Of a stretch of 64,000 nt of DNA, positions 1 through 64,000 are shown one piece after another. Source of the DNA: Spironucleus salmonicida (lineage: Eukaryota); the NCBI RefSeq assembly GCF_000497125.1, contig NC_090598.1:744001-808000 (forward strand). Reading direction: 5' to 3'. Position 1 is the stretch's first letter, and the number at the start of each line of letters is the position of its first letter. The translations under genes and the position numbers were made by a program. The notes beneath the pieces are model-generated. The model was not told the DNA's origin. It made no database searches and was given only the letters and a program-made list of their open reading frames with translations.

Positions 1-409
1 GCGCGGGGGTCTTCTTGGCCGGAGGGCCGCTCTCGGCCACGGCCTCCTGGGCGGGGGCTGCTGCGGGGAGCGGCTCAGGCACCTTCCTGGCGGCCCTGCG
101 CTTGGCTGCTCCAGCTGGCACTGGGGCGTCTATCGTGATCCTGAACTCCTCGGGCGCGGCCCTCTGGGGGACCGCGGGGGGCTGCTGTGCCTAAGGCTTC
201 GGCTTCCCGGTGCCAGGGCGCTTGGGGGCACGCTGGTCCCTCGCCTCCATGTCCTTGAGCTTCGCCTCGAACTTGACGTCCTGCTGGCTCTTGAAGTTCT
301 GCGTGTACGTGACGGGGGCGAAGGAGGTGGACACGAGGCCCCTGCCCTTGCTGGAGGCGCTGTGCCTGGCTGGCTTCGGGTCCGCAAACGAGATCACGAA
401 GTCCTGCAT
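1..409 (-). CDS. Hypothetical Pro/Ala/Lys-rich protein, 3' end runs off window
   Basis: ATG at 409 (MQDFVISFADPK...). Reads through TAG at 191-193 as Gln and stays open to position 1. GC-rich codon usage; C-rich element just upstream. Confidence 0.7.
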
Positions 410-927
410 TGGAGGAGCGGAAATTGGGGAAGGGGCATTTAAGGAGTGAAATTATAATGCTGCTTGTAGTGCAAGTGCACAGAAAAGTACTTCGTGCGTT
501 ATGATGCATCCTTGCACAAGCAACCGTGATTATAGAGAGCAGAAACGTATCCTAAGAAGTAAGTGTTGTAAAGTATATGTATTAATTAAGCAATCGACGG
601 TAAGCAATTAATACAATAAATTAATGTTATAAAGTTGTAATAATACTAATTAATAATTATATTAAATTAGTGCTCATCTTGTATAGTAATTATCATTCAT
701 AAGTTGAAGTTATTATACAGATATCAACTATCTTAGTTCAATTTAATTTTTAGGACATCTATTAATTATATTAATAATATCCCTTCTATATCTAAAAAAA
801 TATTAAATAACAAATATTGGTTTATAAAATATTAATTTAACGTTAGCCCTTGAAAGTAGTTTAGATTTTTTAGCAAATAGTGAATTATTATAAAATAACA
901 TTATTAATTGACTATCCTTTTTAATAA

Positions 928-1188
928 ATGTCATTTCGATGGAAAAACGAAGAGCGTGATACTCTTTTAGAGCTTGTAGCGATGAAAAAAGATTGGAAGT
1001 CTATTGGATAAGCATTGAAAAAAACTACTAGGCAATGCTATGATTTTTATAGAAATTACTCAAAGAGCAAACAGCTTAATGATTTCAAGTATGTTTAGCT
1101 GTTCGAGAAGGTAAGTTAACAGGTTGCCTAGAAGTAGTACTAACTAGATGATAGCTACCTTTGTATAAATAGTATTTTTAACGAGTGA
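928..1188 (+). CDS. Single-repeat Myb/SANT-like protein, 86 aa
   Basis: With TAR=Gln: MSFRWKNEERDTLLELVAMKKDWKSIGQALKKTTRQCYDFYRN...; W-x18-W spacing and 'KTTRQC' third helix typical of Myb; ends GAG TGA. Confidence 0.85.
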
Positions 1189-1523
1189 TGTTAAAATGTG
1201 TTGTGATACTTGAATGATTGTTTAAGTCTAAATCACAAAATAATTTAAAATCAACAATACAATGCATAATAACGTAATTATTAATTATTGTTATTACAAT
1301 TTACTATCCTTTAATTATCTCAAACAATATTAGATATTTAATTATATCCAATTAGTATCAATTACTGACATTTTTTCTGACGATTTAATACTACGATGCA
1401 AAGTATAAAAATTATCCAGCAATTATAATATTGATTTTACATTACACAATCTAATTATAGTTATTTATTCTAAAATATTATTATATAAATATAATCAATT
1501 ATTTTATTCGCGCTCTAATAAAA

Positions 1524-1712
1524 ATGTACTAACTAATTTTGAGTTTAGTTCTATTAGGATTTAGCGCTTTTGCCTGTTTTATTTACGTTCGAAATATTAT
1601 TGAGGTTAAAAAAGCTTGCTTAATAGAGTAAAAACTAAGGAAAATGCTACAAAATAGACACTAATCTTGCTAAGAAACTTTAAATTGTGAATTCATTATT
1701 GAGGGATGGTGA
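1524..1712 (+). CDS. Small protein with N-terminal transmembrane helix, 62 aa
   Basis: AAAATG start; MYQLILSLVLLGFSAFACFIYVRNIIEVKK... ends TGA. Confidence 0.55.
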
Positions 1713-2122
1713 AACAACTCGCAATTATATTTCAAGCCCGCAACACGCATTTTCACAACTTTATTATGACATTTGCGTTAGCATGCCTAGAAACTCTCTT
1801 AGTGATTTAGTCTTAATTTTACACTAACAAACTCAGTTTCTTATTTTATATCATATTTACTACTCAAAATACGTATTAACCAGTTTCTCACTTTTCATAA
1901 TTCTCTATTTATTCATCATAATTTTTCTAAAGCAGTTACTGACCATAAACTCCAACCTCATTATCCGATACTATTTTTAATTATCGCATTTTAAAGATAC
2001 CAATAAATCACTTTAATCCTACAAAACCATTATTATCTCCTAATAATCACTATAATAAACAGAAAACCCTCAATTATCAAATTTTTATATACAAACTAAT
2101 ACAATAACCTCGGAAACTTAAA

Positions 2123-2338
2123 ATGCCACGCCAAGCCTGGTCCCTTTCGGAGGTAATCGTACTGAAGCAGCTGCTGAAAGAAAACACCGCAAAGAGCTAC
2201 GCCGCATTTCTGCCCAACAAGACGAAGAGGCAGATCTACGACAAGATCCGCATCGAGGTGGCCAAGAAACCGAGCCTGACGGCCCAGCTTTTCGACATAG
2301 CAAGTCTGACGGTGAGGCTCATGCAGAGCTTGCAATGA
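2123..2338 (+). CDS. Single-repeat Myb-like protein, 71 aa
   Basis: MPRQAWSLSEVIVLKQLL...FLPNKTKRQIYDKIR; Myb-like W and 'PNKTxRQ' motif; TGA stop. Confidence 0.8.
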   Translation: MPRQAWSLSEVIVLKQLLKENTAKSYAAFLPNKTKRQIYDKIRIEVAKKPSLTAQLFDIASLTVRLMQSLQ

Positions 2339-2346
2339 ATCCAATT

Positions 2347-2375
2347 TTTAACATTTTAACATTTTAACATTTTAA
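2347..2375. repeat. Short tandem repeat (TTTTAACA) x ~3.5 between convergent genes
   Basis: Directly visible. Confidence 0.7.
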
Positions 2376-2388
2376 GACTCAAAAAAGC

Positions 2389-5300
2389 TCACTGGGGCCT
2401 CCTTTCCAATATCGCCCTAAAGAGCCGCATTTCGTCCAAATCGACGAGATCCGAAAACGTGCACAGGACCATCCGCTGCGCGATAACGGGGCTCGCGAGG
2501 GCGAATTCCGCCCCCAGAAGCCTGGCCGCCGCGAGCCAATTTATCGCTTTCGGCGCCTCCGCGGAACGGCGCAAAACGCTTCGAATTTCGTCGATTTCGG
2601 TTTCTGAAAGGAGCGATTTTGAGTATTTTTGGACACTTTTGTCCACAACTTCTCTGGGTAACTACTCAAACTCGCGATAAAGAACAACTTGTGCGAATTT
2701 GGAAGGGGTAGATTTTTCAAATTCGCTGATAGCTGGATTCGCGTTTTGTGAGTAAAAATTAAAAATTTTTGGCCTCCGCTCCAAAATTTCGTTTAGCATA
2801 TTAAACTGCGCCTGCGAAATGCAGTTTTGGGCGGTTGCGAGGAGCAGAGTTTGGATGAGAAAGGGGGCTGTTTTTGGATGTTTCTGCTGCAGCTGGTTCG
2901 CTGCGGGGAGGGTTTATAGGAAATTGTTACTTGATATAATGTTTTTCTTTACTGATATAACGATTTTATTATCTGCCACAACATCTTCATTAACTGACAC
3001 TGTCACAACATCTTCTTTACTTGCCACAACATCTTCTTCTTCTTCTTTACCTGATATAACGAAAATTTCAATATAGTGGAAATCGCCGAATTTTTAACTC
3101 TCAAAACTGCACTTTAAGCACTGCTAAACCTCGCGCATTTAAGAATTGACCTGCGCGTCCGTTCCTTTTCTGAAGAAACCGAATTCGCGCAACTGGAGTT
3201 TCTGCGCCATTTCGATGATATTCTGCGCGCAAATTTCGGTTATTTTGGCGTTAATTTTAGTATTTTCTACAGCAAAATCATCATTTTATATATCTATATT
3301 AATATTGTATATCTTAGAATTATCATTTTCTACAGCAAAATCACAATTTTAAAAGTGGAAAATATCATTTTATATCTAAAATATACAATTTCCGCGCATC
3401 ATAACCAACCCAAAAACCTGCTAAAAACTCATTTTCCAGCGCTTAAAAGTCGAAGCCAACGCCTCCGCGATCGCAGTTTCTTGGACCAGCTCGAATTTCG
3501 CGCGCCGCAGCGACGCGTTAAGCTGCGCAGAAAGCGCCTGCAGCGCGCCCCTCTAGGACGCGCTAATCATGCTCTGCGCAGTGAATTTGACGTCCTGCGC
3601 GAGCTGCTGGCACGAATATTTTGCCCAGAAAAGCTCAGGAAGCCGCGAGAGCAGAAATTCGGCTTCTTTTACCTGCAAATGTTGGACCAAAAACTCGCTT
3701 TAAAGGCCGTAAACTTGCTCCGCCAGAGCCGTAAAATGGGGCGTTAGGGCTTCTGGAATTGCTCTGTAAGCGTTGGGGATTCCGAAATAGCAGGTGTTGA
3801 GATAGTGGGGGGCAATTTAAGGCGTTTTTAGGTCGTTTGATGTTTTTAGTTCATTTGATGTTATTTTTAGCTCATTTTAAGGCATTTACACCGCCAGCCT
3901 GACGTCGAAAACAACGTAAAAATCGCATTCTACGCACTCGACGTCCGCGACGATTTGGCGCTCCAAATAGCCCGCGATCAGGCCGTGCCGCGCCGCCTCG
4001 GCCCCCATCACGCAGCTGCGGATCCGCAGCCCCGCGGGAAGCGCCAGTTCGGCAGCCAGATCGAACTTTTGCACCGGAAACTACGTCTGGAAGAGCCGCA
4101 AAACGTCCGCTGTGAAAATCTCGAACATCCCGCCGTCGAGCTCCACCGCAACGCAGCTTTCGCCCGCCAGAAAGGCCGGAAAATCGTTACGCAGCAGCAG
4201 AAACTGAAGAAATTGAGATTTTTGGAGTGGTGTTTTGAAATTGAATTCAAATTTGTAAAACTACTCCAAAACTGAAGTCTGCAAATTAACGGATTTAGAG
4301 CGGTTCAGCGAGGTGGCTAAATTGTTCAAAAACGCCAATTGGCGGTCCCCGACGATCTCTACCTCGCAGCCGGAGTCTTTAGAGACGATTTTAAAGGTGC
4401 AGAAAAGCAGCTCCGGCATCGCAGAAATGAGCACCAGCGCGCGCTCCGCACTAGTCGATTCCATGCAAAAGCGGTCTCGCGTCAGCGCCGCTCTCGCAAA
4501 CTGCGAAAAATCACTACGCTCCACAGGCCGTTTCGAAGTCAGAATTCCAAATTCTACGGTATTTTCAAGTTTATGCATTATTTATGTATATTATTGATAT
4601 AAAAATTTTTAAAAGTGGAGTGGGCGGGTTTTGTAGAATTTTGGGGTCGTTTTGGCGATTTTTATGAGCGTTTCGAGCTGTTTTTTGCTGTAACGCTGCA
4701 GGAAGAGCATTTTGCGCATCAATTTCGGCGCAAAATGCGGTTTCAGGGCCGCCAAGACCTCGTCTTCGGAGAGCGAATTCGCCTGCGCCTGGCGCTGCAG
4801 CGCGGCCGCGACCTGCGGGTGGCGGATTTGAGGCGGTTCAATTTGAATTTGAATTTGACTTTTCGCTCCTTTTGAAGTGGAATTTATCGCTTTCTCCTCA
4901 ATTGGCTTCAAAACGCCGTAGCTGAACTTGCCGCCGGTGTCCTTTTTCAGCCTCCCGTCGACGATTCCCCGGTAGATTCGGTCGTTTTTCTTGATTTCCT
5001 TTATATCACGTTAAATTTTAGCTGTTTTTGGTGCAAATTGAGTCAGTTGAGGCGCTTGAGGCGCCTGATTCAGTTAATGCGCCTGATTCGATTAAAGCGC
5101 TAATTAACGCGCCACCTTCGGTGACGCTTTTGACGCTTTTGCCGCTTTTGCCGCCACCTTCAACCGAAACTGCTCGCGAATCGCCTGCGCGCGCCGGATC
5201 TGCTCCTCGTGGCGCAGGTTCTCGCGCAGAATGCGCTCCTGCGCGTCGGCGTTCAGGAACCGCTGCATCTGCGCCTGCTGCTGCCTAATCCGCGCCTCGC

Positions 5301-5550
5301 GCTGCTGCTGCGCCTCCCTGGACATCTGCAGCGCCTTCTGGAACTGCGCGTCGTCGAACTTCCGCGGGAGGCGCCCCTGGAGCTGCCGGGCCTGTTTCTG
5401 GACGTTTGCGGGCGGGGAAACGCTCAGCTGCTGCGTTGCCGGCAGGCAAAAGGCGGGCTGCGGGGTGAAAATTTAGGGGTCGCAGACCAGCACATTCTGA
5501 TGCTGCTGCGAGGCTTTTTGGGGGGTTTCGGTCGTGAACAAATTGGACAT
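2389..5550 (-). CDS. Hypothetical protein, 1053 aa, N-terminal Gln/Arg-rich coiled-coil
   Basis: Track fragments 5104-5325, 4609-4911, 4261-4578, 3886-4074 and 2389-2646 are all in one frame, joined only by TAA/TAG. ATG at 5550 (MSNLFTTETPQ), first TGA at 2389. Confidence 0.75.
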
Positions 5551-5607
5551 TTTGCGGTTAGTGGGTAGGTGATATTATATGGTAGGGATAATTAGAATTA
5601 TGGTGGA

Positions 5608-5628
5608 GGGGGAGGGGGAGGGGGAGGG
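5608..5628 (+). other. G-quadruplex-capable motif G5-A-G5-A-G5-A-G3
   Basis: Four G-runs with 1-nt loops, 58-78 nt upstream of the ATG at 5550 (C-rich on that gene's sense strand). Confidence 0.6.
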
Positions 5629-5751
5629 ATAATTATAGTGGTAGGAAAGTGAAAATGTCGGTTTGAGTAAAAAACGGATAAATGGTATATAGTTATATAT
5701 GTGGTATATAGGATAATATGGGTATGTGGGTATATATTGTATATATTTGTA

Positions 5752-6226
5752 TATATTATATTATTATATTATATTATTATATTATTATATTATTATATTA
5801 TTATATTATTATATTATTATATTATTATATTATTATATTATTATATTATTATATTATTATATTATTATATTATTATATTATTATATTATTATATTATTAT
5901 ATTATTATATTATTATATTATTATATTATTATATTATTATATTATTATATTATTATATTATTATATTATTATATTATTATATTATTATATTATTATATTA
6001 TTATATTATTATATTATTATATTATTATATTATTATATTATTATATTATTATATTATTATATTATTATATTATTATATTATTATATTATTATATTATTAT
6101 ATTATTATATTATTATATTATTATATTATTATATTATTATATTATTATATTATATTATTATATTATTATATTATTATATTATTATATTATTATATTATTA
6201 TATTATTATATTATTATATTATTATA
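5752..6226. repeat. Pure-AT 8-bp tandem repeat (ATATTATT)n, about 59 copies
   Basis: Directly visible; two short register slips near 5770 and 6150; ends about 19 nt before the kinesin ATG. Confidence 0.97.
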
Positions 6227-6244
6227 CAAAAATTCTAAATTCAA

Positions 6245-7348
6245 ATGGACCCTATAAAAACTTATCTACGGATCAAAGGCCCTGAAGCTGGTGATTTGGA
6301 ACTACCAGAAAATTTGCCTTTCAACAAAATTTTAGACCAAAATACGACCGAAGACGATTTATAGGAAGTTATCAATCCGCTATTTTCAAAATTTCTAGAT
6401 GGGTATTCTGCAACTTTACTTATGTATGGATAATCAGGGTCCGGTAAGACATTTTCCACTGCACAGTTTATAAATATAATTATGCCTCAGATTGTCCCGA
6501 ATTAGTTGGAATTCGCGTTTTTAGAAATATCTGGAGACATTTTAAAGGATCTGACAACATAGTCTGAGTAGTTAAAGATTTACACTAAGCCTACGCTTAA
6601 CATCATAAATCTTACATTTCATACTTAGCACTTTTAGACTTTCTTGAATTAGGCGTTGTAAGCGAGAAGGACAGAAAAGACTAATTTGAATTCAAATTCA
6701 TCCCGTTCACACTTGCTAATTATATTCCGAAAGTCAACACAGCTTTTCATTCTAGCAGATTTGGCAGGTTCTGAGCGTCAAAGTAAGGCGAAAACTAGCG
6801 CTCACTAATTATAAGATGGCTGCGATATAAATTACTCACTTTTGGTACTTTCTCGAGTTGTAAATTCGCTACGAAATTAACTTTTCGTTCCTTTTCGTGA
6901 TTCCAAGTTGACTCAAATTTTGTAATTTTCAATTGGTGGGACTGCTGCAACAAGTGTATTTTCATGCATTTCAAATAATTAAAGTAATAATTTGGAAACA
7001 CTTAATACGATTCAGTTTACTAAGAATATTGGTGGAATTAAGAATCAAATTGTGAAAGCAAAAGTCGTAAAATCGCACTCGTTAGAGCTCAAAGAGATGT
7101 AGGAAAAGTATCAGAAATTGGTCGAAACCAGCAAGGAATGTTTGTAGTAGGTTATAGTCAGAGCAAAGGAGCGTGAAAATGAGCTGCTGAAGAAGTTTAA
7201 AAAAATTTATGACGATTTGGTCGGATTTAATAACAATATTATACATTAACAAAACTAGTTCAATTAAGAAATGGAATTAGATTAATGCACTGGCGACGGC
7301 TTTGCGGACATCATCGGATTTCTAGGTGTTAAAGAAGATGAGATGTGA
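6245..7348 (+). CDS. Kinesin motor protein (compact), 367 aa
   Basis: P-loop MYGQSGSGKT (Q = TAA), NSNSSRSH (switch I), DLAGSER (switch II), VPFRDSKLTQIL, ETLNTIQF, followed by a short coiled-coil. Confidence 0.93.
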
Positions 7349-7397
7349 TACACAGTTTCTAGTCAAGGCAAAATAATAATAAGCAGCTTAATTTAAC

Positions 7398-9011
7398 TCA
7401 CGTCACCCGCTCATTTTTCGCATCAATAAGAACCTGAACGATCTGGATAGTTCCTACTAATATTCCTCCAAAAATTCCACCAAAGACGCATATAAATGCA
7501 ATTGCAAACGTATTGTAAATCAATGCCTAATTTACATACTCCGTTACAGGCAAAACTATGCTGTCATATCCAACTTCGCAGTAAATTCGATCCTGAATTA
7601 CAAGCCCTGAGACGTACTTTATAATAGAGACATCTGTTATATCATCAAAGTTAATTGTAATGTTTGCCACAGAAAAAACTTTTCGCATGCTGATTGAAAA
7701 CACAGGCTGTATCAGAATATCTATTATTGAACCGCCAGAAACTGTCTTTTCATAACAATTTAATTCTATCAAATGCCGAATAGGAAATTAAAAAATACAT
7801 TCCTACATATCAAGTACTTGGTTTTTTAAAATAAATTGGCCGATTTTTGAATTTTTATGATATAAAAGTTTTAGTTATATTACATTGAAACAGTTTTAGT
7901 ACCTTGTTGGGTTCAAAATTATGAACGAGAAATGGTCGTTCTGGTAGATTTTTATGGTAACGCGAGTAGTTAAATCAGACTATGCTCCTAAAAATTTCAG
8001 TTTATCATCTCAGCCTGCCAGGTTGATATTTTTGCATTCTATGGATACCTTAGCCGTCTGTTCGGAGAATGACGTGTGCGTGTACTCATATACGAATGTA
8101 TTGGCGATATCGGGGTCGCTGTCATCCTAAATTCCTATTAAAATGTCAATTCTGGAATTATCGAATTGGCAGTTGCCGTTTGGCTCAAAAAATAAGACCA
8201 AAACTCCATTATTTATCTCCACGTGGGATCCATCGTAGCAGTTAAGCCTTGTAGGGTCTAGAATGTTCTTAATTTAGCTGACTACAATGAAATACTGATC
8301 TTTGGGCTCGTTTAGCTGGTAATAAATGGTCAGGCTGAACTAAATTAGTGAAGAATCAGTTAAATTCTTGATAATGTTATAGCATGATTATCCTAAATTT
8401 TTGCAGTCGAAAGTTAAATCAATATCATCGTTGATTTCTGCAATTTAAAGACCAATGTACTGTCTTAACACCAGATTAAATAGACTTAGTTCAACGATAA
8501 TAGAGGTGTTCTTTTCGATATTAGAGATAGCTGAATCTGCTACAAATCGAGTTATACTATAGTTGCACCCATTTTGTTTAGCTTTAATTATGATCTAATC
8601 CATTTGTATTTCGGCAACAATATTACTTAAGCAATCACCAGAGTTATAACTTAGCAAAGAAAAGTAAGATAATGTTTATTTAATTTCAGCATCCATATCA
8701 ATTAATACAATTTTAAAGTTAGATTAGCTAGTATCTAGAGCAGCTTACTGTAATTCTGATGATGGAAAATCAATTTAAATTTATATATTTTCTCTTACTT
8801 TGTAAATAAAGTTTATAGAAACTGCCTCTAACTGATCAGATAATTCGATAACTGCTTGAGATAAGTGATTATCTATCTCTTCACAAACTTTGTATCCTGC
8901 TGTGTTAGAAGATGGTAAAAATGTAGCTTCTAACAAACCTGTGTTAGTAATAGGATTATAGATAAATGTTGCATTTGGGTAATAACAAGATACTGTCAAA
9001 ATAATAATCAT
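7398..9011 (-). CDS. Uncharacterised type-I membrane/surface protein family, copy 1 (537 aa)
   Basis: MIIILTVSCYYPNATFIYNPIT...QSNFKIVLIDMDAEIKQTLSYFS...; C-terminal TM (FAIAFICVFGGIFGGILVG) and short tail; paralogous to genes at 39375, 42645 and 50722. Confidence 0.85.
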
Positions 9012-9952
9012 TTTTGGTAGTTAAATTGTATTCTATACAGATACTAAATTATTAAATATTATAGTTGTTTCTGTAATAATATCATTGTTTGTTATTATTT
9101 ATGTTATGATTCTTTACTAACATTTTAATCTACATCAAACAAAAATTATAACATTATAGTATAGTGTATTAATAATTAGTGTGGTAATACTAATGTCAAA
9201 GAAACTATTGGTCAAATAATAATTATATTTATTACATAAATTCTACAATTCTCAGTCAATATTATTTACTAAATTATTTTTTAATCAATGTTTCATAATC
9301 CCATTACATATTGTCAATAGTTCGTATTAAATTTAACCATTCTAGAAAGATACATGTGGAGCATTTATTCATATTTATTTTATCATTTACGTGATTAAGA
9401 TAGATTAGTGACATTTATGAACATATATTATTTAATTATATAATATTAAAAATTGTTAAAATTATTCATATTCTTTATAAAAACTATTGCTACGTTGAAC
9501 AATCTACCTTTTTAAAATTAAAACATAAGCAAATTTATTAAATATATTTATAAAATTTGATTGCAAGTATAACCGTAATATTTTTATTCTTCAAGATAAT
9601 CTTCAAGTTAGACTTAATTTAATATTATAAGTAAATTCTATTCACCTTTTCTAAATAACTGAATAAATTTATTAACATATTGTTCTACATAAAATTAATT
9701 TACAATTATTTATTAAAAAAGTAGTTTTTATAAATTATTTAAAGTTTATTTTTCTTTAAATATTAAATTTTGCAACCTTATAATTTATTTTCATTATTTA
9801 GTATTCTATAACATGAAAATATATTACTCTTTAGCAGGTTTCAGTATTTATATTTTCAAATCCCATTTACATATTTTTCTCAAAATTTTATAGTATCATA
9901 ATATAATAAATTATATTATCTTAAATCTTTATCTTCTCTTTATCATTATAAA

Positions 9953-11731
9953 ATGGCTACACACGTAACATTAATCGATATCGACCACATTTACATCACT
10001 GATAACCAAAATTTCGCAGAAATAACGTAAAAGCTAACAAAATCTATAAAGAACATACCAGCATCCATCCCAGAAGTCACATAGTTCTACCAGCAGTTCA
10101 GAGAGCGTTGTCGATCCGTAAACTACCAAGAACCTGAAATTTACATCGGTCTCATAAATTACGCTTCATATATCATGAACTCGCTTAACTTTTCGAAGAA
10201 TCGTGCTCAGCTCACCTGGTCTAAGACGACTACTGGAAATGGCCCCGCAGTAGACGTAGCTGCTGCGTTCTATAATCTGGTGGCTACAAATCTGAAATCA
10301 GCACAGCGTGCAGCAGACTTCAAGCTCAAGTCTTAACTTCTTGGTAAGGCTGTGTACTATGTCCATGAGGCACTCGTCCTGGTGCGTAAAACCTAAGTGA
10401 ACTCACCAGTCCTGAATGCCCCAAACTTAGCGTTCCTTGAGACATTCTTAACAGCGCAGATGTACGAGACGCTTGCTGCGTTGTAATGGCAGACCAATGA
10501 ATACAAGGGTTTCACGGTGTGGGCAAAGTTCATAAGCTCTGCAATACAAATGTATGAGAAAAGCAGCAAAATTGACGAGAAGAGGAGCAGCAATTCAAGT
10601 ATGAGGTTGAGATAGCTTCAGTACCTGACGTCTGCCCAGTACTAGCGGAAATAGGGCAACTCAAAGTAGGCGAGGAAGGACGCCGAGTTTGCTTAAAATC
10701 TAGGCGCTGATGTGAACTTCGCCGAGTTCTTCGATTCACCCTGTGAACAGGAGAGCCAGTTCCTGCCGCACTTTATTGATCTAGACAAGAAGTTCGAGGA
10801 ATGGAATGTCAAAATCTAGCTTAGAAAAGGCGAGGTGTTGCTTGATAAGGAAGGTCAGGAGTGCGTTTCAGAGGTCCAGAGAATCTTGTGCGCACGTCAG
10901 GCTGACTATATCTCCATACTGAATGCCAAAAACGAGCTGATTTATAATTAAATGCTAGAAGCTAGCGTGAGCACGAAGCTAGAGTCAGATATCTAGCAGG
11001 TAGAAGACTACGCAGCACGCTACCAGAACGCAGCTGCCGCGCTCCCCCTCGGCAACGAGCTGGTCGAACAAGCTCTGAAGAGCCAGGCAATCTACAACGA
11101 AATCCTACGCTCAGACAACTAGAATCTAGCAAAAATTGGAGCTCTCTGGGACTCGCAGAAGTACCAGACGCACCTGAAGGCCCTCGTGCAGGAGCTCGAG
11201 AATGTGGTCCAAATCGGCCGCTAGCTCCCCACGTGCATGCAGTTCCTACAGAAGCACCCTTTGTAAGACGTCTGCAACGCTCTAACTATCATCGCTGGCA
11301 AGGACCTCTCCCAATAAGTCTCCCAGAGCGATATCGAGGGCTGCACGTGGCGCCACGAGGCCTAGACCGTGAACCCGCAGCTCATAATCGAGAACGCGCC
11401 CCTCGAGCTGACGCGCAAAAATGCGAAGCAAATTGCCGAGGCGGTAGCGCCAAAACTGCCCCAAATCGACAATTCAGCCGTCGAAAAGCTGGCGCAGAAG
11501 CAGGCGCTTTCCGCTGCCGGCAGCGAGCACTAACTCGCCCTGCACTGCCAGGCAGCGATTCAGACGATGTGCAGCGTCGAGAACTTCCTGCAGAAGGCGA
11601 GCGAGAAGGTCCAGCGGCACGGCAGGACGGCTGAGCTTGCATTTTAAGACTACGTCGCGCAGGTGCAGGCGAAGTGGGACGGCGTCAGGGAGGGAAGGGG
11701 GCTCACTGTGGAGTGGAAAGAAGTGGAGTGA
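9953..11731 (+). CDS. BRO1-domain (Alix/Bro1/Vps31-like) protein, 592 aa
   Basis: Open with TAR=Gln. 'LTWSK...DVAAAFYNLVA' and 'LNAPNLAFLETFLTAQMYETL' resemble BRO1 motifs; helical C-terminal half; ends GAG TGA. Confidence 0.7.
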
Positions 11732-11742
11732 TTCAAAGTACT

Positions 11743-12194
11743 AATTGCCTTTATAGAAAGGTATTACTATTAAAAAATATATGCTTAATATGTACGAAAA
11801 GTACGGTTTTTATGCCTGGAACAACTCGGGACTGACGGTGGGCTCAATGGCTGAAGTAGGTGGTCTTTTCGAGGCGTTGATCAAGAACGGCGATGGTAAA
11901 TTTTCTAAAAATGGCAGAGACTACATGCACCAGTTTGGTAAGTTTGAAGCCTTGAGAGTAAGAGATATGAGACAGCCCGGGTACGATAGCGAGTGCGGTG
12001 TTCCCAAATTGCCAGTAGGGGGAAGCGAAATGCTTAGTTTCTACTGCGGCGATGTCAGCTGCACCTTTAGGCCCTCTGGCACTGAGCCGAAGGTGAAGTA
12101 CTACGTCGAGGCGACCAGCAAGGTGAGCTGCGAGGACGCGCAGAAGAAGGCGGTTGAATTCACCAAGGAGTTCTTGAAGGCCATTGGCAAGTGA
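11743..12194 (+). pseudogene. 5'-truncated copy of the phosphohexomutase gene (C-terminal ~150 codons only)
   Basis: Near-identical to 32097-32549 (RPSGTEPKVKYY); the first ~25 bp carry substitutions and a 1-bp deletion; catalytic N-terminal domains absent. Confidence 0.9.
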
Positions 12195-13463
12195 TCTTTG
12201 CACTATTGTATATGGTTTTCCAGGCTCGAATGAGAGCAGGCGCCAGCTGAGCGCACAAATGTGCGGGTAGCCCTCTGCTGGCGCCTTCAATAATAAACAG
12301 TTCAGTCCTAATCAGACCATAGCTCCTGCCCGCCGCCGTTGTGCCTGCCCAACATTCCCATCTGGATCCCTTGCCGCTAACGCGCAGCAACCCTAACTTC
12401 GGAGGGTAAACAAATGGGATGACGAGCGCATCTGTCTAGATGCTTCGAAACTAAATCTAGCCAACGCCGTCGCATTGTGGGCGCTCCCAGGGCTACATGG
12501 AAACTGAAACCGAGGGCTCTGTAGGGCCCATTCTTGCCACTGCGAGGGGACCCTTGATGCAGGAATAGATGCCGTAGGTCCAAGCTGGGGCTAGACACCG
12601 GTTAGGGAACCACCTGAGCGTATTCTGGGCCACTCCGGCAGGGATGACACAAAAGGCGTCATGAGTTTCTTGTGCTGGGGCTGCCAATGAAGGGCCCTGT
12701 CCACAGCCGGCAACAGGTGCAAGGAAGCTCCTGCTATCCTCATATTAATAATCTATGCTATATAATATAAAGCGTCACTTCAGATGAATCTCTGGCCACC
12801 GACGGTGTCCTTGGTAGCACTGCTCTTGGCCTTAGAAGGTCCAGTAGGCTTCCTCCTTATAGCAACGAATACGATCAGGACGATCAATGCCAGCAAAGCC
12901 AGCACACCTATGACAATTCCGGCAATCGCACCACCACTCAGCTTGTTACCGTTCCCCTCTTAGCAGCGCCCGCCCACCAGAGAATATCCACCCAGGCAGC
13001 TCTTGCAATTAGTCTCGCTATCAAACTAGCCCTCGCAAATGCACCTGTGGCTGAGCCCCAGCTGTCTGCAGTGCCCGTTTCCGGCACACTCCTAGGCCTC
13101 GCTAATGCAGGACTCGAAGACGCATTTCCCCTCTCTCAGCTTGAAGAATCCCTCGTTGCAGTCATGGCAAAACTTCCCGTTCGCCCCAGCCTAGCAGCGG
13201 CATTCAAATACTTACTCGTAGATGTGGACACACTCGCCATTACCAGCACATTCGTAGCCATCTCGGCCAATGCACGCCTTATTAGCGCAGGTGTGATTGT
13301 TGGTCCAGGAGAATCCTTTCTCGGTGTCGCAGTCGTCACAAAATCTGCCAATGAATCCAGGCTAGCAGGCGCATCCTTCAATGTCGTTGACAAAGTCTAA
13401 CACCTAGCAGGTTCCATTCCCAGAGCACGGGAGCGGCGAGGCCCTTCCGATGCAGTTGATGGA
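11743..13463 (+). repeat. ~1.7-kb direct duplication of ~32097-33817 (PGM 3' end, intergenic, 3' third of Cys-rich gene)
   Basis: Offset ~20354; near-identical with scattered SNPs; identity collapses around 13456-13463. Confidence 0.9.
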
Positions 13464-14699
13464 AACACACTCGTCTGCTATACTCTGGTAACCTTAAGTG
13501 CAGTCGACGCATCTACTATCTTAAGTATAACCAACTTAACACTAGCACAAAAACTCATTGTTATGATGCTCACAATGGCCCTAATTGTTGCATTAATTTT
13601 TATCAACAACACATTCTTCTGGTACACAATCTCCATTATTAACTTACTCAAATCCGATACGACATTATTCGCAATGAATTCCGCCACTAAGTGGTCCACA
13701 AGTACAATAACCGTCTTACCCGCAAGAGCCATTACCTGCACAAGGGAATTGATCTGATTTGTGAACATAGCAACTTTCTTTGTAGCAACTTCCTTCTGAC
13801 TACACATAACCAGAATCACAATTAGCACATAAATTTCCATTATGACCTTCTTTGCAGGAACAAGCTTTTAATGTCATATCGCATGTACCATTACCTTTGC
13901 ATTCTGTTTACGTTAGCTTATCTACACAAGCACTTGGTAAGCATTTTCCGTCCTAAGTCATAATTTCTTAACTGTTATTGCACAATTAGCATTAATTTCC
14001 GTTAACTCCCGAATTGCACGTACAAACACCCGCGTTGCAGGTCCCTTAACCATTGCAGACCTTATGCTCAAACACGCAAGAGCTCACAACACAGCCTTAT
14101 TGCGTCTTTGAATATCCCAGATTGCAGGTCAGGCAGTTGTGGTCAAGATCTGCATTATCATCTTAGCAAATGCACAATTTTGAGCCTGAAACCAATGTGG
14201 AATCGCATTTTTAGCTAAAAATAAAGCAGTGATCGCCCTGTACTGAGTCTTGGCACTGACGATAACAATAGCCATTTGGTCCTTTAACACTACCTTCTAT
14301 GCAGTTCTAGCATTATGCGCCTTCATACTCATTAAAGCACTAACAGTCAAAATCGCAGATTCCGTGGCCACTGCAAAGGGATTCTCCTTGGAAACATGTC
14401 TTTGATACACAAATTCCATCGTAAACCTGCAGATCCCCCAGACAATGTAAGCACCCTCTCGTAGGATCCATATGTTCAACTGAACACGTGCATACTTACT
14501 TACCTGGTAAAATTCCTGCGGTACAAGTGTATCCTCTACCGCAGTCCTTGCTAGTGCATGGCTTGAGGCACCCTTATCTAGTTGAGATGTATTATTCTGC
14601 GCATTAGATACAGTTTTCACCAGTATAACCTGTGTAACATTCACATTTTGTTTCTACGCATTCACCTTTACCACAGTCAGCATCAGTAGTGCATGTCAT
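12780..14699 (-). CDS. Cysteine-rich EGF-like membrane protein (CRMP/VSP-like), mosaic copy, 639 aa
   Basis: MTCTTDADCGKGECVETKCECYTGYTGENC...; repeated CxGxGxC / CxCxxGxxGxxC units; C-terminal KLSGGAIAGIVIGVLALLALI TM followed by RRK tail. Confidence 0.92.
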
Positions 14700-15156
14700 T
14701 TTTAGTAAAATAGTGGTAAAATGTTTTAAATATTTATGTATATCTTTAATAGTATTTTTGCTAATGTGGAGTAAACTTAAAAATTTATATAGATATCAAT
14801 ATTTCCAAATAATAATATTTAACCTAATTTTAATGTGATTTTTAACTCAAAAATAAATACGAATTAATACTATATTATATTGATAACATAGCAGAAAAAT
14901 CTTCAAAAAATATATAGATTAATTTATAGTTATATATTAATGGTCATTACTATATTTGCACACCATGTAATATATACAACGATGTATATTATAAATTAAT
15001 ATATATTACTATATAAAATATAAACTAAACTTAAATTTAACTCACGCAAAAATAATATTATTCGCTAGAGTTCTAAATTAGACATGAGTAACTATAAGAA
15101 TATATGTGATCTTTATCCTAATAATCCTCCTTTTATTACCCCATGATAAATTACAA

Positions 15157-15420
15157 TCAATTATTCTTCTCTGAATGCCTGTATTTCACTGAATCTATTA
15201 CTGAACTTCCTAATTCGTTCTCAAAGGATACTGGTAATCTAGGAGGATCAAATAAGATATTTAGTGTTGGATTCAGCCTAGTTCGCTTTATTCTGATCTT
15301 ATCATAGACCTGCCGTCACGTTTTACATGGAAAAAACTATGAGCACTCTGAGGGTGATAAGATCTAAAATAACTACCTTAGAAGAATATCCTCACCAATT
15401 TTTCAAGCATGTTTGTTTAT
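15157..15420 (-). pseudogene. Myb-like pseudogene, paralogue of 2123-2338
   Basis: (ATA)NKHA*KIGEDILLRQLFQILSPSECSQFFPCKT*RQVYDKIRI aligns with MPRQAWSLSEVIVLKQLL...PNKTKRQIYDKIRI; start is ATA and there are two in-frame TGA. Confidence 0.75.
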
Positions 15421-16469
15421 TTTAACCTGATTACTAAAAGCAAAGCAGATCGATTATTGTGAAATAAAATTATGAATTTTAATTTGATGAGTTTAAATAA
15501 TTAATATATCTATATATTGTTATCTAATACATATAAATATATATTTATTTCTAACCTAAAGGAGAGTCAAACGTGGATTACAATATATAAAAATATCATA
15601 CACTAACTATAATATTTATTCTCTAACAATATCAATTTTTAATTGATAATTAGAAATGTAAATTTTTGTTAATTAATAACTATTTATACATAAGTTTTTA
15701 TTTGCATTTATTCAGTTTTATAAGTTTGGCTGTTTAACATTATATACGTGTATAGCACGAATTTTTAAAGAACTTAGTCACGAACAATAAAACACTATTT
15801 ATGCACACATAATTATATTATTTTTATTTGAATAGATATTATAAAAGCATAACCGCAAAACTCTACTCTATCTGTATAAGTGTATCCTTAAAGAAATATC
15901 ACAAGTATTGATGAAACATGATTGGATCTGCGTACTACCTATTGAGTAATATTAATATTCTTACTATCAAACTATATGATAATTCCTTATTTGTTAATGA
16001 GCTTAAGTTATTTGCAAAAATTGTAATAGCATCAATCAGCGACAGACTTTTCAAGTTAATCATTACTGATAAATTACATTCCAAATTATAGTTATTCTTA
16101 TTTTATGAAGTTTAAACCTATATACAGCCATAAATATGTTCTACCTGCTTCCATTTTTAAACCACAAATTTTGCTCACTGAATAGGATATACTTGCCTAT
16201 GAAGCATATAGAAATGATTTAATCAGAAATATGAGTTAGTATTAGTATACTCATAAGTAGGTTGAACCAAATAAATTTAATTCAATTGTAATAATCTAGC
16301 TTGTCTTGATGCACCAGCTAGTTATCAAGAGATTATAAGTTTAATAAAATGCTGAATTAGTTATAATCCTTCCTCTAAACTAATAAACAATGTAAAAATA
16401 ATGCCTTATATACTAGAAAGTAAATATTAATGTATTTAGTCATGCAAAGTAAATGGAAATAATAAACTA

Positions 16470-16859
16470 TCACCTACACTGCAAAATCCTCCATTTCTAT
16501 TTTACTTTGCAACTAATTACTTCTATGAGACTTATAAATCCTGCAGTTAACATAATCATCAGAATGCCTATGCAAATTAAAATAATATAGTTTGATATAA
16601 TTTAAGATTAAGTGTTTAGAATTTCCTCCACATTCCCATATGTTACACTAACTTATGTAAAAACTAAATCACTTTTTATTTTGAGTGTGTATATTTGATT
16701 TTTATTATAACTCTGCTAGAAAAAATGGCTTACATCATCTACTAAAACTTTAAATAATTAATTCTTTGGAATAAAACAAATATCATTTGAAGAGTATATA
16801 TAAAGTACAGCATCCTACCTGGAATAATGAGTGAAACAATTCGATAAAGCGAACAGCAT
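16470..16859 (-). CDS. Small membrane protein with C-terminal TM, 129 aa
   Basis: AAAATG; MLFALSNCFTHYS...YIILICIGILMIMLTAGFISLI...; TGA stop. Confidence 0.6.
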
Positions 16860-16972
16860 TTTTCATTTTTATATATATGCATATAATAATATATCAATTT
16901 TAATTTTCAAATACTAATTTATAACTATTATGTATTTAGATTAGTTTTTCACTTCATTCCGCAATTTTTCAA

Positions 16973-17830
16973 ATGGAGCTCAACTTCGCTTTGCACGCCC
17001 AGCGCCTGCAAACACTAAACATCGTCCTATCCCCTGAGGAAATAGCGATAATCGATGCTGCCCGTCCGACGCTGAAGGTATAATTCCAGCTCTCAGAACT
17101 TAAATTTTTCGGCAGAATTCAGACCATAAAGCAGCCGTACAGAATCCTCATCGGAACACTCGAGAGCAAGAAGGTTTTCCTGGCATCAGCTGACCTCAAA
17201 ACCTGGACTTTGCTGCCAGAAATGAATGCTAAAATCGAGAAAAAATTAGCTGAAATTGGTTTCGGAATTACTTGTAGAGAGCCGTATTTTGGCAAAATTA
17301 CGAAAAAGCTACCCGTTTAAGAAGTGGAAAATGAGGAAGAGAAGGAAGAAAAAGAAGTAGTAGAGGAGAAAGTGGAAGAAGAGGAAGGGGAAGAAGAAAA
17401 AGAACAAGAAAATGTTGAGTAAAAAGAGGAGGAGTTCAAAGTTAAGATGCTGGAAGCGCACAGGCTCAGTTTTATGATCAACAACATCAGCAATAGCATG
17501 CGAATCGTGTTTCTAGACGCGTTCATCAAAAGCGGCAGTCAGGAGGTCCAGAACTCGCAGTTCAGGGGCCTCGTGAAGCCTGCTCTATAGAATTTAGCCC
17601 TCCAGGAGGAGTTCGATTTGTACCTCCAAGGAAAGGTTGAAAAGGAGGCCATCAGGACGCTCGTGGACGAACCCGCCTGTCACTACTACACCGGCGAGTT
17701 TGACGTCGTCAGAAACTGCTTGATTGTAAGGAACATCTACTACAAGGGCCTCATTTTCTATGTCTTCAGCGGTACGCTCGTCTGGGGCGTCGCGTATGAC
17801 GGGAACGGTCTGGCGTACGATGTGGTTTGA
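16973..17830 (+). CDS. RSPH9: Radial spoke head protein 9 homologue, 285 aa
   Basis: LSPEEIAII...LKFFGRIQTIKQPYRILIG...WTLLP, acidic insert, EAHRLSFMINNI, C-terminal LIVRNIYYKGLIFY...GVAYDGNG match the RSP9 pattern. Confidence 0.8.
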
Positions 17831-18713
17831 GGGGCTTAAGTGAGGGTTATTGGGTTTTTTGGTGAGATGAGTTGAAATTTGGGGTTTGGGAGCCAGGATT
17901 TGTACGCTTAGACCTGTTTGGTGAGAAGAGGTGGTTCAGGATTGGTTGGGATGATGTGAAGAATGTGTATTAAATAGATAAGTAGTGATTAGTTTTTGAT
18001 GCAATTGAGTGTTATAAGAAGGGTAGGTGAAAATACACTAAATTGGAGATAATAATATAGTGAGTTTACCTGACGTGGATCAGAGGAGGATGATTTGATA
18101 AATTAATCTCGCAGAATAAGCATGGTTGGGAATGTTAATTTATACAGAGATTGAACAAATGGATGTTGAGGAATAAATTTGGTGGTAGAAATAGATACTT
18201 GACAATTCTTCTTTAATTGATTACAGGAGGACTTAGAAAGCAGTATTTGGGGTGAAATTAAGGTTGTGATTTGCAATCGTAGGTTTGTATTTTCTTGGTA
18301 TAATCAAGTTGGGGAACTTTTTAAATTTTGGTACAATGTGGCTGAATTTGGTTCAAGAAAGCTAGATATCAAGGAGATCGAACTTTATGAATTCAGAGAT
18401 GTTTTAATCTATTGTTAAGCAGAGGGACAAGGTTAGTATCGGATATGATTGTGAGCTGTTGGTATTAAGTGTGAATTTAATTTGCTAATTTGTGAATTTT
18501 TATTACCTGATAGATATAAAATTTCTATTTTAACATATATTTAACGTCAAAGTATTTACCATGTAAGTGTTAGAATTGTTATATGAGATTTAATTTATAT
18601 ATGCAGTTTTTTGCTAACTAAAACGAATTAATAAGATGTAAAACTATACATTTAAGACTAAAATAATATATTTAATACTTAATATTATATCTATATAATT
18701 ATGTATTTTCAAA

Positions 18714-19319
18714 ATGTTTACAACTCCCTCAGTTCTAGATTTAAATACAGGATCGAAACTAGGATCAGGGACAAAAATACTTAAATAACCTGCATTGCAT
18801 AATTATAAGCTTCCTTAAGTTAGGCCAACCCCTAATATCTCTTATGCGACTTAGTAACTGTAAATCTTACCAGTTGTTCAACATTAGTTCATATATCGAC
18901 CAAATTTTTAACCAACAAGATAATAATAGATTGAATATGCAGTATAACTTCTAAAAAATCGAAATAAACGACTTGGACTAAATGTACCTGTCGATGACTC
19001 TCTGACATCTGATTAAGCTCTTTTGAGTCTGTAATAATTTAGAAAACAATTTATTATTAGAGCAATTTCAATTTTGGACCTGATAACATTGAAAGATGTA
19101 GTTATTCTAACAAAAGTTCTTTCCAAACCTCCATTTATAGGTAAAAAAACTAGATTTATTACTAAAGAGTAATTTACTTAGATATTGTATCTGTAATTTC
19201 CAACACTAGCTGTTATTCGAAATATGGTTAATCTCTGTGGAGATAAAACCTTTCTATATTAAAATGAAGCCGATAAATTATAGTAAATATTATTAAACCG
19301 ACCGAAATACAGGTAGTGA
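18714..19319 (+). CDS. Hypothetical protein, 201 aa
   Basis: AAAATG start, open 202 codons with TAR=Gln, ends TAG TGA. Confidence 0.65.
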
Positions 19320-19843
19320 GTTATAGTATATGTTAATTTTATCTTATTTCCGTATAATTGGATATTGTCATTAAATAATGATACAAACAATGTATTTAGT
19401 ATATCATTTATTTACAGATTGTTCCAAATAAAAAGATAGATATAATGTACATGATATTTCTAAGCGGTAACATTAATTTGAAGCTTAAATTCTAAACGCA
19501 TACAAAAATAAATAATTCTTTCATATTATTAGATTAAATTTTTATACTAATAAAATAATTTATGTTAATAACTTGCTAAGTAGAATATCTTAGCTGATTT
19601 ATAACCAGATTTAGAACGTGTATTTCATAATCGATAGAGGTTTGATGGCAATATCAAAAAATTAGTGTTTTATCTTATAAAATGACTTTGAATATGCAAT
19701 TTTTATTAATTCGTATTCAGTGAATATTAGTAAAAGTATATTAATTTTGTTATTTTATAAAACTTATAAGCGATTTTTACTATAAAGAAACCAGCAAAGT
19801 TTTTAACCTGAAATTATACCTATTAACATAAAATGAAAATAAA

Positions 19844-20284
19844 TCAGTTTTTTTATCTAACAAAAAAGCTAATAGTGACATAGCATAGGGAAAATAGAAG
19901 AGTGCATGAAATAAAAGTGTACAAGATTGTAAAATTCGACTGTTTAAGCTTCATATTTGGAAAAGTAATTGTATAAAGAATATCAACACAGGCTTAGCTT
20001 GTTAGATTTTAAAAAGATAAATAATTTTACATTAGTTTTGTAGTATTATTTTATTTTTTGCCAATTTAAACATATAATGTTTCATTTTAAAGCTTATTAG
20101 TGTCAATTTCTGCTACATCAAAATAAAAATAAACAGAGTTTAATGCGTTTTAATCTGATGATAATTTATATGTAAAGTTATTCTTATTCTATTTAAATTA
20201 TAACGAGCCATCAATGAAAAATCTTGTAAATGCTTAAATTAAAATTGTATTACCACCCAAATAAAGATCTGTCGAAAACTCCAT
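19844..20284 (-). CDS. Hypothetical protein with C-terminal TM, 146 aa
   Basis: MEFSTDLYLGGNT...FTILYTFISCTLLFSLCYVTISFFVRQKN*. Confidence 0.6.
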
Positions 20285-20346
20285 TTTTAAAAATTAATTA
20301 ATTATAATGATATAATAAATATATTATTATTCTACAAATTTTGTAA

Positions 20347-20682
20347 ATGCGAAATCAATCATTACCAAATCTTCTCCCTTTAGACAAAGAAGTTTATAAC
20401 GAAGATGTTTCGAGACGTATTATTCACAGAAAGTCATTTTTGTGCAACAAAATGATTAATTTTGAGCATTCTTAGGAGAAACGAGTTTGGCGAAATTCAT
20501 TTTCTCTCTTAAAGCAGAATCAGCTAACACCAGAGATGACGTACGATTTTGAAGCAGATTTTAAGGTTCTAGAGTCCTCATAGGATGAAAATTCGTCTGA
20601 GGCAGAAATCATGAAAATCTCTTAGATAAAAAGAAAAAATACAAAGCTTATAAGTGATTTTAGGAAGCGAAATCTGAAATGA
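20347..20682 (+). CDS. Hypothetical protein, 111 aa
   Basis: MRNQSLPNLLPLDKEVYNE...; divergent from 20284 gene; TGA 10 nt from kinase stop. Confidence 0.6.
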
Positions 20683-20692
20683 GCATTCTTTG

Positions 20693-21631
20693 TCACTCGA
20701 CCACCTGTTCTTCTTCGTCATCGGCGGCCTTTTCCTGGTCGGCGGCGGCAATCTCTTTAGTGCAGATTTCCGTCCACTGCGCAAGATAATCTTTGTCCTC
20801 AGCTACGAAGTCGGACTTCAAAATATCGGCAAAAGTTGGTCTGGTAGCGGCATCCAGAGTGAGCATTTCCTTGATTAGTTTGACCGCAGAAAGTGGCATC
20901 TGCCCATTGTCAATTTTGGCTTGAGGGAAGGTTACCTCGCCCTTGCATATAACTTCCTGTAGCTGTTCGTGCGTTGCAGCATCAAAAGGATATCTTCTCA
21001 GTAACATCAGGAATAAGAGAATACCCGTTGACCAAATATCGGCTTTCTGGCCGTCATAATCGCGACGTTTTAAAACCTCCGGAGCAACGTAGTACGGTGA
21101 ACCACAAGAAGTACGTAAAAGCGTTCTCTTTGACTATGACGCAATATCTTGGTCTTCGTTATAAATTGCAGATAAACCAAAGTCAGATATAAATAGCTGA
21201 TTGTGATCTTCAGACATTAAGATGTTTTCGGCCTTGATATCTCTATGGGCAATCGAATTCAGATGGCAGTACTCCATTGCAGAAGCGCCTTAGATGAACA
21301 ACCTACGCACCTGGTGCAAAGGGAGTCGCTGCTGCTGGAGCAACTAGAGCAAATTACCTCCACCAATAAAGTCCATAACGATATAAAGCTTGCGTTTAGA
21401 GGCTAAAATGAAGCGAGAGCGCACGATATTAGGATGCTTAAGCGTTTTCATGACCTTGATTTCGGTTTTGATGTGTTTAAGTTGGGAAGGGGTTAAACGA
21501 TCAATATTCTTAATAACCTTCATAGCAAACATATTGTCCTCCTCATCTGTAACTAAATACACCTCAGCATAAGCACCTTTACCAACAGGCTGCTGAATGG
21601 TATATGGGCCCACCTTTTTCTTTTCAGCCAT
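20693..21631 (-). CDS. Ser/Thr protein kinase, CAMK/SNF1-CIPK-like, 312 aa
   Basis: GKGAYAEV, AMKVI, HRDIKAEN, DFG, TSCGSPYYVAPE, DGQKADIWS, YPFD. Confidence 0.95.
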
Positions 21632-21816
21632 TTTTTAGATTGGAGCGGTAGGATTTTAACGAATAATACATTATTATATAATTTCTAACTACATTCAAAC
21701 TTCCTAAGTTTTGCGTCGAAAAAACACTAATATATAAAAATTATATCCAGAACAATACGAAATTTCCTCCGGAACGGAATTTTTAATATTAAAACCACCA
21801 CATAATAATCGATTTT

Positions 21817-23019
21817 TCATTCACCGAAACGCACCGGCCGGCCTGCAATCGCGCGCTCAATTCGCGCTACGTCGTCCCCAGCGACCGCGCGGCCCAGAGC
21901 GAGCAGCATCCGCTAGAAAATGACGTTATCGCCTTTCCGCTAAACCGCGAAGTGGAACCAGCTCGCACTCTCGTTTTGAACCATTTCCGGTCCAAAATTC
22001 GTTATATCAGTTCCCTTCCTTATTTTTTCCACTCCAAATGGGCAAAATCTCAAAATCTCAAAAATTTTAGAAACCTCGAAATTTTCGCTCCCAGAAAATA
22101 TTTCTACGGCGTTTCGAATCGCCCTTCTACTGATATAACGAAATTCGCGGTAAAGCTGCAATTTGAGCATGTTGGCGTCCTGGGCAGCCGGCGCCGGCGG
22201 CAGTTTTTTGAGCCCAAAACGGCCGTTTTCGAGCACGAAAACCAGCGCTTTAAAAGTCTCGTTTCCGAGCGTTCCGTCCCGTCCCGCGAGCGCGAAAGCG
22301 CGCTCTGCAAGAACGCCGGAAACGCGTTTTCCGAGCCCCGAAATGAGTTCCGTTATATCAGTAAAAAATTTATTTTCTGGAAAAAATTATTTTCCACTCT
22401 AAATTTTGGATTTTCCGCTTTAATTTTTACCTTCCACTTATAAATTTGTAGAATTTTGCGAAATTTCGTCGTTTTTGCTCGAAAAAGGTAAAATTTCGTC
22501 TCGTGGCGCCTGGATTTCCTCGGTTTCTACACTTTCACTTTCACTCGAATTTTGTTATATCAGTTGGGAGACGAATTTCGCTTCATTTTTCGCTCCTTTT
22601 CCATTCCTATTTCCCTTCCTTTCCGCTCCTTTTTAACGCTCAAAAGCGATTTTCGAGAGCTACAAATCGCGCTGGATCCTGTCCTTCAGCTGCCGCTCGT
22701 CGGATTCGAAGTCCAAAATTCGACTAATTTCGTACTTTTGGCTCAAAATTTGGCGCCGATTTTGCATTTTCGCTTCAAGTTTCCGTAGATTTTCGATGTT
22801 TCTGGCGATAAGGTTATGCTTCGATTGTTATTATTATACAATTTTTGTTAATTACGGTTTCGTGGGAGCGAAGTTTTTGTTGATTTCGGGGAGCGCGAGG
22901 AGCGGGGAAGTTGGTAGTTGCGGTGAGGGCGTAGAGACCTTGCCTGCGTGTAAATATGGTTTTAGGTGCCGTTTGGGGGGCTGCAGCTGCGAAGAAATGC
23001 CGGGGGCGTCTAGCAGCAT
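21817..23019 (-). CDS. Hypothetical protein, 400 aa
   Basis: AAAATG at 23019 (MLLDAPGISSQLQPPKR); single frame including track ORF 21940-22236; TGA at 21817. Confidence 0.7.
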
Positions 23020-23152
23020 TTTTGCGAAATGGAGTGGAATTCGTATATAAATTATATAATAATCGTATTAGTGTTATTTTGAGTGTGGAAGGGAAATGAA
23101 AAAATGAAATAGGCTGGTAATGAATCGAATCTAAGTAAAACAAAATAAAAAA

Positions 23153-24238
23153 TCACTGAATTTGGGCAGATATTGAAAGCTCGACAGTTCCGTGCTCTTA
23201 GTTGCTGTCATTTGTGTTAATGTTTACCAAAATGAGCTCTTCGGGTAGCTTGTTTTTGCTTTTTTTGTCAAAAATTAGCGTTTGGATAAAGGTTACACGG
23301 TCTACCCAGCTTAGCGTGCTTGCAACGAACAGACTGTCGGTTCTGGGGTACTGATCTGATATAACTTTACTGAAAAAGTAGGGGAAAAACACAAAATGGT
23401 ATATGACGAATACAATCGTGCCGATGAGAAAGGCAGAAGCGTAACTAGTTAATATATACGGTGTTAGGTATTTTTTATTCTTTAACACTCTTTGTTATAG
23501 TGGTTGCAGTAAAAAATTATTAGAAATTGTGAATCCGTAATTTAAATGCGACTAATAGTGAATAGCACGTGAGTTGATAATAACTGGGTCTTTCTCAGTA
23601 AGCATCGCTAATTCTTAAAATATTATCGTGTGCAGTGCAAGAAGGCTAATAAAGATAATTAAACGATCAGCAGCGGTTAACATTTCCGTTGGCATAAACC
23701 TCAAAATATGGTGCCGGTAAAAGAATATGTAAATAGCAGATCGTACTGCAGCTAAAGGTACGTCAGGATTAACTATATAGTAAAATACCCAGCTCATAAG
23801 ATACCAGAATACAATTTTTACAATGTATTAGTCGGCAAGAAGATGATGATCAAAGAAAAATAGCGACGCCATCACACAGAAAGTAAACCAATAACTGTGT
23901 AAAGTAATTTGGGTCATTGAACCTGAAAAATATCGCAAAGTAAAGAATGCTTCTAAAATAAAAGCAGTAATTCCGATACCAACTACAAGTATTGATATCA
24001 GAATATATTTTGTAGGATAGTTAAACTGATGAAGCCATTTACTATGTTCCTTAAAGATTTTTTAAGTAAGAATCGATGAAAGAGTAAGATTTGAAATAGC
24101 ATCAGAGTAAAATTTATCGAACACATCTAGCTTAGTACCACAAATAAGAAAAACCATACCAAATACTATAATTGATATAGGAAGAGATGCTACAGCAGCA
24201 AAGAACGACTTAATGATTTAGAAAATTAATTTAGGCAT
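23153..24238 (-). CDS. Multi-pass membrane protein, 361 aa
   Basis: Joins track ORFs 23615-23797 and 23198-23488 in one frame; several hydrophobic helices; ends CAG TGA. Confidence 0.75.
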
Positions 24239-25038
24239 TTATCTCTTAAATCTGATAATAAATAATATGAACTAAACTAGTATATTAAAATGGAGTGTAA
24301 GTTTATGACAGTAAAATAGCAATAAATTTATTTTATTCTATATAATATATTATTAAAAATCTGTAAAATTATATATATTATTAATTATGGAATTAATTGT
24401 ATATATTTTATAATAATGATGATACTTTATACTAGTAGTCTCACTATGCTGAATCATCATCTAGTAAATAAAGATCAGCTCAAATTAACATTATAAATGT
24501 TATTCTTTAACTTTAAATCAATTAAACATTAATTAAGATTACTATTATGCTATTTTTTACTGAGTTGACTATTTTATACTGATTGTATTCTGATTTTCGC
24601 CTAATATCTAAATAGAAATATTCATTTAAGTATGATCTCTCATTATCAACGCCATTTAAATACAATATTACTTGTATCAATTTATTTATTACTACATATA
24701 TGTCATTTAACGTTAAATTAGTTTAGATTTCTCAATTTAAATAATAATTATAGATACAAGAAATCCTAGCTTGAACTGCTGTCTCTTAACACTACATTTG
24801 ATACTTTTCCCTAGAAAATCAACTATATCATTCACAATCATAAATTTTCCAAAATATTTATTCCAACTTTAATAAACTTTTTTCTTTACCTGATTTTGAA
24901 ATTGCTTTTGTATTGTGATAAATTTTTTTTATGTTATGACAAAATTGCATAGCTCATTATCTTTTATACATTGATAAATCAATATACACCCAAATTCACA
25001 GCAAAATAATTAATCTATATTAAGCAAATTACAATACT

Positions 25039-25317
25039 TCAGTCGATTGAAAGCATCCGGATTAGTGTTTCCATCAAATCTTCGCAATAATGATGTGTTT
25101 TCTTAGGTACATCATCATGAACAACAAATCGTTTTAGCTCTTAACTTTTGGCGTATTTTCCTGTTGCTTTTCTGGAAAGATCATAATATTTTTGCTTTAC
25201 CTGTGATTCAGATAGTTCCGGGAACAATGTTTGCTGTAAGTCTCTCCAGTTCATGCCATTAGCCTCCACATAGTTCAAAACCTGTTGGCATTCATACGGA
25301 GTCCACCTATGTGTCAT
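25039..25317 (-). CDS. Single-repeat Myb-like protein, 92 aa (left palindrome flank)
   Basis: MTHRWTPYECQQVLNYVEANGMNWRDLQQTLFPELSESQVKQKYYDLSRKATGKY... Confidence 0.88.
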
Positions 25318-27807
25318 TTTTATAAAGATTTATTTTTTAATGTGTATATCATCTTGATAATTGAAATATTATGAATTTTTAATGGTAGATTGTTGAAACA
25401 GTAAAAAATAAGAGTCTGTAAATTATCTTATATAATGAATAATATTATGTAAATAGTTTTGTTTCCGAATCAGAAATCTACACATTATCTCAATATATAA
25501 AATACTAATGTTTCAATAGTTATTTTTCAAAATTGTTATGAATACTCAATATTATAAAACTCATCTAATAACTTATTAAAACATAAATTTTAATATAAAT
25601 TTTAAAAATTACATTTCTTTAATTCTAAAAAAAATACAATGAATGATAGTTAAAGAATGTAGTAAATTGCCATATTAATTTTGATTGTATATTTATTATT
25701 AAGATAAAAATGAAGTTAAATGTATGTAATATTTGTTATATAATTCGTTGAGAAACCATTAAACTTACTTAAAGTATATACTAAACTAGAAGTTTATTTA
25801 TTTTTTACATGATTACATTATAAAAGTAGAATATGATACTTGATGATGAAAATTATTATTTTACTCTAATTGACTTTACCTGTATTTTTCGATTCAGACA
25901 AGGCTTAAACAAAATTGGAGAAAATCGATAGTAATAATATAATATACTCTGAATATTATGTAACCTTATATTAAACGATACAAAGCTAAAAACTAACCTA
26001 TAACTGTTAATTTTTAGCCTACTAGATGCCTCAACTCAGTCTGATCGTCTACATCTTCCCGCGCAAGAAACGCATGCAGCCTTTCCGCACCGTCTCCAAC
26101 CAGGCGTATCACGTATCTCAGAATGCTAGCTTGCCATAGTTATTGAACAACCCAGTGAAACTTCCACGCGGTTCACGCCCACCGCCATGAGCATGCCCAC
26201 CGTCACCGTGGAATCCGTGCAAGCCAAGTTCCCAGAGGAGCATCTGTGTGAGCGGTTTAGCTCTATCCATCCTCCTCAGAGAAGACTACCTCTGATCCAT
26301 AGATTCTATTGTATCCAGATGCAACCGCAACCAGGTTTTTGGGCCCAGTTCCCAAGGCTACCAAGTGGCCTAGAGCCGCCAGTGAAGCATCCTGGATTGA
26401 CCGCTAAAACGGCGATCTGTGGGCGTGGTTCATGGCTGGTGCCTTTACCAGCCCTTTCTGTGAATATAAAGTATGCACTGTATCACGCCCCTTCTGATCA
26501 CTCTAAGGGGTGGGCTGCACGCCCCTACGAGCGAGTCTCTTTACTTCCACGTTGGAACTTCTGTTAGATGGATACTAAACTGCTAGAAGTTGGCCTAGCC
26601 GCGTGCTTGCGCTGAGGAGCCCCAGGTTATGTCTTCGAGGAGCAAGCAGCTTATGCTCCGCCGTGCCCACGAGAATTCGCTATGCCCGCAAGCAAAGAAA
26701 CGACGATCTGTGATTTTCTCCTAGACCCAGCAGCCAGTTCGGATATGCCCGGACCACTTGCTCAATGTATTTCTGCAGTGGGAAGGGGTCGTCATATGAT
26801 AGCAGGCATGCGCACCCGCCGACTGCAGGTCCGCAAGCCCTTGCTAGGTAAAGCAGCGTAGTCGCTACGATAGGTGCCGGCTATGGTTCGTACTGCAAGG
26901 AGCTGATCCCCAGCAACTACTTATACCCAGGCAGCATGGTCCGGGCAGACTCTATCACCCCAGGATGGGCGGGAAAATGGCACCTGAGAGCCTAAATATG
27001 CCTTGGCCTTGCATCAGCACCGGACCTGCCAGTGTGGTTCCGGTCTGGCTGGTTGCTAGAGCCTAAAGTTAAGCCTCGGCTGCGCACGAGTGCTTCGGGC
27101 CAGGACGCAATTCGGACTCGGGTGGCATGGAGATGCCATAGATAGATTGCTAGAAGCACGCCGGACCGGAAAGCATGAATAGCTGACGACGTTCTACTAT
27201 CAATCCAGCAAGGCTCCAGCGTCCACAGTTCCATACCCCTGGTCGAAAGACGTGCTGTCGGCAAATTAGCACAGACCATGCAGGTTGCACCGCTGGTTCT
27301 GGCGAGTGGAAATACGCTCCTGGGTGCGACGATACTCAAAAACTACACGCGAGCTCGCTAGACTAACTTCCAGCGGAATTGGTGCCTTGTAGGACCGGTT
27401 TTGGCATTTATCGCTAGCGGGTTCGGATACAGGTGCGTATCTCTGGGTCGAAACGGGCGCATACAACGCGGAGTGTAGCCAGCAGACAAGATATTATTCC
27501 GCTCCATTTCACTTTCCCATCTATATAATAACATATATAGTGTATTGACAAGTATTCATTCCTTTCTAAATAGTGAACTGCGATATACTTGTATAAATAG
27601 ACGAAAGGCCATACCCAGCTAAAGTATTCTACTTGGCGTAGGGTAGAAAGAATCTATCTCCACTTGTTTATTTGGAATTCTAGCGAGAAGTAGACCTCAA
27701 ACGAAAGATCACGACACTTCCGCCGATTTTTAAATAAAATTCCCAGGCGCAGTATCGGTTAATATCTAGCCGAGTATTGCCCAACTTTGTAAACCTCAAA
27801 ATCAGAA

Positions 27808-29727
27808 ATGACATGCTCTGCCGACACCGACTGCGGGAAAGGGGAGTGCATAGATACCGTGTGTGCCTGCTTCCAAGGGTACAGCGGGGACTAGTGCGCG
27901 AGCTGCGCTAGCGGGTTCTCCCAGACGGCCCAGGGATGCCTGAAGAACTGCACCTAACTGGATTGCGGGAGAGGTTTTGCCTGCACCGGGGGGCTGCTGC
28001 CGGCCCAGGCGGTCTGCACGTGCGAAAACGCAAACTTTGATCCGGCCCAGAGGTGCATGCACTGTCTGGAGGGGTTTTAACCCGACAACGGAATGTGCGT
28101 ATCGGACCAGTGCTTCAACGCTGGAAGGCTGTGCAGCGGGCACGGGATATGTGACTCTGGCTGCGAATGCTTCAGTTTTTACACCGGGGAGACCTGCAAC
28201 GCCTGCACCGAAGACTCTGTTAGAACAGCAGACGGCTTCTGTCTTCGCGCGTGCAGAGAGATGAACGGCAAGCTCCAGTGTCCGCTTTTCGGCTCCAAGT
28301 GCAGCTAAACCGTAGTCCCAGGCAGAAACGTATGTGTCTGTGAGGACAAAAAATCGGACCTAGATCACAACTGCCTCACCTGCTAGGAGGGGTACTCAAA
28401 GACTGGGGAGGGGTGCGTGGTGAGCACCTGCGTTCACAACCACACGGTTTGCTCGGGCAAGGGGACATGCCAGAATGGGAGCTGCGCATGCAACGCAGAT
28501 TCGGGCGGCCTATGGTGCGAGCGGTGCCAGGGTGCCGCAGACATCATGACAAACGACGGCAGATGCCTCCCCGCTGGGTGCGTGGACTTAAACTCTGGCA
28601 TCGAGTGCTTTGGCAACGGGAGCTGCGCCGGGGGCCATGGGGTATGCGCTTGCAACACAGGCTACAGTGGGAAACAGTGCGGAGATTGCGGCCCAGGGTT
28701 TAAACATTACAACGGAGGCTGCGCGGCGGAAGCGTGCTTCTAAAACCGCACGGACTAGGAGCCCTGTTCCAGCAACGGCACCTGTAGCCAATTTGGCGAG
28801 TGCGAGTGCAGTGGGATATCTGGCGGAAGCTTCTGTGACGAGTGCGTCTCGGGATTCTAAAAGGTATCCAACGGTGGCTGCATTTCTGTGGACTGCATCG
28901 TTAGCGCCGCATAGTGCAACGATAAAGGGTTCTGCATTCACATTAATGAAGATTTTAGATGCCTCTGCCAGAATGGTTACAGCGGGAATACTAACTGCGT
29001 CGACTGCGAAGAAGGCTATCAGCTCATTACCGGTGAATGTATCTCCATCAGCTGCATCGGAAGGGCCTCGCCGCTCCCGTGCTCTGGGAATGGAACCTGC
29101 TAGGTGTTAGACTTTGTCAACGACATTGAAGGATGCGCCTGCTAGCCTGGATTCATTGGCAGATTTTGTGACGACTGCGACACCGAGAAAGGATTCTCCT
29201 GGACCAACAATCACACCTGCGCTAATAAGGCGTGCATTGGCCGAGATGGCTACGAATGTGCTGGTAATGGCGAGTGTGTCCACCTCTACGAGTAAGTATT
29301 TGAATGCCGCTGCTAGGCTGGGGCGAACGGGAAGTTTTGCCATGACTGCAACGAGGGATTCTTCAAGCTGAGAGAGGGGAAATGCGTCTTCGAGTCCTGC
29401 ATTAGCGAGGCCTAGGAGTGTGCCGGAAACGGGCACTGCAGACAGCTGGGGCTCAGCCACAGGTGCATTTGCGAGGGCTAGTTTGATAGCGAGACTAATT
29501 GCAAGAGCTGCCTGAGTGGATATTCTCTGGTGGGCGGGCGCTGCTAAGAGGGGAACGGTAACAAGCTGAGTGGTGGTGCGATTGCCGGAATTGTCATAGG
29601 TGTGCTGGCTCTGCTGGCATTGATCTTCCTGATCGTATTCGTTGCTATGAGGAGGAAGCCTACTGGACCTTCTAAGGCCAAGAGCAGTGTTACCAAGGAC
29701 ACCGTCGGTGGCCAGCGATTCATCTGA
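27808..29727 (+). CDS. Cysteine-rich EGF-like membrane protein (CRMP/VSP-like), 639 aa
   Basis: MTCSADTDCGKGECIDTVCACFQGYSGDQC...; EGF-like repeats; TM KLSGGAIAGIVIGVLALLALIFLIVFVAMRRK; stop ATC TGA. Confidence 0.93.
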
Positions 29728-30311
29728 AGTGACGCTTTATATTATATAGCATAGATTATTAATATGAGGATAGCAGGAGCTTCCTTGCACCTGTTGCCGG
29801 CTGTGGACAGGGCCCTTCATTGGCAGCCCCAGCACAAGAAACTCATGACGCCTTTTGTGTCATCCCTGCCGGAGTGGCCCAGAATACGCTCAGGTGGTTC
29901 CCTAACCGGTGTCTAGCCCCAGCTTGGACCTACGGCATCTATTCCTGCATCAAGGGTCCCCTCGCAGTGGCAAGAATGGGCCCTACAGAGCCCTCGGTTT
30001 CAGTTTCCATGTAGCCCTGGGAGCGCCCACAATGCGACGGCGTTGGCTAGATTTAGTTTCGAAGCATCTAGACAGATGCGCTCGTCATCCCATTTGTTTA
30101 CCCTACGAAGTTAGGGTTGCTGCGCGTTAGCGGCAAGGGATCCAGATGGGAATGTTGGGCAGGCACAACGGCGGCGGGCAGGAGCTATGGTCTGATTAGG
30201 ACTGAACTGTTTATTATTGAAGGCGCCACAGAGGGCTACCCGCACATTTATGCGCTCAGCTGGCGCCTGCTCTCATTCGAGCCTGGAAAACCATATACAA
30301 TAGTGCAAAGA

Positions 30312-30434
30312 TCACTTGCCAATGGCCTTCAAGAACTCCTTGGTGAATTCAACCGCCTTCTTCTGCGCGTCCTCGCAGCTCACCTTGCTGGTCGCCTCGA
30401 CGTAGTACTTCACCTTCGGCTCAGTGCCAGAGGG
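30312..30434 (-). pseudogene. 3'-terminal fragment of phosphohexomutase carried by left arm
   Basis: Reverse complement of 32427-32549 (PSGTEPKVKYY...AIGK*). Confidence 0.9.
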
Positions 30435-30770
30435 TATAAATATATCATTATTCCAATATAAATATATAATTGTTTACTGTGAAAGATAATAATAATAATA
30501 ATATTGTAATGAAAAATTCATATAATTACTTGCGATTATATATTTTATTTATTTACAAATAATATTAATGATGTTATCATAATGTTATAAATGCAAAAAT
30601 ATATAAATTATTTTATAATATTTATTGTATATCTTCATTTTTAAAATTTGATTAAAATTAACTACAATTGTAAAAATAATCTGAAATTCATAACTAATTC
30701 TAATAAATAAACTTTCAATATATAATAATAATGTGTTGATAACTATTGCTTAGTACCACTCCATAAATCA

Positions 30771-32549
30771 ATGGATCCTAAAACCTAAACTTTAATAGAT
30801 AATTGGTTTGCAATAGATCGCGATGAAAAGTCTCGTAAAATGCTTGAAAAAATGATATAGGAGAAGAACTTCGAAAAGATCGAGAGAATTCTTTCTCCCT
30901 CCAATCGCTTAGAGTTTGGCACTGCTGGTCTTCGCGGAGAAGTTGCCCCTGGCTATTGCTGTATGAACACCGTAGTAATTATGCAAACAGCATAAGGTAT
31001 ACTTAAATACGTTTAAGAGAATTTTAAAAATGATCTTAACAGAGGTATTTGTATTTGCTATGATGCAAGACACTATTCAGATGTTTTTGGCGAGATTACA
31101 GCTGGTGTTTTTATAGCTGCAGGAGTTCCCGTACATTTTTTCAAGCAGCTTTCTCCTACACCTTATGCTGCATATTTCAGTGAAATCTTAAACTGCGTCG
31201 CTGGAGTTATGGTTACAGCTTCTCATAATCCATCTAATGATAATGGATATAAGGTTTATGGTATGAATAGAGGTGTATAGATAGTACCTCCTCACGATTC
31301 AGGTATTCAGTCTGCTATATTAGCTTCTACTGACATTAAGGAATCAACCTATAATTATAAATAATATTTAACTGCTGAATTTGCAGAGAAGAAACTTTAT
31401 AATGAACTTACTGAAAAATCAGCATTAACATAAAAATATTATGATGCTATAAAGAATCTTTGTTTCCATGCGGATTCTAATAAGACTCTTGCAGTCTAGC
31501 TTTAATATTCCGCTATGTATGGTGTAGGATATGTACCATTTTTACGTGCTCTTGAATCTTTTAATTTTGATCCTAAGGCCGTTCTTCATTTCTCTGATTC
31601 TGCCTTCCCTGACCCTGATTTTGGTGGTGAAACTCGTCCTAATCCGGAAGAACGTCATAATATGCTGAACCTAGCTGCAAAAGCAGATCCTAAAACTTAA
31701 ATACTCTTAGTCAATGACCCTGATGCAGATCGTTTTGCAATGGCTGAAAAATAGGACGATGGTGAATACTATGTTTTCCACGGTAATGAAATAGGTGCAA
31801 TCTTAGCTGAATGGATGTTAGAAAATACTTCATAAATTCCCAATAGAGCTATTTGCTGTTCTACCGTCTCAAGTTAAATTCTTAAAACAATGGCTGAATA
31901 TTATAAAGTTGATTTTGAAGATACGTTAACTGGTTTCAAATGGCTCGCTACTTAGAACTTAGAATGGAAAGGACAAAATAAAAACTGCGTTTTTGCCTTT
32001 GAAGAAGCTATTGGTTATTCTTGTGGTGGGGAGCATGGTCTTTTTGTCGGTGATAAGGATGGCGTAGCTACAGCATGTGTCGCTGCTGAAATGGCAAATT
32101 GTCTTTATAAGAAAGGTCTTACTATTAAAAAATATATGCTTAATATGTACGAAAAGTACGGTTTTTATGCCTGGAACAACTCGGGACTGACGGTGGGCTC
32201 AATGGCTGAAGTAGGTGGTCTTTTCGAGGCGTTGATCAAGAACGGCGATGGTAAATTTTCTAAAAATGGCAGAGACTACATGCACCAGTTTGGTAAGTTT
32301 GAAGCCTTGAGAGTAAGAGATATGAGACAGCCCGGGTACGATAGCGAGTGCGGTGTTCCCAAATTGCCAGTAGGGGGGAGCGAAATGCTTAGTTTCTACT
32401 GCGGCGATGTCAGCTGCACCTTTAGGCCCTCTGGCACTGAGCCGAAGGTGAAGTACTACGTCGAGGCGACCAGCAAGGTGAGCTGCGAGGACGCGCAGAA
32501 GAAGGCGGTTGAATTCACCAAGGAGTTCTTGAAGGCCATTGGCAAGTGA
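30771..32549 (+). CDS. PGM2: Phosphoglucomutase/phosphomannomutase (PGM2-type), 592 aa
   Basis: FGTAGLRG, VTASHNP (catalytic Ser), DPDADR (metal loop), LTGFKW, FEEAIG, DKDG, RPSGTEPKVKYY. Confidence 0.93.
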
Positions 32550-35500
32550 TCTTTGCACTATTGTATATGGTTTTCCAGGCTCGAATGAGAGCAGGCGCCA
32601 GCTGAGCGCATAAATGTGCGGGTAGCCCTCTGTGGCGCCTTCAATAATAAACAGTTCAGTCCTAATCAGACCATAGCTCCTGCCCGCCGCCGTTGTGCCT
32701 GCCCAACATTCCCATCTGGATCCCTTGCCGCTAACGCGCAGCAACCCTAACTTCGTAGGGTAAACAAATGGGATGACGAGCGCATCTGTCTAGATGCTTC
32801 GAAACTAAATCTAGCCAACGCCGTCGCATTGTGGGCGCTCCCAGGGCTACATGGAAACTGAAACCGAGGGCTCTGTAGGGCCCATTCTTGCCACTGCGAG
32901 GGGACCCTTGATGCAGGAATAGATGCCGTAGGTCCAAGCTGGGGCTAGACACCGGTTAGGGAACCACCTGAGCGTATTCTGGGCCACTCCGGCAGGGATG
33001 ACACAAAAGGCGTCATGAGTTTCTTGTGCTGGGGCTGCCAATGAAGGGCCCTGTCCACAGCCGGCAACAGGTGCAAGGAAGCTCCTGCTATCCTCATATT
33101 AATAATCTATGCTATATAATATAAAGCGTCACTTCAGATGAATCGCTGGCCACCGACGGTGTCCTTGGTAACACTGCTCTTGGCCTTAGAAGGTCCAGTA
33201 GGCTTCCTCCTCATAGCAACGAATACGATCAGGAAGATCAATGCCAGCAGAGCCAGCACACCTATGACAATTCCGGCAATCGCACCACCACTCAGCTTGT
33301 TACCGTTCCCCTCTTAGCAGCGCCCGCCCACCAGAGAATATCCACTCAGGCAGCTCTTGCAATTAGTCTCGCTATCAAACTAGCCCTCGCAAATGCACCT
33401 GTGGCTGAGCCCCAGCTGTCTGCAGTGCCCGTTTCCGGCACACTCCTAGGCCTCGCTAATGCAGGACTCGAAGACGCATTTCCCCTCTCTCAGCTTGAAG
33501 AATCCCTCGTTGCAGTCATGGCAAAACTTCCCGTTCGCCCCAGCCTAGCAGCGGCATTCAAATACTTACTCGTAGATGTGGACACACTCGCCATTACCAG
33601 CACATTCGTAGCCATCTCGGCCAATGCACGCCTTATTAGCGCAGGTGTGATTGTTGGTCCAGGAGAATCCTTTCTCGGTGTCGCAGTCGTCACAAAATCT
33701 GCCAATGAATCCAGGCTAGCAGGCGCATCCTTCAATGTCGTTGACAAAGTCTAACACCTAGCAGGTTCCATTCCCAGAGCACGGGAGCGGCGAGGCCCTT
33801 CCGATGCAGCTGATGGAGATACATTCACCGGTAATGAGCTGATAGCCTTCTTCGCAGTCGACGCAGTTAGTATTCCCGCTGTAACCATTCTGGCAGAGGC
33901 ATCTAAAATCTTCATTAATGTGAATGCAGAACCCTTTATCGTTGCACTATGCGGCGCTAACGATGCAGTCCACAGAAATGCAGCCACCGTTGGATACCTT
34001 TTAGAATCCCGAGACGCACTCGTCACAGAAGCTTCCGCCAGATATCCCACTGCACTCGCACTCGCCAAATTGGCTACAGGTGCCGTTGCTGGAACAGGGC
34101 TCCTAGTCCGTGCGGTTTTAGAAGCACGCTTCCGCCGCGCAGCCTCCGTTGTAATGTTTAAACCCTGGGCCGCAATCTCCGCACTGTTTCCCACTGTAGC
34201 CTGTGTTGCAAGCGCATACCCCATGGCCCCCGGCGCAGCTCCCGTTGCCAAAGCACTCGATGCCAGAGTTTAAGTCCACGCACCCAGCGGGGAGGCATCT
34301 GCCGTCGTTTGTCATGATGTCTGCGGCACCCTGGCACCGCTCGCACCATAGGCCGCCCGAATCTGCGTTGCATGCGCAGCTCCCATTCTGGCATGTCCCC
34401 TTGCCCGAGCAAACCGTGTGGTTGTGAACGCAGGTGCTCACCACGCACCCCTCCCCAGTCTTTGAGTACCCCTCCTAGCAGGTGAGGCAGTTGTGATCTA
34501 GGTCCGATTTTTTGTCCTCACAGACACATACGTTTCTGCCTGGGACTACGGTTTAGCTGCACTTGGAGCCGAAAAGCGGACACTGGAGCTTGCCGTTCAT
34601 CTCTCTGCACGCGCGAAGACAGAAGCCGTCTGCTGTTCTAACAGAGTCTTCGGTGCAGGCGTTGCAGGTCTCCCCGGTGTAAAAACTGAAGCATTCGCAG
34701 CCAGAGTCACATATCCCGTGCCCGCTGCACAGCCTTCCAGCGTTGAAGCACTGGTCCGATACGCACATTCCGTTGTCGGGTTAAAACCCCTCCAGACAGT
34801 GCATGCACCTCTGGGCCGGATCAAAGTTTGCGTTTTCGCACGTGCAGACCGCCTGGGCCGGCAGCAGCCCCCCGGTGCAGGCAAAACCTCTCCCGCAATC
34901 CAGTTAGGTGCAGTTCTTCAGGCATCCCTGGGCCGTCTGGGAGAACCCGCTAGCGCAGCTCGCGCACTAGTCCCCGCTGTACCCTTGGAAGCAGGCACAC
35001 ACGGTATCTATGCACTCCCCTTTCCCGCAGTCGGTGTCGGCAGAGCATGTCATTTCTGATTTTGAGGTTTACAAAGTTGGGCAATACTCGGCTAGATATT
35101 AACCGATACTGCGCCTGGGAATTTTATTTAAAAATCGGCGGAAGTGTCGTGATCTTTCGTTTGAGGTCTACTTCTCGCTAGAATTCCAAATAAACAAGTG
35201 GAGATAGATTCTTTCTACCCTACGCCAAGTAGAATACTTTAGCTGGGTATGGCCTTTCGTCTATTTATACAAGTATATCGCAGTTCACTATTTAGAAAGG
35301 AATGAATACTTGTCAATACACTATATATGTTATTATATAGATGGGAAAGTGAAATGGAGCGGAATAATATCTTGTCTGCTGGCTACACTCCGCGTTGTAT
35401 GCGCCCGTTTCGACCCAGAGATACGCACCTGTATCCGAACCCGCTAGCGATAAATGCCAAAACCGGTCCTACAAGGCACCAATTCCGCTGGAAGTTAGTC

Positions 35501-36819
35501 TAGCGAGCTCGCGTGTAGTTTTTGAGTATCGTCGCACCCAGGAGCGTATTTCCACTCGCCAGAACCAGCGGTGCAACCTGCATGGTCTGTGCTAATTTGC
35601 CGACAGCACGTCTTTCGACCAGGGGTATGGAACTGTGGACGCTGGAGCCTTGCTGGATTGATAGTAGAACGTCGTCAGCTATTCATGCTTTCCGGTCCGG
35701 CGTGCTTCTAGCAATCTATCTATGGCATCTCCATGCCACCCGAGTCCGAATTGCGTCCTGGCCCGAAGCACTCGTGCGCAGCCGAGGCTTAACTTTAGGC
35801 TCTAGCAACCAGCCAGACCGGAACCACACTGGCAGGTCCGGTGCTGATGCAAGGCCAAGGCATATTTAGGCTCTCAGGTGCCATTTTCCCGCCCATCCTG
35901 GGGTGATAGAGTCTGCCCGGACCATGCTGCCTGGGTATAAGTAGTTGCTGGGGATCAGCTCCTTGCAGTACGAACCATAGCCGGCACCTATCGTAGCGAC
36001 TACGCTGCTTTACCTAGCAAGGGCTTGCGGACCTGCAGTCGGCGGGTGCGCATGCCTGCTATCATATGACGACCCCTTCCCACTGCAGAAATACATTGAG
36101 CAAGTGGTCCGGGCATATCCGAACTGGCTGCTGGGTCTAGGAGAAAATCACAGATCGTCGTTTCTTTGCTTGCGGGCATAGCGAATTCTCGTGGGCACGG
36201 CGGAGCATAAGCTGCTTGCTCCTCGAAGACATAACCTGGGGCTCCTCAGCGCAAGCACGCGGCTAGGCCAACTTCTAGCAGTTTAGTATCCATCTAACAG
36301 AAGTTCCAACGTGGAAGTAAAGAGACTCGCTCGTAGGGGCGTGCAGCCCACCCCTTAGAGTGATCAGAAGGGGCGTGATACAGTGCATACTTTATATTCA
36401 CAGAAAGGGCTGGTAAAGGCACCAGCCATGAACCACGCCCACAGATCGCCGTTTTAGCGGTCAATCCAGGATGCTTCACTGGCGGCTCTAGGCCACTTGG
36501 TAGCCTTGGGAACTGGGCCCAAAAACCTGGTTGCGGTTGCATCTGGATACAATAGAATCTATGGATCAGAGGTAGTCTTCTCTGAGGAGGATGGATAGAG
36601 CTAAACCGCTCACACAGATGCTCCTCTGGGAACTTGGCTTGCACGGATTCCACGGTGACGGTGGGCATGCTCATGGCGGTGGGCGTGAACCGCGTGGAAG
36701 TTTCACTGGGTTGTTCAATAACTATGGCAAGCTAGCATTCTGAGATACGTGATACGCCTGGTTGGAGACGGTGCGGAAAGGCTGCATGCGTTTCTTGCGC
36801 GGGAAGATGTAGACGATCA
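32427..36819 (-). repeat. Right arm (4393 bp) of large inverted repeat
   Basis: Mirror of 26042-30434; spacer 30435-32426 (1992 bp). Confidence 0.97.
33134..35053 (-). CDS. Cysteine-rich EGF-like membrane protein, inverted copy, 639 aa
   Basis: Reverse complement of 27808-29727. Confidence 0.93.
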
Positions 36820-37604
36820 AATTTAGTCTAGATTAATAAGTAAAATTGGTAGTTTGAAAGTATTAGCTTAGTTTGAGTTCATCACTTGTATAACCTAAAG
36901 CTATTTTCTAAACTAGGATGATCTTATTAAGTATAAATAAAAATCAGGAACGACGTCGGTCTTAGAAATTAGTTTATTCATTATATTGAAACAATATTGT
37001 CTCTATTTGTATAACATGTAATTGGGATATTGGTCAAATGTACAAGTAGGATTATTGATGATAAAAATGAGCATCAGTTATCAATCATTCGTATATATGA
37101 ATAGTTTCTTACATAAATAATAATTAATGTATATATTTATTTCCAATTAAAATATAACAATATTTTTGCATATAATTGATAACAATTTACTTACCAAGTA
37201 AATTGTACTAAAATACATAACAATATACAAGAATTGATAATAAGTATAATATACTATCTATATAAATAAGGCATCGTTTTCTTAAGTTTAAATGTAATGT
37301 GAAATTAATATGCAGTACTTTATTTTTATAAAAAATATACTAGCTATCCAGTATATATGGAATATTGTATATTTATAAGATTTTTCAAAATTCTATCATT
37401 AATCATAAAATCTGTATTTAATTAGAAAGTAATTGTAGATTTCTAAGCGTAGAACAAAGCACATTGTAGCTTTATTTATGTTATCTCATGAATATAAAAT
37501 CTAAATATAATCAATTTCTACAGCTAACGCAATCTAAACCTAAGTTCTTTAATTAGGATATTGAAGATAATGTCGAATTATTTAAAAATATAATTTTTAT
37601 AAAA

Positions 37605-37883
37605 ATGACACACAGATGGACATAAGATGAATGCCGACAAGTACAGGAATATGTGCAGAGACATGGTATGTAATGGGAAGATTTATAAACAACTTATTTT
37701 CCATAACTATCATAGTCTTAAGTTAAATAAAAATACTATGACCTCTCACGTAAGGCAACTGGTAAGTATGCTAGCAGTTAAGATTTAAAACGTTTCATAG
37801 TATGTGAAGATATGCCAAAAAAGCTTCATATTCGTTCAGAAAATTTAATGAGTACATTAATTCGGTTGCTAACAGTTGACTGA
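37605..37883 (+). CDS. Single-repeat Myb-like protein, 92 aa (right palindrome flank)
   Basis: MTHRWTQDECRQVQEYVQRHGMQWEDLQTTYFPQLSQSQVKQKYYDLSRKATGKY...; same length as and colinear with 25039-25317. Confidence 0.88.
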
Positions 37884-38146
37884 TTCCTTTCCTTTTCCAC
37901 TCCCCATGATGATTAGTTACAGCCGCCCCAGACTCAATACTGAGGACGCAAAGGTTTGACTGACGCTTTCAAGTATTTATATTTCTTTAGCCTGCGGGTA
38001 CTCGTTACTTATTATACGATCTCTGCCGTGCTTATCGGGCACCGTAGGCGGGCTCGCCATAGGGCTGCTGCGCTACACCAGAGCGGGCTGGCCCCTCCGC
38101 TGCTCCAGAGGGCGCGAAGGCCTGCCCACAGTGATCCACGTCATAC

Positions 38147-38341
38147 TCACTAGTCCCCAGGGTCGTCTGGTGCCAGCGAGCTCTCGCAGATACCGTCCAG
38201 CAGGCAGAACTCCTTGACCTCGTCCAGGCTGAACTCGCGCACGCACAGGTTGTCCAGGCTCATCAGCCGGCTGGCGAAGGCGCACCGGATGGGCTCCTTG
38301 GGCCGGGGCTTGAAGCTGCTCTGCCTCAGGTGCAGCGGCAT
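38147..38341 (-). CDS. Small Cys-containing protein family 'MPLHLR', 64 aa
   Basis: MPLHLRQSSFKPRPKEPIRCAFASRLMSLDNLCVREF...; ends TAG TGA; diverged paralogue at 61205 supports coding. Confidence 0.75.
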
Positions 38342-38644
38342 TTTCCTTGGCGATGTGCTGGCGAAGGGGTATCAATATAAGGCGAGCCGCTCAAGAATGG
38401 AAAGGGCATTTGCGCGAGTGCAGATGAGTTAGCAAGGAAACCAGTTTCTCCGTTTTCCATACCTCATATTAGGCCATTGTGACGCCAGTTCCCAAACAAA
38501 GCGGAAAGTACAAAGTATACAGTGCGTATTCCCGCGTAATACGGCCATCTAGAAAGGGGCTGGGCAATGCTGCGCAGGGTCCGCCCTCTGCCGCTGGCCG
38601 TCGGTCCTGCTGCCTCCGGCCCGCTGAGCCACCCTGCCGCGGAG

Positions 38645-38938
38645 TCACACCAGCACCCGCACCGCCTTGAAGCCCTCGGGCCCCAGGCCGCAGCCCCGCA
38701 GGTCGAGCACCTCCAGGCCCTCCACCAGGCCGGTGTCGGCGGACCGCAGTCCCCTGCAGTCGGCCAGCTTCAGGACCCGGAGGACCAGCGGCGCCGTGGC
38801 GCTCAGCCGCACGAGCCGCGAGCCCGTGAAGTCCGCACCGTCGAACGGCACCCTGACGCTCGCGAGGTCGAACTGCAGCACGCTGGCGCCCCGGAAGTCG
38901 AGGATGGCCAGACCGTTGAAGTTGCGGTAGAACTTCAT
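38645..38938 (-). CDS. Small leucine-rich-repeat-like protein, 97 aa
   Basis: MKFYRNFNGLAILDFRG...LRVLKLADCRGL...LEVLDLRGCGL; LxxLxL units; GC3-rich. Confidence 0.6.
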   Translation of the reverse strand: MKFYRNFNGLAILDFRGASVLQFDLASVRVPFDGADFTGSRLVRLSATAPLVLRVLKLADCRGLRSADTGLVEGLEVLDLRGCGLGPEGFKAVRVLV

Positions 38939-38983
38939 TCCGGGGGCATGCCTTATAATACAATATCCGGCCCCTCTACGCAA

Positions 38984-39511
38984 ATGGCGAACGACGCGCA
39001 GAAGAAGATCGTCCAGCAGAACGCGGCCACCGTGGGGAAGCTGCGCAGCGCGATCGCGGCCGTCTTCGCCTTCCACCTGGCCCTCTCCTACGGCCTGCGG
39101 GCCCGCTCTGTGCGGCTCCCGCGCGTCTGCTGCTCCTGCCTGGCCATGGGGCCCGTCTGCGCGATATACCGCGCCCTGGCCCGCTTCGCGCAGCCCAGCA
39201 TGGACGGCACGCAGACGCTGCGCAACAACTCGCCCATCACCCAGGGCCACCTCTTCTCGGCCCTCTTCGACGTGGTCTACGTGCTGCTGTTCTGCCTCGT
39301 GCTGCTCAGCTTCGGCGACGGGATGCGCTGGAGCTTCCTCCTCCTGCCGCTGGGCGCCGTGGCGGTCCTCTGGGTCAAGGTCGCCCGGCCCTGGCTGTTC
39401 CAGTCCCGCTTCGACGACGAGGGCGAGCGGCAGAAGCAGCTGGAGATGGACCAGGCATACGCGAAGGCCAGGGAGCGCGCCGAGCGCGGCAGGAGGAAGT
39501 ACAAGTTCTGA
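38984..39511 (+). CDS. TMEM208: TMEM208/SND2 (DUF788) ER-targeting protein, 175 aa
   Basis: MANDAQKKIVQQNAATVGKL..., LARFAQP, LFDVVYV...LLLP, basic C-terminal tail. Confidence 0.8.
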   Translation: MANDAQKKIVQQNAATVGKLRSAIAAVFAFHLALSYGLRARSVRLPRVCCSCLAMGPVCAIYRALARFAQPSMDGTQTLRNNSPITQGHLFSALFDVVYVLLFCLVLLSFGDGMRWSFLLLPLGAVAVLWVKVARPWLFQSRFDDEGERQKQLEMDQAYAKARERAERGRRKYKF

Positions 39512-41153
39512 GCTCACTCTTTTTCGTTTGTAGTGTATTCACAGATCCAGACTTTCTGCAAAAGCATTCACAAGCTAAAATCAGCAATCCAGCCACAATT
39601 CCAGATACCCCCGTTATACTATACACTAGCGTATTACTATATATTCTTGTCTGATCGAAAAACTAAATCACGGGAATTATGACTTGATCATATTATACAA
39701 TAGAATAAAGCCTCTTGCTCGTAATTAGAGATGAAACTTTCTGTGCAGTGGCTCGGTCCACAGAATCTTCAAATGCGATAGAATAGTTTTGCACTGAAAA
39801 AATATCTCGTCGACTGAGCACTAGGAATGGTTCAGGCAAGATATCTGTTATTAAACCATTTTTAACCGTTTTTTCAAAAAATGATACTTAGATTAGATAT
39901 CTGGATTATACTTGGAGTGTACATCCTATAATATAAATCGGCGCATTGCCTATTTAAATTGATCCCTCGACGGCATTGCTTTCGAACTAAACAGTCAGCT
40001 AAGTGTATTCATAACACGACTGATATCTTCTTGGATTTAACATTATGAAATCAAGCGCGCCGTTGTCTCTATATACGAGGACTGTGACTGAAACAAGAAG
40101 AGTCTCCTCCTTTCCTAGAAAGGATAGTAATTCAATGCAAGTGGGGTCTTCAACCTATTTGCACTCTACTGATAATGTGGTAGTTTCTTAGCGGAATTCC
40201 GACTGGTTATTTTAGTACGTCCATGTGACGCCTTCACCTGCAATTTCAGAATTTGTAATCCCAACAATAACTTCCGTTAAATTTGATGAAAACACACATT
40301 TGTTAGTAGGCGTAAAGTATAGGATTATAAGTTCTCCGTTAATTTGGTAAGAGGAGTCTGAGTAGCAATTAACAAGATTGGTATCAAAAATGTTATCTAT
40401 TGAAGTTGTGAATGTAAGATAATCTGTATCAGGATTGTTTAGTTAGAAATAAAGATTGAATTGAAGGTCCACTATGGCGTTGTAAATAATATTATTTACC
40501 ATCTAGTCGCACTCACTTACGTTGGGAAAATTATTACAGTTGAACACCACTTCGATAGGTGAAGATTCAGTGAGGGAGGAAAACTGCACGCCAACCTAAA
40601 ATATAAGGGACTAATCGAATACTACCAACTCAGCTAACACAGTTTCATTTAACTACTCCGGTGCGAGCCCAGAGGGTTTCTTGCCAAACTGTGTAATCGA
40701 GTAATTACACCCATTTTGCTTGGCTGATATCGTAAAGACGTTGTCTGCTAGAGACGCCTTAACGTCAACTAGGCAATCATTCGCGTTGAAGCTTAGCACC
40801 GAGAAGTAGGCCAGGGTCTGCTTCACCTCGGCGTCCATGTCCAGGAAGGTGATCTTGAAGTTCGACTGGGTGGTGAGAAGCCCGGCCTCTTTTTCCGCAT
40901 CGGTCTCAAAGGGAATATTGATCTGAATGTTCTGCAGATGGCGATACTCAAAATTCTCGGAAAAGGCTTCCTGGGCGTTGACCAGTTCCACTGATGCTCT
41001 GGTGAGTCTGCCGTCGAGCTTCTGACAGATTTCGAAGGCGCTCGATGTGGACTCCGGGAGGTACGTGGCCCGCAATATGCCCATCCCGGTAATCGGGTTG
41101 TACACGAAGGTGGCGTTGGGTAAATAGCTGCTGACGGCGGGCAGACTTAGCAT
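39375..41153 (-). CDS. Type-I surface protein family, copy 2 (592 aa if read to first TGA; overlaps TMEM208 3' end)
   Basis: MLSLPAVSSYLPNATFVYNPIT...QSNFKITFLDMDAEVKQTLAYF; no in-frame TGA until 39375; TM GVSGIVAGLLILAC. Confidence 0.8.
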
Positions 41154-42644
41154 TAAATAACGGATAAATATGTAACTAGTATGATGTTTTAATATATGAT
41201 ACAAGAAAAATAAATTCAATTTTGTAAAATGATATACATTGTCCTTCAATATGTTATTGTATTTTGTTAAAAATACAAATATGTAAGTTTTTATAAATTA
41301 TGTAATAGTTAATCTGAAGCGTTGATAACAAATTACATTATATAGTAATTTCTCTATGTGAAATAATAGTATCCTCCTTATAAATCTAAATTATATATTA
41401 AAAATATTTATCAATCATAACACTAGTAAAAAAATGCTACATATATTGTCATTTAATTATTCAACTTGTAATTTATTTCTAGAATTCTATATGTTAAATA
41501 CTAATTAGCATTTATTTCTCATAGTTTTTGCTGTTTGTTTTCTGTTAAGATAGAATTATTATTAATAATAGAAATAGTATAATCTTTATAGGGGTGCATT
41601 TCTATCCAGAACAAGATAATAATATTTTAATATCAAGTTTTATAAGTATTTTTGATTTATATGTACTCTTCAGCGTAATAAATTTAATTACATAGCAATG
41701 TAAAGCATTCAATGTTTTAACTAAAAGAACAGTCTTTTATATATATCTTAAACCATACGAACAATGAATATATTGATACACTTAATTAATAATATGTAAG
41801 TATCCTTTTATTAATAATAATTTTATTAAAACAGAGAGTAAAAGCTGAAATATAATTTTAGTTTGTGATGAATCTTATTATCATTATGATACTGAAATTT
41901 ACTAGCAACTCACTAACTTAGATCTTACATCAAAAAATTATAACATTTATTTTTGTTATTATAATGTTAATAAATATATTAAATTCTAATTATCAGTGAT
42001 TGTTAAGTACAATATAGAATATAAATTCATTAATTTATTATGTTAAACAAAGTATTATTAGCACATGCTTAATCGAGATTCAAATTTATAATCATTATAT
42101 TTTACATTATAATATAGAATTGGATTTTATTTACTCTATTACTTGGTAGTTATTTACCACATAACAATAAGTATAATATATATCATATAACTTCGCATAA
42201 AGTTTAGTCTTCTGTTAAGAGGTCATTAAAATTCCATATTTTTTTAAGTCGTCTTTAGATTATAATAAAATATTAATTATTAGTGTAATTACACTATTGA
42301 TTTGGGATATATTGTAAGATTGTAAATATCGTCAGGAACTTATAATATTCCAAAAAAAACTTTTCAATTAATTTATTAGAAAATCAGCTGAATAATTATT
42401 ATTATCAGCATGTAATTAAATAATAATAATAAATAGCTTGGATAATATATTATTGCTTATTCTAATTTTTAATAATTTAACCTCAAATAAAACCGGTTGA
42501 CGAACATATAAAATTTAATTCTAAGTTCCACTATTACTAAAAATTCTGCAACAACTATCTTTAAGTAAAAAACGACCAGCAGCATATTACATTATAACAT
42601 CAGATAATATACATTATTATAATTCTATAAAAACAAATCAGAGG

Positions 42645-44273
42645 TCATATCAGCCGTTTGATTTTTCGCATAAAAATTAAAATTTCCAATCCGGCTATAA
42701 AAATACCACCTAATAATCCACCAATAATCATAATCATGTAAATAGGCGTTTAATCATAAAGATCTGCCTAATCTATCGTATTGAACACCGGAAGCCGGAT
42801 AGTGCCATAACGAATCAGGGCGTAAAACATATCTTATCGGACCAGACTCGATATCTCTCGAATGACGTTCAAATCTGTCAAACTGAATTATATAGATGTG
42901 TTTGCCGTTGAAAACTAGTCTATAATCGAGAATTCATAGAATGGGGTATCCTCAATTTGCGTTATCGACCCGTCTGGAACTGTGTGCCGGTACAGAAAAA
43001 GGCTTATCGTCTACCTCGTTAACACGTTGAGTTAGCAGGTCTGGAATGCAATTGCATGGCTTTTCAGGATGAGTTTTGCTTCCACTGCACCCTTTGGGAA
43101 ACTCAAAAGCATTTCAGTTGATGTATAACATTCTTGATACTTAGATGGCTCAATAATGATAAAATTAACTGTACCATCCGTATTATGGATCACAATTCTG
43201 AAGAACATAAACACGTTCTATATTTTTTCCAAAACTGAGATACTTGATTTACAAAATTTATCGTCTAGCTATTTGCATTCAACCGAGTATCTAGTAGATT
43301 CACTAGTAAGTTCTGCAATCTTGATATCTGCCGTCCATATCTTAGCATTTTATAAATTCATGCTATCCGTAAGGCCGATAATTGTTTGTACTCTTCCATC
43401 ACCAAAGTTACATTTCCCTGTTGGATTGAGGTAGAAAACAACCATCTGAGTGTTCAGCTGATACGTGGTATTTTTGAAACAGTTGTCATACCCGACCTCG
43501 AAAATCTAGTTAATTTTGGTGTTTATTTATAGGAAGCTATGATCAGGGCGTTGCATTTAGTAGTTAAAAATGATGTTAAAATCTAGCACCGGAGTCAGCG
43601 CGAGGCTCCGTATTATGTCAAAGCAGATCTCCGCATCTATTTCATCTTACTGGTGCACACAGTCAAAGATGATTTCAAACCTGTTAGCATCCGGTTGATC
43701 CCGCAGCAAGAGGCCACTGGGCATATCTAACAGTTTATCAAAAAGTGACAAGCTCGCAATAACGGTTTTATTGAAGCTCTCGTCATCGATTCCTCCACCT
43801 GCGGCAAACTGTGTATTTGAGAGGTCGCATCCGCGATTTTCAGCGCGTATGACTATTTGTGACCCGTGGATCTCGCAGACAGCGCTAGCAATGCAGTCAT
43901 CATGGTTGAACACAAGTAGTGAGAAGTATGAGAGCGTTTGACGAATTTCAGCGTCCATATCCATAATCTACACAAGGAAATTGGACTGGCGAGTGACAAG
44001 TCCAGCATTTTGCTGAGCGACCGAATCAAATGAGATCTGGAGGTGTAGCTACTCCAAGTGCCTGAAATTGAAATTTGAGGATATCGCAATTTCAGAGTTT
44101 GCGAGCTCGACTTTGGCCCTGGCGAGGTGGTTCTACAGTTACGCGCATAGCTTGAAAGGGCTGGAATCATCTGGTGGTAAATAGGAGGCGGTTAGGGTAC
44201 CTTGGTGCGTGATCGGATTGTAGATGAAAGTAGCGTTAGGCTGGTAACATGTGAGACTAAGCGTAAGGAGCAT
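42645..44273 (-). CDS. Type-I surface protein family, copy 3 (542 aa)
   Basis: MLLTLSLTCYQPNATFIYNPIT...QSNFLVQIMDMDAEIRQTLSYF; TM IYMIMIIGGLLGGIFIAGL; RKIKRLI*. Confidence 0.85.
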
Positions 44274-45547
44274 TCTAGTATAATGGAACGCACGTTTGGA
44301 GCGGTAAATATAATGTTATTTGTGTTAAAAAAATTTTTATGATATATTAATATAAATTGAATATAGGAAGGTAAAAGAAATAGGGTTTTTAGAATTTTAA
44401 ATACAGAATAATAAAAGGTTATTGGTACAATCTAATTTGTTGACAATGGAAAACATTACGTATATAATATACATTATAAACAGATTGCTAAGAAATAAAT
44501 GTTACGAAATTCTAGTAAACTTATAAGTCTAGGCTTTCAATAGTGAGTGGTATAGTTTATTTTGTAATTATATCTGATTGTACTTGTTAACAATATGCAT
44601 AAAGCAAAACACTAATAGTAAAAAACAATTCAATTATAAGACGATTATTGTAATTACTTTATAACTTTTGTTTGCATTACAATTAATTAAATAATGAGAT
44701 TATAATGGAATACCTAATAAAATTTTCAAATTTAAAACTAATAGAGTAAATAGTATAAAACTAGGTTAACTATATATTGTGAATTTTTTATATTTAGATA
44801 TAAAAGGTAACGACAATAAAAAGAAAATTCCTTGATTAGACTTATTCTAATGTTATTGAAAAACTAAGATAAATAAAAAAATAATTATCACACATAGCTA
44901 TCCACAATTGATCTTTTAAACAACTCTCAAGTATCGTCTAAAATCTCAGAATTGTTATACCAAATTTAAAATGGATTATAACATTAAAATAATAAAATAC
45001 TTAAGTCAGTTGTACAAGTTTTAACTACGTTATAAATTCAATTTTTAATTAATTCAAGAACATTTCTTTGTTTATTTCGACTTAGTAAATAAAATTAAAA
45101 AGATTCTGCTAAAATTATATTCATAATTTTTTCGTAGTTAAGAATTTATCTAGTGATACTAATATAAATGATATTTTTTCAGTGAAAATAACTCATATAA
45201 TTGGAAAGCGGTAATGGAAAATAGGAATACATAGAAAAATATAACAAATATAACGTGAATAGAGAAGCAGTAAAAAACTTGAAAGGTAAAATTAGTAAAA
45301 AGACTTCTTATAATGAGGGAATTACTATTAGATTGATATGGAAGCAACCGTAATATCTAGAGTATAGGTGGATCTATATCTATAAGACTTTAATCCAATG
45401 CTAAAAATCATATAATATATAAGAAAGCAATTACAAGGAATTTAAAGCCATAAAATAAGATATATATCCAATCTGTAACGACATTGACGGAGTTAAACAG
45501 ATAATAAATGCATATTCCTAATAAAATGCAAATAAACTAAGGCTATT

Positions 45548-45675
45548 AGAAAGCAGATGGTGTACAAGGCGATGGAGACAAGCCGGTGCAGCCCTTCCTG
45601 CCGGTGAGAGCCGAGCCAAAGTACACGGTGCCGAAAACGTTCAACTTTACCATGTTCAAGAGCCCGTGCAAGTGA
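45548..45675 (+). pseudogene. 3' fragment of TPX2-like gene with 1-bp deletion
   Basis: Matches 53453-53581; GGAGACA vs GGAGTACA. Confidence 0.85.
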
Positions 45676-45745
45676 CCACTCTACATTTGGAACGAATATA
45701 AATAGTTGATTATTTTATGTATAGTCACCTTCTAAGTCTGCGTAA

Positions 45746-47260
45746 ATGTCGTACTTCGTGCCATCGCAGACCTCCCAGCTGCACCAGATATCCGATTTGC
45801 TGAGGCCCATAAAGGACCTTTCGGATGCATGGCAGATCGACCTGGAACCCTACATTGAGGACTTCTACAGCACCTTCACGGAGGACGAAATTCCAGATTT
45901 CCGGGACGCGGCGGCGCTGGTGTTGGGGGCGAGCAGCATATTTGCGCGCAAGGTCGACTTCCTGTACGACTAGCTGCAGGCTGCCCTGATACAGAACAGC
46001 AGGAACCAGAAGCCCAGCCGGCGCAAATCCCTGGCGGCCTTTTCGGGCCAGAACATCATCATCGACTACATAGCGTCGCCCCAAGAGTACGACCTGACCT
46101 CGTACTTTGAGCAGTTCCAGCAGGAGCCCACCGAGGACCTGTGCCTGCTGCCCCGCGACCCCCAGACCAGCCTGTGCTCCAGGACCTCGCTGGAGACCCA
46201 GAACTACAAAATCTCGCCCGTGTTCTCCGCCATCTAGCAGCAGCAACTCCTGGTGTTTGAGCACTGGGACACGCCCCAGCTGTACAGAGCGCTCAATGGC
46301 GACGTCAAGGCAGGCCCGACGCTGTTCTCGACGCCCCTGAACCCCAAGATGTACGAGCAGATGAGCAGGCTGGTCGGCGCCGAGAAAAGTGTCATCGCGC
46401 CGCAGCAACCTCTGCCGCCATCCGCTCTGAGCTCCCAGCCCGACTCTCCGCCCGGCCACGATATGGTGCAGCCAAGCGAGAACTCTGACCCGGGCGAGGG
46501 CCCAGACGACATCAACCTGGACGAGCTCTCGTTCCATGCCATCCTCGACATTGCGACAGAGAGCATCGCCGACCAGATGGATACGCTCTTTTAGAAAATC
46601 CAGGGCTTTTGCGATCAAAAGGCCGCCAAGGTCGCAGCCGCCAAGCCCTTCCAGCTGATGCGGCCTAACGAGATTCTGCCTCCCAGGTAGGACGTCAGGA
46701 TCGGAAACTACGTCTTCGTGGGCGAGTTGGCGGGCCTGGACTACCAGGAGCGCGGTTTCGACTACGACCTCGTCGCCCTAAACAACACCGACGCGTTCGT
46801 CACCGCCGGCACCTTTTACTCGGACAGCGTGCACTCTGCGACCGCCAAAAAGGCGATCTTCGGCGCGAGGTAGGTGGTCTCCGTGGAACAAGACCAGGCG
46901 TCACGCCAGGCTGAGCAGACCCAGGGCAGCCAGATCCAGCTCGATTTCGAGATCCCGAAGGAGCCGCTGGTGCAGCGCCAGCTCCAGAAGGGCAGTGGGT
47001 TCGTGTATCGGAAAATAATAAACCACGACTACCTGTTCTGGAAGAAGAGCACGATCGTAAGCACGGCGCCCTTCGATATCTAGGAGGTCACGAAGGCCGT
47101 TCTAGACCAAAGCGGCGAGAAGGTGCTCCTCCGGCAGCTGAGCAAAAACAGGCGCGAGCTGTCCCAGAACTTCATGGGCGCCCTGCTGCTGGCCAGCCAG
47201 GGCAAGTGCGAGATCATCGACGAGGGCGAGCGGGGCATCTTTGTGTTGCGGAAGGACTGA
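45746..47260 (+). CDS. NCAPH2: Condensin II kleisin CAP-H2 homologue, 504 aa
   Basis: N-terminal LLRPIKDLSDAWQIDL...FRDAAALVLGASSIFARKVDFLY; C-terminal PFDIQ...LSQNFMGALLLASQGKCEI. Confidence 0.8.
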
Positions 47261-48047
47261 GGAGGCGGCGTCTCGGATGCGCGCCAACTGACCTCCTGGA
47301 GATGGTGCGGGCGGAGGCATGTGGCTGTTTGCGCGGGCTAGTTGGTGGCGAAAGTATCCCGCTGAGAGTTGTGCGGCCGGACTATGCGCGACGGGCGCAG
47401 CCTAAAGTTTGAACTACGATAGTGCTTACCAGTCCAGCAAATGCGGGGAGGCAGTTTAGGCAGTATCCGCCAATTGGCGGATTAGCCAGCCCAGAACATC
47501 ATCCTTTACGAACCACGCCGTTGGCAACTGCAGGATAATAGTAACATATGCACCAGTGGAGTACGCTCGACTCCAATTTAAGGTGGGGTGTATTCGTAAA
47601 TTGTAAATGTTAAATGTCACTAGAAGCGGCTAGTTACTGCAGGTGGGTGCGGTAAGGATGGTTTAGGTTTACGCGAAAAGGAGAGGAACATGGTGTCTAG
47701 TCATTTGCTTGTTGGATTTTGTGTAATTATCTCCTGTATTTTCTAGTTTACTATCTTGAAGTTATATAAATGTACTGTACATTAGGTGTATAAAAATTAC
47801 TTCACAACAATTTAGATATGATTTTACGGTAATTACAATGAATATTAATTGTAACTTTTTCATTATTAATAAATTAAAATACGTTAAGATTATTCATCTA
47901 CTTTGTAACAGATATTTTTTGATATTTTTGGATTATGAGGACATTCTCAACTTCGACTAGATAGGAATCTAAACAGTGATTTGCTATTTATTATATTACT
48001 ATACTTTTACTTAATACAAAGTCAACACAAAATAATTTAGTATATAG

Positions 48048-48563
48048 ATGCTATTTTTGCAACTAAAGAGGTCCATTATTCTCGACGACTCGCAACAAAA
48101 TCGTAGATTAACCTGCTGCCTCCAGTCCAAAAACAATAGTTTTAACACAAAAGCAATCTTTAACGCGCTATCTATCCATTTACCCTAACAATTATAGTTT
48201 GTCAACTGCATTAATTCTTAAACACAATTTTGTGTAACTTTCATCCCAACTGTTTGCATTCACTAAATAAGTCTGAAATCAATTATTTACGGTACAGTTT
48301 AACTCATTTGGGCGCCAGCACAGGATATTGACAACCAATTAAAACCAAGTCATCTATTATGTCCGTTAACGCGTATTTCAAGTACACGAGATATTGCATT
48401 ATTATATTCTAATACACTTAAAATCAATTTTTCTTCCAGAAATTCAACAAACCTGTCAACAAAGCCAACGAATATGGATTTGAAAACGCTGAAAGGCCCG
48501 AACCAGAGTTTGATTTGCAGCCCATTTTCTTTTAGAAATCAAAAATAAATATCATTCAAATGA
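48048..48563 (+). CDS. Hypothetical protein, 171 aa
   Basis: Open 172 codons with TAR=Gln; no recognised motif. Confidence 0.45.
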
Positions 48564-48679
48564 TATAATAAACGCTAAATTTTAATTCAGAATTAGAGCA
48601 ATTCGTACCAAATCTCATGCCACAACAGTCCCAAAACTCGCTATTTTGCACATTTCGCGCGAAGTTTCCAATAAACCGC

Positions 48680-49168
48680 TCAAATCAACGCTGCGGACCC
48701 CAATTCGCCGCGTTTAGCCCACGTTTTCCGCATCCTGAGAAAGCGGCAGCGGACCTGGTTGTCCGTACGGTCGCCCAGCGCGGCTGCAATTTCGCTCCAA
48801 CCAGGCTACGGGACGCGGGACGCCATGGCGATGAGTACCTGGTCCTGGGATGGCGTCCACTGGCCCTTGCAGAGCCCTGGACGCAGCACACGCGCAAAGC
48901 GCTGCTGACACTGCGACGGGCTGAATGGGAGCTTGAGCGCAGCCCGCCCGAAGTCGTTGGGGTGCTCCTGTATCAGTTTCAGGAGCAGTGCATCGTGTTC
49001 GGCGGTCCAGTGAGAGCGCGTTTTAGCGACTTTTTGCGGATATGCGGTGAGCGGGATAGAGCGCGTCCGAAGCTCCGGTTCAAGGTGGCAAGAGCAGGCG
49101 GTAAGGTCTCCTATCTGGTCATAGGTGATAAGGCCCATGCAGTAGCATGCGTATTGCTGGGGGAGCAT
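48680..49168 (-). CDS. Two-repeat (R2R3-type) Myb transcription factor, 162 aa
   Basis: HWTAEHDALLLKLI...QCQQRFARVLRPGLCKGQWTPSQDQVLI...WSEIAAALGDRTDNQVRCRF. Confidence 0.92.
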
Positions 49169-49493
49169 TTGGAGTCGAAAATGAGATTCTAGTAGAATAT
49201 ATATAATAATTTACTAAATTGATTCAATTCATACTTTCCTTTTCCACTCCCCAGGATGATTAGTTACAGCCGCCCCAGACTCAATACTGAGGACGCAAAG
49301 GTTTGACTGACGCTTTCAAGTATTTATATTTCTTTAGCCTGCGGGTACTCGTTACTTATTATACGATCTCTGCCGTGCTTATCGGGCACCGTAGGCGGGC
49401 TCGCCATAGGGCTGCTGCGCTACACCAGAGCGGGCTGGCCCCTCCGCTGCTCCAGAGGGCGCGAAGGCCTGCCCACAGTGATCCACGTCATAC

Positions 49494-49688
49494 TCACTAG
49501 TCCCCAGGGTCGTCTGGTGCCAGCGAGCTCTCGCAGATACCGTCCAGCAGGCAGAACTCCTTGACCTCGTCCAGGCTGAACTCGCGCACGCACAGGTTGT
49601 CCAGGCTCATCAGCCGGCTGGCGAAGGCGCACCGGATGGGCTCCTTGGGCCGGGGCTTGAAGCTGCCATGCCTCAGGTGCAGCGGCAT
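49494..49688 (-). CDS. 'MPLHLR' small protein, duplicate
   Basis: Copy of 38147-38341 with QS>HG change. Confidence 0.72.
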
Positions 49689-49991
49689 TTTCCTTGACAA
49701 TGTGCTGGCGAAGGGGTATCAATATAAGGCGAGCCGCTCAAGAATGGAAAGGGCATTTGCGCGAGTGCAGATGAGTTAGCAAGGAAACCAGTTTCTCCGT
49801 TTTCCATACCTCATATTAGGCCATTGTGACGCCAGTTCCCAAACAAAGCGGAAAGTCCAAAGTATACAGTGCGTATTCCCGCGTAATACGGCCATCTAGA
49901 AAGGGGCTGGGCAATGCTGCGCAGGGTCCGCCCTCTGCCGCTGGCCGTCGGTCCTGCTGCCTCCGGCCCGCTGAGCCACCCTGCCGCGGAG

Positions 49992-50285
49992 TCACACCAG
50001 CACCCGCACCGCCTTGAAGCCCTCGGGCCCCAGGCCGCAGCCCCGCAGGTCGAGCACCTCCAGGCCCTCCACCAGGCCGGTGTCGGCGGACCGCAGTCCC
50101 CTGCAGTCGGCCAGCTTCAGGACCCGGAGGACCAGCGGCGCCGTGGCGCTCAGCCGCACGAGCCGCGAGCCCGTGAAGTCCGCACCGTCGAACGGCACCC
50201 TGACGCTCGCGAGGTCGAACTGCAGCACGCTGGCGCCCCGGAAGTCGAGGATGGCCAGACCGTTGAAGTTGCGGTAGAACTTCAT
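49992..50285 (-). CDS. Small LRR-like protein, duplicate
   Basis: Copy of 38645-38938. Confidence 0.6.
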   Translation of the reverse strand: MKFYRNFNGLAILDFRGASVLQFDLASVRVPFDGADFTGSRLVRLSATAPLVLRVLKLADCRGLRSADTGLVEGLEVLDLRGCGLGPEGFKAVRVLV

Positions 50286-50330
50286 TCCGGGGGCATGCCT
50301 TATAATACAATATCCGGCCCCTCTACGCAA

Positions 50331-50858
50331 ATGGCGAACGACGCGCAGAAGAAGATCGTCCAGCAGAACGCGGCCACCGTGGGGAAGCTGCGCAGCGCGA
50401 TCGCGGCCGTCTTCGCCTTCCACCTGGCCCTCTCCTACGGCCTGCGGGCCCGCTCCGTGCGGCTCCCGCGCGTCTGCTGCTCCTGCCTGGCCATGGGGCC
50501 CGTCTGCGCGATCTACCGCGCCCTGGCCCGCTTCGCGCAGCCCAGCATGGACGGCACGCAGACGCTGCGCAACAACTCGCCCATCACCCAGGGCCACCTC
50601 TTCTCGGCCCTCTTCGACGTGGTCTACGTGCTGCTGTTCTGCCTCGTGCTGCTCAGCTTCAGCGACGGGATGCGCTGGAGCTTCCTCCTCCTGCCGCTGG
50701 GCGCCGTGGCGGTCCTCTGGGTCAAGGTCGCCCGGCCCTGGCTGTTCCAGTCCCGCTTCGACGACGAGGGCGAGCGGCAGAAGCAGCTGGAGATGGACCA
50801 GGCATACGCGAAGGCCAGGGAGCGCGCCGAGCGCGGCAGGAGGAAGTACAAGTTCTGA
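50331..50858 (+). CDS. TMEM208: TMEM208/SND2, duplicate
   Basis: Copy of 38984-39511 (one G>S change). Confidence 0.8.
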   Translation: MANDAQKKIVQQNAATVGKLRSAIAAVFAFHLALSYGLRARSVRLPRVCCSCLAMGPVCAIYRALARFAQPSMDGTQTLRNNSPITQGHLFSALFDVVYVLLFCLVLLSFSDGMRWSFLLLPLGAVAVLWVKVARPWLFQSRFDDEGERQKQLEMDQAYAKARERAERGRRKYKF

Positions 50859-52497
50859 GCTCACTCTTTTTCGTTTGTAGTGTATCCACAGATCCAGACT
50901 TTCTGCAAAAGCATTCACAAGCTAAAATCAGCAATCCAGCCACAATTCCAGATACCCCCGTTATACTATACACTAGCGTATTACTATATATTCTTGTCTG
51001 ATCGAAAAACTAAATCACGGGAATTATGACTTGATCATATTATACAATAGAATAAAGCCTCTTGCTCGTAATTAGAGATGAAACTTTCTGTGCAGTGGCT
51101 CGGTCCACAGAATCTTCAAATGCGATAGAATAGTTTTGCACTGAAAAAATATCTCGTCGACTGAGCACTAGGAATGGTTCAGGCAAGATATCTGTTATTA
51201 AACCATTTTTAACCGTTTTTTCAAAAAATGATACTTAGATTAGATATCTGGATTATACTTGGAGTGTACATCCTATAATATAAATCGGCGCATTGCCTAT
51301 TTAAATTGATCCCTCGACGGCATTGCTTTCGAACTAAACAGTCAGCTAAGTGTATTCATAACACGACTGATATCTTCTTGGATTTAACATTATGAAATCA
51401 AGCGCGCCGTTGTCTCTATATACGAGGACTGTGACTGAAACAAGAAGAGTCTCCTCCTTTCCTAGAAAGGATAGTAATTCAATGCAAGTGGGGTCTTCAA
51501 CCTATTTGCACTCTACTGATAATGTGGTAGTTTCTTAGCGGAATTCCGACTGGTTATTTTAGTACGTCCATGTGACGCCTTCACCTGCAATTTCAGAATT
51601 TGTAATCCCAACAATAACTTCCGTTAAATTTGATGAAAACACACATTTGTTAGTAGGCGTAAAGTATAGGATTATAAGTTCTCCGTTAATTTGGTAAGAG
51701 GAGTCTGAGTAGCAATTAACAAGATTGGTATCAAAAATGTTATCTATTGAAGTTGTGAATGTAAGATAATCTGTATCAGGATTGTTTAGTTAGAAATAAA
51801 GATTGAATTGAAGGTCCACTATGGCGTTGTAAATAATATTATTTACCATCTAGTCGCACTCACTTACGTTGGGAAAATTATTACAGTTGAACACCACTTC
51901 GATAGGTGAAGATTCAGTGAGGGAGGAAAACTGCACGCCAACCTAAAATATAAGGGACTAATCGAATACTACCAACTCAGCTAACACAGTTTCATTTAAC
52001 TACTCCGGTGCGAGCCCAGAGGGTTTCTTGCCAAACTGTGTAATCGAGTAATTACACCCATTTTGCTTGGCTGATATCGTAAAGACGTTGTCTGCTAGAG
52101 ACGCCTTAACGTCAACTAGGCAATCATTCGCGTTGAAGCTTAGCACCGAGAAGTAGGCCAGGGTCTGCTTCACCTCGGCGTCCATGTCCAGGAAGGTGAT
52201 CTTGAAGTTCGACTGGGTGGTGAGAAGCCCGGCCTCTTTTTCCGCATCGGTCTCAAAGGGAATATTGATCTGAATGTTCTGCTGATGGCGATACTCAAAA
52301 TTCTCGGAAAAGGATTCCTGGGCGTTGGCCAGTTCCACTGATGCTCTGGTGAGTCTGCCGTCGAGCTTCTGCCAGATTTCGAAAGCGCTAGATCTGGACT
52401 CCGGGAGGTACGTGGCCCGCAATATGCCCATCCCGGTAATCGGGTTGTACACGAAGGTGGCGTTGGGTAAATAGCTGCTGACGGCGGGCAGACTTAG
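50722..52497 (-). pseudogene. Type-I surface protein family, copy 4, start codon lost
   Basis: Duplication breakpoint falls exactly at the ATG (41151-41153 not copied); no nearby in-frame ATG upstream; conserved Cys changed to Trp (EICQK>EIWQK). Confidence 0.8.
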
Positions 52498-52981
52498 GTT
52501 TTGCGAAAAATGTTATTATACTATAGTTAACTATATTCTATATATGCGGCTATAAAATAAAGAGGTAGAAAATAATTTTAATATTATTTATAGTAGCTTA
52601 ATTACTAAATACTAGTTAAGCTTTAATTAAATGATCAACTGACTGTTATACTTTTAATGTCATTTCTATTTTAATGACATTTGTTATTAGTCATATATTA
52701 TTTTTATTATAATCTCACATCTTTCTGCCTAAATTTAAATTGATGTTTATGGTGAATTTCATCAGCAAATAGAATTAAACTTCATTACATATTATATTAG
52801 CTCAACATAAATTAAATACTCTTTAAACGTAATATTCAGTGTTACAAGTTTATCTCACTTCAAAAACTATCTCAAAAATAAATATTATTAAATTAACTAA
52901 AAATAACTCTAATTTGCAAAATATTAATATTATTATACATTAAATTATAAACAATCAACCACTCCACAACCGCCTCTTTTA

Positions 52982-53581
52982 ATGCCTTTGCCAGTTCGCT
53001 CAGCAGTTACTCCTCCAATTTCGAAACGCCAGCATGCGCTCGATATACCAGAAACTACATACCATCCAGAAACAGTTAGACCGAGACAGACACTTTAGCC
53101 CACCATCCCACAGCCTTTCGAGTTCCCTGGGGACTACTTTTCGCAGCGGTCCAAGGAGCAGTTTTAGCGCCTTTTAAGCCAGCAGGGCGAGCGCGAGAAC
53201 CAGCTCAGAATTCACAAGGCTAAGCAAGTCCCAAAGTTCTTCTAGAAACCTCTCGCGCACGCCGAAGATTCGACGGACGACGACTAGGACGCAAATGTCA
53301 CATATGGCATGTTCATGAACTCTGCCAAGAGGGCCAAAGAGCGCAAAGCGTTTGACGAGTACATGAGAAGGAAAGAGGAGCTCACGAGGGAGATGGAGCT
53401 GAGAGAGGAAGAGGAGAGGAATAACAGGGAAAAATAGGAAGTGCAGGAGCTGAGAAAGCAGATGGTGTACAAGGCTATGGAGTACAAGCCGGTGCAGCCC
53501 TTCCTGCCGGTGAGAGCCGAGCCAAAGTACACGGTGCCGAAAACGTTCAACTTTACCATGTTCAAGAGCCCGTGCAAGTGA
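52982..53581 (+). CDS. TPX2-like microtubule-associated protein, 199 aa
   Basis: PTIPQPFEF, RIHKAKQVP, NSAKRAKERKAFDE...ELRKQMVYKA...TVPKTFNF resemble the TPX2 C-terminal domain. Confidence 0.8.
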
Positions 53582-55635
53582 CCACTCTACATTTGGAACG
53601 AATATAAATAGTTGATTATTTTATGTATAGTCACCTTCTAAGTCTGCGTAAATGTCGTACTTCGTGCCATCGCAGACCTCCCAGCTGCACCAGATATCCG
53701 ATTTGCTGAGGCCCATAAAGGACCTTTCGGATGCATGGCAGATCGACCTGGAACCCTACATTGAGGACTTCTACAGCACCTTCACGGAGGACGAAATTCC
53801 AGATTTCCGGGACGCGGCGGCGCTGGTGTTGGGGGCGAGCAGCATATTTGCGCGCAAGGTCGACTTCCTGTACGACTAGCTGCAGGCTGCCCTGATACAG
53901 AACAGCAGGAACCAGAAGCCCAGCCGGCGCAAATCCCTGGCGGCCTTTTCGGGCCAGAACATCATCATCGACTACATAGCGTCGCCCCAAGAGTACGACC
54001 TGACCTCGTACTTTGAGCAGTTCCAGCAGGAGCCCACCGAGGACCTGTGCCTGCTGCCCCGCGACCCCCAGACCAGCCTGTGCTCCAGGACCTCGCTGGA
54101 GACCCAGAACTACAAAATCTCGCCCGTGTTCTCCGCCATCTAGCAGCAGCAACTCCTGGTGTTTGAGCACTGGGACACGCCCCAGCTGTACAGAGCGCTC
54201 AATGGCGACGTCAAGGCAGGCCCGACGCTGTTCTCGACGCCCCTGAACCCCAAGATGTACGAGCAGATGAGCAGGCTGGTCGGCGCCGAGAAAAGTGTCA
54301 TCGCGCCGCAGCAACCTCTGCCGCCATCCGCTCTGAGCTCCCAGCCCGACTCTCCGCCCGGCCACGATATGGTGCAGCCAAGCGAGAACTCTGACCCGGG
54401 CGAGGGCCCAGACGACATCAACCTGGACGAGCTCTCGTTCCATGCCATCCTCGACATTGCGACAGAGAGCATCGCCGACCAGATGGATACGCTCTTTTAG
54501 AAAATCCAGGGCTTTTGCGATCAAAAGGCCGCCAAGGTCGCAGCCGCCAAGCCCTTCCAGCTGATGCGGCCTAACGAGATTCTGCCTCCCAGGTAGGACG
54601 TCAGGATCGGGAACTACGTCTTCGTGGGCGAGTTGGCGGGCCTGGACTACCAGGAGCGCGGTTTCGACTACGACCTCGTCGCCCTAAACAACACCGACGC
54701 GTTCGTCACCGCCGGCACCTTTTACTCGGACAGCGTGCACTCTGCGACCGCCAAAAAGGCGATCTTCGGCGCGAGGTAGGTGGTCTCCGTGGAACAAGAC
54801 CAGGCGTCACGCCAGGCTGAGCAGACCCAGGGCAGCCAGATCCAGCTCGATTTCGAGATCCCGAAGGAGCCGCTGGTGCAGCGCCAGCTCCAGAAGGGCA
54901 GTGGGTTCGTGTATCGGAAAATAATAAACCACGACTACCTGTTCTGGAAGAAGAGCACGATCGTAAGCACGGCGCCCTTCGATATCTAGGAGGTCACGAA
55001 GGCCGTTCTAGACCAAAGCGGCGAGAAGGTGCTCCTCCGGCAGCTGAGCAAAAACAGGCGCGAGCTGTCCCAGAACTTCATGGGCGCCCTGCTGCTGGCC
55101 AGCCAGGGCAAGTGCGAGATCATCGACGAGGGCGAGCGGGGCATCTTTGTGTTGCGGAAGGACTGAGGGAGGCGGCGTCTCGGATGCGCGCCAACTGACC
55201 TCCTGGAGATGGTGCGGGCGGAGGCATGTGGCTGTTTGCGCGGGCTAGTTGGTGGCGAAAGTATCCCGCTGAGAGTTGTGCGGCCGGACTATGCGCGACG
55301 GGCGCAGCCTAAAGTTTGAACTACGATAGTGCTTACCAGTCCAGCAAATGCGGGGAGGCAGTTTAGGCAGTATCCGCCAATTGGCGGATTAGCCAGCCCA
55401 GAACATCATCCTTTACGAACCACGCCGTTGGCAACTGCAGGATAATAGTAGCATATGCACCAGTGGAGTATGCCCGACTCCAATTTAAGGTGGGGTGTAT
55501 TCGTAAATTGTAAATGCTAAATTTCACTAGAAGCGGCTAGTTACTGCAGGTGGGTGCGGTAAGGATGGTTTAGGTTTACGCGAAAAGGAGAGGAACATGG
55601 TGTGTAGTCATTTGCTTGTCGGAATTTTGTGTAAT
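53453..55635 (+). repeat. Segmental duplication B' (probable donor of B)
   Basis: Contiguous with the intact TPX2-like gene. Confidence 0.93.
53652..55166 (+). CDS. NCAPH2: Condensin II CAP-H2 homologue, duplicate, 504 aa
   Basis: Copy of 45746-47260. Confidence 0.8.
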
Positions 55636-55920
55636 AGCTGCAAAAATATATTGTAATATAGTTTGTTCTCAAATGGTTTCCTTAGATAAATGATTTCCTC
55701 ACTCATTTATAAAAGAGAAGAATGTAGCCTGTATGAAAGATATTACGACGTTAATTCAATCTGTATGAAGAATTTAATAAGTTATACATACTGAAAATAT
55801 ACTTACTAAAAGTGTGGAAGTAAATTCAATACTCTCTATAAAATAGAAGTTCAAATCTATGCTAAATTTTCTTACAATAATGAAGCCTCTTTGAGCTCAT
55901 ATATGTTGATATATCGCATG

Positions 55921-56330
55921 CCTTTCAACACCAGTTTGGGCCCGTCGGGAAGAACCGTGACCGCAAAGTGCTTCCTCTGCTCCGCCTTCGTCTCCCGGAG
56001 TGGACAGATCCGCGACCTCCGAGCCTGCGTTAGCCCCGAGCACCAGATTGGCGCCGCGAGCAAATTGAGGCATACCACTCCGACGCAGCAGTGAAGGACT
56101 CGCTCACATGTACCTGCGCCCGGACCGGCGGTAGTAGGGGTTGGTGTAGAACTGGCGCTGGCCGATAACCTGGCAGCCGCCCTGGTCCGTACCCGTGGGG
56201 ATCAGGCCCGTCGGCACTGGTGCCTCCGGCTGTACCTCGGGGTTCTCGATGAAGACGCTCAGCGGCTGGTGGCGGGACTGCGGGGCGCCCATTTTCGGGA
56301 GTGGAGCGGACGCTGCTGGCGTCCTGGAGG
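55921..56330 (-). repeat. 410-bp inverted duplication, partner 61746-62155
   Basis: Position x pairs with 118076-x; a few SNPs. Confidence 0.92.
56104..56292 (-). CDS. Small protein, 62 aa, possible N-myristoylation (MGAPQS)
   Basis: AAAATG GGC; GC3-rich; TGA stop; duplicated at 61784. Confidence 0.65.
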   Translation of the reverse strand: MGAPQSRHQPLSVFIENPEVQPEAPVPTGLIPTGTDQGGCQVIGQRQFYTNPYYRRSGRRYM

Positions 56331-56948
56331 ACAAAAAAGGATAGTATATATTATCCAGTAATTATCAATCGAGTTGCGTGCGCTGGGAGCAGGATTATGT
56401 ACATCGTCACCACCACTATGCAGAGATTCTGTAATCCAGCGGCATGCTCTTCTGGATGCGTGGCAAAAAAGGCTCAGTATTAAAATTAATCCTATATTTA
56501 TGTATCTAGCCTTTTGATCGGTACTGTGATTAAATAGACTACTGAGTAAATTTGGTAATTTCGCCATGATTTATATTCTCAATCTCTTGTAAAATTACTA
56601 CATATATAAATATGACTTACGTTTTAAGACCATTTAAGACTTAAGAAATTATAATATACTGCATTCTAAGCAAACTTTCAATTTGCAAAATTATCACAAT
56701 TTAACTTAATAACATCATCAAAAAATCAACTTTAATTAATTAAGTTATTATACTATTTTGTTGAGATCCTAAAACAAACTGAGAATTTTTTACGGTTTTT
56801 TAGTTTTTCCAGTTATGATTAAAATTACTGTTTATTAATTTTTTAACACACTTACACTTATATATCTTTATATCCATTTTAAGTTATACTATATTATACT
56901 CAAAAATCGTATAACGTCCTAATTTAATATTATTCGAAATTATGTAAA

Positions 56949-58436
56949 ATGAAGTAAAGACAGGTCGGCCGGCCATCCTCGCCTCCCGCGAAAAAAGCAC
57001 AGAAGCCAGTCCCTCACCAGATTCTGAAACAGTATGGTTTTGCATCAGACTACTACTACGCAAAATTCAAGAAATCACAGCAGGTTTTGGTTACGCAGGC
57101 CGCCAGCGCCATGGCATTCATGAAACCCAGCATAACGCTCCCAAAATCACTCAAACTCACCGTGGTGGATTATAAGCTCGTTCGTAAGTTCTTCTATTAC
57201 GAAATGCCGGAGCTCTACATGTGCGATTTTGGAGCGTACGTCGCAAACCCGTTCATCACGAAGCTGAATTTCACGTACACAGCCAACGCTATACAGATTT
57301 AAAACACCATAATCGCGCGTGCGACGAAACTTATCCAGGAGACCGGGGCCGACCGCAACTCCCTTGACAAAAAGTATCTTGACTGGATAACGAAACATTC
57401 GCGATACGGCAATATTGCTGAAAAGAATATGAAGCACAGCCAGTTCAGCCCGCTGGGTCCATTTAACGGGGTGGCCGTCTGCGCCGGCTTCGCGAAGCTG
57501 TTCAAGCTCCTCTCCAAGCTGCTGAACAAGGCTTCAATCTGCGTGACGGGTCCGGCCTCCAACGGTGAAAACCACGCCTGGAACATGCAAAAAATCGGAC
57601 TTTCTTGGTACAATCTGGACTTCACATGGTGCCTAAAGCAGGAGTTCCCGCGATATTTTAACGTGAGCAACAAACTACTGGGCCATAGAAACAATTCAGT
57701 AGTGAAAACTCCAGTTTGCAGTACTGACCGCCTCAGCTACATGGTGAAGAATAAAATGTGGGCCGACACCCCAGAAGATATTTAGAAATGTTTCGCTGAT
57801 TAGTTTAAGAAAGGCAAGATCTGCATTTTCAACAACAAGATCCCCCCGTAAAAATCTTTGGAGATTTGCCAAACCTGGCTCACACAGCGCGAGCTTAGCG
57901 TGCGGTAGAAGTACGCGATTTCTGGTATCCTGGCAACGGGGCGCACACAGCTCGTTTTCCGAGTTGCTCGAGATCCAAACGTGGTCTCGTTCCCCGCACA
58001 GCGCGGAATTTCCGCAGTGAAGCCTAACGTCATTTTCGTGCTCGGGGACGCCAAGGGGCTCGTTTCTGTAACCGAGGAGCGCGCGCTACGCGCTCTCTTC
58101 ACGTGCCGTAAGAGTGTAGCAGTGCAGGTGATCTGCGGCGCCGGGAGCGGCAGGCGTCTTCACGCGGAGCTCGCAGACCTGGCAAACCGTTTCTCGGTAT
58201 AGATGGGGCGATACGTAACACTGCGTAGCGTAGGGTTCCAGGGCACTAGCATGATAGTTTTCAGACTCGAGATCGATCCACAAATCCGCGTTTTGCGGCA
58301 GAACCGGGGTGTGGTAAAAGGGGGCAAGTACCTGATGCGGATGGTAGGAGCGGACTACCGGTAGGTGCTTGGCGCGCAGCGGCAAATTAAATGGGTGCAG
58401 CATGGGGAATTCTGCCTTTTCGAGGTGCTTGCGTGA
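56949..58436 (+). CDS. Transglutaminase-like (Cys-His-Asp) domain protein, 495 aa
   Basis: GVAVCAGFAKLFKLL (Cys), ENHAWN (His), WYNLDFTW (Asp); track ORFs 57087, 57429 and 57981 are one frame joined by TAR. Confidence 0.85.
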
Positions 58437-58678
58437 GCAATTTTTAAAATTGGAAGGATGTGGAAATTAGTATTATTATTGTATAATAATTAATAAAAAT
58501 ATTTTTGTAAACTTGATTGTTTTTGCTGGATGGTTAGTGAATAATGTGGGTGGCTATTTGTATGGAAGTTGGGTTGATTTTAGCTTATATAGTCACTGCA
58601 AATATGATTCTGCAGTTTAAAGTCAGAAACAAAATAATATTTACAGATAAATAGAAATTGTTATAATAGCCAATTTAT

Positions 58679-59032
58679 TCATTTAGCGTAACACTAAATT
58701 AGCACCATTCCGTTATATTATAGCACATCACATGCACATTGAACGCACGCCTCCCATGACATTCTCCCATTTTACTTTAATTCTATACATGCAGTTGAAG
58801 TCCCGCTCTTGATAAATTACTCGTGGATAGCATCTTCTAAAGCAGGTCTAAGAAGTTTTGCAGCAAATGATACCCCATATTCATTGTTTGGAGCATTTCC
58901 ATGACGATATTACAATGTGTCATTAACCAAGGGGTTCTCAAAACCATCGAATGCCCCTATAACAATAGAGGAGTACGGAAGGTGGAGAGGAGCCTATCTA
59001 AAATATTAAAGGGCAATTACCGCAGCTCGCAT
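58679..59032 (-). CDS. Hypothetical 117-aa protein, weak resemblance to RNase PH domain 1 (Rrp46-like)
   Basis: AAAATG; SSIVIGAFDG...LLRPALEDAI...WEACVQCACDVL; family call is tentative. Confidence 0.5.
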
Positions 59033-59065
59033 TTTGTCTATGTTACTTATTTTTATATAATAAAA

Positions 59066-59392
59066 TCACTTCATGGAATAAGATTCTGAAATATCCAGCT
59101 AAAGTTTTATATCTTCCACGTCTTTTTTAAGTATCAAAGTTGTGCTACTAGTTCGATCTTCACTGAATTCTATCTATCGATCACACTACCGAAATTACTT
59201 TGAACCTGAGTTGCGCGGCGATTTGAATATTGGTGTATGAAAAATGTTACTGCTAGAGTCCTAATAGATAATCTGGGCCTCGCTTAAATCTGTATCCGAG
59301 TTGTTTATTTTCAAAATGAAGTTTCCAGTATCATTTTACAGCATATCATGCCAGGAGTATAAATTCTATTTAATACCGCCGTTGATCTTCAT
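59066..59392 (-). CDS. Hypothetical protein, 108 aa
   Basis: MKINGGIKQNLYSWHD...; ends AAG TGA. Confidence 0.45.
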
Positions 59393-59999
59393 TTAGATTA
59401 TTTATACGTATCTTTTAGTAAATTCATACCTTTTATAAAAATCTTCATATTTATTGTCTCTTTAAATCAAGATGTTAACGTTATGTCGCATGGTATTTAG
59501 GAGCTGCGCAGAATTGCCCTGTGCGGTATGCAATGGGAGGAGCCTGTCGCTGCGCATTTTGGAAGGAGCCGTGGCGGCGAAAGCGCTCGGGTTGTGTATA
59601 ATATGTGATAGAAACACCCATCAGTTACAACCCCGCTTCCAGAATATACTGGTTTGCTTCTCCGCCCGGTCGGGAAGTTTGCCCGACTAGGTGCCATGAG
59701 TGCCCGCCAGGTGTGCGCCTCGCAGGTCCGAGCGTGCTAGCCCTCCCTGAATTTGGCGTCGCTCGATTTAGATAACTGCATTATTATATGTACCACCGCC
59801 CGCATTCCCCGCTCCGTCCCGCTCCCTCAAGGACCTAGAGTTGACGTGCCGCACCAGCAGCGGCCTCGCGTTATATGGATCCGACATGCTGGGCCTCCAA
59901 CCGCGTTCTGCGGCTGGGCCCTCTGCTCTGGCCTCGGCCCTAGCGACAGTCCCCAAATATCTATTCCGCTGCCATGGCAGCCTATATTCATTATTAGTA

Positions 60000-60614
60000 T
60001 CACTCCTCTTCGCCCAGGAGCCGTTCCACCGCCTCCCTGATTTCCGCCACGGAGTCCACGATAATCGTCGCTCCCACCAGCTCGGCGCGCGTCCTGAAAC
60101 CGTAGGTGACCGCCACTACTGGGATGCCGGCCGCGATGGCCGTCTGCACGTCCACCTCGCTGTCCCCCACGAGAACGGCCCGCTGTTCGCACGCTAGGAT
60201 GGCGGGATTGGGCTTTGGTTGGAAGGCCCCGACGCCCCTGACCTCGTCGAAGTACTGCGCCAGCCCGAGCTTGACCACTAGTTGCTGCAGGGTGTCCTCC
60301 GGCTTGTTCGAGGCCACCACGAGCCGGTTCCTTCCAGCCGCCCGCAGCGCGTCTAACAGCTCGACGACCCCAGGGAAGAGGGCCGGGGTAGCTGCGTGCA
60401 GCTCGGCTAGGTAGTGCGCAAGCAGCTGCTCCTACACAGCGGCGGGGGCCGTGCGCTCCACCAGGGCCTTCGCGCCCCAGCCAACGCAGCGGCACACCTC
60501 GGCATCAGGGAGCGGGTCCAGGCCGAATACGAGTCTCGAAGCGTTGAGTGCGGTGGCGATGGATGCCAGGGAGTCCACCAGGGTTCCGTCCAGGTCGAAG
60601 AAGATCGTCTGCAT
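60000..60614 (-). CDS. HAD-family hydrolase, phosphoglycolate phosphatase (Gph)-like, 204 aa
   Basis: FFDLDGTLVDS (motif I), VASNKP (II), PKPNP (III), VGDSEVDV...AGI...VTYG (IV); one TAG read as Gln. Confidence 0.92.
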
Positions 60615-60658
60615 TTTGGAGATGTCTCTAGAGGTGCGGACACATATTAAAAGCCAAA

Positions 60659-61171
60659 ATGCCATTCCCCACGAAATACGTACCCGACCACGCAGTACAC
60701 TTCATGCAGTATCGCCTCCGCACGGGGCCGGCACGGCAATAGAGCCTGGTTCAGGGGTTCAGGTCTGCGCAGCAGCAGGCAGCGGTGACCTAGTTTTAGC
60801 GCCGGGTCCAGCACTGTACGGAGCCTTGTCGCTACACAGTCCCCAAAGGGAGGGATGTGATCAAGGCTGAGGACAGTGAGGCCTTCTTCTTCACCCACGG
60901 CGGATTCTCACCTCCGCAGGCCCGCCCCACCCGGTTCATCACCGGTAGGCAGAAAGCCTAGTTCCGGCAGATAGGGATGGACACCATCCTGCCATGCGCA
61001 CCACCAGAGAAAGATCTACGGGGAATTAGCAGCTGCCACCTTTCGGTCGAGACACTGGTCGCCCAGATCACCTATATCGTATCCCAGAGGAGGCAGCTGG
61101 AGCGGGCCGAGCAGGAACTGAAGACGGGTCGAGCTGTGCGAGAGAGGCGAAGCCTGATGTTCAGGAAGTGA
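60659..61171 (+). CDS. Hypothetical protein, 170 aa
   Basis: AAAATG; in frame with track ORF 60977-61171 through TAG codons; ends AAG TGA; divergent from the HAD gene across 44 bp. Confidence 0.65.
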
Positions 61172-61204
61172 TGAGGCTGCCATACTCGCGGATACTGCAC
61201 TCAC

Positions 61205-61393
61205 TCAGAACACGATGTCGCTCGTGGACGCGCTGTCACAAATCTGATCCACGAGGCACGTCTTGCTGATCTGCTTCATGGTGAAGTCCCGCACGCATAA
61301 ATTGTCCAGATCGGCAACCTTCTCGATGAAGCAGCACCGTGGCGACGCGAGCATCTTGGGCACGAAACTGTTTATCCGGAGGTGGAGCGGCAT
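61205..61393 (-). CDS. 'MPLHLR' small protein, diverged paralogue, 62 aa
   Basis: MPLHLRINSFVPKMLASPRCCFIEKVADLDNLCVRDF...CLVDQICDS. Confidence 0.75.
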   Translation of the reverse strand: MPLHLRINSFVPKMLASPRCCFIEKVADLDNLCVRDFTMKQISKTCLVDQICDSASTSDIVF

Positions 61394-61745
61394 TTTTGGA
61401 ATATGGGTTGCAACGTATTGTGGACCGATACCGGAGTTTCTGGATTTCATTGCCGGAAGTATAATGCGTTTATGCTAAATAAATCGGTTTCTGCAGATGC
61501 CAGTGCCGCAAATTTAGACAGTCTGTATCTCTGGTGTTACTGGTCATAAACATCAAATTGGCGACGCGCTAAGCACCGCTGCCTTGCTAATGGGTAGGAC
61601 ACACGTGAGAATGTAGCAGCTCCCGCCGCTGCCTGGAGGCTAAATTCTGGTGCGTCTGTCCCGCCAAGGTCCCATGGAGACCTTACCCATGTGCATGCCA
61701 ATGCGTGAAGCTGGCTAGCCGAGCTATTCTCCAGATCCCTGCATC

Positions 61746-62155
61746 CCTCCAGGACGCCAGCAGCGTCCGCTCCACTCCCGCAAATGGGCGCCCCGCAGTC
61801 CCGCCACCAGCCGCTGAGCGTCTTCATCGAGAACCCCGAGGTACAGCCGGAGGCACCAGTGCCGACGGGCCTGATCCCCACGGGTACGGACCAGGGCGGC
61901 TGCCAGGTTATCGGCCAGCGCCAGTTCTACACCAGCCCCTACTACCGCCGGTCCGGGCGCAGGTACATGTGAGCGAGTCCTTCACTGCTGCGTCGGAGTG
62001 GTATGCCTCAATTTGCTCGCGGCGCCAATCTGGTGCTCGGGGCTAACGCAGGCTCGGAGGTCGCGGATCTGTCCACTCCGGGAGACGAAGGCGGAGCAGA
62101 GGAAGCACTTTGCGGTCACGGTTCTTCCCGACGGGCCCAAACTGGTGTTGAAAGG
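61746..62155 (+). repeat. 410-bp inverted duplication, partner 55921-56330
   Basis: See partner. Confidence 0.92.
61784..61972 (+). CDS. Small MGAPQS protein, duplicate
   Basis: Copy of 56104-56292 (N>S). Confidence 0.65.
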   Translation: MGAPQSRHQPLSVFIENPEVQPEAPVPTGLIPTGTDQGGCQVIGQRQFYTSPYYRRSGRRYM

Positions 62156-62262
62156 TATACCAATACTCTGGATGTCCCTACATCGGCTGAGCTACAGATA
62201 CAATGAAGAAATTATATAATAATATATTTTTAAATATATTTTATACCACTTCTATTTAATAT

Positions 62263-62766
62263 ATGTCATCACGTGCATAGCGCCATCTACTTCGTGAATA
62301 TTAGTAGCTACAACGAGATCCTATTCCAGGAATATCTGTTGGGCTTCTTAACGATTCTTTATTCTCTTGGAAGATTCTTATTTAAGGCCCTCCTGATTCT
62401 CCTTTTGAATCAGGATTATTTCGCGCTATTTTAACTTTTCCAGACGATTACCCAGATAAACCACCTAAACTTAAATTTACATCTTCCGTTTTTCATCCTA
62501 ATGTATTCACAGATGGGGCAGTCTGTATTTCTATTCTACATGCTCCAGGAGATGATCCTAATGCTTATGAAGATCGTAGCGAGAGATGGTTACCAGTTCA
62601 TAGTGCCAGTAGTGTGATTGTTAGCGTTTAAAGCATGTTAGCAGAACCAAATTGTGAATCTCCAGCTAATGTTGACGCTGCAAAAATATTCAGAAATGAT
62701 TAAGTAGAATATAAAAAGCGAGTCAAGAAATGTGTACGCCTTAGCTTAGAAGATGATGAAGAGTGA
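62263..62766 (+). CDS. UBC7: Ubiquitin-conjugating enzyme E2, UBC7/UBE2G family, 167 aa
   Basis: FHPNVFTDGAVCISILHAPGDDPNAYEDRSERWLPVHS, including the acidic insertion typical of Ubc7/Cdc34. Confidence 0.93.
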
Positions 62767-63151
62767 ATGATTTCTTATTACTAGTTATCTTATTTTAAAT
62801 ATTTTGATTAATTAAGAATAATGAATTAAAACTTAACTTTTGTCTTGATTTCACAATTTTTATACTATTTAATTACTTAAATGATATAAAATTTAAGCTG
62901 TTGCGTATTTAGGTAACCAGATAATATGCGTCTCAAATTTAAGTAGGAATACTTGTGATAAGTTTATATTGTGAAAAATCTTTACAATTTCCTTATTTAA
63001 AGATTTTCGACGCATTGTATATATCTGCAATTTTGAATAAGTAAATTTTAATATATTGCATCACAAAATAACTTTAATTTTTAAACTGTATTAACAAACA
63101 ATAATATTCATTATTTTAATTAACGATTGTTTTCCTTTTACTTAAACAAAA

Positions 63152-63403
63152 ATGGGAGCATGTTTACATAGTTCAAAAGTATAGCAGTCATTCTACTACA
63201 AAACTTTCATCTTTTAATAAGATTATGCCTAGCTTCCTTGTGATTTATCAATAGAAGAATAAAATAATGACGTTCTAAGGATTTAATTTTTCTAAAAACA
63301 GATTCTAGGATCAACTGGACTTATGGACGAAATGTCTTGCTCAATTACACAGCTATCAACAGGTGACTAGTATTCATTGATAGGAATAGATAGCTTTTTG
63401 TGA
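63152..63403 (+). CDS. Small protein with acylation-like N-terminus (MGACLHS), 83 aa
   Basis: AAAAATG GGA GCA TGT; TGA stop. Confidence 0.55.
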
Positions 63404-63417
63404 TATTGATCAATAAT

Positions 63418-63999
63418 TCACTTTTTGAATGAGGAACTCTTAGTAAGCTTTTTTAATGGGCCTAACACTTTTTTACATGCTACAGGATGATTAATATGTA
63501 GAGTATTTTAGCATTAATATATGTTATCACTAGCATCATCGCTTAGCTTATTAAATAAATTTTCAATTTCCAAGAGTTCATGATGAGTAAAAAAAATCAA
63601 AGAATCTCGTTAACTTTTAGGTTCAGTATGTTACTAGTATTATGTGAAATCAGATACATATTAACATTCCTATTCTTTAAAATCTCCTGTTGATGATATT
63701 TCACTAAATTACTCTTAGACAAATTCTAATTATGATGTTTATTTGCAACTATATACTTCTCTTGCTGACAAGGAGTCTGCAATATTGTAGTTAAGAGGCA
63801 TTTAAAGCTCATTAATATATGATATAGGAAGTATTGCTGTTTGTGTATAAGATAAAAGGCCTCTATCACAAGATTATATGTTGATATCGCTTACTGATTC
63901 AGAACCATAAATTCGCATTAAATGTGGTTTTGTTTGCCGGTAAGCCAAGATATTGTAGTTTGAGAATTATTATTTAAACCTTAATTTTACTAGTTTAGT
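63418..63999 (-). CDS. Hypothetical protein, 5' end outside window
   Basis: Open 194 codons with TAR=Gln; ends AAG TGA. Confidence 0.6.
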
Positions 64000-64000
64000 C

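Follow-up and report, generated by a model that had tools for sequence, protein, structure and literature searches.

We describe a palindrome in a 64,000-nucleotide stretch of DNA (hereafter the window) from the salmon parasite Spironucleus salmonicida. It probably arose long ago by inverted duplication and has since been kept uniform, over a long period, by gene conversion biased towards GC. Four things seen directly underlie this reading: the geometry of the repeat, the mosaic structure of a third copy's membrane-protein gene (CRMP-A), steps in GC content at the ends of shared tracts inside intact genes, and junctions supported by contigs. The outcome looks like a membrane-protein gene present twice in identical form, serving maintenance or dosage, and not a switch.

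Results

The left arm (26042-30434; 4,393 bp, 53.9% GC) and the right arm (32427-36819; 4,393 bp) are reverse complements of one another at all but 1 of 4,393 sites, as an earlier, sequence-only reading had reported, and identity stops sharply on either side. The single mismatch lies at 29284, where the left arm carries C on the forward strand and the right arm and the third copy carry A; this makes a Leu/Ile difference at codon 493 of the gene in the arms, CRMP-B. The C occurs in no row among the contigs listed from four public runs, the X2 contig having A; either an error of assembly or a rare variant lost from the contigs may account for it. The spacer (30435-32426; 1,992 bp, 34% GC) contains the upstream region of a phosphoglucomutase gene, PGM (14.6% GC), and its first 552 codons, matching the earlier description of a spacer that holds most of PGM; 308 bp of it are common to the third copy. 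PGM itself (30771-32549, forward strand) is intact, and its 592-aa product contains each of the four PGM_PMM Pfam domains. Its final 123 bp lie inside the right arm, and the left arm holds a promoterless copy of them (30312-30434, reverse strand). When a flip of the spacer was simulated PGM came out identical, as had been predicted. A decayed PGM remnant was detected neither in the left part of the spacer (z 0.12) nor upstream of the third copy (z 0.53).

Genes were called with NCBI code 6, under which they are full-length; the standard genetic code gave fragments only. Each arm carries one CRMP-B gene, a CRMP-2/tenascin-like gene of 639 aa with 88 Cys (left, 27808-29727, forward strand; right, 33134-35053, reverse strand), and Ile versus Leu at codon 493 is the sole difference between them. 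CRMP-B has 11 CxxC and 11 CxC motifs, where the CRMP-2 class defined by Xu et al. 2014 (PMC3916229) calls for at least 3 CXXC or CXC, together with the C-terminal transmembrane helix of that class, near residues 595-613 (Kyte-Doolittle 19-mer peak of 3.39 at residue 595). The CRMP-1 signature [KR][KR]X[KR][KR] (KKxKK) has no match in CRMP-A, CRMP-B or the paralogue P0014, as expected of CRMP-2 proteins, and cluster-mates of CRMP-B bear the names CRMP2, cysteine-rich protein and tenascin. No hydrophobic signal peptide was found in CRMP-B; recognisable signal peptides are lacking in CRMPs generally, and the CRMPs described as tagged in earlier work were three CRMP-1 proteins, one of which showed a VSP-like location at the surface (PMC3916229). 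The two genes converge, as previously noted, although the term "head-to-head" was misapplied, the arrangement being 3' to 3', or "tail to tail" in the Giardia literature, with 3,406 bp from stop to stop. Each copy is accompanied by 1,766 bp of identical DNA upstream and 707 bp downstream, all inside its own arm. The CRMP promoter, which lies inside the arm, has a GC content of 36%.

The GC-rich outer part of the arm (26042-27490) was considered as the site of a second gene, a proposal we rejected: its 443-aa ORF has no Pfam match and is missing from the protein collection, and GC is flat across codon positions there (0.52-0.58). Of eight arm ORFs sought in that collection, two are present as entries without a shown name and six are absent. 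Along the arm there is also a weak skew from C-rich to G-rich, which we likewise set aside because the coding strand of CRMP confounds it.

Outside the arms lies an older mirror. A Myb-domain gene of 92 aa stands 724 bp beyond the left arm (25039-25317, reverse strand) and another, also of 92 aa, 785 bp beyond the right arm (37605-37883, forward strand). They share 63 of 92 amino acids and differ at 94 of 279 nucleotides, with saturated silent sites (pS 0.86) and a dN of 0.24, in line with the earlier description of diverged mirror genes of equal length. That reading had also proposed asking whether the two are each other's closest paralogues; they are mutual closest relatives, the partner accounting for both matches in one similarity search and scoring 137 bits in a second, in which none of the 38 remaining matches exceeded 57 bits. 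The shoulders between gene and arm (left, 25318-26041, 724 bp, 19.8% GC; right, 36820-37604, 785 bp, 21.7% GC) are diverged and AT-rich. Aligned to each other they give z 6.4, compared with |z| < 1.7 in all 12 AT-rich controls, and about 240 bp upstream of the Myb ATGs still align above shuffled sequence. Homology is undetectable from 240 to 720 bp upstream of the Myb ATG, so the continuity of the old mirror is inferred there from position. No homology was detected past the Myb stops (z -2.35), and none of the six sides of the window's three other repeats has a diverged shoulder at z 2.

The strongest evidence comes from a third copy, which the earlier reading overlooked. It lies 20 kb to the left (11743-13519, forward strand) as a direct repeat of 32097-33873. 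It comprises a 3' PGM fragment (11743-12194), followed by the intergenic DNA and by the 3' third of CRMP-A (12780-14699, reverse strand). Over the 1,692 bp of its core (11764-13455) it departs from the right side at 9 substituted sites and by a single indel, the nine splitting 5:4 without polarity. CRMP-A is a colinear mosaic paralogue of CRMP-B, also 639 aa, with all 88 Cys positions in common. Over residues 1-393 the two proteins are 48% identical (188/393) and silent sites are saturated (pS 0.89), whereas over residues 416-639 they are 98% identical (219/224), with 7 nucleotide differences. The outgroup paralogue P0014 matches CRMP-A at only 156 and CRMP-B at only 158 of these 224 residues, and constraint alone therefore does not account for the C-terminal identity of A and B; over residues 1-393 the three proteins are about equidistant (196, 189 and 188 of 393). 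No homology was detected between the DNA upstream of CRMP-A and that upstream of CRMP-B (z 0.17).

Base composition changes where intact genes enter the shared tracts. In PGM, GC3 rises from 108/450 (0.24) in the single-copy part to 55/102 (0.54) in the part common to the third copy only, and to 35/40 (0.88) in the arm. Change points found without reference to repeat edges fall at 32145 (range 32133-32172), where shared sequence starts at about 32119, and at 32439, where the arm edge is at 32427. Likewise, GC3 in CRMP-A is 142/412 (0.34) outside the shared tract versus 150/227 (0.66) inside, and its change point, again found without repeat edges, is at 13511 (13454-13520), with the tract end at 13455-13519. 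In CRMP-B, GC3 is 289/412 in the two-copy part and 151/227 in the three-copy part, and the copy-number "dose" seen in PGM is missing. Among codons 1-393, those encoding the same amino acid in both genes pair a third-position A/T of CRMP-A with a G/C of CRMP-B in 85 cases, the opposite pairing being seen in 16 (p 1.5e-12). The C-terminal contrast, which is unpolarised, is 32:13 (p 0.007), and polarisation with P0014 at the protein level gives 18:10 and 10:15 in the N-terminal part, neither being significant. Within the arms, non-coding DNA matches coding DNA both in its degree of identity and in its GC content (53-55%), and non-coding GC steps lie at 26016, 36815 and 30434. GC richness and duplication do not always coincide in the window: a duplicate at 39.5-40.7 kb is 99.5% identical, yet its GC3 is just 0.27-0.42, and the 3' third of a gene at 9953-11731 has a GC3 of 0.81 with no partner in the window for its GC-rich end and none among 152 short-protein candidates.

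Support for the assembly came from contigs of the four public runs. All three DNA runs derive from one sample, possibly the source of the window; runs X5-X8 are presumed to be RNA, and X5 belongs to a second study. Contigs break at every repeat edge, and those of the left arm are also bridged. The left inner junction is bridged by an X2 contig (29052-32148), and the left outer and right inner junctions by X5 contigs (records 25 and 26). Contigs of X1, X2 and X4 all show the adjacency at the right outer junction, but with 30 letters on the arm side, one short of the 31-letter criterion applied. In both X1 and X4 an arm-only contig (33780-36819) stops where the arm does, and an X2 contig of 12,646 bp fits 13426-26071, in support of the third copy. 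None of the contigs listed spans the whole locus. Relative to single-copy flanks, contig depth, which is no copy number, is 1.6-1.9 for arm-only DNA and 1.9-2.75 for three-copy DNA. The protein collection lists each of the two CRMP-B alleles under an entry of its own, and the overlapping fragments P0006 and P0007 carry distant accession numbers.

Discussion

The history that we favour would begin with an ancient inverted duplication running from within the 3' end of PGM to the Myb stop codon, about 5.4 kb per side. The inner 4.39 kb would have been held identical by ectopic conversion, recurring from arm to arm, while the outer 1 kb would have escaped conversion, its intergenic DNA decaying and its Myb genes surviving under purifying selection. 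A third old copy, consisting of the PGM tail and CRMP-A, would exchange a 1.7-kb tract with palindrome sequence; because exchange would be limited to this tract, CRMP-A would keep its own N-terminal two thirds and share only the membrane-proximal third. If mismatch repair during these conversions favours G/C, silent and non-coding sites would be rewritten up to the tract ends in an otherwise AT-rich genome. We infer, from the features described above, the order of these events, a GC bias in repair as the cause, and conversion that is still ongoing.

The sequence-only reading had likewise proposed an old inversion with homogenised arms, and this part stands; its alternative of a recent re-copying is less favoured, since the GC steps lie inside intact genes, and for that reason we prefer long-term conversion. 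A single recent re-copying of an already GC-rich segment, by duplication or a long overwrite and without continuing exchange, would explain arms that differ at just 1 of 4,393 sites, agrees with the interpretation of identical Giardia pairs as recent duplication plus transposition by Adam et al. (PMC2996952), and could accommodate the GC-rich stretches that have no partner in the window. We nevertheless consider it unlikely: pre-existing GC steps would have to fall within tens of bases of later breakpoints in three places, the in-frame CRMP-A mosaic would need a separate event, and the old mirror Myb pair would be left unexplained without an earlier inversion. Expression or codon-usage selection, or regional mutation bias, as the source of the GC islands, with identity kept by purifying selection for dosage, is highly improbable. 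Regional mutational bias was indeed proposed for such GC shifts in 2007 (PMC1805757), and the 36% GC that the CRMP promoter keeps inside the arm shows selection at work there, but non-coding arm DNA equals coding DNA in identity and GC, the steps fall mid-gene, and highly expressed S. salmonicida genes have a GC3s near 0.4 (PMC1805757). We give equally little credence to an assembly or fold-back artefact. The lack of a listed contig across the locus, the 30 arm-side letters at the right outer junction, the single sample behind the DNA runs and the one arm difference unseen in contigs all speak for it; against it, the other three junctions are bridged, two of them by second-study contigs, the adjacency at the right outer junction recurs in three runs, the protein collection holds both alleles and fragments far apart in accession, and an artefact would not produce diverged mirror Myb genes.

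The locus had also been put forward as a candidate system for switching surface antigens, a claim that finds no support here. The CRMP family has been proposed as analogues of VSPs in an organism that lacks Dicer and Argonaute and whose CRMP regulation is unknown (PMC3916229), whether CRMPs take part in antigenic variation is treated as an open question in the literature (PMC6397501), and one conversion tract does end inside the ectodomain. An invertible switch alters a promoter or coding sequence, but here each arm encloses the promoter and 3' region of its own copy, and because the upstream and downstream DNA is identical within each arm, a flip of the spacer swaps nothing between the CRMP-B copies and changes neither protein nor promoter. 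A crossover within the tract shared with the third copy would join N-terminal halves to C-terminal halves that differ at just 5 of 224 residues, and the part homogenised between CRMP-A and CRMP-B is membrane-proximal. A role for the palindrome in switching or diversifying a surface antigen, by either route, is very unlikely, and the locus does not look like a new antigen-switching system. A broader proposal is something of a long shot: a three-copy recombination network, active in growing cells, in which the spacer would flip often enough to be counted and conversion tracts of varying length would extend beyond the common C-terminal part into the variable ectodomain, generating natural CRMP-A/B mosaics and giving an RNAi-less diplomonad one means of varying its cysteine-rich coat, with the "cryptic" identical inverted vsp pairs of Giardia being the same kind of old, self-correcting palindrome.

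GC-rich duplicates and identical inverted vsp pairs are already known; the locus is of value as a within-gene test of the GC-island puzzle of 2007. Sharp GC shifts in S. salmonicida were then described as unexplained (PMC1805757), and in 2022 they were tied, without a mechanism, to duplicated DNA, which makes up 19.2% of the genome and has 44.7% GC versus 30.7% for the rest (PMC9509377). PGM and CRMP-A serve as internal controls, each shifting its codon composition on entering a shared tract. If conversion is indeed at work, near-identity cannot date duplications in diplomonads. The GC-rich duplicated regions treated in PMC9509377, PMC1805757 and PMC2874811 represent the same phenomenon in the same species, and gene conversion is suggested among these papers for the surface-protein repertoire; in the text consulted, they mention neither palindromes nor tracts that end within a gene, nor do they invoke GC-biased repair as the cause. 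Among the matches listed, our search of literature outside subscription papers found no report of diplomonad palindromes with GC-biased conversion.

Like the primate X and Y palindromes (Jackson et al. 2021, PMC8981503), the S. salmonicida locus has a unique spacer between inverted arms of more than 99% identity, a GC content that is higher in the arms than in the flanks (53.9% versus 19.8% and 21.7%) and a structure older than arm divergence implies, as indicated indirectly by the Myb pair and the GC3-rewritten PGM tail. The arm boundaries of primate palindromes shift over time, to which the present locus may be likened. The arms are 4.4 kb here and up to 1 Mb in primates, where conversion was demonstrated with an outgroup; here it is the probable explanation. 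The gap in GC between arm and flank is about 33 points (54% versus 20-22%), compared with about 4 in primates (PMC8981503), so that GC-biased ectopic conversion, if it is the cause, would be far stronger here.

Another close parallel is with the vsp pairs of Giardia intestinalis (Adam et al. 2010, PMC2996952), likewise identical, tail-to-tail pairs of diplomonad cysteine-rich membrane genes. The stop-to-stop distance of 3,406 bp falls within the 2,190-3,847 bp over all identical Giardia pairs, and identity continues for 707 bp past the stop before ending abruptly, as it does for 139-729 bp in Giardia (PMC2996952). Pairs in G. muris also have coding or truncated genes between them (PMC7641422). 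Giardia pairs are VSP genes, whereas the gene here is CRMP-2/tenascin-like; upstream identity is longer here than there, at 1,766 bp, and, unlike in Giardia pairs, a complete metabolic gene sits in the spacer and reaches into an arm. Adam et al. proposed recent duplication, and the term "gene conversion" occurs 0 times in their text (PMC2996952), whereas the diverged outer mirror, the third, mosaic copy and the GC steps point here to an old, converted structure. If this is correct, it would offer an alternative to recent duplication for the identical inverted vsp pairs of Giardia.

Results

The palindrome proposed by the sequence-only reading is real, and there is more to it than that reading gave. 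The left arm, 26042-30434, and the reverse complement of the right arm, 32427-36819, are 4,393 bp each and differ solely at 29284. Translation under NCBI code 6, which gives full genes where the standard code gives only fragments, confirmed in each arm the reported 639-aa Cys-rich membrane gene, CRMP-B (left, 27808-29727, plus strand; right, 33134-35053, minus strand), the pair converging 3' to 3' with 3,406 bp from stop to stop. Named cluster-mates of CRMP-B are S. salmonicida CRMP2, cysteine-rich protein and tenascin entries, and the proteins of CRMP-B and of the related gene CRMP-A agree with CRMP-2 on three of three criteria. The spacer (30435-32426) does hold most of PGM (30771-32549), which encodes 592 aa with four Pfam PGM domains, starts in the spacer and ends 123 bp into the right arm. 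The arm segment 26042-27490 and its mirror, 35371-36819 (1.45 kb, 55% GC), show flat codon periodicity and no convincing gene; biased conversion may have erased a gene here.

Contigs of four public sequencing runs were aligned to 24400-38400; X1, X2 and X4 come from a single sample, possibly the source of the window's DNA, and X5 from a second study, its RNA nature being only our guess. Contig ends fall where a repeat graph has to break, as in X1 (30405-32148, 32119-32456, 32427-33809, 33780-36819 and 36790-37930), and none of the contigs listed from the four runs covers the whole locus. The left inner junction is spanned by X2 record 10 (a numbered contig); X5 records 25 and 26 span the outer junction on the left and the inner one on the right. 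Three runs contain the right outer junction, in contigs that extend 30 letters into the arm, one below our bridging criterion. Relative to single-copy flanks, contig depth is 1.93, 1.84 and 1.59 in arm-only DNA; where a third copy shares the sequence it is 2.75 and 1.93, depth not being equal to copy number. The C allele at 29284 is absent from every contig row listed from the four runs. In the protein collection, entries P0005-P0007 are CRMP-B cut into pieces by a frameshift that is absent from these runs and probably reflects homopolymer errors of an older assembly.

Outside the arms lies a diverged mirror pair of Myb genes, as originally described, at 25039-25317 (minus strand, 724 bp from the arm) and 37605-37883 (plus strand, 785 bp), with 63/92 residues identical and silent sites saturated (pS 0.86, dN 0.24). 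Within clustered libraries the two are each other's closest relatives, as the sequence-only reading required: a HMMER scan of 50%-identity representatives gave 137 bits for the partner and at most 57 for the other 38 matches, both candidates (2/2) from a word-based search were the two window proteins, and the nearest same-length Mybs, from another S. salmonicida contig, are 35-36% identical. Alignment of the AT-rich shoulders between arm and Myb beat all 200 shuffles (z 6.4), with |z| < 1.7 in 12/12 AT-rich controls. Since this homology is found only in the roughly 240 bp preceding the Myb ATG, it may be a conserved promoter. Matching orientation and distance suggest that the old mirror is continuous. 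No alignment was found past the Myb stops. Two 93-aa Mybs on another contig, P0019 and P0055, differ at one residue, have locus tags 7 apart and are a candidate for another converted pair.

Self-comparison of the window revealed a third copy, overlooked in the sequence-only reading: 11743-13519 is a direct repeat of 32097-33873, with a 1,692-bp core (11764-13455) bearing 9 substitutions and 1 indel. Within it lie the 3'-terminal 450 bp of PGM, intergenic DNA and the 3'-terminal third of CRMP-A (12780-14699, minus strand, 639 aa), and the length of X2 record 9 (12,646 bp) fits the interval from the edge of this copy to that of the left arm, 13426-26071. CRMP-A and CRMP-B are colinear and have 88/88 Cys in common, yet CRMP-A is a mosaic: residues 1-393 are identical at 188/393 positions with silent sites saturated, and residues 416-639 at 219/224 with 7 nt differences. 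A fourth 639-aa paralogue outside the window, P0014 (88 Cys; tenascin-like by name; 3 matches among 140 candidates), is N-terminally about as far from one as from the other (196/393 and 189/393 identical) and matches them at only 156-158/224 positions C-terminally, so the C-terminal identity of CRMP-A and CRMP-B is higher than constraint would produce. Gene conversion typically shows itself by such an excess. A gene at 9953-11731 (592 aa, no Pfam match) stops 12 bp before the third copy, and its GC3 climbs from 0.44 through 0.61 to 0.81 toward it; the GC-rich end is possibly a former conversion tract.

GC content is 53.9% in the arm versus 19.8% and 21.7% in the shoulders, and non-coding arm DNA is itself 53-55% GC except for the CRMP promoter (36%). 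GC3 steps up within genes, in PGM from 108/450 to 55/102 in the part common to the third copy and 35/40 inside the arm, and in CRMP-A from 142/412 to 150/227. Fitted without reference to the repeat edges, change points lie at 32145 and 32439 for PGM and at 13511 for CRMP-A, with non-coding steps at 26016, 36815 and 30434. Where codons 1-393 specify the same residue, CRMP-A has A/T and CRMP-B has G/C at the third base 85 times, and the opposite holds 16 times; 30/33 substitutions between near-identical window copies are A/T versus G/C (9/9, 14/16 and 7/8).

The window holds other repeats. A 3.26-kb direct repeat (37887-41150 and 49234-52497, 99.5% identical) begins 4 bp past the right Myb stop and carries genes for TMEM208/SND2 and for a membrane protein of 592 aa. 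Though duplicated, the repeat is AT-rich in its middle, and a loose end at 37893, unmatched within the window, suggests that another copy lies elsewhere. Four related membrane proteins (about 7500-9011, 39375-41153, 42645-44276 and 50722-52497) are about 35-50% identical in aligned blocks, the two scanned having no Pfam match. A 2.18-kb direct repeat (45548-47727 and 53453-55635) encodes two identical condensin II CAP-H2 proteins (504 aa, GC3 0.85). Between the arms of a 413-bp inverted repeat (55918-56330 and 61746-62158, 99.3% identical), 59.5-61.7 kb is GC-rich with no partner in the window. An A/T-only tandem repeat of about 490 bp occupies 5733-6226.

Discussion

The most likely history, in our view, is an old inverted duplication that reached from the tail of PGM as far as the Myb stop codon. 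Its inner part would since have been homogenised by ectopic conversion biased to GC, in which a third old copy would take part over 1.7 kb. The geometry, the mosaic and the GC steps are observed directly; we infer the order of these events, the repair bias and that conversion is ongoing. A single recent copying event would also leave identical arms, but most silent sites are rewritten, which would need many rounds of conversion and so argues against one copying. Several observations count against GC-biased conversion. GC3 in CRMP-B shows no step where two-copy DNA gives way to three-copy DNA (289/412 against 151/227); protein-level polarisation was not significant (18:10 and 10:15); the duplicate at 39.5-40.7 kb is 99.5% identical to its partner yet rich in AT (GC3 0.27-0.42); and no duplicate of the gene at 9953-11731 was found in the window or among 152 short-protein candidates, despite GC3 of 0.81 in its last third.

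The suggestion that inversion of the spacer by crossover between the arms would spare PGM was borne out, PGM being unchanged in a simulated flip, so such a crossover would be tolerated. The proposal of an antigen-switching system is not supported: the 1,766 bp before and the 707 bp after each CRMP-B copy belong to that copy's own arm, and therefore a flip would switch nothing. The palindrome is unlikely to be an antigen switch.

The locus provides within-gene controls for the GC-island question left open in 2007, when the account of sharp GC shifts in S. salmonicida offered no explanation (PMC1805757). High-GC3s genes of this species seem, by an earlier account (PMC2874811), to be of recent origin or to have been lost from S. 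barkhanus, and the 2022 genome account gives 19.2% of the genome as duplicated, with GC of 44.7% versus 30.7%, and proposes gene conversion for the surface-protein repertoire (PMC9509377). We found no report in the open literature linking diplomonad palindromes to GC-biased conversion. In primate X palindromes, arm-to-arm conversion is described as GC-biased, with an excess of about 4 points GC and shifting arm boundaries (PMC8981503). G. muris has seven identical inverted vsp pairs with coding sequence in between (PMC7641422). In Giardia intestinalis, vsp genes form 14 identical inverted pairs, spaced 2,190-3,847 bp apart, whose flank identity stops abruptly and which were interpreted as recent duplications and termed cryptic (PMC2996952). 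The palindrome described here suggests that the inverted pairs of Giardia could be read in another way.
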